Assembly: GCA_963767115.1 (NCBI GenBank)
Contig: CAVYCR010000003.1
Span: forward strand, 175,377-237,224
From: Candidatus Kaiserbacteria bacterium
GTDB taxonomy: Bacteria; Patescibacteriota; Minisyncoccia; Phycocordibacterales; UBA2100
DNA length: 61,848 bases
Direction of reading: 5' to 3'
Part shown: one piece after another, positions 1-61,848 of the stretch
Numbering within the stretch: position 1 is the stretch's first letter
Layout of the letters: the number at the start of each line of letters is the position of its first letter
Program-made: the position numbers and the translations under genes
The notes under the pieces: model-generated
What the model was told of the DNA's origin: nothing
Databases searched by the model: none
Seen by the model: only the letters and a program-made list of their open reading frames with translations

Positions 1-554
1 ATGAGTGGGCCGATGCAAACGGCGATCTCGGGCCCGTCTATGGCAAACAATGGCGGGCATGGGAAGGAGCTGACGGGAAGGTTTACGACCAGATTGCTTG
101 GCTCCTTGCCGAGATCAAGCGTAATCCCAATTCTCGGCGACTCATCGTATCGGCCTGGAACGTACCTGATGTCGAACGCGCCAAACTACCGCCGTGTCAT
201 TGTCTCTTCCAGTTCTACGTCGCCGATGGACGGCTTTCGTGCCAACTCTACCAACGATCGGCAGATCTTTTCCTCGGCGTGCCGTTCAACATCGCGAGCT
301 ATGCGCTCTTAACACATCTCATTGCACGCGAATGTGGACTTGAAGCTGGCGACTTTGTACACACCTTCGGTGATGTGCATCTCTACAGAAACCACGAGTC
401 GCAGGCGCGCGAACAGCTTTCGCGACAACCGCGGCAGCTGCCAGAATTACGGTTGTCGATGCCCGAAGGCGGATTGTTCGATATTAGATTCGAGGATATT
501 GCCTTCGAGGGTTATAATCCCTGGCCTGTGATCAAGGCTCCCGTCGCAGTCTGA
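1..554 (+). CDS. thyA: Thymidylate synthase ThyA, 5'-truncated at window edge
   Basis: Frame 3 is open from nt 3: [20 protein letters not shown]...[12 protein letters not shown]...[12 protein letters not shown]...[23 protein letters not shown]. This is the canonical ThyA core. ORF-track entry 279..554 is only its Met-initiated tail. Confidence 0.95.
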
Positions 555-564
555 GCACTTCGAG

Positions 565-598
565 ACCCCGAGTCAAAACGACTCGGGGTTTCCTTTTT
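565..598 (+). terminator. Intrinsic terminator after thyA
   Basis: ACCCCGAGT (565-573) pairs with ACTCGGGGT (581-589), followed by TTCCTTTTT. Confidence 0.7.
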
Positions 599-645
599 GG
601 CCAAAATTCTGTACTGTATCGCGGGAACATTCACAGGAGTGGATC

Positions 646-1743
646 ATGAGCAGGACAGGAGTACTACCTTCGCAAACCTTGCGTCATCTTATAGAGATCG
701 GCGTGATTAACGACATCGACCCGATGCAGCACGTAAAACCAGCTTCGATCGACCTGCCGTTGACGGAAATAGCGTTTCGCCTCGACCGTACCTTCCAACT
801 CCGGGAGGGAGAAAAGGTGCGCGCCGCGATCGAGCGCTGTAACGGACGGCCGCATGATCTGCGGCATCCATTGGAACTCAATATTCCGTACGTGATCAAA
901 GTCGCCGGTACACACCATCTGCTTCCAAACATGTATGGGTATATCAACCCGAAGTCTTCGGTCGGCAGGCTCAATTTGTTTTGCCGCGTGGTCGCTGATG
1001 GCGTCGAAATGTACGACGCACTTACGCCGGAAGGCTGGAACGGCGAGATATGGGTGCTCGCAAAGGCGCGAAGCTTCCCGATCCTACTATCGCCCGGTCA
1101 AGCATTGTCACAACTCCGTCTCTTCGATGGAAAGACGTTTCTCGACCAGACTGACATGAATATCGCCATTCGCGAGTACGGTCTCATCTTCGACAAAAAA
1201 GGCGATCGTATACCCGTTCGACAACATGCGGGATCGTTGTTGCTAACCCTCCACGTAGAAGAAGGGGCGACAGGCTGGGAATGCAGAGGAGCGCACAAAG
1301 TCCTCGACTATGGGAAGTTCGGTAGCAGAGGACACTATGACGCGGAAGATTTTTTCGAGCCCGTCAAGGTCCGCGATGGATGGTTTGAGGCACGCGAGGG
1401 ATGCTTTTACATCCTTACGACGCGCGAATGGTGTGTAGTGCCACCGGACTTCTCGGCGGAACTGCGACCTATCGATCCTCGCATCGGGGACCTGCGCAAT
1501 CATGCTGCAGGGTTTATCGATCCTGGTTGGGGTTGGGGGAAGCAAGGAGAAGGCCGCGGACGTCCTATAACGCTCGAGGTGACACCTTTCGAAGGTTGTG
1601 AATTCTTCAATGGTCGAATCATCGCGCGCATGCGTTATGAGCATATGCGCGAGACTCCGGATACGCTTTATGACGACGCGGGTTCGAATTATACGGCTCA
1701 AGACGGTCCTCAATTGAGCAAGCACTTCATCAAGCCGGACTGA
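646..1743 (+). CDS. dcd: 2'-deoxycytidine 5'-triphosphate deaminase, long (~365 aa) DCD-family form
   Basis: 365 aa. The N-terminus (GVLPSQTLRHLIE...PASIDLPL), NPKSSVGRLNLFCRVV, FYILTTRE...VPPDFSAEL, HAAGFIDPGWG and the C-terminal SNYTAQDGPQLSKHF match my recollection of the long alphaproteobacterial-type DCD family. It lies between thyA and tmk. Confidence 0.8.
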   Translation: MSRTGVLPSQTLRHLIEIGVINDIDPMQHVKPASIDLPLTEIAFRLDRTFQLREGEKVRAAIERCNGRPHDLRHPLELNIPYVIKVAGTHHLLPNMYGYINPKSSVGRLNLFCRVVADGVEMYDALTPEGWNGEIWVLAKARSFPILLSPGQALSQLRLFDGKTFLDQTDMNIAIREYGLIFDKKGDRIPVRQHAGSLLLTLHVEEGATGWECRGAHKVLDYGKFGSRGHYDAEDFFEPVKVRDGWFEAREGCFYILTTREWCVVPPDFSAELRPIDPRIGDLRNHAAGFIDPGWGWGKQGEGRGRPITLEVTPFEGCEFFNGRIIARMRYEHMRETPDTLYDDAGSNYTAQDGPQLSKHFIKPD

Positions 1744-1747
1744 CACC

Positions 1748-1781
1748 ACCGCGGGCGAACATTTCGCCCGCGGTTTTCTTT
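1748..1781 (+). terminator. Intrinsic terminator after dcd
   Basis: ACCGCGGGCGAA / TTCGCCCGCGGT 12-bp stem with a short loop, then TTTCTTT. Confidence 0.7.
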
Positions 1782-1842
1782 ACAATCAAGCATAATTGAG
1801 AGAATATATGATCGGACATTGGACTCGTGAAGGAGACGCTTG

Positions 1843-2466
1843 ATGCGAGGCACGTGGCTCGTACTCGATGGCGGTGAAGGTGCAGGCAAAAGTACTGTCT
1901 GCAGACGCGCAAAAGTAATTCTAGAAGGATCAGGAAGGTATGTGATTAGTACGCGGGAACCTGGTGGTTCGCCATTTGCGGAGAAGATTCGGACGCTAAT
2001 ACTCTCGAACGACGCGGCGCACGCCGACGCAGAGACGCTCTTCGGGCTCTTCTGGTCAGCGCGACGCGATCATCTTGTTACTACGATCAAGCCCGCATTC
2101 GAAAACGGAGCACTAGTGCTTTGCGATCGCTTCGATTCATCAACGTTTGCGTATCAGATTGCCGCACAAGAACAACGCCAACTCACTGATCTTTTTTGGA
2201 GAATGCGAACGCATTATCTTGGTGATATATCGCCAGATTTGTACGTCATTTTCGACATTGATCCTCGTATAGGATTGTCGCGTGTTGAAAGACGAAAGGC
2301 CGATGAGAGGAACCATTTGGACGCGCGTGATCTGGATTTCCATAATCGCGTCCGTGCTGGCTTTCTTGAATTTGCCGGATCGGTCATTCACACAGTCATT
2401 GACGCGAGCAAGGGTCACGAGGAGGTGCTCGCTGACTTTATGAAAATCAATATACTCGGGAGATAG
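1843..2466 (+). CDS. tmk: Thymidylate kinase
   Basis: LVLDGGEGAGKST P-loop, REPGGSPFAEKIR, DRFDSSTFAYQ. ATG 1843 lies 7 nt after AGGAG (1831-1835). The ORF track starts 3 nt earlier at TTG. Confidence 0.93.
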   Translation: MRGTWLVLDGGEGAGKSTVCRRAKVILEGSGRYVISTREPGGSPFAEKIRTLILSNDAAHADAETLFGLFWSARRDHLVTTIKPAFENGALVLCDRFDSSTFAYQIAAQEQRQLTDLFWRMRTHYLGDISPDLYVIFDIDPRIGLSRVERRKADERNHLDARDLDFHNRVRAGFLEFAGSVIHTVIDASKGHEEVLADFMKINILGR

Positions 2467-2473
2467 AAAGCCT

Positions 2474-2508
2474 CCGCCTCGAATCACATTCGGGGCGGTT
2501 TTCTTTTT
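2474..2508 (+). terminator. Intrinsic terminator after tmk
   Basis: CCGCCTCGAAT / ATTCGGGGCGG stem (one G-U pair), loop CAC, then TTTTCTTTTT. Confidence 0.65.
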
Positions 2509-2525
2509 GTGATAAAGTGCCCTTC

Positions 2526-3792
2526 ATGGATTACGAGCATATCAGGCGGCAGGACCTCGAGGTATTTACAGCGCTCGAAGGCGAGGAGACGCGCGAGGCG
2601 GAGGGTCTGGAATTGATACCTTCGGAAAACTATGTGTCACGTGCCGTCCGCGAGGCCAATAGCTCGATCTTCACCAACAAATATTCTGAAGGCTATCCGG
2701 GCAAGCGCTACTACGGCGGCCAGATGTTTACCGATCAGGTCGAGACTATTGCAATAGAGCGTGCCAAAGAGCTCTTCGGCGCCAAGTATGCCAATGTGCA
2801 GCCGCATGCGGGAGCAATGGCCAATATCGCGACCTATTTCGCGCTCCTGGAGCCGGCCGACACGATCCTCGGTATGGATCTCTCGCACGGCGGGCATCTC
2901 ACCCATGGTCATCCCGTCACGTACATTTCCAAGATTTTCAATTTCGTCCGTTACAAGATGAGCGACGTCGAGACTGGTGCGATCGATTACGATGCAATGC
3001 GTGCGACTGCTCGCGAAGTAAAGCCAAAGATTTTGTTGGCCGGATTCTCAGCGTATCCGCGCGAGCTCGATTATCAAAAGATTGCTGACATCGCGCACGA
3101 GATCGGCGCGGTCGCCGTGATGGATGCGGCTCACATCGCCGGCTTGATCGCCGGCAAGGCGTCGAAGAATCCATTTGATTACGGATTCGACGTGATGACC
3201 ACGACCACGCACAAGACGCTGCGCGGTCCGCGCGGCGGCATGAGCCTTGTGCGCGAGAGCGAGGAGCTTGCCAAGAAGATTGACAAGGCGGTCTTCCCCG
3301 GCCTGCAAGGCGGCCCCTTGATGAACACCATCGCGGCAAAAGCAGTGTGCTTCGGCGAGGCATTGCATCCGTCGTTTCAAACGTATGCGGCACAGGTCCT
3401 CAAGAACGCGAAAGCAATGGAAGCAGTCTTTCATAGAGAAGACGTGCGTATGATCACCGGCGGCACCGACAACCACCTTCTGCTCGTCGACGTCTTTGCA
3501 AGCTTCGGTATCGGCGGCAAGGAAGCCGAGACGGTGCTCAATGATGTGGGTATTACGCTCAACAAAAACGTCATCGCCGACGATGCGCGGCCGCCTGTCG
3601 ATCCTTCCGGCATCCGCTTCGGCACGCCCGCGGTAACGACACGCGGATTTACGGAGAAAGAATCAGCACGCGTCGCCGAGCTCATGATCGAAGTGCTTCG
3701 CAATCACGCACGATCCCGAAAAGCATCGCGATGCACGGGACGAAGTTCGAGATCTCGCACAACGCTTCCCGATCCTGGAATCATTCGTATAA
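2526..3792 (+). CDS. glyA: Serine hydroxymethyltransferase with an apparent 1-nt frameshift near 3708-3711
   Basis: LELIPSENYVS, YSEGYPGKRYYGG, TTTTHKTLRGPRGG. After ...EVLRNH the listed frame gives a nonsense tail (ARSRKASRCTGRSS...). The +1 frame instead reads DPEKHRDARDEVRDLAQRFPILESFV and stops at TAA 3790-3792, a typical GlyA C-terminus. Confidence 0.9.
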
Positions 3793-3820
3793 AATGTTTC
3801 TCAGGGTATAATTGATCGCT

Positions 3821-4432
3821 ATGCACGCACTCGCGCCGCAGTTCGGACTCATACACCTTGTAACGGCAGTCGGTTATCCGGGCTTATTTATAGCCATATT
3901 TCTGGAGAGTGGCGTCTTCTTCGGTTTCTTCCTACCCGGCTCTTCGATGCTCTTTACCGCGGGCATACTCGCCTCGACGGGGCTTTTCGACGTCTGGATA
4001 CTTATCCCTTTGATGGCGCTCGCGGCAGCGCTCGGCGACAGCGCTGGATATTGGTTCGGCCATCAAGTCGGCGTATCTTTTTTCTTCCGCAAGGATTCGC
4101 GCTTCTTCAAGCACGAATATCTCGAGCGCGCCAAGGATTTTTATGACCGTCATGGCGTGCTTGCAGTGATCCTCGCGCGTTTCGTCCCCGTAATACGCAC
4201 CTTCGCGCCAATCATAGCGGGCATCGTCGCCATGCGCTACCGACTCTTTCTTGCTTATAACATCGCCGGAGCGCTGCTCTGGGCGGCGGGCATCACCTTC
4301 CTCGGCTACTATCTCGGGCGCAAGCTCCCCTTCATCGACCATTACATCACGCCTATAGTCATCATTGTGATCATCATAAGCATGGTGCCGCTCGTGTGGG
4401 AGTTGCGGAAACCAAAAAGTGAACGCGCGTAG
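3821..4432 (+). CDS. DedA/SNARE-associated family membrane protein
   Basis: FLESGVFFGFFLPGSSMLFTAG, GDSAGYWFG, ARFVPVIRTFAPIIAG motifs and multiple TM segments. ATG 3821 is preferred over TTG 3812. Confidence 0.85.
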   Translation: MHALAPQFGLIHLVTAVGYPGLFIAIFLESGVFFGFFLPGSSMLFTAGILASTGLFDVWILIPLMALAAALGDSAGYWFGHQVGVSFFFRKDSRFFKHEYLERAKDFYDRHGVLAVILARFVPVIRTFAPIIAGIVAMRYRLFLAYNIAGALLWAAGITFLGYYLGRKLPFIDHYITPIVIIVIIISMVPLVWELRKPKSERA

Positions 4433-4595
4433 CGCCGCCCCAGCCATAAGGTTTTGCGAACCTCGCGCAGCAGATAGAACATTCCCACGTCATACAGTAG
4501 TGGAAAACAAACCGCCTTCACGGCGGTTTGTTTTGAGGGTCGTCACATGACTAATTGCGGTATGTTCGCAAAACCTTATGGCTGGGGCGGCGCTA
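4430..4595. repeat. 166-bp element closed by a perfect 32-bp inverted repeat
   Basis: TAGCGCCGCCCCAGCCATAAGGTTTTGCGAAC (4430-4461) is the exact reverse complement of 4564-4595. The left arm contains the DedA stop codon. It lies between convergent genes. Confidence 0.9.
4504..4534. terminator. Bidirectional intrinsic terminator nested inside the 4430-4595 element
   Basis: AAAACAAACCGCC - TTCAC - GGCGGTTTGTTTT: a 13-bp stem with an A-tract and a T-tract on either side. Confidence 0.75.
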
Positions 4596-4602
4596 CTTAC
4601 TA

Positions 4603-5421
4603 CTACTGTTTTTGACTAAGTCGAGCGATACCGCCGTACAACCCCCCTTCGTCATGGAGCGATGAATGCGCAATCTCGGGCGGCTCAGGGAATTTCTTGA
4701 GAAGCTCTGCAAGATGCGTACGTACGAGGTCGACAGAGATACCTATCTCGTTAAACATCGAACCGCCGAGCACGATGCGCTGCGGTGACCAATGCAATAT
4801 CGTGTTGTGGAGACCGAGTGCGGTAATCTTCGCGAGCTCTTCCCAAACCACCGAGCCCTTCTCGATCTCATACGGCTTCTTGCCGTATTGCGTCTCGACG
4901 GCAGAGCCCGATACGAGATCTTCCAGATCGACAAGGTCGTGGTCGGTCGAGAGATACTGGCCGCCGATCTCGAAGCCGTACGTCGACGTGTCGATCTTCC
5001 CTTCGACGATGCGCACGCCGTTCACACCCGTCGAGACAGTCATGTACGCAACGATCGAGGCGTCTTTGCCGGCGCCATAATGCGCTTCGCCAAGGCCGAC
5101 GAGCGCCGTGTCGTTTTCAATGACGACAGTGGTCTGGAGTGCCGCTTCGATATCGGCGGCAAGATCGTGCGACACCCATTGCGCCAGATGCTGCGACCTC
5201 ATGATCGTACGGCTGCCGCTCTTGAACACGCCGGGGAAACCGATCGCAATGCTCTCAGGCCGGTCGCTCCCGCACAGTGCGCGGGCTGCCGCGACAAATT
5301 GCTCGACACCCTTCTGATACTCCTGCGGCGTCGCCATGATCGACGGTTCGCCAAACGTCTTCAAATCATCGCTTCGCGCGATGCGCATCTTGGTACCTCC
5401 GATGTCTGCGACGATATGCAT
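4603..5421 (-). CDS. ROK-family sugar kinase (glucokinase-like)
   Basis: MHIVADIGGTKMRIA N-terminal ATP motif and ENDTALVGLGEAHYGAG. Confidence 0.85.
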   Translation of the reverse strand: MHIVADIGGTKMRIARSDDLKTFGEPSIMATPQEYQKGVEQFVAAARALCGSDRPESIAIGFPGVFKSGSRTIMRSQHLAQWVSHDLAADIEAALQTTVVIENDTALVGLGEAHYGAGKDASIVAYMTVSTGVNGVRIVEGKIDTSTYGFEIGGQYLSTDHDLVDLEDLVSGSAVETQYGKKPYEIEKGSVVWEELAKITALGLHNTILHWSPQRIVLGGSMFNEIGISVDLVRTHLAELLKKFPEPPEIAHSSLHDEGGLYGGIARLSQKQ

Positions 5422-5446
5422 ATAATGAGCTGGTAGCTTGTAGTGA

Positions 5447-6028
5447 CTAGCTTGTAGGAAATACGGGGATTCCGTTAAAATCCTTCGTGCTGATTTCTTT
5501 GTAACGAGGGTTGGGGACGAGAGCCGGCGCGCCGTCTTTCTCTACGCAATAATATGCGAATCCGTGCATTTCTTTCACTTTCGAATAATCCGCATGCCCG
5601 GGCATCGATGCCGAATCATTTACGCCTTCGACCGGAGAGTCGTCTACCATGACGAGCCAAGTAGTGCCCGTATTGATCATTAAATGCCCGTAACCCGGCG
5701 GCATATACACGCTATCCCCCGCCTTCACTCGTATCGCTTTGAATTCTTCGACGACGTCTGCCTGCGTAGGGTCGGCAAGCTTCTGCTGCAGTACCACACC
5801 AACGCCTGCGGCAAACCAGTACGTCTCGTCGAGGTTGCCGATGTGATAATGGCCGTACGTCTTGATATATTCGCCGCCTACGGTACCCGTCTCGAGCACT
5901 GTGACGTTGCGCTTGTCTTTGCCGCCGCGGATCATGTAATAGTGGATCGCCGGCCCTGAGGCCTCCGGATCCATCAAGACCTCGCGCATGTTTTCGTGAG
6001 TTCGTGCCGCGTACGGTTCAAATGCCAT
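5447..6028 (-). CDS. Cupin-type (archaeal-type) glucose-6-phosphate isomerase
   Basis: TYGHYHIGNLDETYW and YMPPGYGHLMINTG fit the cupin-PGI metal-binding signatures. About 190 aa. Confidence 0.75.
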   Translation of the reverse strand: MAFEPYAARTHENMREVLMDPEASGPAIHYYMIRGGKDKRNVTVLETGTVGGEYIKTYGHYHIGNLDETYWFAAGVGVVLQQKLADPTQADVVEEFKAIRVKAGDSVYMPPGYGHLMINTGTTWLVMVDDSPVEGVNDSASMPGHADYSKVKEMHGFAYYCVEKDGAPALVPNPRYKEISTKDFNGIPVFPTS

Positions 6029-6048
6029 ATGGGTGGATTATACCACTC

Positions 6049-8031
6049 TCATGAAGGATCCTTTTTCTCGGCGCCAAGCTCGCGCATCTTTTCGAGATAT
6101 TTCAAAACGCCGCTCACATACCCTGCGTGCGTCCAGGTAAGCGGCGTCGCACCCACCTGCATGCCATCATTGGGATTGACCTGCTCGGAGAGCGCTCCTG
6201 AGGGCTGCGCGTGCCGCGCGACCCAGGAAAATATTTCCCGGACACGGTCGAGGTCGGCCTTGGTCTTCGCCTTCGCCGTGAGATATTCGCCGTACCAGAG
6301 CGTGGTAATGACCCAGGGGTTGCCCGTCGCAGGGCTCTCAATGCGAAAATAATCGTCGTTCTGAAAACGCGCAATGCCACCAGCGGTGACACCCTGGCTC
6401 AGTTCGCGGACACTCCGCTCCCACGCATGCACAAGTTTCTCATCGCTCGACGGAAGCACTCCGAAAGCAAATACGCCGTAAGCGCTCGAGATGTCGATAG
6501 TCTTGTCGAAGGTCAATGATCCATCGAGACCGCGGTCGATACTGTTAATAAATAGAGAGGCCTTCTCATCCCACAGATATTTGAGTATTCCTTCGCGGAT
6601 CTCACCGGCCACATGCCGATACCGCGTCTCATGCTTGTGCTTGCCGAGTATGCTGGAAAGATCGGCGGCAGCTATCAAAGCGCCATACACCGCGCACGCC
6701 GTATAGGTAAAGGTACCGCGCTTGCGCTCCCACAAATCGTACGAGGCTTTTGGCAGCTTGGTTTCCGGATCACGGTACGCGATCATGAAATCCGCCGCCT
6801 TTTCTACGAGCACGCCGAAGACGCTCTCGATGAACTCTAGGTCACGGCTCTTGATGTAGTGTTCGCACAGCGCTATCACGACGATCGCGGTCTCGTCTTC
6901 CTGTATCGGCAGCTGCGGCATGCCATCCTTGATCCACGGGTGCCATGAGGAGCCGAAGGATTTGTCAGGGAGAAACTTATGCAAGTAATATCCTTCGGGC
7001 GAGATCGTGCTACGGCAAAACTCGAAGAACCGGCGCGCGACGTTGGTATCGCCCGCACTATTGAGCGCAAGCGCAGTGTATGCCGCATCGCGCGGCCAGA
7101 CGTAGCAATACGTGTCGTAGCCGTATTGCAACATATCGGAGTCAACCGAGGCGACGATACCGCCGTCGACATCGACCGCGGCGCGCACATACATAAGCGA
7201 GCGCTTGAAAAGCGCGATGTGTTCGCTCGTAAGGTCCATGAAATTCCACGGGTATGCGTTGAGCCATGCGCGCCAGAAGTCGCTCGCCGTGCGCAAGAGG
7301 TGCGCAGGCGTCTTCTTGAGCACGTATGCGTTGAGCGCATGAGCATCGTCGATCGACTGCGCGGCGGCGAGCCAATACCACGCTTCGTGCGATTGTCCGG
7401 GCGCATAAGATGCATAGAGGCCGATCACAGAATCGGCAGGTCCGTGCTCGATGGGGTTTTTGCTCAGCACCCCATCGTCGGCATCACGATGTGTCCCCTC
7501 TTGGCCGTTGAAGCCCGTGCGTCCCGTCGCATAATCGTCGAAGGGCCTACCATCGAGCGTCGCCGAGATGAGGAATACTCGATGACCCTTGTAGTGAATG
7601 ATCGAGTGCGATGCCGGATCGAAGAAGGCCGTGTCGCCGCCGTGCGCCTTGTAGATCTCGAATTGATGGCCGAAATACAGCTTGATCTCACGCTCCTGAT
7701 CGGACTTATTGGTGACAGTGACCTTGCGCACGAAGACCGGGCGCTCGTTATAGACGATGTCGCTGAATGAGAGCTCGACGCGCAGTCGAGAGTTCTTGGC
7801 AGTGATGGCGCTTGCAAGCGCCTCCGCTTCGCATGAGACGGAGATCTCCCACGAAGGATCGCTTTCGAGCCAGCTGATCTGCCCGTCGACCCACACGCCG
7901 ACCCTGTGCACATAATGCCCGCGCACATGATCTTCGGAGCCGACATGTGGATAATACAAGTCACGCACCTCCCCATAGCGATCAAGCGCCACGGCAAGTT
8001 CCCCATTCGAAAGAACGATCGAGCGGGACAT
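6049..8031 (-). CDS. Glycoside hydrolase family 15 (glucoamylase/glucodextranase-like)
   Basis: WPRDAAYTALAL, EDETAIVVIAL and DLWERKRGTFTYTACAVYGAL are GH15 catalytic-domain style. Start moved to ATG 8031 (MSRSIVLSNGELAV...) because the listed N-terminal extension runs through a REP palindrome. Confidence 0.85.
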   Translation of the reverse strand: MSRSIVLSNGELAVALDRYGEVRDLYYPHVGSEDHVRGHYVHRVGVWVDGQISWLESDPSWEISVSCEAEALASAITAKNSRLRVELSFSDIVYNERPVFVRKVTVTNKSDQEREIKLYFGHQFEIYKAHGGDTAFFDPASHSIIHYKGHRVFLISATLDGRPFDDYATGRTGFNGQEGTHRDADDGVLSKNPIEHGPADSVIGLYASYAPGQSHEAWYWLAAAQSIDDAHALNAYVLKKTPAHLLRTASDFWRAWLNAYPWNFMDLTSEHIALFKRSLMYVRAAVDVDGGIVASVDSDMLQYGYDTYCYVWPRDAAYTALALNSAGDTNVARRFFEFCRSTISPEGYYLHKFLPDKSFGSSWHPWIKDGMPQLPIQEDETAIVVIALCEHYIKSRDLEFIESVFGVLVEKAADFMIAYRDPETKLPKASYDLWERKRGTFTYTACAVYGALIAAADLSSILGKHKHETRYRHVAGEIREGILKYLWDEKASLFINSIDRGLDGSLTFDKTIDISSAYGVFAFGVLPSSDEKLVHAWERSVRELSQGVTAGGIARFQNDDYFRIESPATGNPWVITTLWYGEYLTAKAKTKADLDRVREIFSWVARHAQPSGALSEQVNPNDGMQVGATPLTWTHAGYVSGVLKYLEKMRELGAEKKDPS

Positions 8032-8079
8032 AGATGGAGTAATTATACACGTAAAAAGATCGACCCTGAGACAAACCTT

Positions 8080-8201
8080 GAGAAAAACAGTTTCTCTCAT
8101 ATAGATGTGGGTAAAAGTCCAACTCTCCAAGAATTGTGCGGTGTATACTTATTCATATGAACGCATCGGGGTCGCGTTGCGTGAGAGAAACTGTTTCTCT
8201 C
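8080..8201. repeat. Two REP-like palindromes upstream of the RAYT gene
   Basis: GAGAAAAACAGTTTCTCTC (8080-8098) and GAGAGAAACTGTTTCTCTC (8183-8201). The central base is A in one and T in the other, so the two copies are in opposite orientation. Confidence 0.85.
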
Positions 8202-8203
8202 AT

Positions 8204-8911
8204 ATGAGAATCCAACCTTACGGCATTGGTTCTGTTTTGCATATCGTCAAGCGCGGTGCGCGCGGGATGGAAATCGTGCGCGATGAAGCCGACCGAAGAA
8301 GATTCATGAATGCGCTGTATATACTGAACGAGGAATTCAGGAGCGACAATTGGGAGCGGGAAATTTCTTCAATCCCTATCGGTGCTCGCCCTGCATATTG
8401 GCCGGAGCGCAAACCACTTACTGACGTGCTCGGATGGACACTTCTTCCGAATCATCTCCACCTCCTACTTCGAGTCCGTGAAGAGCAGGAAAAAGGCGTG
8501 ACGGAATTCATGCAAAAGCTGTTTCGAAGCATGACAGGAAACTTCAATGAAAAATATGGCGAGCGCGGCAGTATATTCCAAGGACCCTACAAAAGCAGGA
8601 CGGTTGATACGGATGAGTATCTGCGATACGTCGTTCCCTATGTGATGGTTAAGAACGCGTTCGAGATGTATCCCAGTGGCCGAGAGAAGGCTCTCGAGGA
8701 TTTCGATGAGGCATGGGAATGGGCTGCGCAATACCCGTATACAAGCCTAAGTCACTATATGAGAGAAACAGTTTCTCACATTATACCCACGCCGAATGTA
8801 ATCCATGAATTATTTCCTACCCAAAAGGACTTCAGGCAGGCCTCACTAGATATGCTTGAAGCGTATATGGAAAAGCGCGATGACTTGCGCTATCTGCAAT
8901 TAGAAGATTGA
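8204..8911 (+). CDS. REP-associated tyrosine transposase (RAYT, IS200/IS605-like Y1 HUH transposase)
   Basis: HUH motif LLPNHLHLLLRV and catalytic-Tyr region IFQGPYKSRTV. About 235 aa from ATG 8204. Flanked by cognate palindromes. Confidence 0.85.
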   Translation: MRIQPYGIGSVLHIVKRGARGMEIVRDEADRRRFMNALYILNEEFRSDNWEREISSIPIGARPAYWPERKPLTDVLGWTLLPNHLHLLLRVREEQEKGVTEFMQKLFRSMTGNFNEKYGERGSIFQGPYKSRTVDTDEYLRYVVPYVMVKNAFEMYPSGREKALEDFDEAWEWAAQYPYTSLSHYMRETVSHIIPTPNVIHELFPTQKDFRQASLDMLEAYMEKRDDLRYLQLED

Positions 8912-8929
8912 GAGAAACAGTTTCTCTCA
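8761..8929. repeat. Two further copies of the same REP palindrome (one inside the RAYT CDS, one at its stop)
   Basis: GAGAGAAACAGTTTCTCAC (8761-8779, inside the CDS) and GAGAGAAACAGTTTCTCTC (8911-8929, starting at the last base of the TGA stop 8909-8911). Confidence 0.85.
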
Positions 8930-8985
8930 TTTCAATGATTACATCATCTATATTGCGACAGGTCAATATTTATTTATTTTGTGGC

Positions 8986-10182
8986 TCACTTCTTGAGTTT
9001 TTCAACTCTCAATTTAAGATCCGAAAGTGCATTCATATACGCGATGTAGGCGTCGTAGGGTGATTCGTACGGCGAGAAATAGGAATGGACGTCGCCATCG
9101 TTGCTCCATTTGGTGCACATATAGTAGAAGTGGTCTGAGGTCTGCAGTCGGCGCCAGTCTTCAAGGATCTTGTGGTCGTTGGCCATGAGGACGTCGCTCT
9201 CGATGCCGTAGACTGCCTCGATCGCAGCGCGCTGCATGGGGTTCCCCGTCCAGGCCGTGAGGTCGCGGTCGGTGTCGGCCCAGGTGACGACGTGCGGCAT
9301 ATCGACTTCGCCTTTGGCGTCGTAGGCATGCGCGACTTCGCTCGGAGTCATGAACTTGATCCCCGGGTTCTTCCCGACTTCTTCAGGGAGCTTCTCGAGG
9401 AAATGAAAAATGCCGGTGTCTTCCCACTGATGCTCGCCGAAGGTCTCGTAGTCCATGAAGAGATTGACGGTGTCACCCTCGGCTTCGCCGAGCCAGCGGC
9501 CGAACTTCTCGGCGGTGAGCGGCCATTCGCCCCAGTCGCGCGAAGAAAAGCGGAACGCGACATCGTCGGAGAGCCGATAATTCTTGAGAAGGAGCTTCAC
9601 ATTGGAGGCTCCTGTCGGGCGATAGACGTAGTTGGGGCTGCGCCATCCAAGAATCGGATCCCAACCCTCGGCGAGTATCGCATCGTAGCCGTTCTTGTCA
9701 GCCCAATGAGCCAAATCATTTCTATATGAGAGTTCGGTGTTGCGAAAAGAGCGCGGCCATACGCCGAAAAGCCGACGGATCAGCTCGCGGTGCTTGCCAA
9801 CCTGGCGTTCAAACTCGGCCGGCGAATAGAAAAAAGAGAGCGAGTGATAATACGTCTCACCCAAGACTTCTGCTTGGCCTGTATCGATCACCTTGCGGAA
9901 AAGATCGATAGTCTCGGGACTGTAGCGCTCGAGCTGCTCAAGCGCGATGCCGGAGAAGGAATAGGAGACGCGCATCTGCGGATGCCGGCGCAGGAGCTCG
10001 AGGATGAGTGAAGTCGCGGGGATGTAGGATTTGCGCGCGACCTTCTCGAGGATGCGGCGGTTATTAAGGTCGGACTCGCTGCGGTCGTTGAAATATTCAG
10101 CGTCATTGCCAATGTCAAAAACGCGATACCGCTTCACGCGGTAGGGCTGATGGACTTGGAAATAGAAACACAAGGCTTTCAT
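8986..10182 (-). CDS. Glycoside hydrolase family 57 (alpha-amylase/branching-enzyme-like)
   Basis: N-terminal MKALCFYFQVHQPYRVKRY, FMDYETFGEHQWE, and about 400 aa are typical of GH57. Confidence 0.8.
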   Translation of the reverse strand: MKALCFYFQVHQPYRVKRYRVFDIGNDAEYFNDRSESDLNNRRILEKVARKSYIPATSLILELLRRHPQMRVSYSFSGIALEQLERYSPETIDLFRKVIDTGQAEVLGETYYHSLSFFYSPAEFERQVGKHRELIRRLFGVWPRSFRNTELSYRNDLAHWADKNGYDAILAEGWDPILGWRSPNYVYRPTGASNVKLLLKNYRLSDDVAFRFSSRDWGEWPLTAEKFGRWLGEAEGDTVNLFMDYETFGEHQWEDTGIFHFLEKLPEEVGKNPGIKFMTPSEVAHAYDAKGEVDMPHVVTWADTDRDLTAWTGNPMQRAAIEAVYGIESDVLMANDHKILEDWRRLQTSDHFYYMCTKWSNDGDVHSYFSPYESPYDAYIAYMNALSDLKLRVEKLKK

Positions 10183-10208
10183 AGTCGTTCTATTCTACTA
10201 CATTCTTA

Positions 10209-11429
10209 TCATGCATGAGCAACTTCTTTCAGTATCCCATCGACTTTCTGCGCGGCCTGTGCCCAGGTGATCATCTGCGCCTCAGTGAGCCCGTGCATGG
10301 AGAGCGTCTCGCGCAGGCCCGGGTAGCCGACGATAGAGAGGATTTGGTTGGCCATCTCGTCGACGTCCCAGAAGTCGGTCTTGAGGGCGTGCTGCACGAC
10401 CTCGGAGACGCCGGACTGCTTGGAGATAAGCACGGGCGTGCCGAGCCGCATCGCCTCGAGCGGCGTGATGCCGAACGGCTCGGAAACCGACGGCATCATA
10501 AAGAGGTCGGCGGCAGCATAGACCTCATGGCGCTCTTCGCCTTGGAGGAAGCCGGTGAAGAGCAGGTGGTCGCCGACGCCGAGCTTGGCTGCAAGCTCCA
10601 TCACGGAGCGTTCCATATCGCCGGAGCCCGAGAGCACGAACATCACCTTGGGGTTGCGCTCGATCACGCGCTTGGCCGCGCGAACGAAATAATCCGGACC
10701 TTTCTGGAGCGTGATACGCCCGAGGAAAAGTACGATCGAATACCCCTGCGCCTTGAGATGACGCAAGCGCGGCAGCATTACGCCGCCTTTGGGCGCGGTC
10801 GTGTCATCTATGCCGTTGTGCACTACACGCACCTTGCCCTCGGGAATCCCGTACTTGTTGACGATGATGTTCTTGGTGAGCTGCGAGACAGCGATCACCA
10901 CGTCGGCCGCTTCCATACCCTCTTTCTCGATCTCATACACGTCCTGGTTGATGCCGGAAGCATCGGCGCCGCCGCAACGATCGAACTCCGTCGCGTGCAC
11001 ATGCGCGATCAGGGGCTTCCCTGAGACGCGCTTGGCCTCGATACCCGCCAGAAATGAGAGCCAGTCGTGCGCATAGATCACGTCAAAATCTTCTTCCTGC
11101 GCAATTAGGCCTCCCATGCGACCATACCGCTGCACCTCGCCGAGAAGATCGTTGCCGTAGATGCCGTCGAGCGCGCGCCCGCGTCGATAGGTGCCGTCAG
11201 TCATGTATGCAGTGAGCGGCGAATTGACCGCGCGTACGCTCACCGCGCTGCTGTCAGCAAAGACGATGCGTGCCCAAGGACTTTTGATGTCGAGCTTCTT
11301 GGGCATGACGAACGTAATAGCGAGGTCGCGCTCGGAGAGCGCGCGAGTAAGGCCGAGGCATGCCACGCCCAATCCCCCGCTATTAAAAGGCGGGAACTCC
11401 CATCCAAACATAAGTATTCGCTGCTTCAT
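10209..11429 (-). CDS. GT4-type glycosyltransferase, glycogen/starch-synthase-like
   Basis: MKQRILMFGWEFPPFNSGGLGVA, YAHDWLS, HATEFDR, and SVSEPFGITPLEAM (E-x7-E region). The start is ambiguous (ATG 11429, 11459 or 11471). The listed extension to 11621 crosses a structured repeat. Confidence 0.8.
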   Translation of the reverse strand: MKQRILMFGWEFPPFNSGGLGVACLGLTRALSERDLAITFVMPKKLDIKSPWARIVFADSSAVSVRAVNSPLTAYMTDGTYRRGRALDGIYGNDLLGEVQRYGRMGGLIAQEEDFDVIYAHDWLSFLAGIEAKRVSGKPLIAHVHATEFDRCGGADASGINQDVYEIEKEGMEAADVVIAVSQLTKNIIVNKYGIPEGKVRVVHNGIDDTTAPKGGVMLPRLRHLKAQGYSIVLFLGRITLQKGPDYFVRAAKRVIERNPKVMFVLSGSGDMERSVMELAAKLGVGDHLLFTGFLQGEERHEVYAAADLFMMPSVSEPFGITPLEAMRLGTPVLISKQSGVSEVVQHALKTDFWDVDEMANQILSIVGYPGLRETLSMHGLTEAQMITWAQAAQKVDGILKEVAHA

Positions 11430-11520
11430 TGTGGAGAAATCGGAAAACCCCGAGGCCATTTTAGCATTCATTACAGGCCTTGTTTGGTAGAGACGGTGTA
11501 TAAGTCCGAGCTTATTCTGG

Positions 11521-11705
11521 TGTGCGTATTTTGCCGTCGCTCTCTGGGCGAGCACGCCCAGGGCTCGGACTCGGCGCCGCCGTTCCTTACAGGAACAGTA
11601 CACCTTTTGAGATAGTTTCATCGCAGGTTCGAAACTATCTCAAAAGGTCTTGCGGATGCTCATGCATTCGCATCCTCACCTGCGAAGACGGCAAAACACG
11701 CATAC
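11521..11705. repeat. 185-bp multi-hairpin element closed by an imperfect 17-bp inverted repeat
   Basis: Outer arms are GTGCGTATTTTGCCGTC (11521-11537) and GACGGCAAAACACGCAT (11686-11702). Inside are four stems: 11543-11560 (7 bp), 11581-11595 (5 bp), 11601-11647 (18 bp, perfect) and 11653-11674 (6 bp). It lies in a divergent intergenic region. Confidence 0.8.
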
Positions 11706-11731
11706 CCGAATAGGCTCTCTCGTGCGAGGTT

Positions 11732-12508
11732 ATGTGGTATCCTCCACTGATGAAATGTCCGAAAGCAGCGCTTTTTGACCTCGACGACACGCTTGCCGAG
11801 AGCTTCCAGCCACCGTCCCCTGAGATGATTGAGCGCCTTGGGAAGGTGCTCGCGCTGATGCCGGTGGCCATACTCTCGGCAGCAAGCTATGAGCGCATCC
11901 ATGACCAGATCGCCGCGGCGCTCCCGCCAGATGCCCATAGGGAGCGCTTCTATATCTTCCCCAATAGCTCCGCGCAATGCTTCGTCTATGCGGGAAGCGA
12001 CTGGCAACGCGCTTACGACTTCACTCTGACGAGCGAAGATCGCACGCTGATTACTCAAGCCATCGAAGACTCGATCAAGGAGACAGACATCATCGACCCT
12101 GCTTCGCCCTACCCATACCAGATCGTCGACCGCGGCGTGCAGGTCGCCTTCGCGGCGCTCGGCTTCGATGCGCCGCGCGAGGCGAAGGCCGTCTGGGATC
12201 CCCTCAAGGAGAAACGCAAGCGGCTCAAGACAGCCATCGAGCGGCGCATCCCGCAGTTTGACGTGCTGATCGGCGGCATGACCACGATCGACGTCACGCC
12301 CAAAGGCGTCGACAAAGCCTACGGCGTGTGCTGGCTCGCTGAGCATCTCTCTTTCAAGACAGGCGAGATGCTTTTTGTCGGCGATGCGCTCTACGAAGAC
12401 GGCAACGACTTCGTCGTCATCCCGACCGGCGTCAAGACGCGTTCTGTCCTCGGTCCCGCCGAGACCTTGACCGTGATCGACGAACTCCTCGCAAGCTGCA
12501 GCGCCTAA
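11732..12508 (+). CDS. HAD-superfamily hydrolase, subfamily IIB-like (sugar-phosphate phosphatase)
   Basis: ALFDLDDTLA (DxD motif I), IDVTPKGVDKAYG and LFVGDALYEDGNDF (motif IV). The start may be ATG 11750. Confidence 0.75.
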   Translation: MWYPPLMKCPKAALFDLDDTLAESFQPPSPEMIERLGKVLALMPVAILSAASYERIHDQIAAALPPDAHRERFYIFPNSSAQCFVYAGSDWQRAYDFTLTSEDRTLITQAIEDSIKETDIIDPASPYPYQIVDRGVQVAFAALGFDAPREAKAVWDPLKEKRKRLKTAIERRIPQFDVLIGGMTTIDVTPKGVDKAYGVCWLAEHLSFKTGEMLFVGDALYEDGNDFVVIPTGVKTRSVLGPAETLTVIDELLASCSA

Positions 12509-13038
12509 CGCGTCACACAGATCGCACTACTACTCGCGATCGCCGATTCTTTGCCTTCCGGCGCGCAGACAGTGATGCGACCGTTCGCATCCTGAGCGAT
12601 TGTATATTTCGTATCGTACGTCGTACATGCTGCGTTGCCCGCGTCGCAGGTATTGGTACCGTCGGTCGGATCATACGGTAATTCAGGCATATATGTCGGC
12701 ACGAGACACGGGCGAAGATTCGCTACTATACCGGAAATCTCAGTCGAAGTGGCCGATAAGACCGGGTATGCGGAGCACGTGAACAGACCTTTGTTGTCGG
12801 CGATATTTTGCCCGATCGCATCGAGTATCGCGTCGACATTGCTCGTGCGCTGGCTCTCGCGCGCCTCGGCGAATTGGCGCGCCGGGTTGATCGCAACGAT
12901 CACGATCGCCGCAAGTATCGCGATGATACCGATCACGATCAAGATTTCTATTAAGGTGAACCCCCGACCTCTTTGAAACTTCGCCCCTCGTCTCGCACGA
13001 GACGAGTGCGCTGACCTCTGTGTGGTAACGGACCCCAT
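12505..13038 (-). CDS. Type IV pilin / T2SS-G-like major pilin
   Basis: Prepilin leader ending ...RGRG followed by FTLIEILIVIGIIAILAAIVIVAINP. It is the last gene of the pilus operon. Confidence 0.85.
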   Translation of the reverse strand: MGSVTTQRSAHSSRARRGAKFQRGRGFTLIEILIVIGIIAILAAIVIVAINPARQFAEARESQRTSNVDAILDAIGQNIADNKGLFTCSAYPVLSATSTEISGIVANLRPCLVPTYMPELPYDPTDGTNTCDAGNAACTTYDTKYTIAQDANGRITVCAPEGKESAIASSSAICVTR

Positions 13039-13115
13039 AACGTTACATTATTTAACTGCTAATATTCGGATCGTATCATCAGCACATCGATCTCACCCAA
13101 GATATCCCCTTTTTC

Positions 13116-13140
13116 ATTGCAGAGGTCAGACCTCTGCAAT
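13116..13140. repeat. Palindrome ATTGCAGAGGTCAGACCTCTGCAAT (family copy 1)
   Basis: Perfect 12+1+12 palindrome between two pilin genes. Related copies lie at 18480, 18534 and 20552. Confidence 0.9.
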
Positions 13141-13161
13141 GAGAACTACTATTTATTACTA

Positions 13162-13563
13162 TCAGGGCGACTCGGTCCATGAAATGATTTTGATCTCCTG
13201 CGAGAGTGCGACAGTAGTACTGATCGACGCGAATGAGTCTTGTGATGATGCGGAAGCGACAATGGTCGCGTCGGGGAGCGCGTACGTCACACTTTCGATA
13301 ACACACTGGTGCGTCGCATCTATCGCGACAACTTGATCGCTGGGATGGTACGCGCCCAGACTCGATGATGCCGCAAGAGTATCAAGTGCGACGTACATAC
13401 ACGAGCGTGCAAGCGCGAGTGCCTGTTGCCGTTCCATATCTCCAAGCCCATCGAAGCGTGCATAGAAGCTCGCAAAAGAAACGCTCGCCATCAGAGCTAT
13501 GAGAATCGCCGATACGATGACCGCCGTCATAAGTGCTACGAAGCCCCGTTGTCTATACTTCAT
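13162..13563 (-). CDS. Pilin-like minor component (PilX/GspK-like N-terminus)
   Basis: MKYRQRGFVALMTAVIVSAILIAL hydrophobic N-terminal helix. Its ATGA overlaps the upstream gene. Confidence 0.6.
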   Translation of the reverse strand: MKYRQRGFVALMTAVIVSAILIALMASVSFASFYARFDGLGDMERQQALALARSCMYVALDTLAASSSLGAYHPSDQVVAIDATHQCVIESVTYALPDATIVASASSQDSFASISTTVALSQEIKIISWTESP

Positions 13564-14060
13564 AGGCCGTGATGTATGAGTACAAGTGCAAAGAAATTTC
13601 GCGCAAGCGCCTTACCTTCGGTGGTGGTTGATACGAGTGTGAAGGTTATCGAGACGGACTGAGGAGAGCTGTTGGTATATACAGTAGTGAAGGTGAGGTC
13701 GTCGACTGAGGTATTTGAATTATTAAGTGCCTCAGGCTGCGTATCTGTCGATTGGATTTCCATGTCCCCGTTTGCACTAAATACCTGCATCGATCCGCCA
13801 TCGATATTTGAGAGTACGAGGCGCGAGCTTGCTCCTGCAGAGTTTTGTACAGACGATGCTTGGTCGATCGACCATTCTATTTTATCGATGAGAAAATCCC
13901 CTTCTTCCTGCATCATGGCCGTAGCTTGATTATGTACACTTGATTCTTCTAGCGCATACACGCCACTCAAAGCTCCTGCAAAGATTATCGCGTATAAGCC
14001 AAGGTAGACGAGAACCTCGATCAGAGTAAATCCGCTTTCTCTGCGCCGCGTCATACTCAT
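13560..14060 (-). CDS. Prepilin-type N-terminal cleavage/methylation domain protein (minor pilin)
   Basis: RRESGFTLIEVLVYLGLYAIIFAG. Start set at ATG 14060, which forms an ATGA overlap with the stop of the upstream gene. Confidence 0.8.
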   Translation of the reverse strand: MSMTRRRESGFTLIEVLVYLGLYAIIFAGALSGVYALEESSVHNQATAMMQEEGDFLIDKIEWSIDQASSVQNSAGASSRLVLSNIDGGSMQVFSANGDMEIQSTDTQPEALNNSNTSVDDLTFTTVYTNSSPQSVSITFTLVSTTTEGKALARNFFALVLIHHGL

Positions 14061-15577
14061 GAGCCGGGGCCGATGATCGATACGGAGCCGTTGGAGCCTG
14101 CGTAGAAATAATTGCCTTCGCAATCGAGCACCGTGCCTGTCGCGGGAATAGTGGTCGCATTGGTATATGGGACGAGTGTCGTGGTGTTTGAAGCGTCGAG
14201 TATCTGCAGCTGCTGCGAGGTGGATGTGAGCGCAAAGAGGAGCGAATCGCGCGCGAATTCACCGACTACGCTCGAGCCCGCGACATATGCCGACACGAGC
14301 GACGGTACGGAGGGCTTCGAGACGTCGAGTGTGTAGATCTCGGGTGAGCCGGTCGCATAGGTAAGGCCGAGGTAGAGCTCTAAGCCGCGCTGATAGACGC
14401 TTTCGCCATCGCCCCATCCTGAAGCCGAGACCACGTTGTAGGAGCCGGCGAGTATCGGCGCGGAAGGGTTCGAAACGTCGAGGATCACGAGCTCGTCGCT
14501 TTTGCGGTCGGTGGCGAGATATGCGTACGAGCCGCGCACCGAGATAGCAGAGACGCCGGCGCCCACGGAATATCCTCCGGCCCACTGCGGATTGGTCGAA
14601 CTGCTGACATCGATAATGTCAAACTCGGGCCCTGTAGCGCTCTTGGTGAGGCCAAGATATACGTACCCCTTGCTGTACGCGATGCTCTTGCCGACGGCTT
14701 GCCCGGAAGAGCCGGTGACATATGGCGCGGTCGAGGTTGGCAGTTCGTAATTGAACGGCGCAGGCATAGACGCCGGGTTGGCAACACTGAGTATCTGGAG
14801 CTGCGCACAACTCGCTGAGCCGCTCTTGCAGGTGCGAAAATCGGCGGTATGCGGATTGGCGAGATAGGCATACTTGCCAGCAACTACAATAGCAGCCGTA
14901 CCATCAATAGAAGCAGTGTTGGTATCGATGCTGCCGAGATATCGCGCGCTAGGCGGATGCGTCACATCAAAGGTGAAGAAAGAATCGTTGGATTTGAGAC
15001 TCGTGCTCGCGTCACCGACATAGAGAATCCCGTGATAGGCGTCGAGCGCTACGACGGGGTTGGAGGAAGAAAAGCTATGTCCGATCGGTACCGTAAGCGG
15101 TAATAAGTCTCCGACGACGAACGTGTGCAATGTACTTATCGGCGTCTTCCAATTGCCATTCAAGGCAGTATCGCAAGTATCAAGCGTATTGGGATCTTCG
15201 TAATCGCTCACCAGCTCACTCAATGAGACCTCTCTCATGAGACCGAGCTCAGGCCACGAGGCATCTACTTCCACCTCTTTGGTCGCGTAGGGATCATTGG
15301 GCCAGTCTCGAATCGTCGCCGATGTCTCCACGATGCCGTCGCTCGTGGAAGCAATAGTATCGACTAGGCGGAAATCTTGCTGTGCGTTTGATTCTTCTCG
15401 CGATAGAAGTATTTGCGCTTGGGCGAGTGCATCCTCAGATGTTCTTGACTGACCGAGAAAAGACTGATCGCCAAACGAAACAAGTACTACCGAAGAGAGA
15501 GCGACAAGCATAATAGAAACCGCGATCAGGATTTCAACGAGCGAAAATCCCTTTTGACCTTTAAATGTACTTTGCAT
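14057..15577 (-). CDS. Prepilin N-terminus fused to an LVIVD-repeat beta-propeller-like domain (candidate pilus tip/adhesin)
   Basis: N-terminus is KGQKGFSLVEILIAVSIMLVAL. It is followed by at least 5 repeats of the YAYLA...LxILDVSNPSxP type, e.g. GSYAYLATDRKSDELVILDVSNPSAPILAGSY, GKYAYLANP...LQILSVANPASM and EIYTLDVSKPSVPSLVSAY. Confidence 0.75.
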   Translation of the reverse strand: MQSTFKGQKGFSLVEILIAVSIMLVALSSVVLVSFGDQSFLGQSRTSEDALAQAQILLSREESNAQQDFRLVDTIASTSDGIVETSATIRDWPNDPYATKEVEVDASWPELGLMREVSLSELVSDYEDPNTLDTCDTALNGNWKTPISTLHTFVVGDLLPLTVPIGHSFSSSNPVVALDAYHGILYVGDASTSLKSNDSFFTFDVTHPPSARYLGSIDTNTASIDGTAAIVVAGKYAYLANPHTADFRTCKSGSASCAQLQILSVANPASMPAPFNYELPTSTAPYVTGSSGQAVGKSIAYSKGYVYLGLTKSATGPEFDIIDVSSSTNPQWAGGYSVGAGVSAISVRGSYAYLATDRKSDELVILDVSNPSAPILAGSYNVVSASGWGDGESVYQRGLELYLGLTYATGSPEIYTLDVSKPSVPSLVSAYVAGSSVVGEFARDSLLFALTSTSQQLQILDASNTTTLVPYTNATTIPATGTVLDCEGNYFYAGSNGSVSIIGPGS

Positions 15578-15591
15578 ATCAATTATTGCTC

Positions 15592-16035
15592 CTATTTATT
15601 ACCCCAGGTGATCTGCCCCTGATCACTGATCGTGATTTTTGTATCAGCCAAGATAATACTGCCAGGATTCAGGTCATCGCCAGAAAATGGCTCAAAAACG
15701 ACTTCTGTAAGGCCGCTTGGCGGCTCGCGCGGATCAGCATCAAATACCTCGTCTTCAGTGGTCACGCGCGCATCGTAGCTTTCTCCTTCAAAGAAAATGT
15801 ACTGCCCGTTTTGTATCTTGACGCCGTGCGCCATCGCAGTGCTACAGGTGGCACCGTCGCACATGCCGTTCATCGCCTCGGCGCGCGCATGTTGCAGCAA
15901 GGCGACAAGAGTATCGCTGTCAGAACCGGATAGATATTGTTGATAGGAATCAAGGCCATCACAAAGCGCAATGCCGGCCAAAAGACTCGCGAGCGCGAGG
16001 ACGACGAGTATTTCGATGAGGGTAAACCCGCGCAT
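15592..16035 (-). CDS. Prepilin-type minor pilin (GspH/FimT-like size)
   Basis: MRGFTLIEILVVLALASLLAGIAL. Confidence 0.8.
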   Translation of the reverse strand: MRGFTLIEILVVLALASLLAGIALCDGLDSYQQYLSGSDSDTLVALLQHARAEAMNGMCDGATCSTAMAHGVKIQNGQYIFFEGESYDARVTTEDEVFDADPREPPSGLTEVVFEPFSGDDLNPGSIILADTKITISDQGQITWGNK

Positions 16036-16045
16036 ATGACTTGAT

Positions 16046-17122
16046 TCAATGCGGCGTGAGGTTCTGCGTGATGCCGTAGACCGGCGCGATGATCGATATC
16101 GCTATGAATCCGACGATGACACCCATCACGAGCATGAGGATCGGCTCGAGAAGTGTCGTGAGGTTGCGCGAGAGGTCGTTGATTTCTTCTTCGTACACCT
16201 CAGAGAGATAGCTAAAACTTACCGCAAGATTCCCCGTCTCTTCACCAGCGCGCAGCATCTGACCGTACAGCGGCGGGAAGAGTCCGCTCTTTTCCATCGC
16301 CGCTGAAATACGCTCACCGCGTGCGGCATACTGCGCCATCTCAAGAAGTACCCTGCGATACGCGAGATTGCCCATGCTCTCAGCGGTAATCTCGAGCGCG
16401 TGCACGATGCCGGTCTCGGTGCGCAGGAGTAGCCCGAGCGTTCTCGAAAGATTCGCAAGGTTGTAGGCGCGAGTGAGCGTCCCGAGCACCGGCAAACGCA
16501 AGACGAATGCATCGCGCACTGCAGCCACGCGTTCGATGCGCAACACAAAGACAGCAATGATACTGATGACAACGAGCGCCACCAAGAGAAGCAGTCCGTC
16601 ATGTAAGAGGAAATCAGAAAGTGCGATCAGGATACGCGTGGAGAGCGGGAGCTGGTGCTTGAAGCTCTTAAAGACCGGAAGGATCTTGGGGAAGATATAC
16701 GTGGTGAGCGCTGTCGATATCCCAAAAGTAGCGCATATGATGATCAGCGGATACAAGAGCGCGCCGATCATTTTCTTTTTGAGGGCCTGTTTTTTCTTGA
16801 GCTCATCGGCGAGGTATTCGAGGCTCTGTTGCAATGAACTTGAGCTCTCTCCTATCTTTACGATCGTTACGGGAAACGGGCCGAATACACCACAACTACT
16901 CAGTGCCACAGAGAGCGATTTGCCGTCTGCAATATCTCTGTGGAGACGCCGTACGATATATGAGCCCGAGCGCGAATTGGCGCCGGTGTCGAGCATCGAG
17001 AGCGCCGAGAGGAGCGGCACGCCGGAGCGCAGGATCATAGCGAGACGCTTCGCCAAGTGCGACTGCTCTTGCGCGCCGAAGTGCAGGAGACGCGGCTTCG
17101 TATGTGTCGGCGGTTCACTCAT
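16046..17122 (-). CDS. pilC: Type IV pilus platform protein PilC / GspF family
   Basis: Two GspF-like repeats (LAMILRSGVPLLSAL...; LGLLLRTETGIVHALEI...) and TM segments. ATG 17122 overlaps the pilB stop by 8 nt. The listed extension to 17263 lies inside pilB. Confidence 0.88.
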   Translation of the reverse strand: MSEPPTHTKPRLLHFGAQEQSHLAKRLAMILRSGVPLLSALSMLDTGANSRSGSYIVRRLHRDIADGKSLSVALSSCGVFGPFPVTIVKIGESSSSLQQSLEYLADELKKKQALKKKMIGALLYPLIIICATFGISTALTTYIFPKILPVFKSFKHQLPLSTRILIALSDFLLHDGLLLLVALVVISIIAVFVLRIERVAAVRDAFVLRLPVLGTLTRAYNLANLSRTLGLLLRTETGIVHALEITAESMGNLAYRRVLLEMAQYAARGERISAAMEKSGLFPPLYGQMLRAGEETGNLAVSFSYLSEVYEEEINDLSRNLTTLLEPILMLVMGVIVGFIAISIIAPVYGITQNLTPH

Positions 17123-18419
17123 ATCGCAGGCGTAATACCTCTTCGACCGTCGTGATCCCCTCGCGTGCCTTGTGTATCGCATCGGCGTTGATCGATACCA
17201 TGCCGTTCTGTAGTGCGAGAGCGCGCAGATCGCCACCCGAAATCTTTTCCATAATCGCAGCACGTAGCTTGTCGTCGATCTCGATCACCTCGTGCACTCC
17301 CGCCCTGCCGCGATAGCCCGTACCACCACAGCTCGCGCAGCCTTCGCCGCGGAAGAAGCGCATCGGTGCTTCGTCTGGCTCGTAGAAATGCACTTGGAGA
17401 TGAGTGCGCAGCGCTGCCCCAGGCTCGTATTCCCTCTTGCACGCATCGCAAATCTTGCGCACAAGCCTTTGCCCTATGACGAGCGAGAGAGTCGATGCGA
17501 TCAAGTACGCTTCGACACCCATGTCGAGGAGCCGCACGATAGTCGAGGGCGCGTCGTTGGTGTGCAGTGTCGAGAGCAGCAAATGCCCGGTGAGTGCCGT
17601 GTGTATTGCGAGCCCGGCCGTCTCTTCATCGCGGATCTCACCGACCATGATGATGTCGGGGTCTTGGCGCAAGAGACTCCGCAGGCCCGAGCCGAAGGAG
17701 AGGCCTGTTTTCGGATTGATCTGAACCTGCCGCACGCCGTCGATGGAGTACTCGATCGGGTCCTCAAGCGTCACGATGGAAATATCGCGGGCGTTCAGTC
17801 CCTTGACCAGCGAGTAGAGCGTGGTCGTCTTGCCGGAGCCAGTCGGGCCGGTCGCAAGGATCATCCCATGCGGCCGGGCAATGGCACGCGTGATCTTCTC
17901 GCGATTGCTCGGTGCGAAAGAGAGCGCATCGAGCGATAATTCTGCGGCACTGCCCGCAAGCAGGCGCAGCACGGCGTTCTCCCCATAGTACGTCGGCGCG
18001 ATTGAGACGCGTATGTCGATCGATGTGCCTTCGCTCTGAGCGAAGCGGAATCTGCCGTCTTGGGCTGCGTAATGCTCGTCGGTGCGCAGCCCTGCGAGGA
18101 TCTTGATGCGTGCGATCAGCTCTTCGTGGATGGCAAGCGGCAGCGAGTGCGCCTCTTGCAAAAGCCCGTCGATACGCAGCCGCACCACGATCGCACCCTG
18201 TCGCGGGTCGAGATGGATATCGGATGCGCGCGCCGCATGTGCATGCTCGATCAGGAGATCGAGCAGCTTTATGATGGAACGACGAGAACGCAGATACATG
18301 TCATCCGAACCTTCGGCATCATTCGTATGCACATCGACAATAGTCGGCGCTGCAGACCACTCTCCCCTATACCGCGCCAACGAAGGCGGCAAAAACCGAT
18401 CTAGACCCCGTAGATCCAT
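17115..18419 (-). CDS. pilB: Type IV pilus assembly ATPase PilB / GspE family
   Basis: Walker A ATGPTGSGKTTTLYS, Asp box, Walker B IIMVGEIRD, His box, and a C-terminal CxxC...CxxC tetracysteine (CDACKRE...CASCGGTG). Confidence 0.93.
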   Translation of the reverse strand: MDLRGLDRFLPPSLARYRGEWSAAPTIVDVHTNDAEGSDDMYLRSRRSIIKLLDLLIEHAHAARASDIHLDPRQGAIVVRLRIDGLLQEAHSLPLAIHEELIARIKILAGLRTDEHYAAQDGRFRFAQSEGTSIDIRVSIAPTYYGENAVLRLLAGSAAELSLDALSFAPSNREKITRAIARPHGMILATGPTGSGKTTTLYSLVKGLNARDISIVTLEDPIEYSIDGVRQVQINPKTGLSFGSGLRSLLRQDPDIIMVGEIRDEETAGLAIHTALTGHLLLSTLHTNDAPSTIVRLLDMGVEAYLIASTLSLVIGQRLVRKICDACKREYEPGAALRTHLQVHFYEPDEAPMRFFRGEGCASCGGTGYRGRAGVHEVIEIDDKLRAAIMEKISGGDLRALALQNGMVSINADAIHKAREGITTVEEVLRLRYE

Positions 18420-18479
18420 CCAAGTATCATAAGCGAGTCACACCCGACGTAACGGCACATTTCCCCATATTTCCAAGCC

Positions 18480-18554
18480 GCAGAGGTCAGACCTCTGCAA
18501 TGGCGGCATTTTCTCGAGGGCAAGCAACGGTTTTGCAGAGGTCTGACCTCTGCA
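18480..18554. repeat. Inverted pair of GCAGAGGTC(A/T)GACCTCTGC palindromes (family copies 2 and 3)
   Basis: 18480-18498 (central A) and 18534-18554 (central T, so opposite orientation) are 35 nt apart, between the pilB start and tRNA-Ser. Confidence 0.9.
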
Positions 18555-18616
18555 GTTATTTGTAGTAATTCTGGCAAATTGAGCGCACTGGCAAAAGGTA
18601 GTATCCTCGCACATAC

Positions 18617-18705
18617 GGAGAGATGGATGAGTGGTTTAAATCAACAGTTTACTAAACTGTCGGCCCTTCAAAGGCCCGCGAGTTCGAATCTCGCTCTCTC
18701 CGCCA
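18617..18705 (+). tRNA. tRNA-Ser, class II, anticodon ACT as read (18651-18653), CCA encoded
   Basis: GGAGAGA acceptor paired with TCTCTCC, 3-bp D stem, anticodon stem ACAGT/ACTGT with loop TTACTAA, long variable arm CGGCCCTTCAAAGGCCCG, T arm CGAGTTCGAATCTCG, discriminator G. Confidence 0.85.
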
Positions 18706-18771
18706 TAAGTATTTAGTATCGGACGTATACGGACGCCTATGACTCCGATATGATGCGGACACCTGACGCGT

Positions 18772-19455
18772 CTAGGTTATAAGTTTTGCAGTGTGTAATA
18801 CGAGCTCGTGCATGCTATCAATTACCTTTTTTGAAGGTGGTAGAAGGAGCTGTAAGTCAGTACACCCAAGAAGGATATGCTCGGTTCCGGCTTTACATGG
18901 CAGCGAAGCCAGAAACTCCACATCTTCTTTCGTAGTGCCGAACGACAACGCTCTTTGGATAAGAGCGTCAAGCCTTATTTGCTCCGCTTTACTCGGCAGA
19001 CTGATTTTTACTCCACTTTTTTTGAGAGCAATCTGGTAGAGTTTGGTTTGTAATGTCCGGCTCGTGGCGAGAAGTAAAACTTTCCGCCATTTCCGCCGCT
19101 TTACTTCTGTAGATGCGATCTCGATTAAATTTGGAATAGGAACAGAAACCATCTTTGTCAGGATGGGGTGGAATTCGTGCACGGTGTTGCAGGGTATAAC
19201 GATAAAGTCGACACCTGCCCGAACGAGCCGCCGTGCGCCTTTGTCGAGCTCTTCCAAGTAGTGGCCCGTATGTTTGCCACTCGCAATGTATTCACGTTCC
19301 TTTCGCCGGTTCAGCGGTAAACTCCAAATAGCAATAGGCGGGCGTCGGACTCGTTGTGCCGTTTTTATTAGATCCAGGTAGAACTCTGAAGTCGTTTCCG
19401 GTCCTAATCCTCCGAGTACTCCTACAACTTTCTTATTTTTGGTTATGGTTTTCAT
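18772..19455 (-). CDS. Aspartate/glutamate racemase family protein
   Basis: VGVLGGLGPETTSEFY, IVIPCNTVHEF and ILLGCTDLQLL show the two catalytic Cys motifs of Asp/Glu racemases. Confidence 0.85.
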   Translation of the reverse strand: MKTITKNKKVVGVLGGLGPETTSEFYLDLIKTAQRVRRPPIAIWSLPLNRRKEREYIASGKHTGHYLEELDKGARRLVRAGVDFIVIPCNTVHEFHPILTKMVSVPIPNLIEIASTEVKRRKWRKVLLLATSRTLQTKLYQIALKKSGVKISLPSKAEQIRLDALIQRALSFGTTKEDVEFLASLPCKAGTEHILLGCTDLQLLLPPSKKVIDSMHELVLHTAKLIT

Positions 19456-19700
19456 ATTTTTAGTTACAAAAAATCCGCCTTGCAGAAGGCGGTTCTTTTA
19501 GTTTGCGTATGCAATAAGAATTACCGCGACCTCTGCGAGGAAGGAATCGCGTAATAATAGCTTGATGTCTGTACGGTTTCGGAATTCATAAACACGACCA
19601 TATTGTACCAGAATCGGCTCGTTCGTCAATCTAGCTAGCCCTATGCGGACGCCTCGTCAGAATATTGAAAACGTCGCCGGAAAACGCTTGTGGAGCCTAG

Positions 19701-19766
19701 CTGGGAAAGTTCGAATCCCGGAGGCCCCGCCATAAGTTTTTAGTATCGGACGTATGCGGACGGCTA
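19701..19766 (+). repeat. tRNA 3'-end remnant plus duplicated downstream flank
   Basis: AGTTCGAATC + ...CCGCCA, then CGCCATAAGTTTTTAGTATCGGACGTATGCGGACGGCTA (19728-19766). That flank matches 18701-18739 at 36 of 39 positions. There is no matching 5' acceptor strand upstream, and the T loop would be 11 nt. Confidence 0.7.
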
Positions 19767-19834
19767 CCCCTACGATGCGTCGCAGAGGGCTTTAAATACC
19801 CTGTAAATAAAGGGTTTTTGCTCCCTCCACACAC

Positions 19835-19863
19835 TTGACAATATGTGTGTAATATGATACAAT
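19835..19863 (+). promoter_or_regulatory. Near-consensus sigma70-type promoter
   Basis: TTGACA (19835-19840), a 17-nt spacer, then TACAAT (19858-19863). About 140 nt upstream of the 20008 CDS. Confidence 0.55.
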
Positions 19864-20007
19864 CTGAGCCAGATTAAATGTAATACTTTGAAAGGTGTTG
19901 CTCGGTAGCGATTTGGTTGTAAATGTTTATTTTTCTTACTAAATCGCTGCCGAGACGGTAGCCACTTAAGGGTAGCCTTGAGTGTTTCCTGAGACAGGAG
20001 ATGTGTT

Positions 20008-20376
20008 GTGAGCAAGGACAAGATTTTTCTCAGCAAGTCGGTCAGTTTCGCAATCGAGATGGTTCGCGCTTCTCTGCCTCAAACCCCCACAAAGGTTCGC
20101 CTCGCTGGACTGTGGATGCAGATGAACATGGGCACTCGCGTTCTCGGTAACGAAGAGCGAGGCCGTCGCCTCGTTTCGCTCGCGATTCTCATTCATCCCG
20201 GTATCAACATTAACGCCGAATGTGCACTCAATTGCATTGACGGCAAATGGACATCGGGTGATGTGGAGATTTGCCTGTTCGACCACACCAACTGCTACAA
20301 CGAAAACACCAAACGCTGGAAGTTTCGCTGCAAACTCAATATCAAAGGACAGCTCGACGTTCAGCCAATCAAATAA
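20008..20376 (+). CDS. Hypothetical protein (122 aa)
   Basis: GTG start 7 nt after AGGAG (19996-20000). Consensus promoter upstream and a hairpin plus T-run (ACCCGCC...GGCGGGTTTTACTTTT, ~20403-20440) downstream. I recognise no family. Confidence 0.55.
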   Translation: MSKDKIFLSKSVSFAIEMVRASLPQTPTKVRLAGLWMQMNMGTRVLGNEERGRRLVSLAILIHPGININAECALNCIDGKWTSGDVEICLFDHTNCYNENTKRWKFRCKLNIKGQLDVQPIK

Positions 20377-20549
20377 CGAGGACTGAGCAGACCCACTGCT
20401 TACCCGCCATGTCGCAAGACCTCGGCGGGTTTTACTTTTCAAAAAATGACTCCTGCTGTCGAGGGCTCGGCAAAGCCTCTGAAAAGAGGCTAAAATATCC
20501 TTATGGGGCTTGGAGCAATGGGTGCTAACTGCAGACGGCCCCCTTATTT

Positions 20550-20570
20550 TACAGAGGTCAGACCTCTGCA
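20550..20570. repeat. Palindrome TACAGAGGTCAGACCTCTGCA (family copy 4)
   Basis: Core CAGAGGTCAGACCTCTG at 20552-20568, just downstream of the ABC ATPase gene. Confidence 0.85.
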
Positions 20571-20586
20571 GTGATACGTTTGGAAA

Positions 20587-21297
20587 CTATTTGAAAAACT
20601 CGCGGCGGATGTGCGAGACGTCGTGCATGAAGCTTTCCGCTTGTTCGCGGCGCGGGTACGGGAGGTCTATCTTGAAGATACTGTCGATCGTGCCGTCTCT
20701 GAAGAGGATCACGCGGTCGGCCAAGGAGACCGCTTCTTCAATGAGATGCGAGACCATGACGATCGTCTTCTTGGTCTCGCGCCAGATCTTGATCAGGTCG
20801 TCGTGGAGCTCGGCGGTCGTCTTCGCGTCGAGCGCTGAGAAGGGCTCGTCGAGAAGCAGCACGACCGGGTCGACGGCAAGCGCGCGGGCGATGCCGACGC
20901 GCTGCCGCTGTCCACCGGAGAGATCGGCGGGAAATTTGGCGCGGAAGTCAAACATGTTCACTGTGCGCAGCTGTTGGTCGACGATACGCATGATTGTCTC
21001 TTCATGCATGCTCGTGCCGCGCAGGCCGAAGGCGACGTTCTCATACACCGTGAGCCACGGCAGAAGCGCGCCGAGCTGGAAGCTCATCGCGACCTTCTCA
21101 GGCCGCTTCACCTTCCCTGCCGTCGCCTCTTCTAGCCCCGCGATGAGTTTGAGCACCGTCGTCTTGCCGCCACCCGAGGCGCCGATGAGACAGACGAATT
21201 CGCCCTGCGCGACAGTAAAAGACACGTCGTGGATCGCGGGCTTGAGCTCGTGCGGGTAGGTCTTGCCCACCCCTGTAAAGTCGATTACCGGTTGCAT
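20587..21297 (-). CDS. ABC transporter ATP-binding protein (nitrate/sulfonate/taurine-type)
   Basis: Walker A GASGGGKTT, signature LSGGQRQRVGIARAL, Walker B VLLLDEPFSALD. Confidence 0.9.
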   Translation of the reverse strand: MQPVIDFTGVGKTYPHELKPAIHDVSFTVAQGEFVCLIGASGGGKTTVLKLIAGLEEATAGKVKRPEKVAMSFQLGALLPWLTVYENVAFGLRGTSMHEETIMRIVDQQLRTVNMFDFRAKFPADLSGGQRQRVGIARALAVDPVVLLLDEPFSALDAKTTAELHDDLIKIWRETKKTIVMVSHLIEEAVSLADRVILFRDGTIDSIFKIDLPYPRREQAESFMHDVSHIRREFFK

Positions 21298-21298
21298 A

Positions 21299-22156
21299 TT
21301 ATTCGAAGCGGAATTTCTGCGAGTAGCGCAGAAGATGTTGCCACACGAAGAGGTTGGTGAGTCCGATGATGACGACCATCACGAGCACCGCTTCTATGAA
21401 TACTGTGTTTTGCGCGTTGGCGGCTGCGTCGACCAGAATCGATCCGACGCCGAAGAGGTCTTGCGCTGAAGTACCGCCTGGGATGTAGGTATGCAAGACT
21501 TCCGCGACGATGATGAGATTCCAGCCTTGCGCGACGGCAAGTATCGAGCCTGTCACAAGCTGCGGGACGAGTGCCGGCAAAATGATGCGCCGCACATACG
21601 GTATCCCGCGCACACCGAAGACCTGCGCCGCATTAATGATGTCGGCCGGGATGAGCTTGAGGCCGCCGACGAGCGTGAAGACGATGTTCCAGAGCATCGC
21701 GAGGAAGAGCATGAAGACCGCCGCGCCGTTGAGGAAGCCGAAGTTGACGAAAAGTATGATGATGACCGGAAAGAGCGCGAGGATCGGCACTGATTCGAGA
21801 ATATCAAAGATCGGAAGCAAGATTGATTCGACCGTCGTGTTGGTCGTCACATAGATCGAGAGCGGGATCGCAACCACGACGGCGAGCACATAGGCTATTA
21901 CGAGGCGCATGCAGGTATAGAGCGCCGCCAAGAGCACCGTCTGGAAAGAGACCGGCGTGCCGGAGGGTGTCGCAAGGAGCGGGTAGAAATTGACCAGCGC
22001 GTAGACGATAGCGACGATCGCGAGCGGGCCCAAGACTAGTGTGTAGAGCCGCTGGCTCATCGAGACCGGATAGCTCACCATGAAGTGGTGCGACACATGA
22101 TGCACATGACGCGAGTGCTGACGCATACGCACAGTATAGCGCGATTTCAATTGCAC
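21299..22156 (-). CDS. ABC transporter permease (binding-protein-dependent transport family)
   Basis: Six or more TM segments and an EAA-like loop (AAQVFGVRGIPYVRRIILPALVP). Immediately upstream of the ATPase gene. The true start may be internal. Confidence 0.8.
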   Translation of the reverse strand: MQLKSRYTVRMRQHSRHVHHVSHHFMVSYPVSMSQRLYTLVLGPLAIVAIVYALVNFYPLLATPSGTPVSFQTVLLAALYTCMRLVIAYVLAVVVAIPLSIYVTTNTTVESILLPIFDILESVPILALFPVIIILFVNFGFLNGAAVFMLFLAMLWNIVFTLVGGLKLIPADIINAAQVFGVRGIPYVRRIILPALVPQLVTGSILAVAQGWNLIIVAEVLHTYIPGGTSAQDLFGVGSILVDAAANAQNTVFIEAVLVMVVIIGLTNLFVWQHLLRYSQKFRFE

Positions 22157-22178
22157 TTTCGCCTGCTATACTGCTCCC

Positions 22179-23842
22179 ATGTCGCTACGCGACGACCTTA
22201 AGGCACTTATCAAGGGGGACGTTGTGGATGACTCCGCCACGCTTACTACCTACAGTCGCGACACGAGCATCTTCTCCCGCACGCCGAAGGTTGTCGCCTT
22301 CCCCAAGGACGCTGACGACGTCTCAGCCATCATTACCTACGTGCGCAAAGCGCGTGATGGCGGCATGGCGATATCGCTTGCCGCGCGTTCTGCCGGCACC
22401 GACATGACCGGCGGCGACCTCACCGACGGCGTCTCGGTAGTCTTCACCAAGTACATGAACCATCTTGGCGAGATCGCGCAAGAGACAGCCACAGCCGAGC
22501 CCGGCGTCTACTATCGCGACTTCGAGAAAGCGACACTCAAGCAAGCGCGGCAAGATCATGCCGAGCTACCCTGCTTCGCGCGAGCTGTGCGCGATCGGCG
22601 GCATGGTCTCCAACAATTCCGGCGGCGAGCTCACGCTGCGCTACGGCAAGACCAACCAGTACGTGCGCGAGCTCGACGTCGTGCTCTCCGACGGTTCACG
22701 CACGACCCTCAAAGCGCTCTCGACCGGCGAACTCTGGCAGAAGGAATCGCAAAAAGATTTCGAGGGCGAGATCTACCGCAAGATGCACACGCTTCTCGAG
22801 CGAGAACGCGAAAGAGATCGAAGCCGCGCGCCCGACACGTGACCAAGAATTCCGCAGGCTACGCGCTCTGGAACGTGATGGACAACGAGAAAGGCACCTT
22901 CGACCTCACGCAGCTCATCGTCGGCTCGCAAGGCACGCTCGCGATCGTGACACAAGCGAAGCTCGGACTCGTGAAGACTGAAAGCGCATCGCGCGATGCT
23001 CGTCGTCTTCCTCTCCGACATCGAGATACTTGCCCGAGATCGTGCATCGCGTGCTGCAATTCGACCCCGAGAGCTTCGAGTAGCTACGACGACCAGACCT
23101 TCAAGCTCGCGGTGCGCTTCATCCCGCAGATCATTTCGCAGTTCGGCTTCGTGCAGATGATCAAGCTCGGCTTCGCCTTCATCCCCGAGATGTGGATGGC
23201 GCTGACGGGCGGCATTCCCAAGCTCGTCCTCATGGCGGAATTTGCAGAAGACACTGCAGGAGGAAGCGCTCGAGAAGGCGCACACGGCGCGAGTATCGCT
23301 CGAGGGCATGGCCGTGACGACCAAAATCGCGCAAGAGCGAGACTGAATCGGCCAAATACTGGACCATCCGCCGCGAGAGCTTCTCGCTTGCTGCGCAAAA
23401 ATCTCAAAGGCCTCTATGCATCGCCATTCATCGACGACATCGTCGTGCATCCGGACGATTATCCGCAATTCTTGCCTGAGCTCAACGCGATCCTCTTGCA
23501 GCATCACTTGCTCTACACGATCGCCGGGCACATCGGCGACGCCAATTTCCACATCATTCCGCTGATGGATCTCTGGCAAGCCCGAGCGCACGCGCCGAGA
23601 TACTCGAGCTGCAGCCCAAGGTCTACGAGCTCGTCGCCAAATACAAGGGCTCGACCACCGGCGAGCACAACGACGGCATCATCCGCACACCGTACCTACC
23701 GCTCATGTATCGGCGAGAAAATGATGCGAACTCTTTGCCGAGGTAAAGAAGATTTTCGACCCGCTTGAATATCTTAAATCCCGGCAAAAAAGTCGGCGGC
23801 ACCGTCGAGGACATCGAGCGGAGTATGATCAAGAAGATGTAA
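22179..23842 (+). pseudogene. FAD-binding (GlcD/D-lactate dehydrogenase-like) oxidase, disrupted by more than 10 frameshifts
   Basis: Recognisable segments alternate among all three frames. Examples: VVAFPKDADDVSAII (frame 3), GKIMPSYPASRELCAIGGMVSNNSGGELTLRYGKTNQYVRELDVVLSDG (frame 1), KNSAGYALWNV...LIVGSQGTLAIVTQAKL (frame 3), PEIVHRVLQFDPESFE, EILELQPKVYELVAKYKGSTTGEHNDGIIRTPYLPLMY, ELFAEVKKIFDPL, and NILNPGKKVGG...KKM* ending at 23842. Confidence 0.8.
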
Positions 23843-23864
23843 TGTTCGTGACTACTATCATATA

Positions 23865-23893
23865 TTGACATGATTATTATTAGATGGTATTAT
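23865..23893 (+). promoter_or_regulatory. Sigma70-type promoter
   Basis: TTGACA (23865-23870), a 17-nt spacer, then TATTAT (23888-23893). GGAGG at 23912-23916 precedes ATG 23923. Confidence 0.5.
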
Positions 23894-23922
23894 GCCTGCG
23901 TGTTCTGCAATGGAGGCTTAAG

Positions 23923-24189
23923 ATGAGATCGCTCTTTATTATTGCGTTAGTCGCACTACTTATCAATCTTTCCAGCTCCTTCGCGGAAGAAGAGCTGTGT
24001 TGGACCGGACCAAATGGACGCGAGTGCGTCCCGGCACATGGCGCGGCAGGAGCAGCCGGAATAGTTCGCCCTCCCGTGGATGTGGGGACTTACAAAGGAC
24101 CTGATCTTCCCAGCTGCAAAAAGGGATCTCCGGGTTGGAATGCTAATACTTCAGGATGTGACGGACCTCCGGGGTCACCTAGCGACTGA
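23923..24189 (+). CDS. Small secreted Cys-containing protein (88 aa)
   Basis: Signal peptide MRSLFIIALVALLINLSSSFA, good SD, and a hairpin plus T-run downstream (~24220-24252). Confidence 0.6.
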   Translation: MRSLFIIALVALLINLSSSFAEEELCWTGPNGRECVPAHGAAGAAGIVRPPVDVGTYKGPDLPSCKKGSPGWNANTSGCDGPPGSPSD

Positions 24190-24382
24190 TCAACCAAGCC
24201 GTTTCATGAAACGGCGGCAAGCGACTGGATTCGTTCCGGTCGCTTTCTTTTTAATTGTTACCGAGGTACCGAGGTCCGACCTCGACCACATGCTGGATAT
24301 TTTGGCGATTGAATTCTGTCGAGGTTAAACCTCGACGTTCTTTAGCCGAAATTTAGGTTTGGAGGCATGGCCTGCGAATTTT

Positions 24383-25642
24383 TTAGCCCAACGAGTTGAA
24401 CATCTGCTCCGCAATGCGGTCGGCAGTGAGGGCTGTCTCGGAGCCAGTGTCGAGGTTCTTGAGAGTATAGCGGCCGGTGTCGCGCTCTTGGGCGCCCACG
24501 GCGATCACGAACGGTATTTTCATTTTGTCGGCCTGGCGGATCTGATCGCCGATGCGCTTGCCTGAGAAATTTACCGCGACCGCAACGTCTTCTTGACGCA
24601 AGTCTTGGGCGAGGCGCAGTGCGTGGCTCATCGCATCGTGGTCGACGACGCAGATCATGAGCTCTGTGGCTGGCGCGTATTCGGGCAAGAGCTTGTGGCT
24701 CTCGAGGAAGTCGCGCGCAGTCGCATCGCCCATGGCGAATCCTGCTGCAGGAATCGCGCTTCCTCCGAACATACTCAGGAGATTGTCGTAGCGACCGCCG
24801 CCCATGAGCGAGCGGCGATTCTCAGGAGATACATCGAAGACTTCGAAGACCATTCCGGTATAGTAATCAAATCCGCGCGTGATCTTGGTGTCGACGATCA
24901 TGTTGGCCACACCCATCTGCTGCAGGAGCATACGCAACTCTTCGAGGTACGCAGTAGAGGTCGTACGGTCGATGCGGTCAGTGAGCGCTTTGGCCGCTTC
25001 TTTATCCCCCAGCAATTCGGCAACCTTGGCATCGAAGTCATCGGCCTTCTCGCGCCGATCCAAGAGGCGCGTGATCTCCGCGCGCAGGTCTTCGGCAATA
25101 TTCATTTCGTTGTAGATGTCCTCAAGGATGCGGCGGTCGGAGACGCGGATCTCGAAATCGTGATCCTGTGCGCCGAGCGATTTCATGAGAGCGTAGGCCA
25201 TCGCGACGATCTCAGCGTCGGCCTCGATGCCACCAGTGCCGACGATGTCGGCGTTGAGCTGCCAGAACTCTCGTAAACGACCACGCTGCGGCCTTTCATA
25301 ACGAAAGAAGTTTTGCACCGAATACCAGCGCACAGGGAGCGGCAACTCACGATTCTTCGCGGCGATCATGCGCGCGACAGTCGGCGTCATCTCGGGGCGC
25401 AGCGTGACCTCGCGGTCTCCACGGTCGGTGAAGGTGTAGGTCTGCTCGTTGACGATCTCTTCGGAGGTCTTGGCGCGGTACATCTCGGCACTCTCGAGGA
25501 TCGAGGCGTTGTATTCCTCATAGCCGAAGAGCTCGCAGACGCGTTCCCAATGCTCGAAGATATAGCGCTGCACGTATTGGTCCTCAGGGTAAAAATCACG
25601 TACCCCTTTGTAGGGCTCCGTCGACAATGAGTCTCGCTTCAT
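24383..25642 (-). CDS. hisS: Histidyl-tRNA synthetase
   Basis: GVRDFYPED, class II motifs (RYERPQRGRLREFWQ; GGGRYD) and a C-terminal anticodon-binding domain. Start set at ATG 25642 (MKRDSLSTEPYKG...). The listed 74-aa extension looks non-coding. Confidence 0.92.
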   Translation of the reverse strand: MKRDSLSTEPYKGVRDFYPEDQYVQRYIFEHWERVCELFGYEEYNASILESAEMYRAKTSEEIVNEQTYTFTDRGDREVTLRPEMTPTVARMIAAKNRELPLPVRWYSVQNFFRYERPQRGRLREFWQLNADIVGTGGIEADAEIVAMAYALMKSLGAQDHDFEIRVSDRRILEDIYNEMNIAEDLRAEITRLLDRREKADDFDAKVAELLGDKEAAKALTDRIDRTTSTAYLEELRMLLQQMGVANMIVDTKITRGFDYYTGMVFEVFDVSPENRRSLMGGGRYDNLLSMFGGSAIPAAGFAMGDATARDFLESHKLLPEYAPATELMICVVDHDAMSHALRLAQDLRQEDVAVAVNFSGKRIGDQIRQADKMKIPFVIAVGAQERDTGRYTLKNLDTGSETALTADRIAEQMFNSLG

Positions 25643-25676
25643 AAACCTATTATGCCTGTGGTATACTCTCCTGTCC

Positions 25677-26138
25677 ATGAAGAGCAAAACAAAACCAGTT
25701 ATGAAAACCGACGTGAAAAATAACGGAGCCTCGGGAGATAAGCGGTTCACCGTGCGCCGCACGCCCGGCCGCGGCATGGGACTCTTTACCAACGTGCCCT
25801 TCAAGCGCGGCGATTTCGTCATCGAATACACCGGCGAGAAAATCCCGACCAAGGTGGCTGACACCTTGGAGACGCGCTATCTCTTCGAGATCGACGAGAA
25901 TTGGACGATCGACGGCAAGGAGCGCGGCAATATCGCGCGATACATCAATCATTCGTGCGGTCCCAATTGCGAATCTGAGATCACCGACGACGACCGCATC
26001 GTGATCAACGCTATAAAGGCCATCAAGCCCGGCGAAGAGCTTACGTATGATTACGGCGACGAATATTTCGACGAATTCTTGCGCCCCGAAGGCTGTCGTT
26101 GTGGTTCACCCAAGTGCAAGGCACCTGCCAAGAAGTAG
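25677..26138 (+). CDS. SET-domain protein (putative protein-lysine methyltransferase)
   Basis: RGMGLFTNVPFKRGDFVIEYTGEKI, NIARYINHSCGPNCE, ELTYDYG and a post-SET CRCGSPKC. Confidence 0.85.
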   Translation: MKSKTKPVMKTDVKNNGASGDKRFTVRRTPGRGMGLFTNVPFKRGDFVIEYTGEKIPTKVADTLETRYLFEIDENWTIDGKERGNIARYINHSCGPNCESEITDDDRIVINAIKAIKPGEELTYDYGDEYFDEFLRPEGCRCGSPKCKAPAKK

Positions 26139-26143
26139 CCGAT

Positions 26144-26265
26144 TGGCCCCGGAAAGGGATTCTTAATTTTTACGACCGAGGACCGAACCCGCAGACGCGC
26201 TTGCGCGTCGTGAGGGCGCTTGCGTCCCGCAGGGCGTAAAAATTAAGAATCCCTTTCCGGGGCCA
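26144..26265. repeat. 122-bp element closed by a perfect 31-bp inverted repeat
   Basis: TGGCCCCGGAAAGGGATTCTTAATTTTTACG (26144-26174) is the exact reverse complement of 26235-26265, with a 60-nt GC-rich spacer. It lies between the SET and VIT genes. Confidence 0.9.
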
Positions 26266-26287
26266 TCGAAATGCTATAATTAAGCAT

Positions 26288-26791
26288 ATGGACAATGCCT
26301 ATCGCCCGTCCGAAGGAGGCCGTTCGGATATATCATTCCTGCTTCAAGTCGTGCAGCCGGGCCTTGCCGGCCTTATGGACGGCTCGGTCTCAACGCTCGC
26401 ACCGATCTTCGCGGCGGCCTTCGCTACACATAGCTCGCACACCACTTTCCTCATCGGCCTCTCGGCGGCAGTCGGCGCCGGCATCTCAATGGCCTTCGCC
26501 GAAGCACTCTCCGACAGCGGCGAGGAGACCGGCCGTGGGCACCCGATGCGCCGCGGAGCGATCATCGGCTCAATGACCTTCGTCGGCGGCATCTTTCACA
26601 CACTGCCCTTCCTCATCACCAATATCACTTCCGCGCTCACGCTCGCCTACCTCATCGTCGGCATCGAGCTCATCACGATCGCGTACCTGCGCCAGCATTT
26701 CTTCAAGATGCGCTTCTGGCTCTCTATCGTGCAAGTAGTCGTCGGCGGCCTACTCGTCGTCGGCGCAGGTCTTCTCATCGGTGCCTCGTAG
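26288..26791 (+). CDS. VIT1/CCC1-family (iron/manganese transporter-like) membrane protein
   Basis: GLMDGSVSTLAPIFAAA, GAGISMAFAEALSDSGE and C-terminal TM helices. Confidence 0.75.
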   Translation: MDNAYRPSEGGRSDISFLLQVVQPGLAGLMDGSVSTLAPIFAAAFATHSSHTTFLIGLSAAVGAGISMAFAEALSDSGEETGRGHPMRRGAIIGSMTFVGGIFHTLPFLITNITSALTLAYLIVGIELITIAYLRQHFFKMRFWLSIVQVVVGGLLVVGAGLLIGAS

Positions 26792-26796
26792 AGACG

Positions 26797-26916
26797 TTGG
26801 ACGAACCGGAAGATTTTGTCGTTTTGGGGTCTTTGCAGCGCGGCGGCGCGAAACAGAGTTCTTTTCTAGCAAGAAAAGAACGACCCCAAAAGGGCAAAAT
26901 CTTCCGGTTCGTCCAA
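26797..26916 (+). repeat. Nested long-hairpin element, copy A (shares a 33-nt core with 43294-43421)
   Basis: A 22-bp outer stem (26797-26818 / 26895-26916) plus a 10-bp inner stem (TTTTGGGGTC / GACCCCAAAA). Core GGGGTCTTTGCAGCGCGGCGGCGCGAAACAGAG at 26826-26858. Inner 9-bp hairpin GTTCTTTTC-TAGCAA-GAAAAGAAC. Confidence 0.9.
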
Positions 26917-26956
26917 ATATTTTTACCTGCAAAATTTTGTGATAAAATCTCCTCTC

Positions 26957-27535
26957 ATGCGCGTGATCACCTTCGACATCGAAACGGCCAATTGGATCAC
27001 CGACACAGGCAGCAACGATCCCGCGGATCTTACGATCGCGATCGTTTGTACTCACGACTCGGAGACCGGCGAATACTCGAGTTATTTGGAAAACGAATTA
27101 CCGAAACTCTGGCCCGTCATCGAGCGCGCCGACGCGCTCCTCGGTTACAACTCCGATCATTTCGATATTCCCCTTCTCAACAAATACTATCCGGGCGACC
27201 TCACCAAGATCAAAAGCATCGACCTCATGAAGGAAGTACACGCAGTGCTCGGCCGCCGGCTCAAGCTCGACGCGCTTGCCGAAGGCACGCTCTCCGACAA
27301 GAAGCTCGACGGCAAGGGTGGACAGTCCGTCGTGTGGTGGCGCAACGGCGAGGTGGAAAAGGTGCGCGAATACTGCATCAAGGACGTCGAGCTCACACGC
27401 AAGCTCTTCGACTACGCGCTAAAAAACAACTCGCTCAAGTACAAAGAGCTCGGGCAGACACGCGAGATCAAGCTTGATACGCGAGAATGGATGCAGCCCC
27501 AGAGCGCACCGATGACCTTCTCGATGGGGTTTTAA
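26957..27535 (+). CDS. RNase H-fold 3'-5' exonuclease-like protein
   Basis: MRVITFDIETA (ExoI DxE), LGYNSDHFDIPLL (ExoII) and YCIKDVELT (ExoIII Yx3D). Confidence 0.7.
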   Translation: MRVITFDIETANWITDTGSNDPADLTIAIVCTHDSETGEYSSYLENELPKLWPVIERADALLGYNSDHFDIPLLNKYYPGDLTKIKSIDLMKEVHAVLGRRLKLDALAEGTLSDKKLDGKGGQSVVWWRNGEVEKVREYCIKDVELTRKLFDYALKNNSLKYKELGQTREIKLDTREWMQPQSAPMTFSMGF

Positions 27536-27573
27536 AAGCCTCGCACGCGTGCTAAAGTAGTGCAGACAAAATT

Positions 27574-27649
27574 GCTTGGGTAGCTCAGTTGGTAGAGCAT
27601 TCCCCTGAAGAGGGAAGGGTCGCCGGTTCGATCCCGGCCCCAAGCACCA
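27574..27649 (+). tRNA. tRNA-Phe (GAA), CCA encoded
   Basis: GCTTGGG/CCCAAGC acceptor, TAGCTCAGTTGGTAGAGCA D arm, anticodon loop CTGAAGA, GGTTCGATCCC T arm. Confidence 0.95.
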
Positions 27650-27652
27650 AAA

Positions 27653-27988
27653 TTACGGTTGAGTCGAAGTAGCGGTAGTAGAAGACAGGTGCAAGGCGCT
27701 CTTGAATTGCTCTTCGAGCGTTTGCATCGTGTTTTCAAAGCTCACAAATTTGGTCTGTGCACTCGAAGAGACTCCCTGGGCACGATTGAGCGCATTGAGG
27801 AGACTGTCGACATCGGAGCTGATATAGGTCATATAAAACCAGATCGGCGCGGCGAAGAGTACTGCATAGACGATAAATTTGAGGAAGCCGAGCAGGAAGG
27901 CGTTGCGCCGCTGCCGGTGGATCATGTCGTTGGTCTCGCGCGTGAGGCGCAGGATCTCTTGGAGCATTTTCGTATTGTTAGGATCCAT
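27653..27988 (-). CDS. Small membrane protein, hypothetical
   Basis: 111 aa with one central TM (FLLGFLKFIVYAVLFAAPIWFYM). Coding potential is plausible. I recognise no family. Confidence 0.5.
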   Translation of the reverse strand: MDPNNTKMLQEILRLTRETNDMIHRQRRNAFLLGFLKFIVYAVLFAAPIWFYMTYISSDVDSLLNALNRAQGVSSSAQTKFVSFENTMQTLEEQFKSALHLSSTTATSTQP

Positions 27989-28177
27989 ATGACAATTATA
28001 CTGTATAAAATCCCGATAATTTACATAGGATTGAATAATCTAGGCGACTTCATGATCACATTGCGGACTTTTGACAAAAATTATAATTATGCTAATATAT
28101 CTAACGGAGCATTTGTGACGTGATGTTGCAAATGTGTTCCTAGGTCGGGCGTGATGCTCGTCTGAAAATGCGGCGTG

Positions 28178-28621
28178 ATGTCGCACGGAGCCAGTACGAT
28201 GACACACTCAAATGTTGACGCTATCTACGCCGAGTATCCGTTTCTTTCGAAGTTATGGACTCGCAATGACGTCTGTGATGCAAAGGTGCGGCGATGGGAC
28301 AACGACTTTCTTCAACTCTGCACAACCAACGTTTATCTGCTTGATGAGCACGGTGAAGTAATAGTAAAACCGAATCGCTTTCTGTATGAACTTGCCAAAG
28401 TAATCCTCTATGCATTGATTCTGCGAAGGGTCGGTGAATCGGTGGATGATATGCTCAAAGGCCTCGGTGACGAAAAACTGCGCCGAGTAAATTACGCAGT
28501 GACTTTTTATTCAGGTGAAGGGACTATCACTTTATGGAAAATCCCTAAAGGCCATAAAAACGCTGCTGAATGGCTCGGGTCAAACTGTGCAAAAGCTCGT
28601 GCTACATTTTGTCAACAATAA
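28178..28621 (+). CDS. Hypothetical protein (147 aa)
   Basis: ORF preceded by TTGACA (28070-28075), a 16-nt spacer, and TAATAT (28092-28097). Followed by terminator 28647-28671. Confidence 0.5.
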   Translation: MSHGASTMTHSNVDAIYAEYPFLSKLWTRNDVCDAKVRRWDNDFLQLCTTNVYLLDEHGEVIVKPNRFLYELAKVILYALILRRVGESVDDMLKGLGDEKLRRVNYAVTFYSGEGTITLWKIPKGHKNAAEWLGSNCAKARATFCQQ

Positions 28622-28646
28622 TAATCGATTCGTAAAATTTCCTGAT

Positions 28647-28671
28647 CCCGCCATTGTATGGCGGGTTTTTT
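28647..28671 (+). terminator. Intrinsic terminator
   Basis: CCCGCC-ATTGTAT-GGCGGG followed by TTTTTT. Confidence 0.75.
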
Positions 28672-28787
28672 CATTTATTTCACTAGAGGGTGCCCTCTCA
28701 CGGTAGCGCACCCACCAGGTGAGGCAACACAATGGTTTTCCGGCGACCTTCAATCGTGTGTCGCCGAGGCCTCACGGTCACCTGCAA

Positions 28788-29150
28788 AATGGGACAAATG
28801 GGACACTACATGCGTGTACTGGAAAGTGTCCCGTTTTCTGAGTTCCAGCAAGCACCGTAAGGATATCTGAGCAATTTCAAGAGCGAGATGAGTGCCCTGT
28901 CCGATGTCCCACGGATGCGAACTGAAAAATGGACAAATCGGACACAGAAATCGGACGTGTGACTGTCCGATTTCTTGAGTGGAATGTTACAAATGTTACA
29001 TCTTTTTGGCATTTTCCGGGATGTAACATTAGGGGCAAAACCGAACAAACCGAACACGAAAACACGGGTTCGGGGTGTCCGATTTCTGTTCGCAAATGAG
29101 ACCAATGAGACCTATTTGGGCACTTTTCGGGGTCTCATTATCAATGCTCC
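28788..29150. repeat. ORF-free array of five hairpin modules (tandem 9-mer pair plus a downstream inverted copy); four modules are exactly 56 bp apart
   Basis: 9-mer pairs: AATGGGACA x2 (28788), AATGGACA/AATCGGACA (28928), AATGTTACA x2 (28983), AACCGAACA x2 (29039), AATGAGACC x2 (29095). Matching inverted copies: GTGTCCC (28826), GTCCGATTTCT (28965), GATGTAACATT (29020), GTTCGG (29068), GGTCTCATT (29131). Confidence 0.85.
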
Positions 29151-29229
29151 CGAGGCAAATGATATAAAATGTAACGCCAAAATGGGATTTTAGAGACGTT
29201 GCATTCCGAGACGTATGCTTGATCTTCGA

Positions 29230-30492
29230 TCAGCCCGGACAGGAAGGTTCGTATTGCTTGTCTTCAAATTTTATCCACCTTCCGAGGGGATCCTGCCAGA
29301 GAAATACTGGGTGGCTCTTAACGAAAGATTCCGGTAGCGAAGAAGTGGCGCTGTAGTCAAAATAGAACTGGGTATAGGCGTTGCGTAGAAGAGGAGAATT
29401 AGGATCGGCAGGTTCATAGACAGTATCTCCTGTAGAAGTTTTACCAGTTGCCACCAAGTCGCTCATGCTTATTCCTTGTTGCACGGATACAAAGTCGATG
29501 GGCTCTCCACAACTATCGGCTGTTGCGTCGTACGGAGCGTAACTTTTTGTATTGGCCGTTCCGTCGTTCCATGTGATTGCTGGTATTGATGTGGAGGCAT
29601 CGTAAAACGGTATTTCGATGCTATATATACGCATGGTGCCGTTGGGAGCGATTGCAAAATACCCATTCGTAGGCACAGTATTTGCGTTGATGCCAGAAAT
29701 ATCTGTATATACCTGCCCAATACCTGCTGCTGAAAATACAGGCTTCATCTCCGAAGCGTAATTCGCAAAAAATGGGCTGCTATATTCCTGTGCGATACCG
29801 TTAAAGTGCGTATTAGTACCTTGAAGTGTAAAGTCACCCTGCCCATACGCGAAATTGTCGGGGAATAACAGACTCGGTATAGTCAAATTCAAATCCGCAG
29901 TAAACTTCGAAGTATCGAGATAAAAGGGATCATCCGAATTATTTTCTAAAAATACCAGACCGCCGGTCTGCTGTTGAATAAAGTAATATACCGCACTGCC
30001 CCAACCAATGGAGTAATTCCATCCGGCTCCACTGGTAGGCGTTACCATAATCAACATGCCCCCAGCATATTGGCCAGAATTTATCACGCCCACCTTCCAA
30101 TAATTTGCTTGAACGACCAAATCGTTCGGATGACCGTATTTGGTATCCTGGGCTGTTCCATGTACAAACAAATCTAAATCCGTCATTTGTTGGGGGGAAT
30201 TCCAAATAATATCTCCTACAGTTGTGGTCGCAGAGCCCTGAACGCTGACCAAGGCGGAGGTAGACGCCGTTGTAGTCGAAGAAGTCGTCGAGTTGTTGCT
30301 GGATATATTTGTGCCCAAAGTCACCATCGGGATGACATGCAGCCTGTATGCAAAAACGCTTGCTGTTGCGAGAGCGATCATTATCACAAATATGGAAACC
30401 GCGATCAGAAGTCCTCTGTGGTTTTTTGTTGGTGTAGATGGCGAAGCCATCGGTGGCTGCGTCAGATTTTGCTGTTCTTGTGAAGGCGGCAT
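29230..30492 (-). CDS. Membrane-anchored extracellular protein, unknown function (420 aa)
   Basis: N-terminal TM (GLLIAVSIFVIMIALATASVFAY), then a Ser/Thr-rich linker and a large beta-rich-looking domain. I recognise no family. Confidence 0.6.
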   Translation of the reverse strand: MPPSQEQQNLTQPPMASPSTPTKNHRGLLIAVSIFVIMIALATASVFAYRLHVIPMVTLGTNISSNNSTTSSTTTASTSALVSVQGSATTTVGDIIWNSPQQMTDLDLFVHGTAQDTKYGHPNDLVVQANYWKVGVINSGQYAGGMLIMVTPTSGAGWNYSIGWGSAVYYFIQQQTGGLVFLENNSDDPFYLDTSKFTADLNLTIPSLLFPDNFAYGQGDFTLQGTNTHFNGIAQEYSSPFFANYASEMKPVFSAAGIGQVYTDISGINANTVPTNGYFAIAPNGTMRIYSIEIPFYDASTSIPAITWNDGTANTKSYAPYDATADSCGEPIDFVSVQQGISMSDLVATGKTSTGDTVYEPADPNSPLLRNAYTQFYFDYSATSSLPESFVKSHPVFLWQDPLGRWIKFEDKQYEPSCPG

Positions 30493-30628
30493 AGATGCCC
30501 TAAGTGTAGCAGTTTCAAGGCATTTCTGAACTCGGTTACCAACAGCTTGCCAACTGAAGGCTCCTGGACTCCCAGCCCCATTGCGTCATCCCTGTACCTG
30601 TCGAATTAGTCAGGTAACAAGATGAAAT

Positions 30629-31963
30629 ATGGAAGCACATATAGCAGAAGGGTTGGCACAGATGGGTGTCGCCGCGCCCGAAGAGCAGAAAGTGGTCGAT
30701 ATCAAGTATTGTTTGTACGCACGCAAGAGCACCGAGGATGACGAGCATCAGGCGCTCAGTATTGAGTCGCAGATCAAGGAGATGGCTGCGCTCGCGGCGA
30801 GAGAAAAGTTGGATGTGGTTGAAGTGCGCTCGGAGAAGCACTCGGCTAAGGCCGCAGGTCAGCGACCAGTGTTCCAACAATTACTGGCAGACGTGCGTGA
30901 GGGAAAGTTCAACGGCATCCTTACCTGGGCACCTGACAGGTTGAGTAGAAATGGAGGCGACCTCGGCGTGTTGGTCGATCTCATGGACCAAAAATCGTTG
31001 GTCGAAATCAGAACGTACACGCAGAAATTTACCAATAATCCCAATGAAAAGTTTCTGCTGATGATACTCGGCAGCCAAGCTAAACTTGAAAACGACAACA
31101 AAAGCCTCAACGTAAAGCGCGGATTGAAGGCTCGCGCTGAGATGGGACTCTGGCCCGGCATCGCGCCGACAGGATATCTCAATGACAATCGGAGCGATCA
31201 CAAATGCGAAATCCTTGTCGATCCGATTCGCTCGTCGGTAGTGAAGCAGATATTCGAAAAGGTTGGGCGCGACCGGATGAGCGGTAGAAAAGTGTACGCA
31301 TGGTTGAAATATGAAATCCGATTTACCCATCGCTCCAGCAAACCGCTTAGTTTGAGCAATGTGTATAACGTACTCAAAAATCCCTTCTACTGCGGTATGT
31401 TCGAATATCCGCGCGGGGGTGGTCAGTGGTACACCGGCAAGCACACGCCACTCATCACCAAAGAGCTCTTCCAGCTGGTGCAGGAAAAAATTGCAGAGGA
31501 GAATCGGCCCAAGAAGAAGTTCCAGGACTTCACCTTCACCAAGCTCATGACGTGCGGATACTGCGGTTCCGGTATCACCGCGCAGGAAAAGTCCAAAACC
31601 ATCAAATCAGATGGCTCCGTACGTTGGTATATCTACTACAGCTGCGACAAGTTCAAAGATCACCACTGCAAGAATCCGTTCATTCGCGAGGACAATTTGG
31701 TCATGCTACTGCTCGAACTGATTGATCAGATCTCAATCGATGAAATCGGGGCGCGGCATCTCATCGAGCTGGAGGTACAGCGATACAACCAGCTGCGAGC
31801 CGCGATGGGTCATACCGATAAAGACAAGGCGAGAGATATGGACGTGAGAAAATATGCAAAATACCTCTTGCAGCACGGCGCATCAACAGAAAAGCGTGAA
31901 TTGTTGCAGCATCTCCGCAACCGTATCGTGATGAAAGACAAGAAAATATTTCTCGAAAGTTGA
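30629..31963 (+). CDS. Large serine recombinase (resolvase/invertase catalytic domain + recombinase domain + zinc ribbon)
   Basis: [22 protein letters not shown] (catalytic Ser region), [12 protein letters not shown], a central recombinase domain, CGYCGSGIT...[12 protein letters not shown] zinc ribbon, and a coiled-coil tail. Confidence 0.88.
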
Positions 31964-32083
31964 CCGACACGAAAACGTCGAGCGATTTGCTCGGCGTTTT
32001 CGCGTCTCGACCCCTCTCGGTTGCGAACCGGCCTCGATGAGTTTTGAGGCCTCATGGACGCATGAATGGGCTGCTGACTGCTG

Positions 32084-32155
32084 TGCCCGCGGTAGGAATC
32101 GAACCTACATCTATCCCTTAGGACGGGAGTGCTCTATCCATTGAGCTACGAGGGC
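32084..32155 (-). tRNA. tRNA-Arg (CCT), no encoded CCA, with non-canonical pairs
   Basis: Reverse complement is GCCCTCGTAGCTCAATGGATAGAGCACTCCCGTCCTAAGGGATAGATGTAGGTTCGATTCCTACCGCGGGCA. Anticodon loop GTCCTAA. There is a T5-C68 mismatch in the acceptor stem and C27-T43 in the anticodon stem. Confidence 0.75.
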
Positions 32156-32227
32156 TATAAAACCGCAGCGCAAAACAGCGCATATGCAGCTTAGCATATG
32201 CGCTGTTGCCCCTGAAGGTGCAGCCAC

Positions 32228-32476
32228 TTAGGCAATCGCGAGCAATTTGCGGAGCTTCAGCTCGTCGAAGCCGAGGACGAACTCGTCGCCGACGTAGATC
32301 TGCGGGACGCCCATGTTGCCGCTCTTCTCGATCATGTGCTGGCGCTCGGTAGCGTTTGCGGCTACATCGACGTCGGTAAAGGCGACATGGTGCTCGGTGA
32401 AGAAATCCTTCGCCGCGTGGCAGAAGTGGCATGAAGGGGTCGAATAAATGGTGACCTGCGGTTGTGAAGTAGGCAT
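32228..32476 (-). CDS. Glutaredoxin/NrdH-like thioredoxin-fold protein
   Basis: 82 aa, VTIYSTPSCHFCHAAKDFF (CxxC) and GVPQIYVGDEFVLGFD. Confidence 0.85.
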   Translation of the reverse strand: MPTSQPQVTIYSTPSCHFCHAAKDFFTEHHVAFTDVDVAANATERQHMIEKSGNMGVPQIYVGDEFVLGFDELKLRKLLAIA

Positions 32477-32578
32477 AGTATGTAGTGCTTTATATTGTAA
32501 AGTGCCATCATTATAGCACAGGCGCTAGAAACGCAAGCTTCACTTCCCAATCATACGGGCGCTGGTATACTTTGCCTC

Positions 32579-33217
32579 ATGAAAATCACGAAACTGGGCC
32601 ATTGCTGCCTGCTCTTACAAAACGACGGCGTAACCATCATGACCGACCCGGGCAATTACTCGATCGAGGCGCAAGAAAGCCAGATCGGCATCGACCTCAT
32701 CGTCATTACCCACGAACACCAAGACCATTTCCATATCGATTCGGTCAAGAAGTTGCTCGGTACCAATCCGCAGGCCGTGGTGGTGACCAACAGCGCGGTC
32801 GGCAAACTTCTCGAAGCACAAGGTATTGCCGCGACCATCGTCGGCGACGGACAGAGCGCGGAGGTCAAAGGCGTGAAGATAGAAGGCTTCGGCAAGGAGC
32901 ACGCACGGATCTACGCCGATATGGGCAACGTCGAGAACACCGGTTATCTACTCAATGAGAAATTCTACTTCCCTGGCGACAACTTCCATCAACCCGGCAA
33001 ACCGGTCGACATTCTCGCACTCCCCGTCGCGGGCCCGTGGCTCAAGGTCAGCGAGACGATCGACTTCGCCAAAGCAGTCAAGGCACGCGTGGCCTTCGGC
33101 GTACACGACGCCATGATCATCCCCGCCTTCAGACCGTTCGTCGGCATGTTGATGAAAAGCTTCGTGCCCGATACGGAATATGTCTCGCTCCAAGACGGCG
33201 AAAACCGGGAATTGTAA
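32579..33217 (+). CDS. MBL-fold metallo-hydrolase
   Basis: ITHEHQDHFH (HxHxDH motif), 212 aa. Confidence 0.8.
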   Translation: MKITKLGHCCLLLQNDGVTIMTDPGNYSIEAQESQIGIDLIVITHEHQDHFHIDSVKKLLGTNPQAVVVTNSAVGKLLEAQGIAATIVGDGQSAEVKGVKIEGFGKEHARIYADMGNVENTGYLLNEKFYFPGDNFHQPGKPVDILALPVAGPWLKVSETIDFAKAVKARVAFGVHDAMIIPAFRPFVGMLMKSFVPDTEYVSLQDGENREL

Positions 33218-33285
33218 AACATTGACTATCTGTTAAATACGGGTTATAAATGATTTAGGAGTATGGGACTCCCGAGGAGTTCGTT

Positions 33286-33702
33286 ATGGGTGTCGCGAGG
33301 AAGACAATCCCTGTCACTATCTTGGAATTATTGCTTACGGAAACGATTCTGAGAGACGCAAGCCCGGGAGAGACGCTTTTTGTCTTGGCCGCAAAACCTG
33401 CGCGCTTCATAGATTTCTGCAGCATACAGTGCGGCGGCGACCCAAACCAGCTTGCGGTCCTCCGTAGAAGTGAGCAGGAATGGCTTGTTTCAGTCCCCTC
33501 TCTGCGCGCTTTCATAGAGCAAACCGCCGATATTGTCGTCAGTGATTTCGACGAAAAATATTATTTAAGCCGTTACGAGGATGTTGCCTCCGCAGTCCGT
33601 AGGCGGCAACCCAAGTCCGGGTTGGCACATTACTGTATGCATGGTTTTTGGGAGGGTCGCGTTTACAAGGACGGTGGTACAAGCTGGATGGAATCGCCGT
33701 AA
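33286..33702 (+). CDS. Hypothetical protein (138 aa)
   Basis: Open frame with plausible composition. C-terminal FDEKYYLSRYEDVA...SGLAHYCMHGFWEGR resembles a widespread short motif, but I cannot assign a family. Confidence 0.45.
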   Translation: MGVARKTIPVTILELLLTETILRDASPGETLFVLAAKPARFIDFCSIQCGGDPNQLAVLRRSEQEWLVSVPSLRAFIEQTADIVVSDFDEKYYLSRYEDVASAVRRRQPKSGLAHYCMHGFWEGRVYKDGGTSWMESP

Positions 33703-33761
33703 GCTGTCCTGACAGCACGTGAGCAAGACCGCGCATGAGAATGCGCGGTTTTATTTTCAAT

Positions 33762-34058
33762 TTAGCGGCACATCTGATGGGTATCGACCCATTGTGCTTG
33801 GGCCGGGACAACTACATTTTTTATAATGATATTGAATGATTTGGGGACGTTTGGCTCGGTAAAAGGAGTGCTGTTTTCAATCTCAACATCTCCCGCGTTG
33901 TATGCCGAACAGTTGGTACCGTTGAAGCAAATATTGGCGAGCCCAGTGCCATTGATACTGTCATCAAGCTCGTTAACCACGACCGGCTTTCCTGCTTCGA
34001 AGAGATCAATGCCTTTCCCAAATAAGTTTGCGGTGAAAGCGCCTCCCTGGTAATTCAT
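33762..34058 (-). CDS. Hypothetical protein (98 aa)
   Basis: ORF only. No recognisable motifs or signals. Confidence 0.3.
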   Translation of the reverse strand: MNYQGGAFTANLFGKGIDLFEAGKPVVVNELDDSINGTGLANICFNGTNCSAYNAGDVEIENSTPFTEPNVPKSFNIIIKNVVVPAQAQWVDTHQMCR

Positions 34059-34284
34059 CGAGGATTACGCCATCGGCATTTGATCGTGTTCAGACCCGCT
34101 GTACATTTCGTGACCGCGCATGCAGTGGGCGCTTGCATTTTCCCAATCTCATAGTATAATTTCACGTAGATTACAAGGGACTTTGAAATTAGTGTGCCTT
34201 GGCAGAAAGCGCTTATTTACGGAGCCTTTTCTGCTACGGCACACTCGCATCCGCGACTGTGCTTTGTTAGCAAGGAGAACTCTG

Positions 34285-34938
34285 ATGGCAATCATCGGAA
34301 ATCTGCCGGGCGAGCGCTTGGCGGGTCTTGCTGCCGACACCTTCCACAAGGTTCAGCACGGAATCATCACCCTCGACGAATGGGCGTTGTTCAATCAGCG
34401 CAAGAACCCGTTCAGCTTCGAGCGCAATGAGCACGGCCACATCACCGTGACCGTGACCGGCCTCGACCTTTTGGGAGCGCAAGAAATCGCGCGACTCGAA
34501 GCGGCAGGATATCGCCTGAGCGATTGGTCGAAGTCTTGTCTCTTGAGCACGAAGCCGGACAGCTACGACGCCAACCATCGGCTCGTTGCTGGCCAGGTGT
34601 ATAAGATCGCGCTCATGCCGGGCAAAGAGATCGAACGTGACTCCGACCGCACGACCGAAAACCTTCGGAAGCGCGGAATTGAGCACTACGGCTACGGCAA
34701 GCCGCTTGCAGGCATCGTCCCGCGCATTCGCGAGGCGGTATCCGACAAACAGCTTGAGGAGATGGGCATCTGGTACGCCGCCGCGCTTCACGATCCGATC
34801 AAGGATTCTGACGGCGCTCCGGACGTGCTCAATGCGTATCGCTGTGGCGATGGTCGGTGGCTCGACGCGCGTTGGGGCAAGCCCGGCAATCAGTGGTTTG
34901 GCAATAGCGCGTTCGCGTTCCCCGTCCCGCAAGTTTGA
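34285..34938 (+). CDS. DGR target (variable) protein; the C-terminal 43 codons are the variable region
   Basis: ATG 34285 lies 7 nt after AAGGAG (34272-34277). The C-terminus ...DSDGAPDVLNAYRCGDGRWLDARWGKPGNQWFGNSAFAFPVPQV is the VR copy of the downstream template repeat. Confidence 0.85.
   Translation: MAIIGNLPGERLAGLAADTFHKVQHGIITLDEWALFNQRKNPFSFERNEHGHITVTVTGLDLLGAQEIARLEAAGYRLSDWSKSCLLSTKPDSYDANHRLVAGQVYKIALMPGKEIERDSDRTTENLRKRGIEHYGYGKPLAGIVPRIREAVSDKQLEEMGIWYAAALHDPIKDSDGAPDVLNAYRCGDGRWLDARWGKPGNQWFGNSAFAFPVPQV
34806..34932 (+). repeat. DGR variable region (VR)
   Basis: 127 nt, gap-free alignment to 35264-35390. 13 mismatches, all where TR has A. Confidence 0.9.
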
Positions 34939-34988
34939 ACTTAGGGCTTTGTACCTTGGGTCTCCTTTGACCCTTTGCACTTTGTCCT

Positions 34989-35021
34989 CGGCTCCGCAAT
35001 AAAATGCGGAGCCGATTTTTT
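34989..35021 (+). terminator. Hairpin plus T-run downstream of VR (terminator, possibly the DGR target-site hairpin)
   Basis: CGGCTCCGCA-ATAAAA-TGCGGAGCCG (10-bp stem) followed by ATTTTTT, 57 nt after the end of VR. Confidence 0.7.
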
Positions 35022-35263
35022 GTTACAATACGAAAGGTAGTAGGTGAATACGCGGGTGATCAAGGTTGCTCGCTACCGAACCCAGTATCCGTACGTTGAG
35101 AACATTTGCGATCACGGTTTCAAATGGAGGGCGTACGCAGACACTTCAAAAATTGAAGATACTTGGTGTGGAGTGCTGGAGCATTTAAGATGCCGAATAA
35201 GATACAGCTTGGAGATCGGCGCAAGCCTTCGATGAGCAGTGACATGGATGGCACTCCACACGT

Positions 35264-35390
35264 TTCTGACGGCGATCCGAACGTGCTCAATGCGAATCGC
35301 AATGACGATGGTCGGTGGCTCAACGCGAATTGGGACAAGCCCGGCAATCAGTGGAATGACAATAGCGCGTTCGCGTTCCCCGTCCCGCAA
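35264..35390 (+). repeat. DGR template region (TR)
   Basis: Non-coding copy of VR, rich in AAY/GAY codons in the VR frame (SDGDPNVLNANRNDDGRWLNANWDKPGNQWNDNSAFAFPVPQ). Confidence 0.9.
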
Positions 35391-35396
35391 CTCTCT

Positions 35397-35759
35397 TCAT
35401 TTCTCGCCCCGCTTCACAGCGGGGTTGAGTTTTGCAAGATGTCCCTGCCATCCACCGAGCATCTTACCCACCTTGTCCATTTTCTCGGAAAGTGTGATGT
35501 ACTGTTTCGCATCGATCGATGCTGTCTCCCAGAGGATCATCAACAGCAGTTTCAGTGTATCTACTTTCCGCGTTGCAAGCCGTACATACGGCACCTTTTC
35601 CTCGTGCGAGAGAAACGCCGCGGCAGAGACTGCTTCCATCGTTTCTATATACAAACCATCAATCCGTACACCAAGCGAGTACCGATGCACTTTCGGAATG
35701 ATAGAGTGGTACTCATGCCACAACAAATAAGCTTGTTTGACGTGATCCAAAAGAGGCAA
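35397..35759 (-). CDS. avd: Avd-like accessory variability determinant (four-helix-bundle / 23S rRNA IVS protein family)
   Basis: 120 aa, helical. KAYLLWHEY..., SLGVRIDGLYIETMEAV and KMDKVGKMLGGWQGHL fit the Avd/IVS family style. TTG start. It is on the strand opposite TR and RT. Confidence 0.8.
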   Translation of the reverse strand: MPLLDHVKQAYLLWHEYHSIIPKVHRYSLGVRIDGLYIETMEAVSAAAFLSHEEKVPYVRLATRKVDTLKLLLMILWETASIDAKQYITLSEKMDKVGKMLGGWQGHLAKLNPAVKRGEK

Positions 35760-35833
35760 AACCGTGCGGGGGGGGTAGAGTTCATAGAATTGTTTTTACT
35801 CATACCTACGAGGCTATCATATCGGTCGAAAAT

Positions 35834-36778
35834 TTGCTCGCCGCATGGCAAGAGTTCATTCGTGGCAAGCGCAAGAAAGCAGACGTGCAGGACTTCCAAT
35901 ATCGCCTGATTGACAACATCTTCACGCTCCATCGAGAATTGAAGAATAAAACGTATCGCCACGGCGCGTACGAAGCGTTCAAGATCAACGACCCAAAACC
36001 GCGTGATATCCACAAAGCGACAGTGCGCGATCGTCTCGTACATCATGCGATCTACCGGAAACTCTATCCATCATTCGACACCACATTCACTGATGATTCG
36101 TACTCGTGCCGAAGACACAAGGGTACGCACAAAGCGATGAGCCAGTTTCGCGCCTTTGCATATCAAGCAAGTAAAAATCACAAGCACACGGTTTGGATAC
36201 TCAAGTGTGATATTCGGAAATTCTTCGCATCGATAGATCAAGCGATCCTGCTCGATATTGTTGCTCGTTACATTCCAGAAAAGGGCATCAACGCGCTCAT
36301 CGCGGAAGTGGTCGGCAGTTTCCATTCAACGGAACCCGGCAGAGGCCTCCCGCTCGGCAACCTCACCTCGCAACTCCTCGTCAATATCTACATGAACGAG
36401 TTTGACCAATTCGTAAAACACAAGCTCAGGGCAAGATATTATGTGCGGTACGCGGATGACTTCGTTTTCATGAGCACTGATCGAGTGTGGCTTGAAGGAT
36501 TGATTCCATGTATCGCACAGTTTCTCGACGAACACCTCACGCTTTCGCTCCATCCCGACAAAGTCTCGATTGCCACACTTGCATCAGGTGTTGATTTCTT
36601 GGGTTGGGTGCACTTCCCGGATCACCGCGTATTGCGCACCTCGACGAAGCAACGAATGCTCAAACGCGTTCGGGGATTAGAAGAGGAGAGCCCGACCGTA
36701 CAATCGTATCTCGGAATGCTGCGGCATGGGAATACGCACATACTGTCTCAACTGGTGTTGGAACGGGGGCGCATGTAA
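35834..36778 (+). CDS. DGR-type reverse transcriptase
   Basis: RT motifs: KPRDIHKATVRDRLVHH, ILKCDIRKFFASID, LPLGNLTSQLLVNIYMNEFD (DGR-clade GxxxSQ), YVRYADDFVFM, and LGWV thumb. The listed start is TTG 35834. RT-like residues (HTYEAIISVENL) continue upstream without a canonical start. Confidence 0.9.
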   Translation: MLAAWQEFIRGKRKKADVQDFQYRLIDNIFTLHRELKNKTYRHGAYEAFKINDPKPRDIHKATVRDRLVHHAIYRKLYPSFDTTFTDDSYSCRRHKGTHKAMSQFRAFAYQASKNHKHTVWILKCDIRKFFASIDQAILLDIVARYIPEKGINALIAEVVGSFHSTEPGRGLPLGNLTSQLLVNIYMNEFDQFVKHKLRARYYVRYADDFVFMSTDRVWLEGLIPCIAQFLDEHLTLSLHPDKVSIATLASGVDFLGWVHFPDHRVLRTSTKQRMLKRVRGLEEESPTVQSYLGMLRHGNTHILSQLVLERGRM

Positions 36779-36909
36779 CCAGCTATCCCCTCGCCCATTC
36801 TCTCTGCATCCCCTCATTCGCCATAATTATCTCCCTCCGCCGATCAAGCTCCGAAGGTATCCTGATTCTGAATATGAATGGGGTGGTTTCACCGATTGTG
36901 GGACAGCCA

Positions 36910-37677
36910 CTAGATAGCAAGTGCCTCTCCGTCCCATGGCGCGCAACTATCAGAGACGGTGGCTTGTATGGGAGCTGTAGCGGGTTCGACAACTGGTGTA
37001 TTGCAATCCTCTGTCGGACCGCAGGGTGCAGCAGTTACACTAGAGCTTATGGTATTGAAAAAGGTTTGAAGGTCGTTTGCGAGCTTATTACCTAGGTTGT
37101 CGGACGACAAAAAATGATAGGAATACTGCAGGCCGTCTGTCGCGATATCAAGGGTCGTCTCATAACCATCCGGCACTGGAAGTCCATCACTTTGTATTGT
37201 CGCCAAATTGTATCGAGATAAGATATTTTCGAGAGATTGCATTTGCGCATTATTCAATGTCGTTGTTGCATTGCCATTTCCGCGAGGACTCCAATAGGAA
37301 TATACCAACACATTGCCTTGTAGATCGTAGCCAGTCCCGCCTTCGAGGCCCTGACTAAAGCCAAGTTCTATCTCAAGGGAAGTTTGTTGTGGGGCCAAAT
37401 CTGATGTGTTGTTTTTCGGGATTATGGGAGCAGTGGAAGATGCGGTTTGATTAGTGGCAGTAGGACATGCAGCAAACGCGCAATCGGGCCCCGTACGGCT
37501 GACGTAGCTGCCGTCGGGACATTGCTTCGCCTCTTGTGTGCAGGCTTGCTTTACCGGATACGCATCACAATCGGTGCCAACACATGTAGTCAAATTCTCA
37601 TTTTCATAGTGCCAAACAGCGTACCCTCCACCTATTACAACCACTGCAACTACCCCCACGATAATTTTATATTTCAT
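36910..37677 (-). CDS. Membrane-anchored Cys-rich extracellular protein, hypothetical
   Basis: N-terminal TM (KIIVGVVAVVVIGGGYAVW) and multiple Cys pairs. I recognise no family. Confidence 0.55.
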   Translation of the reverse strand: MKYKIIVGVVAVVVIGGGYAVWHYENENLTTCVGTDCDAYPVKQACTQEAKQCPDGSYVSRTGPDCAFAACPTATNQTASSTAPIIPKNNTSDLAPQQTSLEIELGFSQGLEGGTGYDLQGNVLVYSYWSPRGNGNATTTLNNAQMQSLENILSRYNLATIQSDGLPVPDGYETTLDIATDGLQYSYHFLSSDNLGNKLANDLQTFFNTISSSVTAAPCGPTEDCNTPVVEPATAPIQATVSDSCAPWDGEALAI

Positions 37678-37759
37678 GGCTTTGTTGAGGCTGGCTTTGA
37701 CCCATATGTGCCAGCATAGGTTGGATACCGTAAGTGTACCAGTTTATGAAGAAGGCAAT

Positions 37760-38503
37760 CTATCTATCCACAAACGGTTCAAGGTCGGCCTTATGGCGGT
37801 CGGTCAGCGAAATTGTACGATCCGAGTCACTCTTGCCGAGTGTTTTCAACACTGCCAGGTCGTTACTCCATGATGTACCGTCCCACCACTCAAGTGGCGC
37901 GAAGTTGGTCTTGTAGAGCGCTTTCTCACCGTAGAGGGTACCGAGATAATAATGGGAAAGGCCGCGGGATCGTGCTTCGCGCAGACAATCGAGCATGAGC
38001 CAGAGACCAAATGATGATTTGTCGTACTCTTCAGCATACGCAGAAAACCAGAAGTGCCCCATCGAACCTTCAGCAACTTCGATGATCGCAGCTATAGTTC
38101 GATTGACTTTACTGTATGAAATGATCGAGGGTGGTAAACCGGAGTCTAAAATCAAATCGAGTCGTTCGGCGGGCATTACCGATCCGTGTCGGCGTACGAA
38201 ATATTCGAGAAATAATGTACGAATATCGTCAGATGCGATACCGATGATCTCTCGAGAAAACATGGCGTCGAATTTCTTGGCGATGCGGCGATTCTCGCTA
38301 TCGAGGTCGAACCTCGACAAATCGATACGCGCGCTTCGCGCCATATAGAAAAGATTGCGCACGTCTTTGGCGCCCGAGTAAGGCAAATACCCGCGATCAT
38401 ATATTTCATTCAAGGTATCCCCTTTCTCGCGCTCGCAATAATTCGCATACCCAAACGTGTACGAATCGTAATTGTGCACGAGCTCGGCCGAAAAGATTCT
38501 CAT
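37760..38503 (-). CDS. Aminoacyl-tRNA--protein transferase, ATE/Bpt-like
   Basis: The C-terminal part HYYLGTLYGEKALYKTNFAPLEWWDGTSW resembles the ATE_C motif (YLGY...YK..F.P.E...G.W). Start set at ATG 38503, because the listed N-terminal extension runs through tRNA-Gly. Confidence 0.65.
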   Translation of the reverse strand: MRIFSAELVHNYDSYTFGYANYCEREKGDTLNEIYDRGYLPYSGAKDVRNLFYMARSARIDLSRFDLDSENRRIAKKFDAMFSREIIGIASDDIRTLFLEYFVRRHGSVMPAERLDLILDSGLPPSIISYSKVNRTIAAIIEVAEGSMGHFWFSAYAEEYDKSSFGLWLMLDCLREARSRGLSHYYLGTLYGEKALYKTNFAPLEWWDGTSWSNDLAVLKTLGKSDSDRTISLTDRHKADLEPFVDR

Positions 38504-38504
38504 G

Positions 38505-38575
38505 TGCGGGATACGGGAATCGAACCCGTGTCTAATGCTTGGGAAGCACTTGTTCTGCCATTTAACTAATCCCGC
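38505..38575 (-). tRNA. tRNA-Gly (CCC), no encoded CCA
   Basis: Reverse complement is GCGGGATTAGTTAAATGGCAGAACAAGTGCTTCCCAAGCATTAGACACGGGTTCGATTCCCGTATCCCGCA. Acceptor GCGGGAT/ATCCCGC, anticodon loop TTCCCAA. Confidence 0.85.
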
Positions 38576-38714
38576 CTTCGGTCCGTCGGAGCGGACCTTC
38601 GGCTTGGCTATGCCCGCTAAAGTACGCCTGAGCGTACTTTCGTGTAATGAATCCGCGGAAAGTCCGCGGAGGCGACTATAGCTTGCAAATAAATGTAACA
38701 AAATTATTGTCTAG

Positions 38715-39092
38715 CTACCACCACGGGAAGGTGTTGTGCAGCCATGCTTGGAAAGGCGTCGATGAAGCTTGCACTGGAGTGGTACTTGCCGGCTCGACGA
38801 TCATTACCTCTTGCTCGCCTGGCGCACCCATGTTGTACTGCTCGCGCAGCGCCGCTTCCTTGCCCTCTTCGGTCTGCAGGTTGGCAATATCGGCGTTCAT
38901 TTGGTCTTCCCGTGTGACCAAGCCGGCAAGCTGCGATTGCGCCTCCACATTGAGCTCTTTGGACTCTTGGTCCTTCTGGTAGATGCCCCAGACGCCTATC
39001 GACAAGAGGACGACCACCGCAAAAAGCGACGCGATCCACACGCGCCGCATGAAGATCCTCACAGGGTCGTTCCTTCCCTTCGCTGTAGCCAT
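38715..39092 (-). CDS. Septum formation initiator (FtsB/DivIC-like)
   Basis: N-terminal TM, a coiled coil, and EAALREQYNMGAPGEQEVMIV, the typical FtsB/DivIC C-terminal motif. Confidence 0.7.
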   Translation of the reverse strand: MATAKGRNDPVRIFMRRVWIASLFAVVVLLSIGVWGIYQKDQESKELNVEAQSQLAGLVTREDQMNADIANLQTEEGKEAALREQYNMGAPGEQEVMIVEPASTTPVQASSTPFQAWLHNTFPWW

Positions 39093-39120
39093 GCGGTATA
39101 GTATAGCAACTTCGAATTAT

Positions 39121-39252
39121 ATGAGTTTCCTTTTTCACAAGAAAACCCGCAGGGTCGCCAACGCGGTCTGGAGCGTGATCGCCGTACTGGTCACACTCGG
39201 CATGGTGGTCTTCTTTGCGCCAGGGCTTTCGACATGGCTGACGAGCCTCTAG
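39121..39252 (+). CDS. Small membrane protein (43 aa), hypothetical
   Basis: MSFLFHKKTRRVANAVWSVIAVLVTLGMVVFFAPGLSTWLTSL has a single TM. Divergent from the ftsB-like gene. Support is weak. Confidence 0.35.
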   Translation: MSFLFHKKTRRVANAVWSVIAVLVTLGMVVFFAPGLSTWLTSL

Positions 39253-39256
39253 GTTC

Positions 39257-41143
39257 CTAGCTTTCGCGGATCACTTTCAGGAAAACGTCCTGGGGGATTT
39301 CAACCGAACCGGTGCCGCGCTCGAGCATCTTTTTCTTGCCGCGCTTCTGCTTGTCGAGGAGCTTGTTCTTGCGTGTGACGTCGCCGCCATAGAGGTATCC
39401 GGTCACGTCTTTGCGCATCGCTGAGAGGCGCCGGGATGCGATGATGCGGCCGTTGGCCTTCGCTTGGATCTTGAGCTCGAAGAGCTGGCGCGGCAGGAGC
39501 TTTTCCAATTTCTCAACCATCGTTTCCGCTTCTTGCTGGATGCGCCGGTGCGAGACGATGCGGGCAAAGGCTGGTACCGGCTCTTCCGCTACAAGCACGT
39601 CGAGGCGCACGACGTCAGCATCCTTGAGCTCCGTTATCTCGTAGGAGAGCGAGGCATAACCGCTCGAGACGCTCTTGAGCCTGTCAAAGAAACCACGCAT
39701 CAGCTCGCGCAGCGGCATCTCAGCCGAGATCTGCATCTTGCCGTCGGCAAGGGACTCGGTCGCTCCGACGACTGCTTCGTGGTCATAGAGGAGCTGTGAT
39801 ATGCCGCCGATGTATTCAGGTGGAGTAATGAGCGCAACCTTGGTCCACAGCTCGCGCACGCGCTTGGCGGTACCATCATCTGGGAAACGCGCGGGAGCGT
39901 AAATCTCTTCGACTTCGTCATTGAGATACGTGACCTCATAGACAGTCGTCGGCATCGTCACGACAAGCTCCATGCCAAACTCGCGCTTCAAGCGCTCGAT
40001 AATGATCTCGAGATGGAGCATGCCCAAGAATCCGCAACGGAAACCTTTGCCCATCACGCCGGAGGATTCTTCTTCGTAGGAGAGCGACGAGTCAGAGAGC
40101 CGCAGGCGATCAAGCGATTGGCGCAAGACCGGCAGATCGTCTTGGGATTCGGGATAGACCGAGGCCCAAATGACGGGCGTCGGCGAAAGGTATCCGGAAA
40201 GCGCAGGTGCATTATTGCGCACTGAAGTAACCGTCTCGCCGACGCTTGCGATCCCAGGCTTTTTGATGCCGGTCACGATATAGCCGATCTCGCCTTCGTG
40301 TAATTCAGCGCACGGCTTCTCCTCGGGAGAGAGCACGCCGATCTCGAGAGCGGTGAAATCCGCACCGGCCTCGACGAAGCGTAGCGCGTCACCTTTCTTG
40401 ATCGTGCCGCCAAAGACGCGCATATAGACGATCACGCCGCGGTGGTCGGAATAGCCGAAGTCGAAGACGAGTGCTTGCACGCCTTTGCCGGCATCGCTCG
40501 GCGGCGGCACGAGCTCGACGATCGCGTTTAGGACCTCGGCGACACCTTCACCCGTCTTGCCTGAAGCACCGAAGATATCTGATTCGTCGCAACCGAGAAG
40601 TAGTGCAAGCTCGCTTTTGATATCGTCGACCCGTGCATGCGGCGCGTCGATCTTGGAGACGACGGGGATGATCACGAGCCCGAGCTCGCGCGCGATCCCG
40701 AGCACCGAGAGTGTCTGTGCCTCGACGCCTTGCGTCGCATCGACGAGCAAGAGCACGCCTTCGACCGCCGAGAGCGCACGTGAGACCTCATACGAAAAGT
40801 CGACATGCCCAGGCGTATCTATAAGATTCAATGTGTAGAGGCCCGGAATCGCCGCATTTTTTTCGCGCTTCCGCCTGTCGTTCGGGTCGCGAAAAAAACG
40901 CGACGCTTCCGGGCCGCCCCCGTCTGGATATTCCCATTGCATCCGTACTGGCTGCATCTTGATCGTGATGCCACGTTCACGCTCGAGGTCCATGCGATCG
41001 AGGACCTGCGCTTGCATGTGCCGCGGCTCGATCGTGCCGGTGAGCTCGAGCATGCGGTCAGCAAGGGTCGACTTGCCGTGGTCGATGTGCGCAATAATGC
41101 TGAAATTCCTGATGTTTTTCATAAGCCTGTCTCGTAGCGACAC
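39257..41143 (-). CDS. lepA: Translation elongation factor 4 (LepA) with an insertion in the G domain
   Basis: NFSIIAHIDHGKSTLADR, DTPGHVDF, NKID-type region and a LepA C-terminal domain. About 22-24 extra residues (GGGPEASRFFRDPNDRRKREKNAAIPG) sit before the DTPGH motif. Confidence 0.93.
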   Translation of the reverse strand: MSLRDRLMKNIRNFSIIAHIDHGKSTLADRMLELTGTIEPRHMQAQVLDRMDLERERGITIKMQPVRMQWEYPDGGGPEASRFFRDPNDRRKREKNAAIPGLYTLNLIDTPGHVDFSYEVSRALSAVEGVLLLVDATQGVEAQTLSVLGIARELGLVIIPVVSKIDAPHARVDDIKSELALLLGCDESDIFGASGKTGEGVAEVLNAIVELVPPPSDAGKGVQALVFDFGYSDHRGVIVYMRVFGGTIKKGDALRFVEAGADFTALEIGVLSPEEKPCAELHEGEIGYIVTGIKKPGIASVGETVTSVRNNAPALSGYLSPTPVIWASVYPESQDDLPVLRQSLDRLRLSDSSLSYEEESSGVMGKGFRCGFLGMLHLEIIIERLKREFGMELVVTMPTTVYEVTYLNDEVEEIYAPARFPDDGTAKRVRELWTKVALITPPEYIGGISQLLYDHEAVVGATESLADGKMQISAEMPLRELMRGFFDRLKSVSSGYASLSYEITELKDADVVRLDVLVAEEPVPAFARIVSHRRIQQEAETMVEKLEKLLPRQLFELKIQAKANGRIIASRRLSAMRKDVTGYLYGGDVTRKNKLLDKQKRGKKKMLERGTGSVEIPQDVFLKVIRES

Positions 41144-41180
41144 AGTCGCTTTACGGGATCAATCTAGCATTTTTATGGCC

Positions 41181-42866
41181 TTAAGACGAGACATCGTGCG
41201 GCTCGACCGCCACGTCTCCCGGCATATCTTTGAAGCGGCGGCGCAGCGACGTGATCGCCTCCGCAAGCTCAGGGTTCTTGAGGAGCCACAATATCGAGCC
41301 AGTCACGGCAAGACCGATCATCCCCGCGACCGCGCTTTGGAAAAATACCGCAACCGCGGTATCGATCTGCGCGTTGGTGCCCGAGACCGAGAGGAGTCCA
41401 TAGGTCACCGAGGCACCGATGACAGCTGCAGAAAAACTTTCAAACGATAGTCGTACAAGCCCTTTGCTCACTATCGCGAAATCGCGCATGAAGAAGATGG
41501 CCGTCACGATGAATTCCATGATCGAGCCAAGCGCGTACCCGAGGGCTAGCATCAAGACTGCAGTGCCCGGCACATCGTCGACGCGCAGGAGTGATTCGAT
41601 AAAATCACGGAAGAAGAGGTCTGTGTGGAAAAACCACAGGAGTGCGAGACCTGATCCGATGGAGACGAGTACATCGGCGCAACCGAAATAAAAGGGCTTT
41701 CTGGTATTGCCGCTCGCGTAGTAGACGCGATCCATTACGAGGATGAGTGATTGTGCGGCAAGCGAGAGGATGAAGAGCGCGAGCGAAGCAGCGGTGAGGC
41801 GCGTGTCGGTCCAGTCGAACTGCCCGGCCCCGAGAATGACGCGTACGATCTGCGCGCGCAGCACGATCATAAAGATGGTCGCGGGCACCGACCAGAAGAT
41901 AATGTGTCGCAAAGCCGCTTCGACATAGCCGAGGAATTCCTTCTGTGCGCCTTGCGCATGCAAGCGCGCGAGTGTCGGGAAAGCGGCAACCGAATACGAA
42001 ATGCCGATGATCGTGAGCGGCACCGACTGGAGGTTGTACGCGAAGGTAAAGATCGCGATCGATCCTGTTGCAAGCACGGAGGCCATCGCAGTGAGCGCAA
42101 GCAGGGCGATCTGGGTGGAAGCGAGCGCGAGCGTGCGCGGTACCGAGAGCATGAGCACTTCGCGCACTCCTTTGAGTAATTTCAAGAGCGGCATGCGCGC
42201 CTCGGTCTTCTCAGCAAGGAAAAAGGGCAGCTGCACACCCATATGCAAGAAGGCACCGAAGACCACGCCGAAGCCGAGACCCGCGATCCCCCACATCGGG
42301 TACAAGACCAGTGCGCCAAAGATTATGCCGAAGTTGTACAGAAGCGGCGAAACGGAATACAGTATAAACCGATGTCGAAGCTGCGTGAGCGAAGCGACAG
42401 TGTTCGACGCACCAAGAAATATCGGCTGCAAAAGCAAGATGCGCATCAAGAGAACGAGCTGTGCCCCAGAGGCACCATGCGCAAGCCCGGGAGCTATCAG
42501 TGGTGCCAGAAGCGGGGCCACTATATACACTGCCATCGCAACGATCGTCATGCCTGCAAAGAATACGAGCATGATCCCGCGCAAGAAAGCGATCATGAGG
42601 CCTTCTTTCTCTTCCTCAAACCGCGAGAGGATCGGCAGAAGCGCATAGAGAGAGAAGAGCGATGCGACTGTCGCGAAGAGAAAGTCCGGCACACGAAACG
42701 CCGCATAATAGAGGTCGAGCGTATGCCCTGCGCCGAAGCTCGCAGCGAGCAGGCGGTCGCGGATGATGCCGGTGAGTTGCGAGAGAAAAGAGAAAGCAGC
42801 GAGCAAATACGCCGCCTGGTGCATGCCGCGCGTCTCGCGCGAAAGGAATTTGAGCGGGCTGATCAT
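41181..42866 (-). CDS. murJ: Lipid II flippase MurJ (MviN family)
   Basis: 561 aa, about 14 TM. N-terminal ...IIRDRLLAASFGAGHTLDLYYAAFRVPDFLF is typical of MurJ. Confidence 0.88.
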   Translation of the reverse strand: MISPLKFLSRETRGMHQAAYLLAAFSFLSQLTGIIRDRLLAASFGAGHTLDLYYAAFRVPDFLFATVASLFSLYALLPILSRFEEEKEGLMIAFLRGIMLVFFAGMTIVAMAVYIVAPLLAPLIAPGLAHGASGAQLVLLMRILLLQPIFLGASNTVASLTQLRHRFILYSVSPLLYNFGIIFGALVLYPMWGIAGLGFGVVFGAFLHMGVQLPFFLAEKTEARMPLLKLLKGVREVLMLSVPRTLALASTQIALLALTAMASVLATGSIAIFTFAYNLQSVPLTIIGISYSVAAFPTLARLHAQGAQKEFLGYVEAALRHIIFWSVPATIFMIVLRAQIVRVILGAGQFDWTDTRLTAASLALFILSLAAQSLILVMDRVYYASGNTRKPFYFGCADVLVSIGSGLALLWFFHTDLFFRDFIESLLRVDDVPGTAVLMLALGYALGSIMEFIVTAIFFMRDFAIVSKGLVRLSFESFSAAVIGASVTYGLLSVSGTNAQIDTAVAVFFQSAVAGMIGLAVTGSILWLLKNPELAEAITSLRRRFKDMPGDVAVEPHDVSS

Positions 42867-42892
42867 AATTTTCGTTTACTGTATCATATTGC

Positions 42893-42918
42893 AAAAGAGC
42901 CCGATTAAGGGCTCTTTT
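42893..42918. terminator. Bidirectional hairpin between murJ and rnpB
   Basis: AAAAGAGCCC-GATTAA-GGGCTCTTTT. Confidence 0.7.
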
Positions 42919-42921
42919 GTG

Positions 42922-43256
42922 CCTACACCATAAGCCGGATTCTGTGCTGAATTTAATCAGGGCAGTCATATATCTGGGATCGTTGTTACCAACAACCTCA
43001 AGCGGCTCTCTTGTTACCACGCGTGGTTGCAACAAGCACGGCCTTGCACGCAAGTAGGAATTTTGCCGTTGCACCTCCATGTCGCCATGGAGTTCATCCG
43101 CCGAAGGCGGAGCTCTCGCCTCTCGGCTTGAGCGTTTCTGTTCGCATCCCTGGGATTACCCCGACGGGTGTTACCCGCTACCGTTCTCCACTTTTGTGGG
43201 CGTGTCCGGACTTTCCTCTCCTCGATCACTCTCGGAGCGACTGCTTGGCGCAGAAA
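42922..43256 (-). ncRNA. rnpB: RNase P RNA (bacterial type)
   Basis: The minus strand reads ...GAGGAGAGGAAAGUCCGGACACGCC... (universal GGAAAGUCCGG P4 strand) and, near the 3' end, ...CACAGAAUCCGGCUUAUGG... (the ACAGAAnCCGGCUUA P4/P1 strand). Length is ~335 nt. Ends are approximate. Confidence 0.85.
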
Positions 43257-43293
43257 ATTATTATACCAACATTGTCACAAACGTAAAGCGCCG

Positions 43294-43421
43294 GTAGCGC
43301 AGGGGTTCCGAAATGGTTTTCGGGGTCGGGATTTTCTTGCTAGCCAAGTAAATAATTTGGCCCTCTGTTTCGCGCCGCCGCGCTGCAAAGACCCCGAAAA
43401 CCATTTCGGAACCTGCGCTAC
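43294..43421 (-). repeat. Nested long-hairpin element, copy B (reverse orientation relative to copy A)
   Basis: Arms 43294-43327 and 43390-43421 pair at 32 positions with a GG bulge. 43363-43395 is the exact reverse complement of the 33-nt core at 26826-26858. CTAGCAAGAAAA is also shared. The right arm contains the stop codon of the DUF192 gene. Confidence 0.9.
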
Positions 43422-44035
43422 TGCGTCGCCTGGAAGGCGATCGAATCCCCGATTTTCCATCCGTGCTGCGCCGCATAATTCGCGGGTACTTCGAGCACAT
43501 AGCGCGCCGGCGAGGTCGGGACGAAGTTTTCGGGGTAGGTATCCGGCGAGACATTCTGCGCCATGTATACTATCTGTCCGCTCGCCGAGATCCAGATCAT
43601 GTCGATCGAGAAATGCATGTCTTTCATCCAGAAAGCTTCCTTGGAGTCGGTCTGAAAGACGAAGAGCATGCCCGTATCCCTCGGCAATCCGGAGCGATCG
43701 CCAAGCCCGAGCTGTTGCAAGTACGGTGTGTCGGCGATGAGTACGGTCAGTTGCTGCCCGTCGATGACAACAGTGCTTGTCTGATAGCTCGGTAGCTGTG
43801 TCTGCGAAGCCTGCTGATTTGAAGTTTGCGGTGATGGAGTGGCTGGTGTTGGTTCACCGCTCTGCACGACCGTCAATGACGACGGCGGTGTCTGAGAGTT
43901 TGAGCTTGGTGAATTGGATGGGCTGATGTCGTGCATATACCAGACATAGAAGCCTATCGATATAAGGGCACACAAGAGAACAATGCCGCCGCCAATGAGA
44001 TACCGTTTCGTACTGCTACCTGAAGATGACGACAT
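43418..44035 (-). CDS. DUF192-family protein with N-terminal membrane anchor
   Basis: GLGDRSGLPRDTGMLFVF...FWMKDMHFSIDMIWI...YVLEVPANYA matches the DUF192 (COG1430) pattern as I recall it. Confidence 0.7.
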   Translation of the reverse strand: MSSSSGSSTKRYLIGGGIVLLCALISIGFYVWYMHDISPSNSPSSNSQTPPSSLTVVQSGEPTPATPSPQTSNQQASQTQLPSYQTSTVVIDGQQLTVLIADTPYLQQLGLGDRSGLPRDTGMLFVFQTDSKEAFWMKDMHFSIDMIWISASGQIVYMAQNVSPDTYPENFVPTSPARYVLEVPANYAAQHGWKIGDSIAFQATQ

Positions 44036-44043
44036 GACGCCTA

Positions 44044-44601
44044 TTATTGCACAGGCATTGTGAAATGAATGCTCTGCTGGGTGTTTAGCAACTCGATAGT
44101 GACGGTGCCAACATCTGTCGCGTTTTCAAACTTGAGCGATTCGGGAATCGTCATAGAGGCGCCCGGCTGGAGCGAAATCGAATTACGGTCGAGGACGTCT
44201 TGCTCGCCGTTTTGCCAGAGCACGTAGACCTTGTATGGATATGAGGTCACGGCGGTCCCGTTATTGGTCACGACAAAAGAGAACGGCACGATCTCTCCGG
44301 TCGTTACCGACTTGGGGATAGCAAGCGGAGTGCCGAGCGTGATCTCGCCTGATGCTTCTGTGGTAGCGGGCTGTGCTTGCGTCGGAGTCGGTTGTACTTG
44401 CGCATCAAGCGACGTGCCAGAAGTATCGTTTATCGGCGCGGCAATGGAAACGGTGCTCGGGGCACCAGACGAGGGCGACGGCATAAGCGCCTCGAAGGAG
44501 GCACGATTGAAATACGCCACAAAAGGCGCCGCGATGATAAGCATGACAAAAACCGGCATGCGGATCGCGTCGACAAATTTCTGAAATTCGCTCGTCCCCA
44601 T
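44044..44601 (-). CDS. Membrane-anchored hypothetical protein
   Basis: Start set at ATG 44601 (MGTSEFQKFVDAIRMPVFVMLIIAAPFVAYF...). TM anchor plus a beta-rich C-terminal domain. Confidence 0.5.
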   Translation of the reverse strand: MGTSEFQKFVDAIRMPVFVMLIIAAPFVAYFNRASFEALMPSPSSGAPSTVSIAAPINDTSGTSLDAQVQPTPTQAQPATTEASGEITLGTPLAIPKSVTTGEIVPFSFVVTNNGTAVTSYPYKVYVLWQNGEQDVLDRNSISLQPGASMTIPESLKFENATDVGTVTIELLNTQQSIHFTMPVQ

Positions 44602-44715
44602 AACGCCAGCATCATACGCTTTTCCTGCTCGAAATCCAGCCGTCCGAGGTTTTGCCGCGCAGACATATAGTGATACTCTTGGCGGCAGTTTCGTACAATA
44701 AAATAGGAGCCTGCA

Positions 44716-45087
44716 ATGACAGGGTACATACGCGAAGTAGTGAGACGTGCACCCAACTACGAACTCATACTCATCCAGTGGCCGGCGGGCTCGATCACGC
44801 CAATCCATGACCACGGCGCTCTGAAGGGTGTCCGCATGGAAGGAGAAGTGATCATACTCGAGGGCGAGCTTGAAGAAACCTACTTCAACAAGGATGGAAA
44901 TCTCGTGACACGTATTCTGAGCGCCGACATGCGTGTGTCAATCAACGATGCCACGATACACGTGGTGAGAAATAGCGGTGAAAGAGACGCGCTCGCGGTA
45001 CACATCTTCCGTTACCCGGACAAGCAATTCGAGCGGCCAAACATGGAAGATTTCATGACCACTTTCGACGCATGGCCCTTCCCATGA
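44716..45087 (+). CDS. Cupin-domain protein (cysteine-dioxygenase-like fold)
   Basis: WPAGSITPIHDHG and IHVVRNSGE cupin motifs. Terminator GCGCGACGGCG...TTTTTTT follows at ~45102-45140. Confidence 0.6.
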   Translation: MTGYIREVVRRAPNYELILIQWPAGSITPIHDHGALKGVRMEGEVIILEGELEETYFNKDGNLVTRILSADMRVSINDATIHVVRNSGERDALAVHIFRYPDKQFERPNMEDFMTTFDAWPFP

Positions 45088-45206
45088 CAAACACTCTCGC
45101 AAGCACCGCCGTCGCGCCCTCAGGCGCGACGGCGATCTTTTTTTAATGTTTTATTCTGTGCCCTAAAATATAGTTATAGTATCTTCTGTGTTAGGATGCA
45201 CTATAT

Positions 45207-45824
45207 ATGTCATACGATAGCCTCGCGCCCAAAGAAACAATTACGAAGACAATTGCCTCACTCTCAGAGCGCGGGCACTTGCCTGAGCTCGTCGAGACAC
45301 GCACCGAAGCCCTCGCACGCATAAAAGAACTCATCCCCGCCGGCGCATCACTGATGAAGGGCTCGTCCCGCACTTTGGAAGAAATTGGCCTCGTTGAATA
45401 CCTCAAAGCTGGCACGCACGGCTGGAACAATCTTCAGGATGCCATCGTGGCCGAGAAGGATCCCGCAAAACAGACACTCCTTCGCAAGCAAGCCGCACTC
45501 TCAGACTTCTATATCGGCAGCGCGCATGCGGTCGCTGAGACCGGAGAGATCATTGTCGCTTCCGGCTCCGGGAGCCAGCTCCCGCACCTCGCCTTCACCT
45601 CGCAGAACCTCATCCTCGTGGTAGGAGCGCAGAAAATAACTCCCAACGAGGCCACGGCGATGGCGCGCCTCAAAGAGCACGTCTTCCCGCTGGAAGACGC
45701 TCGGATGAAAGAGGTCGGCATGGGCGGCAGCTCCCTCTCAAAAGTACTTACTATCTACAAAGAACCAGCATTCCTCGGGCGCAAATCTCACATCATCTTC
45801 GTGAACGAGAAGCTTGGGTTCTAG
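45207..45824 (+). CDS. LUD-domain protein (LutC/YkgG-like)
   Basis: GSAHAVAETGEIIVASGSGSQL...LILVVGAQKI fits the LUD/DUF162 pattern. Confidence 0.65.
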   Translation: MSYDSLAPKETITKTIASLSERGHLPELVETRTEALARIKELIPAGASLMKGSSRTLEEIGLVEYLKAGTHGWNNLQDAIVAEKDPAKQTLLRKQAALSDFYIGSAHAVAETGEIIVASGSGSQLPHLAFTSQNLILVVGAQKITPNEATAMARLKEHVFPLEDARMKEVGMGGSSLSKVLTIYKEPAFLGRKSHIIFVNEKLGF

Positions 45825-45862
45825 GTGAAATTTGATTCCTGTGCTCCGGTGTCAGACGATCC

Positions 45863-45875
45863 CGTGCCAGGCACG
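45863..45875. repeat. Palindrome CGTGCCAGGCACG flanking the second RAYT gene
   Basis: Perfect 6+1+6 palindrome, 68 nt beyond the 3' end of the RAYT gene. Confidence 0.8.
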
Positions 45876-45942
45876 CAGAAACAGGCGTTTCCATGTTGTA
45901 ATATACGTGTTGTTCTTTCCGTCTCAATACCTCTCCATCCGA

Positions 45943-46530
45943 TTACAATGATAGACTCTTCGTAAGTGCATTGCGCAACATCATGAGTTCTTCGGCAGGT
46001 TCAGGCGTATTAATCCACGCTTGGTAGTCCGCAGGCAAATCTACAGGCATTTCTGCAAGCAATGAGTCTTCTTGAAAGTTTCCGTTGATCCGACGATAGG
46101 CGCTTCCCCATCGCCATTCCTCCGGCCGCAAAGTAAGCTTTGCACGTACCGGGTTGCGCTCGATATACTTCAGGACCGTCAAGAAATATCTGTCGTTCTC
46201 GACAAGAAACGACTTGTAACGATCTTGGTATATATGTCCTTCGCCGATCGTATTTGTGCCTGCACGCACGCGATGCGCATGTGTGGAGCAGAGCCATTGC
46301 ATGGATCGAGATATATCTTTGTCGCGAAGCGGAAAGAGTTGCAGATGCCAATGGTTGGGCATCAGCACGTACGAAAGAATGCGCATATCGAAGAGTTCTT
46401 TCATCTCGATGAGCAACAACTCAAATTCTTTATACTCTTGTGCCGTATGGAAAAGCGTTATGCGACCATTTGCACGGTTGATGACGTGGTACACGCAATC
46501 GCCGATATCGATACGGGGACCCCTACCCAT
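45943..46530 (-). CDS. Second REP-associated tyrosine transposase (RAYT, Y1 HUH family)
   Basis: HUH motif VLMPNHWHLQLF and catalytic Tyr IYQDRYKSFLV. Start set at ATG 46530 (MGRGPRIDIG...). Confidence 0.85.
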   Translation of the reverse strand: MGRGPRIDIGDCVYHVINRANGRITLFHTAQEYKEFELLLIEMKELFDMRILSYVLMPNHWHLQLFPLRDKDISRSMQWLCSTHAHRVRAGTNTIGEGHIYQDRYKSFLVENDRYFLTVLKYIERNPVRAKLTLRPEEWRWGSAYRRINGNFQEDSLLAEMPVDLPADYQAWINTPEPAEELMMLRNALTKSLSL

Positions 46531-46566
46531 ATACTTTGCATTATGACATGGTTTTGGCGACTCCCG

Positions 46567-46579
46567 CGTGCCTGGCACG
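46567..46579. repeat. Palindrome CGTGCCTGGCACG, the partner of 45863-45875 with the central base inverted
   Basis: Same arms as 45863-45875, with central T instead of A, so opposite orientation. It lies 37 nt upstream of the RAYT start. Confidence 0.8.
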
Positions 46580-46647
46580 TTGATTCTGAGCCTTCGACAG
46601 CAAAGGTAAATTACCCTAATACATACAAAGTCTTTCCTTTGGCAATT

Positions 46648-47304
46648 TTATAAACTTCTCAGACGTGCAAGATCCGCAACAGAGAGTGGATCCTTATATA
46701 GCTCATTGACTAGCCATAAGCCACTTTCGCGAATCTTTTCTTTTGGCGAGTAGTTACCAAGCCAGCCTATCGACGATTGACACTCATCGCAACGTGAAAG
46801 CGTCGAGATTATCTTCGATTCTAGCGACAACCGTTCCTCCTTGGTGTCGACACGCACAAAAACAAAGCTGAAAGCTTCGCGCATGTAGGCACTTACCCGC
46901 TTCTCTATTTCGATCTGCTTAATCAAATCGACCAAATGCATATGCGCTTTTTTGGCAGCAGCAGACGTCAGATCCAACTCCCATACAGTGAGATAGGGAT
47001 CTTGTGCCTTGGTCAACAATGCGCGACCGATATTTTTGCGAAAGACGCTACGATCTTTATTTTCAAGGACAAAGTGTTGTCGTAGACGGGATGGTAATTG
47101 GCCCGCGCCGGTATGCGTGCCTACGCGCACGATTCGGTCGCTTGTCGTGATCTCGCTCAAGGAAATCTCATGCGCCGTCTCGCCCTCTTCAAACAAAAGG
47201 TAGATACCATCGGTCGGAATTTCTTTTCCATCAAACGGGAATCGGTATCTCTTCAATGAGCGTGCCCACTCATGTAGCTGATGGCAGTTATTTTGCGATT
47301 GCAT
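46648..47304 (-). CDS. GIY-YIG-like nuclease-domain protein
   Basis: DGIYLLFEEGE...RIVRVGTHTGAGQLPSRLRQHF resembles a GIY...Y/VG...R nuclease core. A C-terminal Cys pair (CDECQ) is present. Overlaps the upstream gene by 17 nt. Confidence 0.55.
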   Translation of the reverse strand: MQSQNNCHQLHEWARSLKRYRFPFDGKEIPTDGIYLLFEEGETAHEISLSEITTSDRIVRVGTHTGAGQLPSRLRQHFVLENKDRSVFRKNIGRALLTKAQDPYLTVWELDLTSAAAKKAHMHLVDLIKQIEIEKRVSAYMREAFSFVFVRVDTKEERLSLESKIISTLSRCDECQSSIGWLGNYSPKEKIRESGLWLVNELYKDPLSVADLARLRSL

Positions 47305-47704
47305 GTTTTAAAAAGGCGAGCTGTTCGCCGATACGAAAACCCTGCATTGGCACGGAGATATTTTTGAAATGGGGCGTCAGATACTTGCGATACCGCTCTC
47401 CCGCCAAAAACATTGCCTTGTCGTTTACGAAATCTACTTTATCCCTGAGTTGCTCCAACACCCCTGCGGCCCAGATCCGTACATCCTTGTCTGCCATCGT
47501 GTTAAGTGTCTGTTCGTAGGGTTCTATTGCATCATTCAAGCTCAAAAGACCGTACTTAGCTGACATGATGTAAATTACATCCGGCTTGAGTGATTTTGCA
47601 TACGCAAGATTCTTCTTAAACAGATCGCTAATATATAACTCCTCTGCTCGCGTCTTGTGGTTTCTCTTTTTACTGACGCAAGAGATAAAAACTACTTTTC
47701 TCAT
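47288..47704 (-). CDS. DUF6884-like protein (assignment from memory)
   Basis: MRKVVFISCVSKKRNHKTRAEELYISDLFKKNLAYAK...IYIMSAKYGLLSLNDAIEPYEQTL matches my recollection of the DUF6884 pattern (SC...K...A..LY.S.LF...YA....ILSAKHGL....IEPYD.TL). Start at ATG 47704 or 47713. Confidence 0.5.
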   Translation of the reverse strand: MRKVVFISCVSKKRNHKTRAEELYISDLFKKNLAYAKSLKPDVIYIMSAKYGLLSLNDAIEPYEQTLNTMADKDVRIWAAGVLEQLRDKVDFVNDKAMFLAGERYRKYLTPHFKNISVPMQGFRIGEQLAFLKHAIAK

Positions 47705-47991
47705 GGCGGGCATCCAACGTTTCGAACTTTGTACATCAAGCCCCACAAGGGTATTTTGGCGATAAATCCTCATCGAATCTGAGGTGTCAGCATAGGGATG
47801 CGCTATCAGCGAAATCCCCACAAATCCCAATTTTGAGCAATTTGTGTAGTAATAAGAAGGGTTAAAATAGTGAGCTTTATAGGGAATATATCGAAAAACA
47901 GGGAGATAGACTTATTTTCAAAATGCGGATTTTATTCAGGGCCTTTTTAGATATCTTTTACAATGCCTTCATTTTGTTCTAGCATCAAGGG

Positions 47992-48840
47992 ATGTCATCG
48001 CCTTACTCGGTTCACCTCTACCTACCCGATGGGTCGCCTGAGGGTGTTTTGTTGATGACGAAGGATAACTGGAACGGAACATTAGTCTCGTGCCCAAGAA
48101 GTCTCATAACGAACAGAAAAAGCCTTGCGGAATTTCATCGTCCCGGGATATACATTTTGCTCGGAGCAAAAGACGAGGTTGTCCAGCGTATCTACATCGG
48201 CGAAGGAGATCCGACTATTGATCGACTGATTGATCATAATGCAAAAAAGGATTTCTGGACGAAAGTCGTGTGCTGTACGACTACGATTGACCATGGATTA
48301 CATAAAGCAGAGATACAGTATCTTGAATCCCGATTATGCAAAATCGCGGACGATCTTAAGATCGCGGATTTACAGAATGGAAACACTCCGCAGCTCCCAA
48401 CGCTATCGGAACCCGAAATTGCGCGAGCGGAATCCTTCCTCGCCACCTTCCTGGAACTTGCCCCACTAATGGGTATCGATGCTTTCGAAAAGCCCCGTGT
48501 CGAGCCCACCGAAACAAATAGCTTGTTTATCAAAAACGGACGTGTATCTGCTGAGGGGTATGTAACTGCACAAGGATTCCTGGTAAAGAAAGGGTCTGAA
48601 GCAACGAAGACCGATACGCCCTCACTTCTATCATCGAGCAAAAAGTTACGGAATCACTTGATTGATCATAATGTTTTGATTGCAAAGGGAGAACAACTGG
48701 TTTTTTCACAAGATTATATGTTTCGAGCACCCTCTCCTGCCGCCGAGGTAGTGTTAGGGCGTAGCGAAAACGGACGTCGCGTATGGAAGGACAAAGACGG
48801 CAAAACACTCGCTGAATTACAGGGAGAAATGAAGCAGTAA
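47992..48840 (+). CDS. GIY-YIG nuclease domain fused to a DUF4357-like C-terminal domain
   Basis: N-terminal PGIYILLGAKDE...QRIYIGEGD...R. C-terminal ...YVTAQGFLVKKGSEA...FSQDYMFRAPSPAAEVVLGRSENGRRVWK matches the DUF4357 style as I recall it. Confidence 0.6.
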   Translation: MSSPYSVHLYLPDGSPEGVLLMTKDNWNGTLVSCPRSLITNRKSLAEFHRPGIYILLGAKDEVVQRIYIGEGDPTIDRLIDHNAKKDFWTKVVCCTTTIDHGLHKAEIQYLESRLCKIADDLKIADLQNGNTPQLPTLSEPEIARAESFLATFLELAPLMGIDAFEKPRVEPTETNSLFIKNGRVSAEGYVTAQGFLVKKGSEATKTDTPSLLSSSKKLRNHLIDHNVLIAKGEQLVFSQDYMFRAPSPAAEVVLGRSENGRRVWKDKDGKTLAELQGEMKQ

Positions 48841-48844
48841 AATT

Positions 48845-49888
48845 TCACTCCGCCGCAACGCCGTCTAATAATCTGTTCAGTCGCCCCATTGTCCCCAGAA
48901 CATCACCGGTCGAAAGCTCGAGGCGCAAGACTTTTGCCATTAGTCGCTCGGTAAGTCGGATAATTAGTCCCATTTCTTCGTTCAATACATTTTCGGGTCT
49001 AATGCCAAAGTGGACGAGCCGATTTCTTCCGCGCGTCATGCGCTCGATTGAATGGCGCGCATCTTCGGTCATCTGCACCTCAAAATATCGAGAGAGTACA
49101 TATGTAATTTTCTCTGTCCCGCCCGTATTACGTATTTGATAGTCAGAGAGCGTTCCCTGATTGTGCAGAGCAAAAAGGTGCTCCCAGATAGTCCAGCAGA
49201 GAATAAAAGCAGGCTCGATTCCTTGCTGTTGCATTGCTTGCCGGAAGAGAAAAAGACAGTAGCCGTCGCCATATTCGCGTCGCCAGTCCTCCGAAGAGAT
49301 TGTGAGTAATATTTGATTGACGGTCTTCTCAAGTCCAGCATCAAAGTGTTCGTAATCGAAAAGTGGAACGCCGCGTATTTCGTCTTCGGTCAGGATAGCT
49401 CCGGTACGGATATTCCTGTATTTATCCTCGACGAGAGCCGCCAGACGAAAATCGCCACCATAAAAATGCTCGCGCGGATCTGGTCTCAATACACGAGCTT
49501 GCTCCGCTTCGGCAATAGCGAACACATTGCGTCCGGTAAAAAGCGAAAGGAGCAACAAAATGTCTTGTAGGCGCGTGACTACAGTATCGGCCTCCCACGG
49601 CAGTATTGACGGTTGTTCACGCTCTGGAAAGGCCGCGATTGCCGTGCGTTGATGCGATCCGGTATTCGGTGGCACATTGAATTCATAGGTCACATCGATC
49701 CTATGCTGCAATCCGAGCAATGCAGTCTCGTAACCTTCTACACGCAAAAAACGGTATCCGTCGATATCGAGCGTACGGACATATGCAGGAAATTCGAGGT
49801 TATAAACACATGTAGGGCGCATAGGTAAAAATGTAGTCCGTAGCGGCAGTTTAAATATTTGACGCATCATCCATATCCAGATCCCCAT
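48845..49888 (-). CDS. Hypothetical protein with a C-terminal HEPN-like Rx4H motif
   Basis: RMTRGRNRLVHFG contains R-N-R-L-V-H (Rx4H) in a helical C-terminal region. The N-terminal domain is unknown. The start is uncertain (49888, 49867 or 49822). Confidence 0.45.
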   Translation of the reverse strand: MGIWIWMMRQIFKLPLRTTFLPMRPTCVYNLEFPAYVRTLDIDGYRFLRVEGYETALLGLQHRIDVTYEFNVPPNTGSHQRTAIAAFPEREQPSILPWEADTVVTRLQDILLLLSLFTGRNVFAIAEAEQARVLRPDPREHFYGGDFRLAALVEDKYRNIRTGAILTEDEIRGVPLFDYEHFDAGLEKTVNQILLTISSEDWRREYGDGYCLFLFRQAMQQQGIEPAFILCWTIWEHLFALHNQGTLSDYQIRNTGGTEKITYVLSRYFEVQMTEDARHSIERMTRGRNRLVHFGIRPENVLNEEMGLIIRLTERLMAKVLRLELSTGDVLGTMGRLNRLLDGVAAE

Positions 49889-49994
49889 CAGAGACTAGTT
49901 GCTGTATCTCTGAATCCAGCGCCTCAAAATCCTGAATCTGGTCAGGTTCGATAACCCCATCCTTCACCAGTTCAAGTATTTCATCGGGATCCAT
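49851..49994 (-). CDS. Small, strongly acidic ORF (47 aa), not in the ORF track
   Basis: MDPDEILELVKDGVIEPDQIQDFEALDSEIQQLVSDGDLDMDDASNI has 17 D/E against 1 K. It sits immediately upstream of, and overlaps, the 5' end of the HEPN-like ORF. Confidence 0.4.
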   Translation of the reverse strand: MDPDEILELVKDGVIEPDQIQDFEALDSEIQQLVSDGDLDMDDASNI

Positions 49995-50013
49995 AAATTT
50001 ATATAATTATCGT

Positions 50014-51552
50014 TTACAAGCACAAATCCCGAAGGTGGTTCCAGATCGCATACATAGCGTAAGTATCTAGACCACAATATTCCTTCAGATTCTTTGCAAT
50101 TTCTTTCTTCTCTTCGAGTGAGGTTGTTGGGGCAATCATGTGCCACCACTCATTCGATGCTTGGCCACCTTCGTGGATCTCAAGAGTGGAATACGAAAGT
50201 TCAGGAGCCAGCACCGGTAGCACCTTCTTTATGGATGTACGACCCCTAAAACCGTGGTGGATGTAGTGCTGTGCGAGAAAGACTTTCTCAAGATCAGACA
50301 TGGCGCGATTAAACTCCTCAAAGAACGCCGCGTGATGCGGTAGTCGCTGCGCAATGTTCGCGTTTATAAAGGTTTTTTCAAAAGTCTCATGCCAAACAAT
50401 TACCGACCCCCCGGCGTATACTTCTTTTAACTTTAGGGCTACGGCTTCAGATGGGTCTGAAAACTCCTCGTGCAAAAACTCTACGTGTTCGAGCTTTCCA
50501 TTTGGTTCACGGAGGACATGCAAAGAGAATTGAAACGGAATAAATTTATACGGGCTGTATCCATTAAAAGCTGGGATTGCCGGTGCGTAAGCTTCGTAAT
50601 CGAAAAAATAGAGTGGGAACTTTAAAGAATCGAGAAATTCTGCTATCGCAGTAGTGTCTATCTCTGGCCTTTGTCGTTGATGAGCACGCACTTGGCTAGT
50701 TTGTTTCTCCGAAAGCTCGTGCAATTCAGGGTCGACTTCATCGAGCGTAAAAATTTTCTGTTCAACTAAATTCTGAAGTTTGGTCTTATGAATGCGAGAG
50801 ATATCGTGAACCGAATATTCAGGAACATGGGAGTTGGAATATTGAAAAGTGGTGCAGTGATTACGGCGAGTACCATAGACGCAGTCGCAACCTCCCGATG
50901 GTTCTGTTCCTCGGTTCAAATACTCTCGTGCAGCCTCCATCTTTGGTTCTATCTCTGGTATACGTCCTTCAACTGCCTCCATAACATCATCTATAGCGAA
51001 CAAGGCTTTAATATCGAGATCACCCGCACGAACATATTCCTTGTTTAGGTGTACTAAGTAAGGCCGACCAAGCGGCACATGAGCACGTCTCATAACTGAA
51101 ACCTGAAAGGCAAGATCAGTGACATGATCACGCTCTTTTTGATCGAGCTTCATCGAGTTGGTTCCTTTCACCTCGTAAAGATCCCACAGGTTAGTCTCAA
51201 AATTCCATTTCAATGCGTCATTACGGACAATAAACCCATCTGCGATGAATGTTGCCTGGAAAATAACGGGCGTATGTTCAGCCATAAGTCGTCTTGTATC
51301 TTCGACCGCATGCTCACCCGTAGTAGAAACTTCGATACCGCCAGTGAACAGGTTATGTGCATATGACTCAACCTCGTTCCCTTGCTCCATCAAATGCAAG
51401 TCAAACTCAGATGGTTGAAACTGTCCCTGCAACTCTGGCTTATGCATCTTCAACCGGTATTGGGGTGCAAACCTAAAATGCCGCAGGCCTCCGCAAGAGT
51501 TATGATTTCGTCTTTTTTTGTGTCGGTCATATCTGAATTCCTGACTTACCAC
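50014..51552 (-). CDS. PD-(D/E)xK nuclease N-terminal domain + DUF2779-like protein
   Basis: WDLYEVKGT (D...ExK), Cys cluster GGCDCVYGTRRNHC, then FPLYFFDYEAYAPAIPAFNGYSPYKFIPFQFSLH ... SIKKVLPVLAP ... YCGLDTYAMY, the DUF2779 pattern as I recall it. GTG start. Confidence 0.7.
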   Translation of the reverse strand: MVSQEFRYDRHKKRRNHNSCGGLRHFRFAPQYRLKMHKPELQGQFQPSEFDLHLMEQGNEVESYAHNLFTGGIEVSTTGEHAVEDTRRLMAEHTPVIFQATFIADGFIVRNDALKWNFETNLWDLYEVKGTNSMKLDQKERDHVTDLAFQVSVMRRAHVPLGRPYLVHLNKEYVRAGDLDIKALFAIDDVMEAVEGRIPEIEPKMEAAREYLNRGTEPSGGCDCVYGTRRNHCTTFQYSNSHVPEYSVHDISRIHKTKLQNLVEQKIFTLDEVDPELHELSEKQTSQVRAHQRQRPEIDTTAIAEFLDSLKFPLYFFDYEAYAPAIPAFNGYSPYKFIPFQFSLHVLREPNGKLEHVEFLHEEFSDPSEAVALKLKEVYAGGSVIVWHETFEKTFINANIAQRLPHHAAFFEEFNRAMSDLEKVFLAQHYIHHGFRGRTSIKKVLPVLAPELSYSTLEIHEGGQASNEWWHMIAPTTSLEEKKEIAKNLKEYCGLDTYAMYAIWNHLRDLCL

Positions 51553-51909
51553 AAGTTTACACTGTTTTTTGGAGTAAATAAAGGGCTTTTAGTTACCAAC
51601 ACCTTGAGCCTTCGGCACACTCTAGACTCCTTCGGTAATTGGTGGCATTCCTTCGAGGACGCGCCCAATTCATCACAATATCTTCGATTGAAAAAGGGCC
51701 AAATTGGCGTACATTAAAGACATATGCGCACCCAAAAAACGACTGACAAAACTGAACCATTTCATTCTTTCGCACGAGGAGTGGAAACACTAATTTTGAT
51801 AACCAGCGTCGATTTCGTATACACGCTCAACGGCGCCAACGGCCAGACCATGACTAGCTACGTGACGTCCACCCTGCGCCGGCGACGCAGCCTTCGTAAA
51901 TAAACTTTG

Positions 51910-53040
51910 ATGTTCAGCCAGCAACTTCAATTTCGCTCGACATTCCGCCTGCGACGCCGTGGCATCGCGCGCTGGTGATGGTTTTGTTCGTGCTCGCAAT
52001 CACGGCCGTGCTCGGAGCCGCGATGCTCAGCAGCAGCTCGCTTCAATCGGACGTCAGCGCGACGACGGTCAAATCCGCCGAGGCCGACGCCCTGGCCGAA
52101 TCCGGCGTGCAGATCGCCGAATATTATCTCGCCCATCCCGCCGACAAGCCCGTCGGCTGGCCCAGTTTTTCTTTCACGCCGACCCAATTGCCCAAAGGCT
52201 CGGTCGCCGTGAGCGTCAGCGGAAGCAATCCCTACGTCATCACCTCAACTGCCAACGATTCGACGGATGCCACCGGCGCCATCTCGCGCCATCTCCAGCA
52301 CGGTCGCCGTGAACAGCCAATATGACATCAACGCCGCCCTCACGGCCAACACCGCGATCGCGCTCTCCAGCAAGGTCGCGCTGACGATCAACTCCGTGGC
52401 GCTGGCGGATGTGATCAGCACCGGAACGGTTTCCGGCGCCGCCTCCTTTTCGGTCGACGCCAACTCCGCGACCGGCGGACCCACCGTCGCCAACGTCAAC
52501 ACTTATCAAACCTACACGCTCCCCAGCGGCCAAACCGGAACGGCCCAGAAAATTAGCGGAAATCTCACGATCTCTTCCGCGTCGAGCCTGCCCACGCCGC
52601 TGGCCACGAATCCCGGCGACGTCTATTACGTCTCTGGCAACATCACCTTCAGCCTGGCCGCCGCCACGACTTTCACCGGCACCCTGATCTCCACCGGCAA
52701 CATCGTGCTGAACACCAGCAGCAAAACGCCGACCATCAATCCCGTGACAGGGCTGCCAGCCATCGTCGCGCTGGGCAAATTCACCGCCAACGCCGCCGCC
52801 ACTGGCCTCACGACCAACGGCGTGGTCTTCCTCGGCACCGGCCTGGGCACAACCAACGGAAACACAACCCTGACGCTGCTCATCAACGGCGCCCTGCTGA
52901 TCGACACCGCCGGCATGACGAGCACCTTCGTTGCCCACCTGACCGTCAATTACAATCTGTCCAGCGCCGGCGCCGTCCCAGCATTGAGCACCGTCAACCA
53001 GACGCCCGTGAGCGTCACCGTCACCCAATGGACTGATTGA
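51910..53040 (+). pseudogene. Pseudopilin/PilX-like protein with a long Thr/Asn/Gly-rich beta-helix-like domain; two frameshifts
   Basis: ATG 51910 gives MFSQQLQFRSTFRLRRRGIA. A +2 shift follows in a GC repeat (~51967-51972), then LVMVLFVLAITAVLGAAML... A +10 shift (tandem GCCATCTC duplication, 52278-52297) follows, then ISSTVAVNSQYD...VTVTQWTD* ending at 53040. Confidence 0.65.
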
Positions 53041-53061
53041 TCGCGGGGTCGGCATTTGTAG

Positions 53062-53078
53062 GGTGGGCATTGCCCACC
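53062..53078. repeat. Palindrome GGTGGGCA-T-TGCCCACC (second copy at 60969-60988)
   Basis: Preceded by GTAGG in both copies. The 60969-60988 copy has a 4-nt centre (TACC). Confidence 0.8.
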
Positions 53079-53106
53079 ATCCACGCTGTCAAAACAGGAG
53101 ATCGTT

Positions 53107-53364
53107 ATGAACTTGAAATTCCCATCAGCATCCAACATGCTCGCGATCGTAATTGTCTTGCAGATTCTCATCCTCGCAACGCTCTGGTGCGGCGGTCCGC
53201 TGCAATCGGCCCGAGCACAAATCCCGGATGCCGGCGCCCAGCGCGACGAACAGATCAACCAGGCCAAGCAAACCAACCTGAAGCTCGACACGCTCATCGG
53301 CATTCTTGAGGGCGGCAAACTTCAGATCGAGATCGCCAAGCCCGATGATTCCAAAGGCGGGTGA
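53107..53364 (+). CDS. Small membrane-anchored protein, hypothetical
   Basis: 85 aa with one TM (MLAIVIVLQILILATLW). Intact ORF. Confidence 0.5.
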   Translation: MNLKFPSASNMLAIVIVLQILILATLWCGGPLQSARAQIPDAGAQRDEQINQAKQTNLKLDTLIGILEGGKLQIEIAKPDDSKGG

Positions 53365-53398
53365 ATTCTGTGGCTGCATCGGCGTGAACGCCAATGTT

Positions 53399-53517
53399 CC
53401 CTCTCCATGTACTCAGGGAGAGGGTCAGGGTGAGGGTTCTTCGATTTCGCAGCAACTGTTCGACTGCAGCAAAAATACACCCTCACCCCCGCCCTCTCCC
53501 TGAGTACATGGAGAGGG
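53399..53517. repeat. 119-bp imperfect inverted repeat built from CCCTCTCC...GGGAGAGGG sub-palindromes
   Basis: CCCTCTCCATGTACTCAGGGAGAGGGTCAGGGTGAGGGT (53399-53437) against 53479-53517, with about 3 mismatches. Confidence 0.85.
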
Positions 53518-53548
53518 AGTAAATCGGCTCGAAAGGGTTCCTGTAACG

Positions 53549-54102
53549 ATGAATCGCGTGGGTTCAATTTCACTTCGATCGCGAACGGCGTTCACGCTCG
53601 TGGAGATTCTCTGCGTGATCGTCCTCTTGGCGATCGTCGCGGCGATCGTGCTGCCCGGCGCCGCTTCCGCCGACGAATCCGGCGTCGCCGCATCGGCCGC
53701 GCGAACGCTGATGGCCGATCTTCTTTACGCACAGAGCCGGGCCATCTCCACCCACGCGTGCCACTACGTCGTCTTCGATTCGACCAACGACAGCTACAGC
53801 GTGCAATTTTGCAGCGGGGCGTCGGCCCTTCCCGTGACCGACCCGGAAACCAGCCAGCCGATGAACAGTTCCAATAACCTCACCCGCCTCGGCGGCGCCA
53901 CGATCACGCAGTTCAACGTCGGCCCCAACGCGGGCATCGTCTTTGACGCCATGGGCATTCCGTATGCCTATTCTCCAACCACGCTCACTCCCGCGCTCTA
54001 CGAGGGGCTGCTCGAGCACGCCGGGCACGATCACGGTCAACGGCGCACACCAAGTTGACGATCACCATCGACAACGACAACGGCGCCATGACCGTCCAAT
54101 AA
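53549..54102 (+). pseudogene. GspH/FimT-like pseudopilin, C-terminus needs 2 frameshift corrections
   Basis: Prepilin motif RTAFTLVEILCVIVLLAIVAAI. The C-terminus is split over three frames (...LYEGLLEHAG / GTITVNGA / HTKLTITIDNDNGAMTVQ*). Confidence 0.7.
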
Positions 54103-54239
54103 AACTCCTCGATTGCTTCGGTTCAGGCGCGCTCTGTTTATGCCGAATTTACCGACAGAGGCCTGCGCACTCCGCGGCTCGCGTTCTTGAAATGGACTGA
54201 AAGCAGCCAAAACGGCGGCGTTCGGACCGACATCGCATC

Positions 54240-55619
54240 ATGTTTGGAAAACGTGAAAAACATCAGCCGCTCGCCCTGGACCTGGGCTATGACAGCGTGA
54301 AGCTGCTGCAATTGCAGGTCGCCGGTGGAAGGCTTTCCGCAAAAGCGGCATTCCGCGCACTGCGCTAATCCCGGCGATGCCTATCTGCCCGCCGCCCTCG
54401 ATCTGGCGAAAAATCTCGTCCGCCAGCACGGGCTTGCCGGAAGTCCATGCGTCGCCTGTTTGCCGCGCCACATCGTTCACACCAAAAATCTGCGTCTGCC
54501 GGTGATGCCGGCTTCGGAGCTTACCGCCGCCGTGCAGTTTGAAGCCGTCAATCTTTTTCCCTTCGACACCGAGCAGGCGACCGTGCAGTACCTTGCCGCC
54601 GGCGAGGTTCGCCATGGCGCCGACGTGCGGCAGGAAGTCATCGTCTTCGCCGCCAAAAATGAGGAAGTCGACCAGTTCGTCGATCAGCTTCATCGCATCG
54701 GCCTCGTGCCAGTGTCGCTGGACGTCGAGCCCGTTGCGCCTCTTCCGATCGATCGAACGCTTCGTTCGCCGTCGCGAGGATGAGCAGGAAGTCAGCGTGC
54801 TGGTCGATGTCGGCGCCCAGCGCAGCCAGGTGGTGATCGGCAAGGGTCGCGAGCTGAGCTTCTTCAAGTCCATTGAAGTCGGTGGTCAGCGCTTGAATGC
54901 CGCCGTCAGCCGCAAGCTGGGCATCAGCGTCGAGGAAGCCCGTTCACTGCGAAAACGCCTCTACGCGGAAAACATTTCCGAAGCCGACACGGCGATCGAT
55001 GAGTCCACCCGCCGCGACGCAGTGCGCCAAGCCGTGCTCGACGCGACGCGCAGCACCATCGAAGAACTGGCTCGCGAAATCGCTTTGTGCCTTGGATATG
55101 ACTTCCGTCACGTTCCGCGGCCATCGGCCATAGCGCGTTCGATTGCTCGGCGGCGAAGCGCACGACACGCACTTACTCTCCGTGCTTCAGAGCACTTTGC
55201 CAGTCCCCGTCGAAGCCGGCCGGCCGCTGTTCAATGTCGATCTTTCAGCGGCGAAAATCGTCGCCACTCAAAGCCAGAACAGCGAATGGGCCACCGCATT
55301 CGGACTGGCGTTGCGAAAGACGGAGGGAACCTTTAGTCCGATGGACGGCACGCCAAGGCCGCCGGGAACCTGGCAGCCGGCGTCCAAGGCCGGCCAACCG
55401 CCGGCCGCCGCCCCCGCGCCATCGCCGAGCGTCGCCGCACCGCCAGTATCCACTGAACAGACGTCCCCAACCTCGCCGCGCGGCGCCCTGATCGATCTCC
55501 ATCAACTCATCCCGCAGCATGGCGCTGCCCCGATCGAACCCCAGGTCGGCTCGATCGAAGCCGGCAGCGCAAGAGGCTCTGAATTATCCACCGCCAAATC
55601 GGAGGCCGCCCATGCGTGA
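54240..55619 (+). pseudogene. pilM: PilM-like actin-fold pilus assembly ATPase; 3 frameshifts plus an in-frame TAG
   Basis: MFGKREKHQPLALDLGYDSVKLLQL..., then ANPGDAYLP...FAAKNEEVDQFV...LDVEPVA, then LFRSIERF...VLVDVGAQRSQVVIG...EELAREIALCLGY, then SVTFRGHRP-TAG(55131)-RVRLLGGEAHDTHLL..., then a Pro/Ala-rich tail. Confidence 0.8.
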
Positions 55620-56228
55620 ACTTGAATTCCTCCCGAGATGGTATCCCGGCATGGTACGTCGCCGCCGCGCGTTGATCCTGCAAGTCTGGGCCGCCGCCGC
55701 GCTGGCGCTGGGCCTGTCGATTCAATCGGCCATCGGACATCACGCGCTACGCAACGCCCAGACCAGCCTCAGCGGATTGCAGCAGAAACTCTCGCAGACC
55801 GATGACGATCTGCTCCGCCTCGGCGAGCAGCGCGCCCTTCGATCGCAGTTGCAGCAGCAGAACGAAGTGATCGCGCGCCTCGGCCCGCACGTCCCGGCAG
55901 CGCCATTGATGGCGGCGCTGGCCGAAGACATGCCCCCGCAAACCGCGCTGCTCGACCTCACGCTCAACCAGATCGAAAAGACTCGTCCCGCCTCCGCGCT
56001 GGCGACCGCACGCGGCGACGCCAACGCCGCCGTCGATCGACGCCTCAGCGTCACGCTCACCGGCGTGGCGCCCTCCGACATGGAGCTGGCGAATTTTCTC
56101 GATCGCCTCAACTCGCTCCCCTGCGTGCAGGATATCGCCATGGCCTACGCCAAGGATCGCGACAGGCCGGGCATCTGATGCGCGAATTCTCCATCAACTT
56201 CTGGATCGACTTAAGCGGAGACAATTAA
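55612..56228 (+). pseudogene. pilN: PilN-like protein, one frameshift near 56165
   Basis: MRELEFLPRWYP...RRRALILQVWAAAALALGL (TM) followed by a coiled coil. The C-terminus HLMREFSINFWIDLSGDN* is in another frame. The ATG overlaps the pilM stop. Confidence 0.7.
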
Positions 56229-56277
56229 TCGACCGTCAACGAATCGATTTAACTCCTGCAAATTGCCCGTGAATGTA

Positions 56278-56857
56278 ATGGCCACCGCGAACATCAAAAC
56301 TTCGATCGAGATGTACAAGCGAATGCAGATCGTGATCGGTCTGTCGATGCTCGCCGCCGCGCTGAGCTTCTACTTTCTCGACAGCCGTCCCGGCGTCGCC
56401 CGCATGGCCGCCCTTGGCGACGCCATTCGCGGCAAACAGGAAGAGCTGAACCTCAACGTCGCCCAGGCCAACAACCTTCCCGCAGTCGCCGCAGAAGTTG
56501 CCAAGCTCAAAAATCGGCTCGCCGATTCCAAGCGAGTGCCCAATGGCGCCGAGCTCGGCGAATTCATCCGCGACATCAATACGCTGTCCCAGGAAGCGCA
56601 GCTTCACAAGCAGCGTGTCACGCGCGGCACGGTGCTTCACCAGGGATCTCTATTGCACCCAGCCCATCACGATCGAGTTTGAAGGCGATTTTCTCAACGC
56701 GTTCACCTTCATCCGCGAGCTGGAAAACATGAGCCGGCTCACGCGCATCGACTCGCTGGCGATCCATCAGGTCGACAATTCCAGCGGCCAGGTCAGCGTG
56801 CAGCTCGTCATGGACATTTATTACCGGGAGGATCCGACATGGATTCCCCAGCCATAA
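56278..56857 (+). pseudogene. pilO: PilO-like protein, one frameshift near 56620-56640
   Basis: TM (QIVIGLSMLAAALSFYF), a coiled coil, then PITIEFEGDFLNAFTFIRELENMSRLTRIDSLAI... in a second frame. Confidence 0.7.
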
Positions 56858-57442
56858 ACCAATATGCCGATGCGCTGGCCAAGGCTTGGCGGGCGGATCC
56901 CAAGCGATCCTGGACGCTTCTGGCGCTCTGCGGCGTGCTCGCGATCGTGGTGGGGCGGCTCGCCTTGCATCAATCGCCAAGCACCGCCTCCGCCGCCGCG
57001 CCTCCGGCGCAGCGACCTGGCGGATCGGCAATCGGGCCAAGCCCAGGCCGCGTCTCCACGCCCTTCGGTCGCCCAGTGGGCCAATCAGAAATACAGTGTT
57101 CCCGAGCACAACCTCTTCGTGCCCCGGCTTGAATACTTCCCGCTGGCTGACGGAAATTTATCGGACGACTCCTCCGACGCCGATGCCGCCGCCAAGGCAA
57201 AGTCGGAGCAGGCGGCGGCCGATGAAAAGAAAGAGCGGCAGAAATTAGCGGACCAGCTTCAATCCGAAGCCGCTTCGCTTGAGCTCGAAACCACCATGAT
57301 GGGCCCCACGCCCCGTGCCATGATCAGCGGCGCCTTGGTGGGCGAGGGCGATATGGTCTCCGATTTCCGCGTGGTGAAAATCACCCAGCGTTTCGTGATC
57401 CTGGAAAGCCAGGGCGTGCAGATCGAATTGAAGATGAATTGA
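56839..57442 (+). pseudogene. PilP-like small pilus assembly protein, one frameshift near 57040
   Basis: N-terminal TM (WTLLALCGVLAIVVG), then in another frame ...MISGALVGEGDMVSDFRVVKITQRFVILESQGVQIELKMN*. Confidence 0.55.
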
Positions 57443-57529
57443 AGTTGCAATGAAATGAATCGGCGATCAATTCGCCACAGGTATCGGCCTCGCCGCTGAG
57501 TCGGTTGGCCGATTGCCGGAGGAATTGTT

Positions 57530-59656
57530 ATGACGACATCGAAAAAGGCCAGGGCCTTTCTTTTTTTGGCCGCGGTGTCCGTTTATTCCGGTCATGCGGT
57601 TTCCATCGTCGGCAACGATTCGGCCGCCTATGCCGATGCTCCGGCCGCCGTTGACGCGCCCGCGCCCCCAATCGCTGCGCCGACACCTACAGCCGAAGCC
57701 GTAACGCCAGCGCCAGCCGAAGCCCCCACCGCGCCCGCCACGCAAAACTCCGCCGGTTGGACCCCGCCCAACGATCTCATCGTCGTCGGCCCCAAGGCGC
57801 CCGCGGCCCACATCGTGATGGCCGACAACGGCGCCATCGCCAACCTGAATATCGCAAAAGCAACCGATATGGAAGATGTCCTCCGCTGCATCGCCCAGGT
57901 GACGCATCTGAACATCATCCCCGTCGCCGACGCCCACGGCATCGTCCCCGCGATGGACCTCTACAACGTTACCATCCCCGAAGCCCTCGCCGCCGTGCTG
58001 CACACGAACGATTTGGAGTATCGCCAGGTCGGCAACCTCTATTACATCTATAGCCAGAAGCAGTTGGCCGCCCTCGAAAAGCAGCGGCTGACGACGCAGG
58101 TCTTCACGCTCTATTACACGCCCGCCGACAACGCCGCCGAAATGATCAAGCCCGCGCTGTCAGCCGACGCCCAGGTGAAAGTCAGCAAGGCCGCCATCAC
58201 CGGCATCGACACCGAATCCACCGAAGGCGCCAGCAGCACCACCGGCGGCGGCGGCACCACCGACACCGGCGGAAATTCCCACGCCACGCAAGACATGATC
58301 GTCGTCAACGACTATCCGGAAAATCTCGAAGCCGTCGCCAAAATCATCAAGCAGATCGATCACCGCCCGCAGCAGATTCTGCTCGAAGCCACGATCCTGC
58401 AAGCCACGCTCACCGACGACAACGAAATGGGCGTCGATTTCAGCGTGCTCGGCGGCGTGAATCTCTCCAGCATCGCGCAGGCCCCCTATGCCGCCGGCGC
58501 CTCCGCATCCAACGGCAGCCTCACCAACACCACCGGCACAGCCTCCTCCAGCGCCTCCGGCGCCACCACTGCCGCCCCCGGCGGCACGACCAATTACACC
58601 GCCGCCAACACCGGCTTCACCCAGAACGTCACCCCCGGCGGCCTTCAACTCGGCATCGTCTACGACAATCTCGCCGTCTTCGTCCGCGCCATCGAGCAGG
58701 TCACCAACACTGTCATCCTCGCCAACCCCAAAGTGCTCGCCTGGACAAACAAGAAGGCGAAGTCCTCGTCGGCCGCGAAGACGGATATTTGACGACGACC
58801 GTCACCCAGACGTCGCAAACCCAAACCGTCGCCTTCAACGACACCGGCACCAAACTAGTCTTCCGACCCTTCATCGCCGCCGACGGCTACATCCGCATGG
58901 AGATACCACCCCGAAGACTCCACCGGCGGCACGACGACTCAGGCCAACAACGTCATCCCCTTCAAGGTCACGACGCAGGTCACCAGCAACGTCATGGTCA
59001 AGGACGGCAACACCATCGTCATCGGCGGCCTGTTCCGCGACGACACCCAGACCTCCCGCTCCCAGGTCCCCGTCCTCGGAAACATCCCCTGGCTCGGCAC
59101 GTTATTCCGCTCGCAGGTCGACACGACAACTCGCCAGGAAATCATCATCCTGCTCACCCCGCACATCATCAAAGATGACTCGGCCTACAGCAATCTCTCC
59201 GAAGATCAGCTTAAAGAAGCCGAGAAACTCCGTGTCGGCGTGCGCGAAGGCATGATGTTCTTTGGCCGCGAGCGCCTCGCCGACTCCTCCTACGAAGAAG
59301 CCGTCGCCGAAATGCGCAAGCAAAACCCCGACGTGAACAAAGCCCTCTGGCATCTCGATCTCGCGATCGATCTGAATCCCCAGTTCGTCGAAGCCATCGC
59401 CATGCGTGAACGCCTGACCGGCCAGATCGTCACCGACCCGGACTTCAGCTCCATCCGAAGCTTCGTCCGAAAATCGATCCTCGAAGACGTAACGCCAACA
59501 GATGCCGATGTTCTAGACCCAGGAACATTGCCCGGCCAGCCCGCTTCGCCGACGCAAGCAGCAATCCGTCGCGACCCCGTCCTCGGCCACAACCGAACCG
59601 AGCGACCGGCGCTCCACCGCGTCCGGCAACTAACACGAACCAAAAAAACCCCATGA
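57530..59656 (+). pseudogene. pilQ: Secretin (PilQ/GspD family), two compensating frameshifts (~58742 and ~58908)
   Basis: Signal peptide, N-domains, then the secretin core: ILLEATILQATLTDDNEMGVDF..., ANPKVLA|LDKQEGEVLVGREDGYL...FRPFIAADGYIRMEI|HPEDSTGG...VKDGNTIVIGGLFRD...VPVLGNIPWLGTLFR...EIIILLTPHII. Confidence 0.85.
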
Positions 59657-60908
59657 AAACACCTAAAAAATCATTCTCATCAATCGCCGCCCTCGGCCTG
59701 ACCGCCCTAGCCCTCGCCGGCTGCGCCTCCACCTCGAAGCCGAATCCACCTTCGGCCAAAGAACTCGGCGCCCAGCAGTGGAATGCCACCCGCGCCTCAG
59801 TCCTCCTGACGCTGGCTAAAGATCAATACAACCACGGCAACTTCGACAAGTGCAAGCAGACAATCGATCAAGCCGAGCGCCTCGATCCCAGGAGCGATGC
59901 CATTTCCGTCCTGAGCGCCCAGCTAGCCATCGAGCAGGGCGACATGGACATCGCCGAGCACGAGCTTTCCGAGGCTCGCACCAACAACCCCAAAAACGCG
60001 CAAGCGTTTTATTTAAGCGGCGTCGTCTACCAGGCTGGGACCAACCCCAGCGCGCCTATGAAATGTACACGCAAGCCGCCACGCTCGACTCCACGCAACT
60101 CGCCTACATCATGGCCTGCGCCGAGATGCTCGTGTCGATCGACCGCGCCCCCGAAGCCCTAGCGTTATTGCAGGACAAGGTCTCCCAATTCGAAAACAGT
60201 GCAGTCTTATGTGACGCCGTAGGAATGCTCTTATCCCAACAACATCGCGACGCCGAGGCGATAGACATGCTCCAGCGCGCCACCATCCTGGCGCCCGATG
60301 ACAAAGGCATTAGAGAGCACTACGCCCTGGAGCTTCTGCGACTCCACAACTATCCCGAAGCCGCCGACCAACTCCATCGCCTCCTCTCGCCGCCGGCCCC
60401 CGATCCCTACAATCTCCCCGACCCCACCGAGGTCGCGAAGTCCGATCCCTACGCAACCCGCGCAGACCTCTGGCTGGCCCTAGGCCAATGCCAGATGGAG
60501 ATGCACGACCCACACACGCCGAGCAAAGCTTCGAATCCGCCGTCAGTTTAGACGCCAACAACCCCGCCGCCTGGCGCACCCTGGCAAATCCGCTCTAATG
60601 AATAACGACGCAAAATGCCGCCTGCAAGTCCGCCGACCGCGCCTTGGCCCTGAACCCCCAGGACCCCGAAACGCTGCTCTTCAGCGGCTACGTAAATCTA
60701 AAAACCAACAAACCCCAGCAAGCGTTAATCAACTTCGCCGCCGCCAGCAAGCTCGATCCGAAGGACACGCTGACTCTCTGCATGATGGGCTACGCCTTAG
60801 AGCGAATGAACCAACCCCAGCGCAACAGAGTATTACGCCGAGGCTCTAAAACTCTCCCCGAATGACGACCTGGCCAAAACCCTGATGAACGACGCGCGGA
60901 AGATGTAA
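59653..60908 (+). pseudogene. TPR-repeat lipoprotein (PilF/PilW-like), at least 5 frameshifts
   Basis: Lipobox LALAGCAS. TPR-like helices are spread over all three frames, ending ...LSPNDDLAKTLMNDARKM* at 60908. The ATGA overlaps the secretin stop. Confidence 0.65.
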
Positions 60909-61068
60909 TTGCGACGCCGGGCCACTCTTCGCGTATACCATCGGATTCGCGACATCATCTTCCCGTAGGGTGGGCATACCTGCCCACCAACGACTCATGA
61001 TTGCGCTCGACGCTGGTCCACGGCTCAATGGATCGGTGCGATCCAGACAAAATGCGAAAGCCGGGCAT

Positions 61069-61432
61069 ATGCAAAACGACGATGCCCCCATCGAATTAGC
61101 ATACGGACAACGCCCACGCCGTCGCTTGGTCTTCACCCCATTGATCGTGGCCGTCGCGCACTTCGCCGTCACGGCGTTGTTGTGGCGGCACAGTTTCGAT
61201 CGGTTCGATGACCAACCTGGTGAGCGCGATCGGAAATTCTTCATACCATGCTCCAGCCCCCACTCCCGTTGATCGCATGATTGACTTTGTGGTCAATGGT
61301 CTGATGTTTCCGATTTCCGAGTTAAGGCTCGATCTGAATCCCTACGCCGTCATCGCGCTGAACAGCTTATGCTGGGCTTTCTTCGGCTGGTGCGCTATCC
61401 AAATCTTTCAACGCGCGAAAGTGAAAAAGTGA
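61069..61432 (+). pseudogene. Small membrane protein, one frameshift near 61240
   Basis: MQNDDAPIELAYGQRPRRRLVFTPLIVAVAHFAVTALLW... continues in another frame as ...MIDFVVNGLMFPISELRLDLNPYAVIALNSLCWAFFGWCAIQIF... Confidence 0.4.
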
Positions 61433-61526
61433 CATCCAGGCATCAATGGTATTTGTCGACAGATGCCCCCTTTTCCGTTTCCTTCAATAGCCGGAGGCTA
61501 ACAGCCTCCGGTCCCGGACCCTCCCG

Positions 61527-61848
61527 TCAACCGGAATTTCGATACTCCGCAAAGCCATAATACTTTGGCCGCAAATCCAGCCGGACATGCGACCAAGGCA
61601 CGCCCATTCCCGCCGTGCTTAGCCAGACTGGTTTCGTATCCAGCCGCTCCTCCATCGCTTGTCCGACCGCAATCCAAAGCTCATTTGCCTGCGCGGAGGA
61701 TGCTTCGCGGGCACCGATAGGGGGACTTTCTTTTCCGTCACCAGGGGGATAAGAGGTCACCTCGAGACGAAAAGAGCGAGACGAAAGAGAAGTGACCTGC
61801 TCTATGCTCGACCAGCAGAAAGGGCTGCTGATTTCCCGCCTATACCGA
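61527..61848 (-). CDS. Hypothetical protein, 5' end beyond the window
   Basis: The minus-strand frame is open from the window edge to TGA 61527-61529 (...VTSYPPGDGKESPPIG...WLSTAGMGVPWSHVRLDLRPKYYGFAEYRNSG*). I recognise no family. Confidence 0.4.
   Translation of the reverse strand, partial: RYRREISSPFCWSSIEQVTSLSSRSFRLEVTSYPPGDGKESPPIGAREASSAQANELWIAVGQAMEERLDTKPVWLSTAGMGVPWSHVRLDLRPKYYGFAEYRNSG

Follow-up and report, generated by a model that had tools for sequence, protein, structure and literature searches.

The segment between 45.9 and 51.8 kb of the window (the whole 61,848-nt stretch of the Candidatus Kaiserbacteria contig CAVYCR010000003.1 that was analysed) is probably (roughly 0.72) a horizontally acquired defence island of Patescibacteria (CPR) with at least four independently working modules. 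Its six genes, g1 to g6 (Table 1), are a patchwork of separately acquired, mostly catalogued candidate anti-phage genes, and not one new system. The evidence comprises family assignments, catalytic motifs, gene fusions, absent cross-linkage between modules, a deletion scar and a discordance between assemblies; the biochemical activities and anti-phage roles given below for the island genes are all putative. The first-pass annotation had described this region as an accessory cluster of nucleic-acid-targeting, defence-island-type genes with a composition distinct from the flank and with three transcription units, and these features are borne out. All six reading frames were found where it had placed them (46648-51552), five of its six domain guesses (g1, g2, g3, g4 and g6) are confirmed by HMM or motif evidence, and the three-unit layout is consistent with gene orientation and spacing. 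As it had also stated, classical housekeeping genes are absent from the six, no methyltransferase, helicase or ATPase lies between 46.6 and 51.6 kb, and the genome is CPR-like, Patescibacteria being the source of the closest relatives. Its view that the locus fits nothing nameable has to be given up: half of the genes (g1, g2 and g3) fall under two PADLOC-DB v2 candidates (PDC-M57 and PDC-S14), and the HEPN domain of g4 is of the type found in ApeA, a validated defence. The Pfam and PADLOC searches returned DUF6884, DUF4357, DUF2779, PDC-M57A/B and PDC-S14. The PDC entries of PADLOC are candidates named solely from genomic (defence-island) association, and published experimental proof of defence for these families was not found in the literature searched.

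Table 1. Features of the island and its edges, in window positions.
Feature	Position	Strand	Remark
RAYT (REP-associated tyrosine transposase)	45943..46530	-	Left edge of low-GC segment
g1, GIY-YIG_3-type nuclease, PDC-M57 B component	46648..47304	-	PDC-M57B match
g2, DUF6884 protein (YaaA/DpdC-like DNA-binding fold), PDC-M57 A component	47288..47704	-	Pfam and PADLOC matches
Divergent g2/g3 intergenic region, 287 bp	47705..47991	.	GC 0.36-0.42
g3, PDC-S14 single-gene candidate	47992..48840	+	GIY-YIG ~50-131, DUF4357 220-273
g4, HEPN protein, 325 aa	48845..49822	-	Alpha/beta N-domain ~1-160, ApeA-type HEPN ~163-320
g5, 47-aa acidic ORF	49851..49994	-	19 nt downstream of g6, 28 nt upstream of g4 start
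g6, DUF2779 protein, 477 aa	50014..51447	-	Cas4-like PD-(D/E)xK and DEDDy 3'-5' exonuclease
HTH_17 (MerR/excisionase-type) gene remnant	51450..51530	-	~25-26 codons, MTDTKKDEIITLAEACGILGLHPNTG, then stop
Junction of window and independent assembly	51801..51802		L058 match ends, GC step

In g1, first taken for GIY-YIG-like, residues 4-216 are covered by the PADLOC profile PDLC04713 (PDC-M57B, 3.2e-88), and an identical protein on the independent Logan contig L058 is annotated as Pfam PF26468 (GIY_YIG_3); the local Pfam copy gave only a weak GIY_YIG_2 match (0.1). The DUF6884-like guess for g2 is supported by Pfam DUF6884 (2.6e-43) and PDC-M57A (1.2e-56), with weak matches to DpdC (1.5e-5) and YaaA (1e-3). 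Its ATG start at 47704 is backed by the HMM alignment, its 3' end shares 17 nt with the beginning of g1 as noticed earlier, and both DUF6884 motifs defined in PMC11701544 are present (C9-x3-K13 and M47-S-A-x-x-G52). Homologues of g1 were found as 1246 representatives; among the 150 best-ranked, roughly a third have an N-terminal extension of ~140 aa, and nine of the ten longer ones tested carry DUF6884 there, forming a single fused protein. Some fused M57 relatives bear an extra DUF7662 domain. A base is predicted to be flipped into a pocket of g2, which might sense unusual, modified or damaged bases, and g1 would cut the DNA marked in this way. A demonstrated function of PDC-M57 was not found in the literature searched. 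The intergenic region separating the pair from g3 shows promoter-like hexamer pairs at 47957-47985 (+) and 47998-47971 (-), the whole scan not being above shuffle expectation.

The proposed architecture of g3, an N-terminal GIY-YIG and a DUF4357-like C-terminus, agrees with a full-length match to PDC-S14 (1e-83), a match to Pfam DUF4357 (8e-22) and a complete catalytic set (Y54, Y68, G70, R78, H82, E112, N129) invariant in 33 homologues. The AF2 model (pLDDT 92.6) has beta-beta-alpha-beta-alpha topology over residues 52-122, and hhalign against a UvrC N-domain gave E = 0.0016; Foldseek returned no significant match. Plasmid homologues, named 'GIY-YIG nuclease family protein' by PGAP, are found 3'-terminally in hsdR-hsdM-hsdS operons or adjacent to helicase/MTase genes, and the islands of CPR genomes that hold close homologues also contain serine recombinases, type I R-M, GmrSD-HNH and DpnII. 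An overlap of PDC-S14 with Gao_RL/GAO_29 (MANTIS) is noted in PMC10855318; it is limited to the shared C-terminal domain (PADLOC DUF3780 model, 3e-16). The gene could encode a self-contained GIY-YIG endonuclease, restriction-like and possibly modification-dependent, backing up R-M. Type IV enzymes (GmrSD, McrB-type) also carry DUF4357.

The Rx4H HEPN-like motif reported for g4 stands, and the extent of its reading frame is revised: the listed ORF reaches 49888, the homologues (265 found) back M23 (49822) as the start, and g4 therefore does not overlap g5. The motifs R266-N-R-L-V-H271 (Rx4H) and CWTIWEH are invariant in 30 homologues, and E214-H215 is likewise invariant. Pfam HEPN_Apea is matched by 11 of 30 family members (best E 2.4e-6); g4 itself matches no Pfam or PADLOC HEPN model at E <= 0.01, nor any other PADLOC model, and the PADLOC ApeA models found nothing in the 30 members except one weak Cas13-ApeA match. 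The AF2 model reached pLDDT 89.3, with no significant Foldseek match. Neighbours of g4 homologues vary, with defence genes frequent among them: 5-6 loci have a Type ISP enzyme directly upstream, and others include N6_N4 MTase/ResIII, GmrSD_N, AAA_13, PD-T7-5-like genes and serine recombinases. By analogy with ApeA, whose mechanism is treated in bioRxiv 10.64898/2026.01.26.701840, g4 would act alone as a HEPN RNase, sensing through its own N-terminal domain and cleaving RNA (tRNA) upon infection in an abortive-infection mode. The small g5, called as a gene on L058 too, is highly acidic as first described (16 acidic residues and one basic, net charge -15) and has a weak SHOCT-like match (0.0047). 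Its Smith-Waterman similarity to the 43-aa acidic ORFs of related islands, which are a clear family of their own, exceeds that of composition-preserving shuffles (p = 0.0002 for L149 and 0.006 for L064), although the homology is weak. It is a small acidic protein of an island-travelling type and could serve as a nuclease inhibitor or DNA mimic.

For g6, the D..ExK, the cysteine cluster and DUF2779 (Pfam PF11074, 8e-31) were recognized correctly at first; the start was not, the true one being the ATG at 51447 and not 51552, and the 35 upstream codons of the listed ORF are not g6 coding sequence. The invariant motifs are D77...E92xK94, C187xC189...C198 and DEDDy. The family N-terminus ISKTxFxxxLxCPKxxWLK is missing, and with it 24 residues including one Fe-S cysteine, the N-terminal Cys of the four-Cys cluster. 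DNA similarity to relatives is limited to 50021-51455. The HTH_17 remnant lies directly upstream, its residues 1-25 matching at 51530-51456 with 84% identity (tblastn), and promoter-proximal homology extends to 51562 (blastn of 51457-51562 against L055:2254-2360, 77%). In L055 and L157, the full HTH_17 gene leads a cassette of the order HTH_17-SNF2-MTase-ResIII-DUF2779. The window thus bears the scar of a deletion, and g6 is no intact stand-alone unit: it was the last gene of such an SNF2-MTase-ResIII cassette, otherwise deleted, and is itself truncated. The deletion, of ~7.6 kb, took out the genes for helicase, methylase and endonuclease together with the first 22-24 g6 codons, leaving a truncated, possibly crippled gene for a Cas4-like/DEDDy dual nuclease. 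DUF2779 as the terminal gene of such a cassette was not described in the literature searched.

Some or all of these genes might serve host DNA repair or maintenance and not defence, with DUF6884 and GIY-YIG paired for lesion recognition and incision, and DUF2779 acting as a repair exonuclease. YfjM, a DUF6884 member from Bacillus, interacts with lesions of the abasic and RNA-base kinds (PMC11701544), which makes a repair role possible, and DUF6884 is found in phage replication modules without a GIY-YIG partner, where the phage copies sit between DnaB and RNR. A DUF2779 gene is quasi-essential in the minimal Mycoplasma JCVI-syn3 (PMC13621843), and the family is widespread and conserved in CPR (>3700 clusters, 55-92% identity), many homologues adjoining housekeeping genes (ATP synthase epsilon, thioredoxin, sigma-70). 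This explanation is nevertheless considered unlikely: the GC content of the segment is atypical, the relatives nearest to g3, g4 and g6 occur in R-M, recombinase and prophage-like contexts without synteny, M57 and S14 entered PADLOC through defence-island association, and N-terminal loss of the kind found in g6 should not be tolerated in a repair gene.

The GC content of the island is 0.44-0.48 against ~0.53-0.59 in the left flank. The RAYT at its left edge matches Pfam Y1_Tnp (8.5e-16) and NCBIfam REP_Tyr_transpos (4e-17; 62.5 bits, under the 80-bit cut-off). The gene called on L058 is 195 aa long and begins at M17 of the listed window ORF, which reaches a GTG at 46578; 46530 is most likely the start. 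On either side of the gene lie 40-nt inverted repeats (45863-45902 and 46540-46579) with 13-nt palindromes CGTGCC(A/T)GGCACG. At the right edge, GC rises from 0.45 to 0.62 in ~200 nt, and this composition break had been taken for the island border. However, L058 is 99.99% identical to the window over 44280-51801 (7522 nt) and then continues as different low-GC sequence with a PDC-M36A-like gene next, so the break is unsupported as a natural boundary and is probably an assembly chimera. The segment on its right, which begins inside the 3' end of a reading frame and has a GC of ~0.62 and pilin-like genes, is probably foreign to the genome (~10 kb). That the island is itself partly an assembly artefact, its true locus being different, is rather improbable despite this contradicted right-hand part and the compositional jump, since the match with L058 runs across all six genes as well as the HTH_17/g6 junction; the island itself is thus real.

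A single integrated system of sensor nucleases, HEPN effector and Cas4-like processor would agree with the tight packing of the six genes and the co-orientation of g6, g5 and g4. S14 homologues adjoin DUF2779 in L149-151 and L065, and L062 has a g4 homologue 5 kb from a DUF2779 gene. Yet in the 51 genomes that encode a g4 homologue, not one counterpart of g1, g2, g3, g5 or g6 lies within 8 kb of it, which indicates that the modules are independent, and none of 80 metagenomic DUF2779 loci contains g1, g2, g4 or g5 (an S14-like gene occurs in one). The linkage of units implied at first is not supported by these counts. Similarity to close g6 relatives ends exactly at gene boundaries, and the L149 copies have diverged unequally from those of the window (80% identity for S14, 58% for DUF2779), pointing to separate histories; one system is accordingly very improbable. 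Equally little credit can be given to g1 and g3 as selfish homing endonucleases in a mobile-element graveyard, for although GIY-YIG is a classical homing-endonuclease fold and the RAYT, HTH_17 remnant and deletion scar mark a rearrangement site, neither gene lies inside an intron, intein or host gene or has NUMOD/IENR-type DNA-binding modules (Pfam matches being only DUF4357 and DUF6884), fusion or coupling of g1 to DUF6884 extends over >1000 homologues, and R-M operons repeatedly have g3 attached to them.

The modules of the patchwork can be compared with known systems individually. The g1/g2 pair agrees with PDC-M57 in both HMMs being full-length, in the adjacent, overlapping genes on the same strand and in both DUF6884 motifs. 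No structural difference was seen; the host genome here is CPR, and in many relatives the two parts are fused into one protein. As in PDC-S14, g3 has a full-length HMM match, the complete GIY-YIG set and a C-terminal DUF4357, but unlike several plasmid copies it is unattached to a type I R-M operon. With ApeA (Gao 2020; bioRxiv 10.64898/2026.01.26.701840), which is embedded in R-M operons (PMC3710099), g4 shares its solitary state without a conserved partner gene, a HEPN domain closest to HEPN_Apea, the Rx4H catalytic motif and R-M/defence neighbourhoods. It differs in length (325 aa vs ~580 aa) and has a small alpha/beta N-domain in place of the ApeA N-terminal and Mid domains. The two-domain architecture of g6 with D...ExK and DEDDy is that of the DUF2779/PF11074 family (MMSYN1_0389, UU173 family; PMC13621843, PMC3985635), from which the window copy differs by its missing N-terminus and cysteine, and by closest relatives that end an SNF2-MTase-ResIII cassette. 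The whole resembles classical defence islands and R-M-associated accessory nucleases in its atypical GC, its content varying between close relatives, the nearby recombinase, RAYT and prophage genes, and several unrelated nucleic-acid-targeting genes side by side. Unlike them, the window copy keeps no methyltransferase, helicase or ATPase, these having evidently been lost by deletion.

All six reading frames that the first-pass annotation had proposed for the island were found in the window, and its domain guesses were accurate, with family matches obtained for g1-g3 and g6 and, through homologues, for g4 (genes numbered from left to right). In agreement with that annotation, a methyltransferase domain is absent from all six proteins (Pfam, PADLOC, NCBIfam). 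As had been suggested, this CPR genome carries here an accessory island of defence type, but not an undescribed multi-gene system. Independent modules, half of them already catalogued as candidates, form a mosaic together with a decayed restriction-like cassette; the activities of all the proteins are predictions. Rfam gave nothing credible over 45.0-52.5 kb, the sole match being a sub-threshold tfoR (21.5 bits), and a promoter/terminator scan stayed at chance level. The NCBIfam search of g1-g5 returned no useful match, and PDB sequence searches with g1, g3 and g6 and with the g4 and g3 profiles returned nothing meaningful.

Coordinates of the island genes, other window features and related loci on metagenomic or viral contigs (L-numbers)
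Sequence	Feature	Position	Strand	Remark
Window	g1	46648-47304	-	GIY-YIG_3
Window	g2	47288-47704	-	DUF6884
Window	g3	47992-48840	+	GIY-YIG and DUF4357
Window	g4	48845-49822	-	HEPN-like
Window	g5	49851-49994	-	Small acidic ORF
Window	g6	50014-51447	-	DUF2779
Window	HTH_17 remnant	51450-51530	-	Upstream of g6
Window	RAYT	45943-46530	-	
Window	Inverted repeats, 40 nt	45863-45902, 46540-46579		Bracket RAYT
Window	Right-hand 10 kb	51801-61848		GC ~0.62; strong negative GC skew
Window	Prepilin/pseudopilin-like ORF (example)	53549-54058		Right of junction
Window	Large serine recombinase	30629-31963		Resolvase+Recombinase+Zn_ribbon
Window	tRNA-Arg(CCT)	32083-32155		
Window	Reverse transcriptase	35834-36778		314 aa; RVT_1 7.7e-23
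Window	tRNA-Ser	18617-18705		Anticodon ACT (ARAGORN)
L055	Cassette	2287-11503		HTH_17, SNF2 helicase, N6/N4 methyltransferase, ResIII helicase with TnsA-like endonuclease, DUF2779
L157	Cassette	1-8446		SNF2-MTase-ResIII-DUF2779; contig ends inside SNF2 gene
L060	g4 homologue and the preceding gene of same size (321 aa)	5039-6966		4-nt overlap
L064	43-aa acidic ORF	5357-5488		CPR defence island
L149	43-aa acidic ORF	1753-1884		CPR defence island
L158	43-aa acidic ORF	9737-9868		CPR defence island
L143-L147	DUF6884 genes	~4001-4486		IMG/VR phage contigs

An independent Logan contig (L058; 7991 bp, run ERR11630394) matches window positions 44280-51801 at 99.99% identity and in the same gene order; the island with all its gene junctions is thus not an artefact of one assembly. 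GC content is 0.44-0.48 over ~45.9-51.8 kb, ~0.53-0.59 in the left flank and ~0.62 right of 51.9 kb. The last of these changes had been taken as the border of the island. At 51801/51802, however, L058 and the window part, and L058 runs on into a low-GC gene, the N-terminus of which matches PDC-M36A, a PADLOC-DB v2 candidate model (2.5e-7). Right of 51801 the window itself opens within the 3'-terminal part of a reading frame and carries pilin-like proteins at GC 0.62. Owing to this divergence, the mid-frame start and the GC content, the composition break most likely reflects chimeric joining within the 237-kb source contig, and the real island probably extends further right than the window shows. 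To test the junction from the opposite side, a protein of the right flank was looked up by exact match; no record turned up.

The g2+g1 pair contains both components of the candidate system PDC-M57, adjacent on the same strand with a 17-nt overlap. Translated from the ATG at 47704, g2 (138 aa) matches DUF6884 (2.6e-43, Pfam) and PDC-M57A (PDLC04712, 1.2e-56, model positions 1-135 of 138, PADLOC), along with weak matches to DpdC and YaaA. The CxxxK and LSAxxG motifs given for DUF6884 by Pfam curators (PMC11701544) correspond in g2 to C9...K13 and M47-S-A-K-Y-G52. DUF6884 is described as having a YaaA-like DNA-binding fold with predicted base flipping into a pocket, and binding to DNA lesions is noted for a member from Bacillus (PMC11701544). 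The g1 protein (218 aa, containing G33-I-Y35) matches PDC-M57B (PDLC04713, 3.2e-88, model positions 2-206 of 211, PADLOC). L058 encodes an identical protein that is annotated with PF26468 GIY_YIG_3; local Pfam gave GIY_YIG_2 alone, at 0.1, and hhalign found no significant alignment of g1 with the S14 profile. An exhaustive HMMER search with g1 yielded 1246 representative homologues. Among the top 150, roughly one in three has an N-terminal extension of ~140 aa, which was DUF6884 in nine of the ten long homologues tested, with a C-terminal DUF7662 sometimes added. Such DUF6884-GIY-YIG_3 fusions provide independent Rosetta-stone evidence that g1 and g2 work together. No mention of PDC-M57, a candidate phage-resistance system, was found in the literature searched.

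DUF6884 proteins 50% identical to g2 are also encoded on five phage contigs from IMG/VR, in a replication module with the order 5'-3' exonuclease, DnaB-like helicase, DUF6884 and ribonucleotide reductase. None of these phage genes has a GIY-YIG partner beside it, which argues that the DNA-binding module is not defence-specific. A pattern scan of IMG/VR contigs found no g1 relatives.

The g3 protein matches candidate PDC-S14 over its full length (PDLC04925, 1e-83, residues 1-279, PADLOC), with DUF4357 at residues 220-273 (8e-22, Pfam). Across 33 homologues, which span many phyla, Y54, Y68-x-G70, R78, H82, E112 and N129 are invariant; they make up the GIY...YIG/Arg/His/Glu/Asn catalytic pattern with the spacing of I-TevI. 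The AF2 model (pLDDT 92.6) has a beta-beta-alpha-beta-alpha arrangement over residues 52-122 (E52-57, E66-72, H75-84, E91-97, H105-122), and this stretch aligned in hhalign with a manually entered UvrC N-domain sequence at E = 0.0016. Pfam gave no GIY-YIG match at 0.1, and a PDB sequence search was likewise empty. By its motifs, catalytic residues and modelled core topology g3 is a predicted member of the GIY-YIG superfamily. Foldseek of the model against PDB gave no match at E <= 0.001 that would name its C-terminal half.

Homologues of g3 on plasmids (51) bear the PGAP name 'GIY-YIG nuclease family protein'. They lie directly downstream of hsdR-hsdM-hsdS in Acinetobacter, near type I R-M genes in Prosthecochloris, and beside a DEAD helicase, a nucleotidyltransferase and a MTase in Rhodothermus. 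The 80%-identical CPR homologues adjoin serine recombinases, type I R-M, DpnII R-M, an EcoRI-type MTase and GmrSD-HNH. Elsewhere, DUF4357 has been reported on GmrSD and McrB-type type IV enzymes (PMC4619093, PMC5714182, PMC11090510). No experimental test of PDC-S14 was found in the literature searched.

All g4 homologues begin with M(K/R)xxxVYNLEFP, which places the start of g4 at M23 (49822) and gives a protein of 325 aa. R266-N-R-L-V-H271, of the Rx4-6H type, and CWTIWEH are invariant in 30 sequences. In the AF2 model (pLDDT 89.3) residues 163-320 are helical and the N-terminus forms a single alpha/beta domain. Pfam matches among the 30 members were HEPN_Apea in 11 (best 2.4e-6), HEPN_Swt1 in four and RiboL-PSP-HEPN in one; g4 of the window was below threshold for every HEPN family model. 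Foldseek placed HepT (7ae6) at rank 19 with E = 2.7. Neither PDB nor the viral libraries gave a match at E <= 0.001 that would name the N-domain. The family comprises at least 265 clusters from CPR, Chloroflexota, Planctomycetota and archaea and has no model in PADLOC v2.

The linkage of the island units implied earlier was not seen for g4: in 51 genome loci spanning CPR, Chloroflexota, Planctomycetota, Myxococcota and DPANN archaea, none of the other island families occurred within 8 kb of a g4 homologue. No conserved partner ORF, small ORFs included, was found up- or downstream in 45 loci, and a HEPN-MNT toxin-antitoxin was rejected because the conserved small partner is missing there. What surrounds the g4 homologues varies, though defence genes are frequent: 5-6 loci have a Type ISP R-M enzyme immediately upstream, and elsewhere there are N6_N4 MTase/ResIII, DUF4062, GmrSD_N, AAA_13 and PD-T7-5-like genes. 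The three closest homologues adjoin large serine recombinases or type IV genes. The 321-aa gene preceding the homologue on L060 matches the validated defence genes PD-T7-5/PD-T7-1 (1.9e-18). The g4 family may represent an undescribed, widespread and compact HEPN defence in which one gene also supplies a new sensor domain.

The g6 protein matches PF11074 (8e-31, Pfam) and has more than 3700 homologous clusters; the best 120 are 55-92% identical, the named ones being from Patescibacteria. Its PD-(D/E)xK residues (D77, E92xK94), DEDDy residues (D283-x-E285, D385, Y457-x3-D461) and cysteines C187xC189...C198 are invariant. DUF2779 homologues begin with ~24 conserved residues, ISKTxFxxxLxCPKxxWLK, which g6 lacks; its four-Cys cluster is incomplete owing to the deletion of these residues, including the near-invariant Cys of CPK. 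Positions 51456-51562 show homology (77% nt, 84% aa) to a HTH_17 gene, covering its promoter region and codons 1-25, and this remnant ends in a stop 2 nt before the g6 ATG at 51447. Extension of g6 to the GTG at 51552 was rejected, the added stretch being homologous in another frame to the HTH_17 gene start.

On the CPR contig L055 that HTH_17 gene heads the cassette, and L157 carries the cassette from within SNF2 onwards, with 80-85% protein identity. Together with the HTH_17 start at g6, they indicate that the window holds a deletion scar of ~7.6 kb, shared by L058. The L055 cassette adjoins a serine recombinase and a terminase/ParB-MTase module. The HTH_17-SNF2-MTase-ResIII-DUF2779 set looks like a restriction-like or DISARM-like system on an integrative element. 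Other close g6 relatives abut Alw26I-type R-M or S14/GmrSD. Directly upstream of DUF2779 in 68 metagenomic loci, PDC-S37/Hhe-like genes were found five times and SNF2/DrmD-like genes four times, and several loci had housekeeping genes there (ATP synthase epsilon, thioredoxin, sigma-70, LysRS). DUF2779 is often, not always, defence-associated. The PDC-S37/Hhe-matching proteins (~1240 aa; AAA_11/AAA_12 helicase and MTES_1575 nuclease) lie immediately upstream on the same strand in L068, L072, L086, L115 and L129, the L129 copy being a 358-aa ORF at the contig end; they may form a recurrent gene pair with DUF2779.

The g5 ORF, gene-called on L058, encodes 47 aa with 16 D/E and one K. It shows weak similarity to acidic ORFs of 43 aa that form a clear family, MDE(E/D)LFE...NDLxLDEAQEVQ..., with Smith-Waterman scores above those of shuffles (p = 0.0002-0.006). 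In L064 such an ORF follows DUF2779 immediately, in L149-L151 it comes two genes later, and in L158 it adjoins S14. Across 81 loci, a small acidic ORF right after DUF2779 was confined to the closest clade (one flagged locus and the 78-aa ORFs of the L052 type), and g5 is thus not a general DUF2779 partner. It is probably a small island-associated protein.

CPR DUF2779 may be the terminal nuclease of a conserved HTH_17-SNF2-N6/N4 MTase-ResIII/TnsA-like cassette, which would be a restriction-like or DISARM-like system using a Cas4-like/DEDDy exonuclease. The window might then hold a decayed copy with a travelling small acidic protein that regulates or inhibits the cassette. That this cassette and the single-gene HEPN defence of the g4 family are both undescribed systems is a tentative joint reading, with a probability of roughly 0.3.

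The inverted repeats around the RAYT gene have the palindromes CGTGCCAGGCACG and CGTGCCTGGCACG inside. A first RAYT, implied by the earlier annotation, was not confirmed, tblastn (1e-3) detecting no paralogue in the window. The serine recombinase and the adjoining tRNA-Arg(CCT) lie in a second low-GC stretch at 28-32 kb, and the recombinase has 65-72% DNA identity to those flanking related defence islands on L055, L059, L060 and L158. The reverse transcriptase had its best PADLOC matches to a generic RT model (2.4e-52), RT_UG17 and RT_UG4, and its neighbouring ORFs had no family match; it may be a defence-associated RT or retron-like element. The anticodon of the tRNA-Ser is unusual for bacteria.

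To our knowledge, little of the defence repertoire of CPR/Patescibacteria has been charted, and CRISPR is often said to be missing from these organisms. The locus indicates that CPR carry mosaic, fast-turnover defence islands of the same kind as other bacteria, drawing on families that have so far been listed merely as candidates. A role within helicase/methylase restriction-like cassettes is suggested as possible for the enigmatic DUF2779 dual nuclease, and the locus offers test cases small enough to clone: the M57 pair, S14 and the 325-aa HEPN-like protein. In practical terms, it flags a probable chimeric join within a public contig.

Among known systems, MANTIS (formerly GAO_29, bioRxiv 10.64898/2026.09.23.753747) overlaps PDC-S14 at domain level only. 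The validated defence protein ApeA has ~580 aa and consists of an N, a Mid and a HEPN domain; it forms ring oligomers and cuts the anticodon loops of tRNA once 5'-phosphorylated deoxydinucleotides, bound in a conserved pocket, have activated it (bioRxiv 10.64898/2026.01.26.701840). An assignment of g4 to ApeA was rejected, as this three-domain architecture is not found in a protein with one alpha/beta N-domain; the PADLOC ApeA models were unmatched, and with the HEPN type alone in common g4 is not filed as ApeA. Unlike a classical restriction-modification system, the island lacks a cognate DNA methyltransferase, whereas the relatives of g6 have one in their cassette. The description of the DUF2779 family as Cas4-like plus DEDD (PMC13621843, PMC3985635) fits the motifs of g6.
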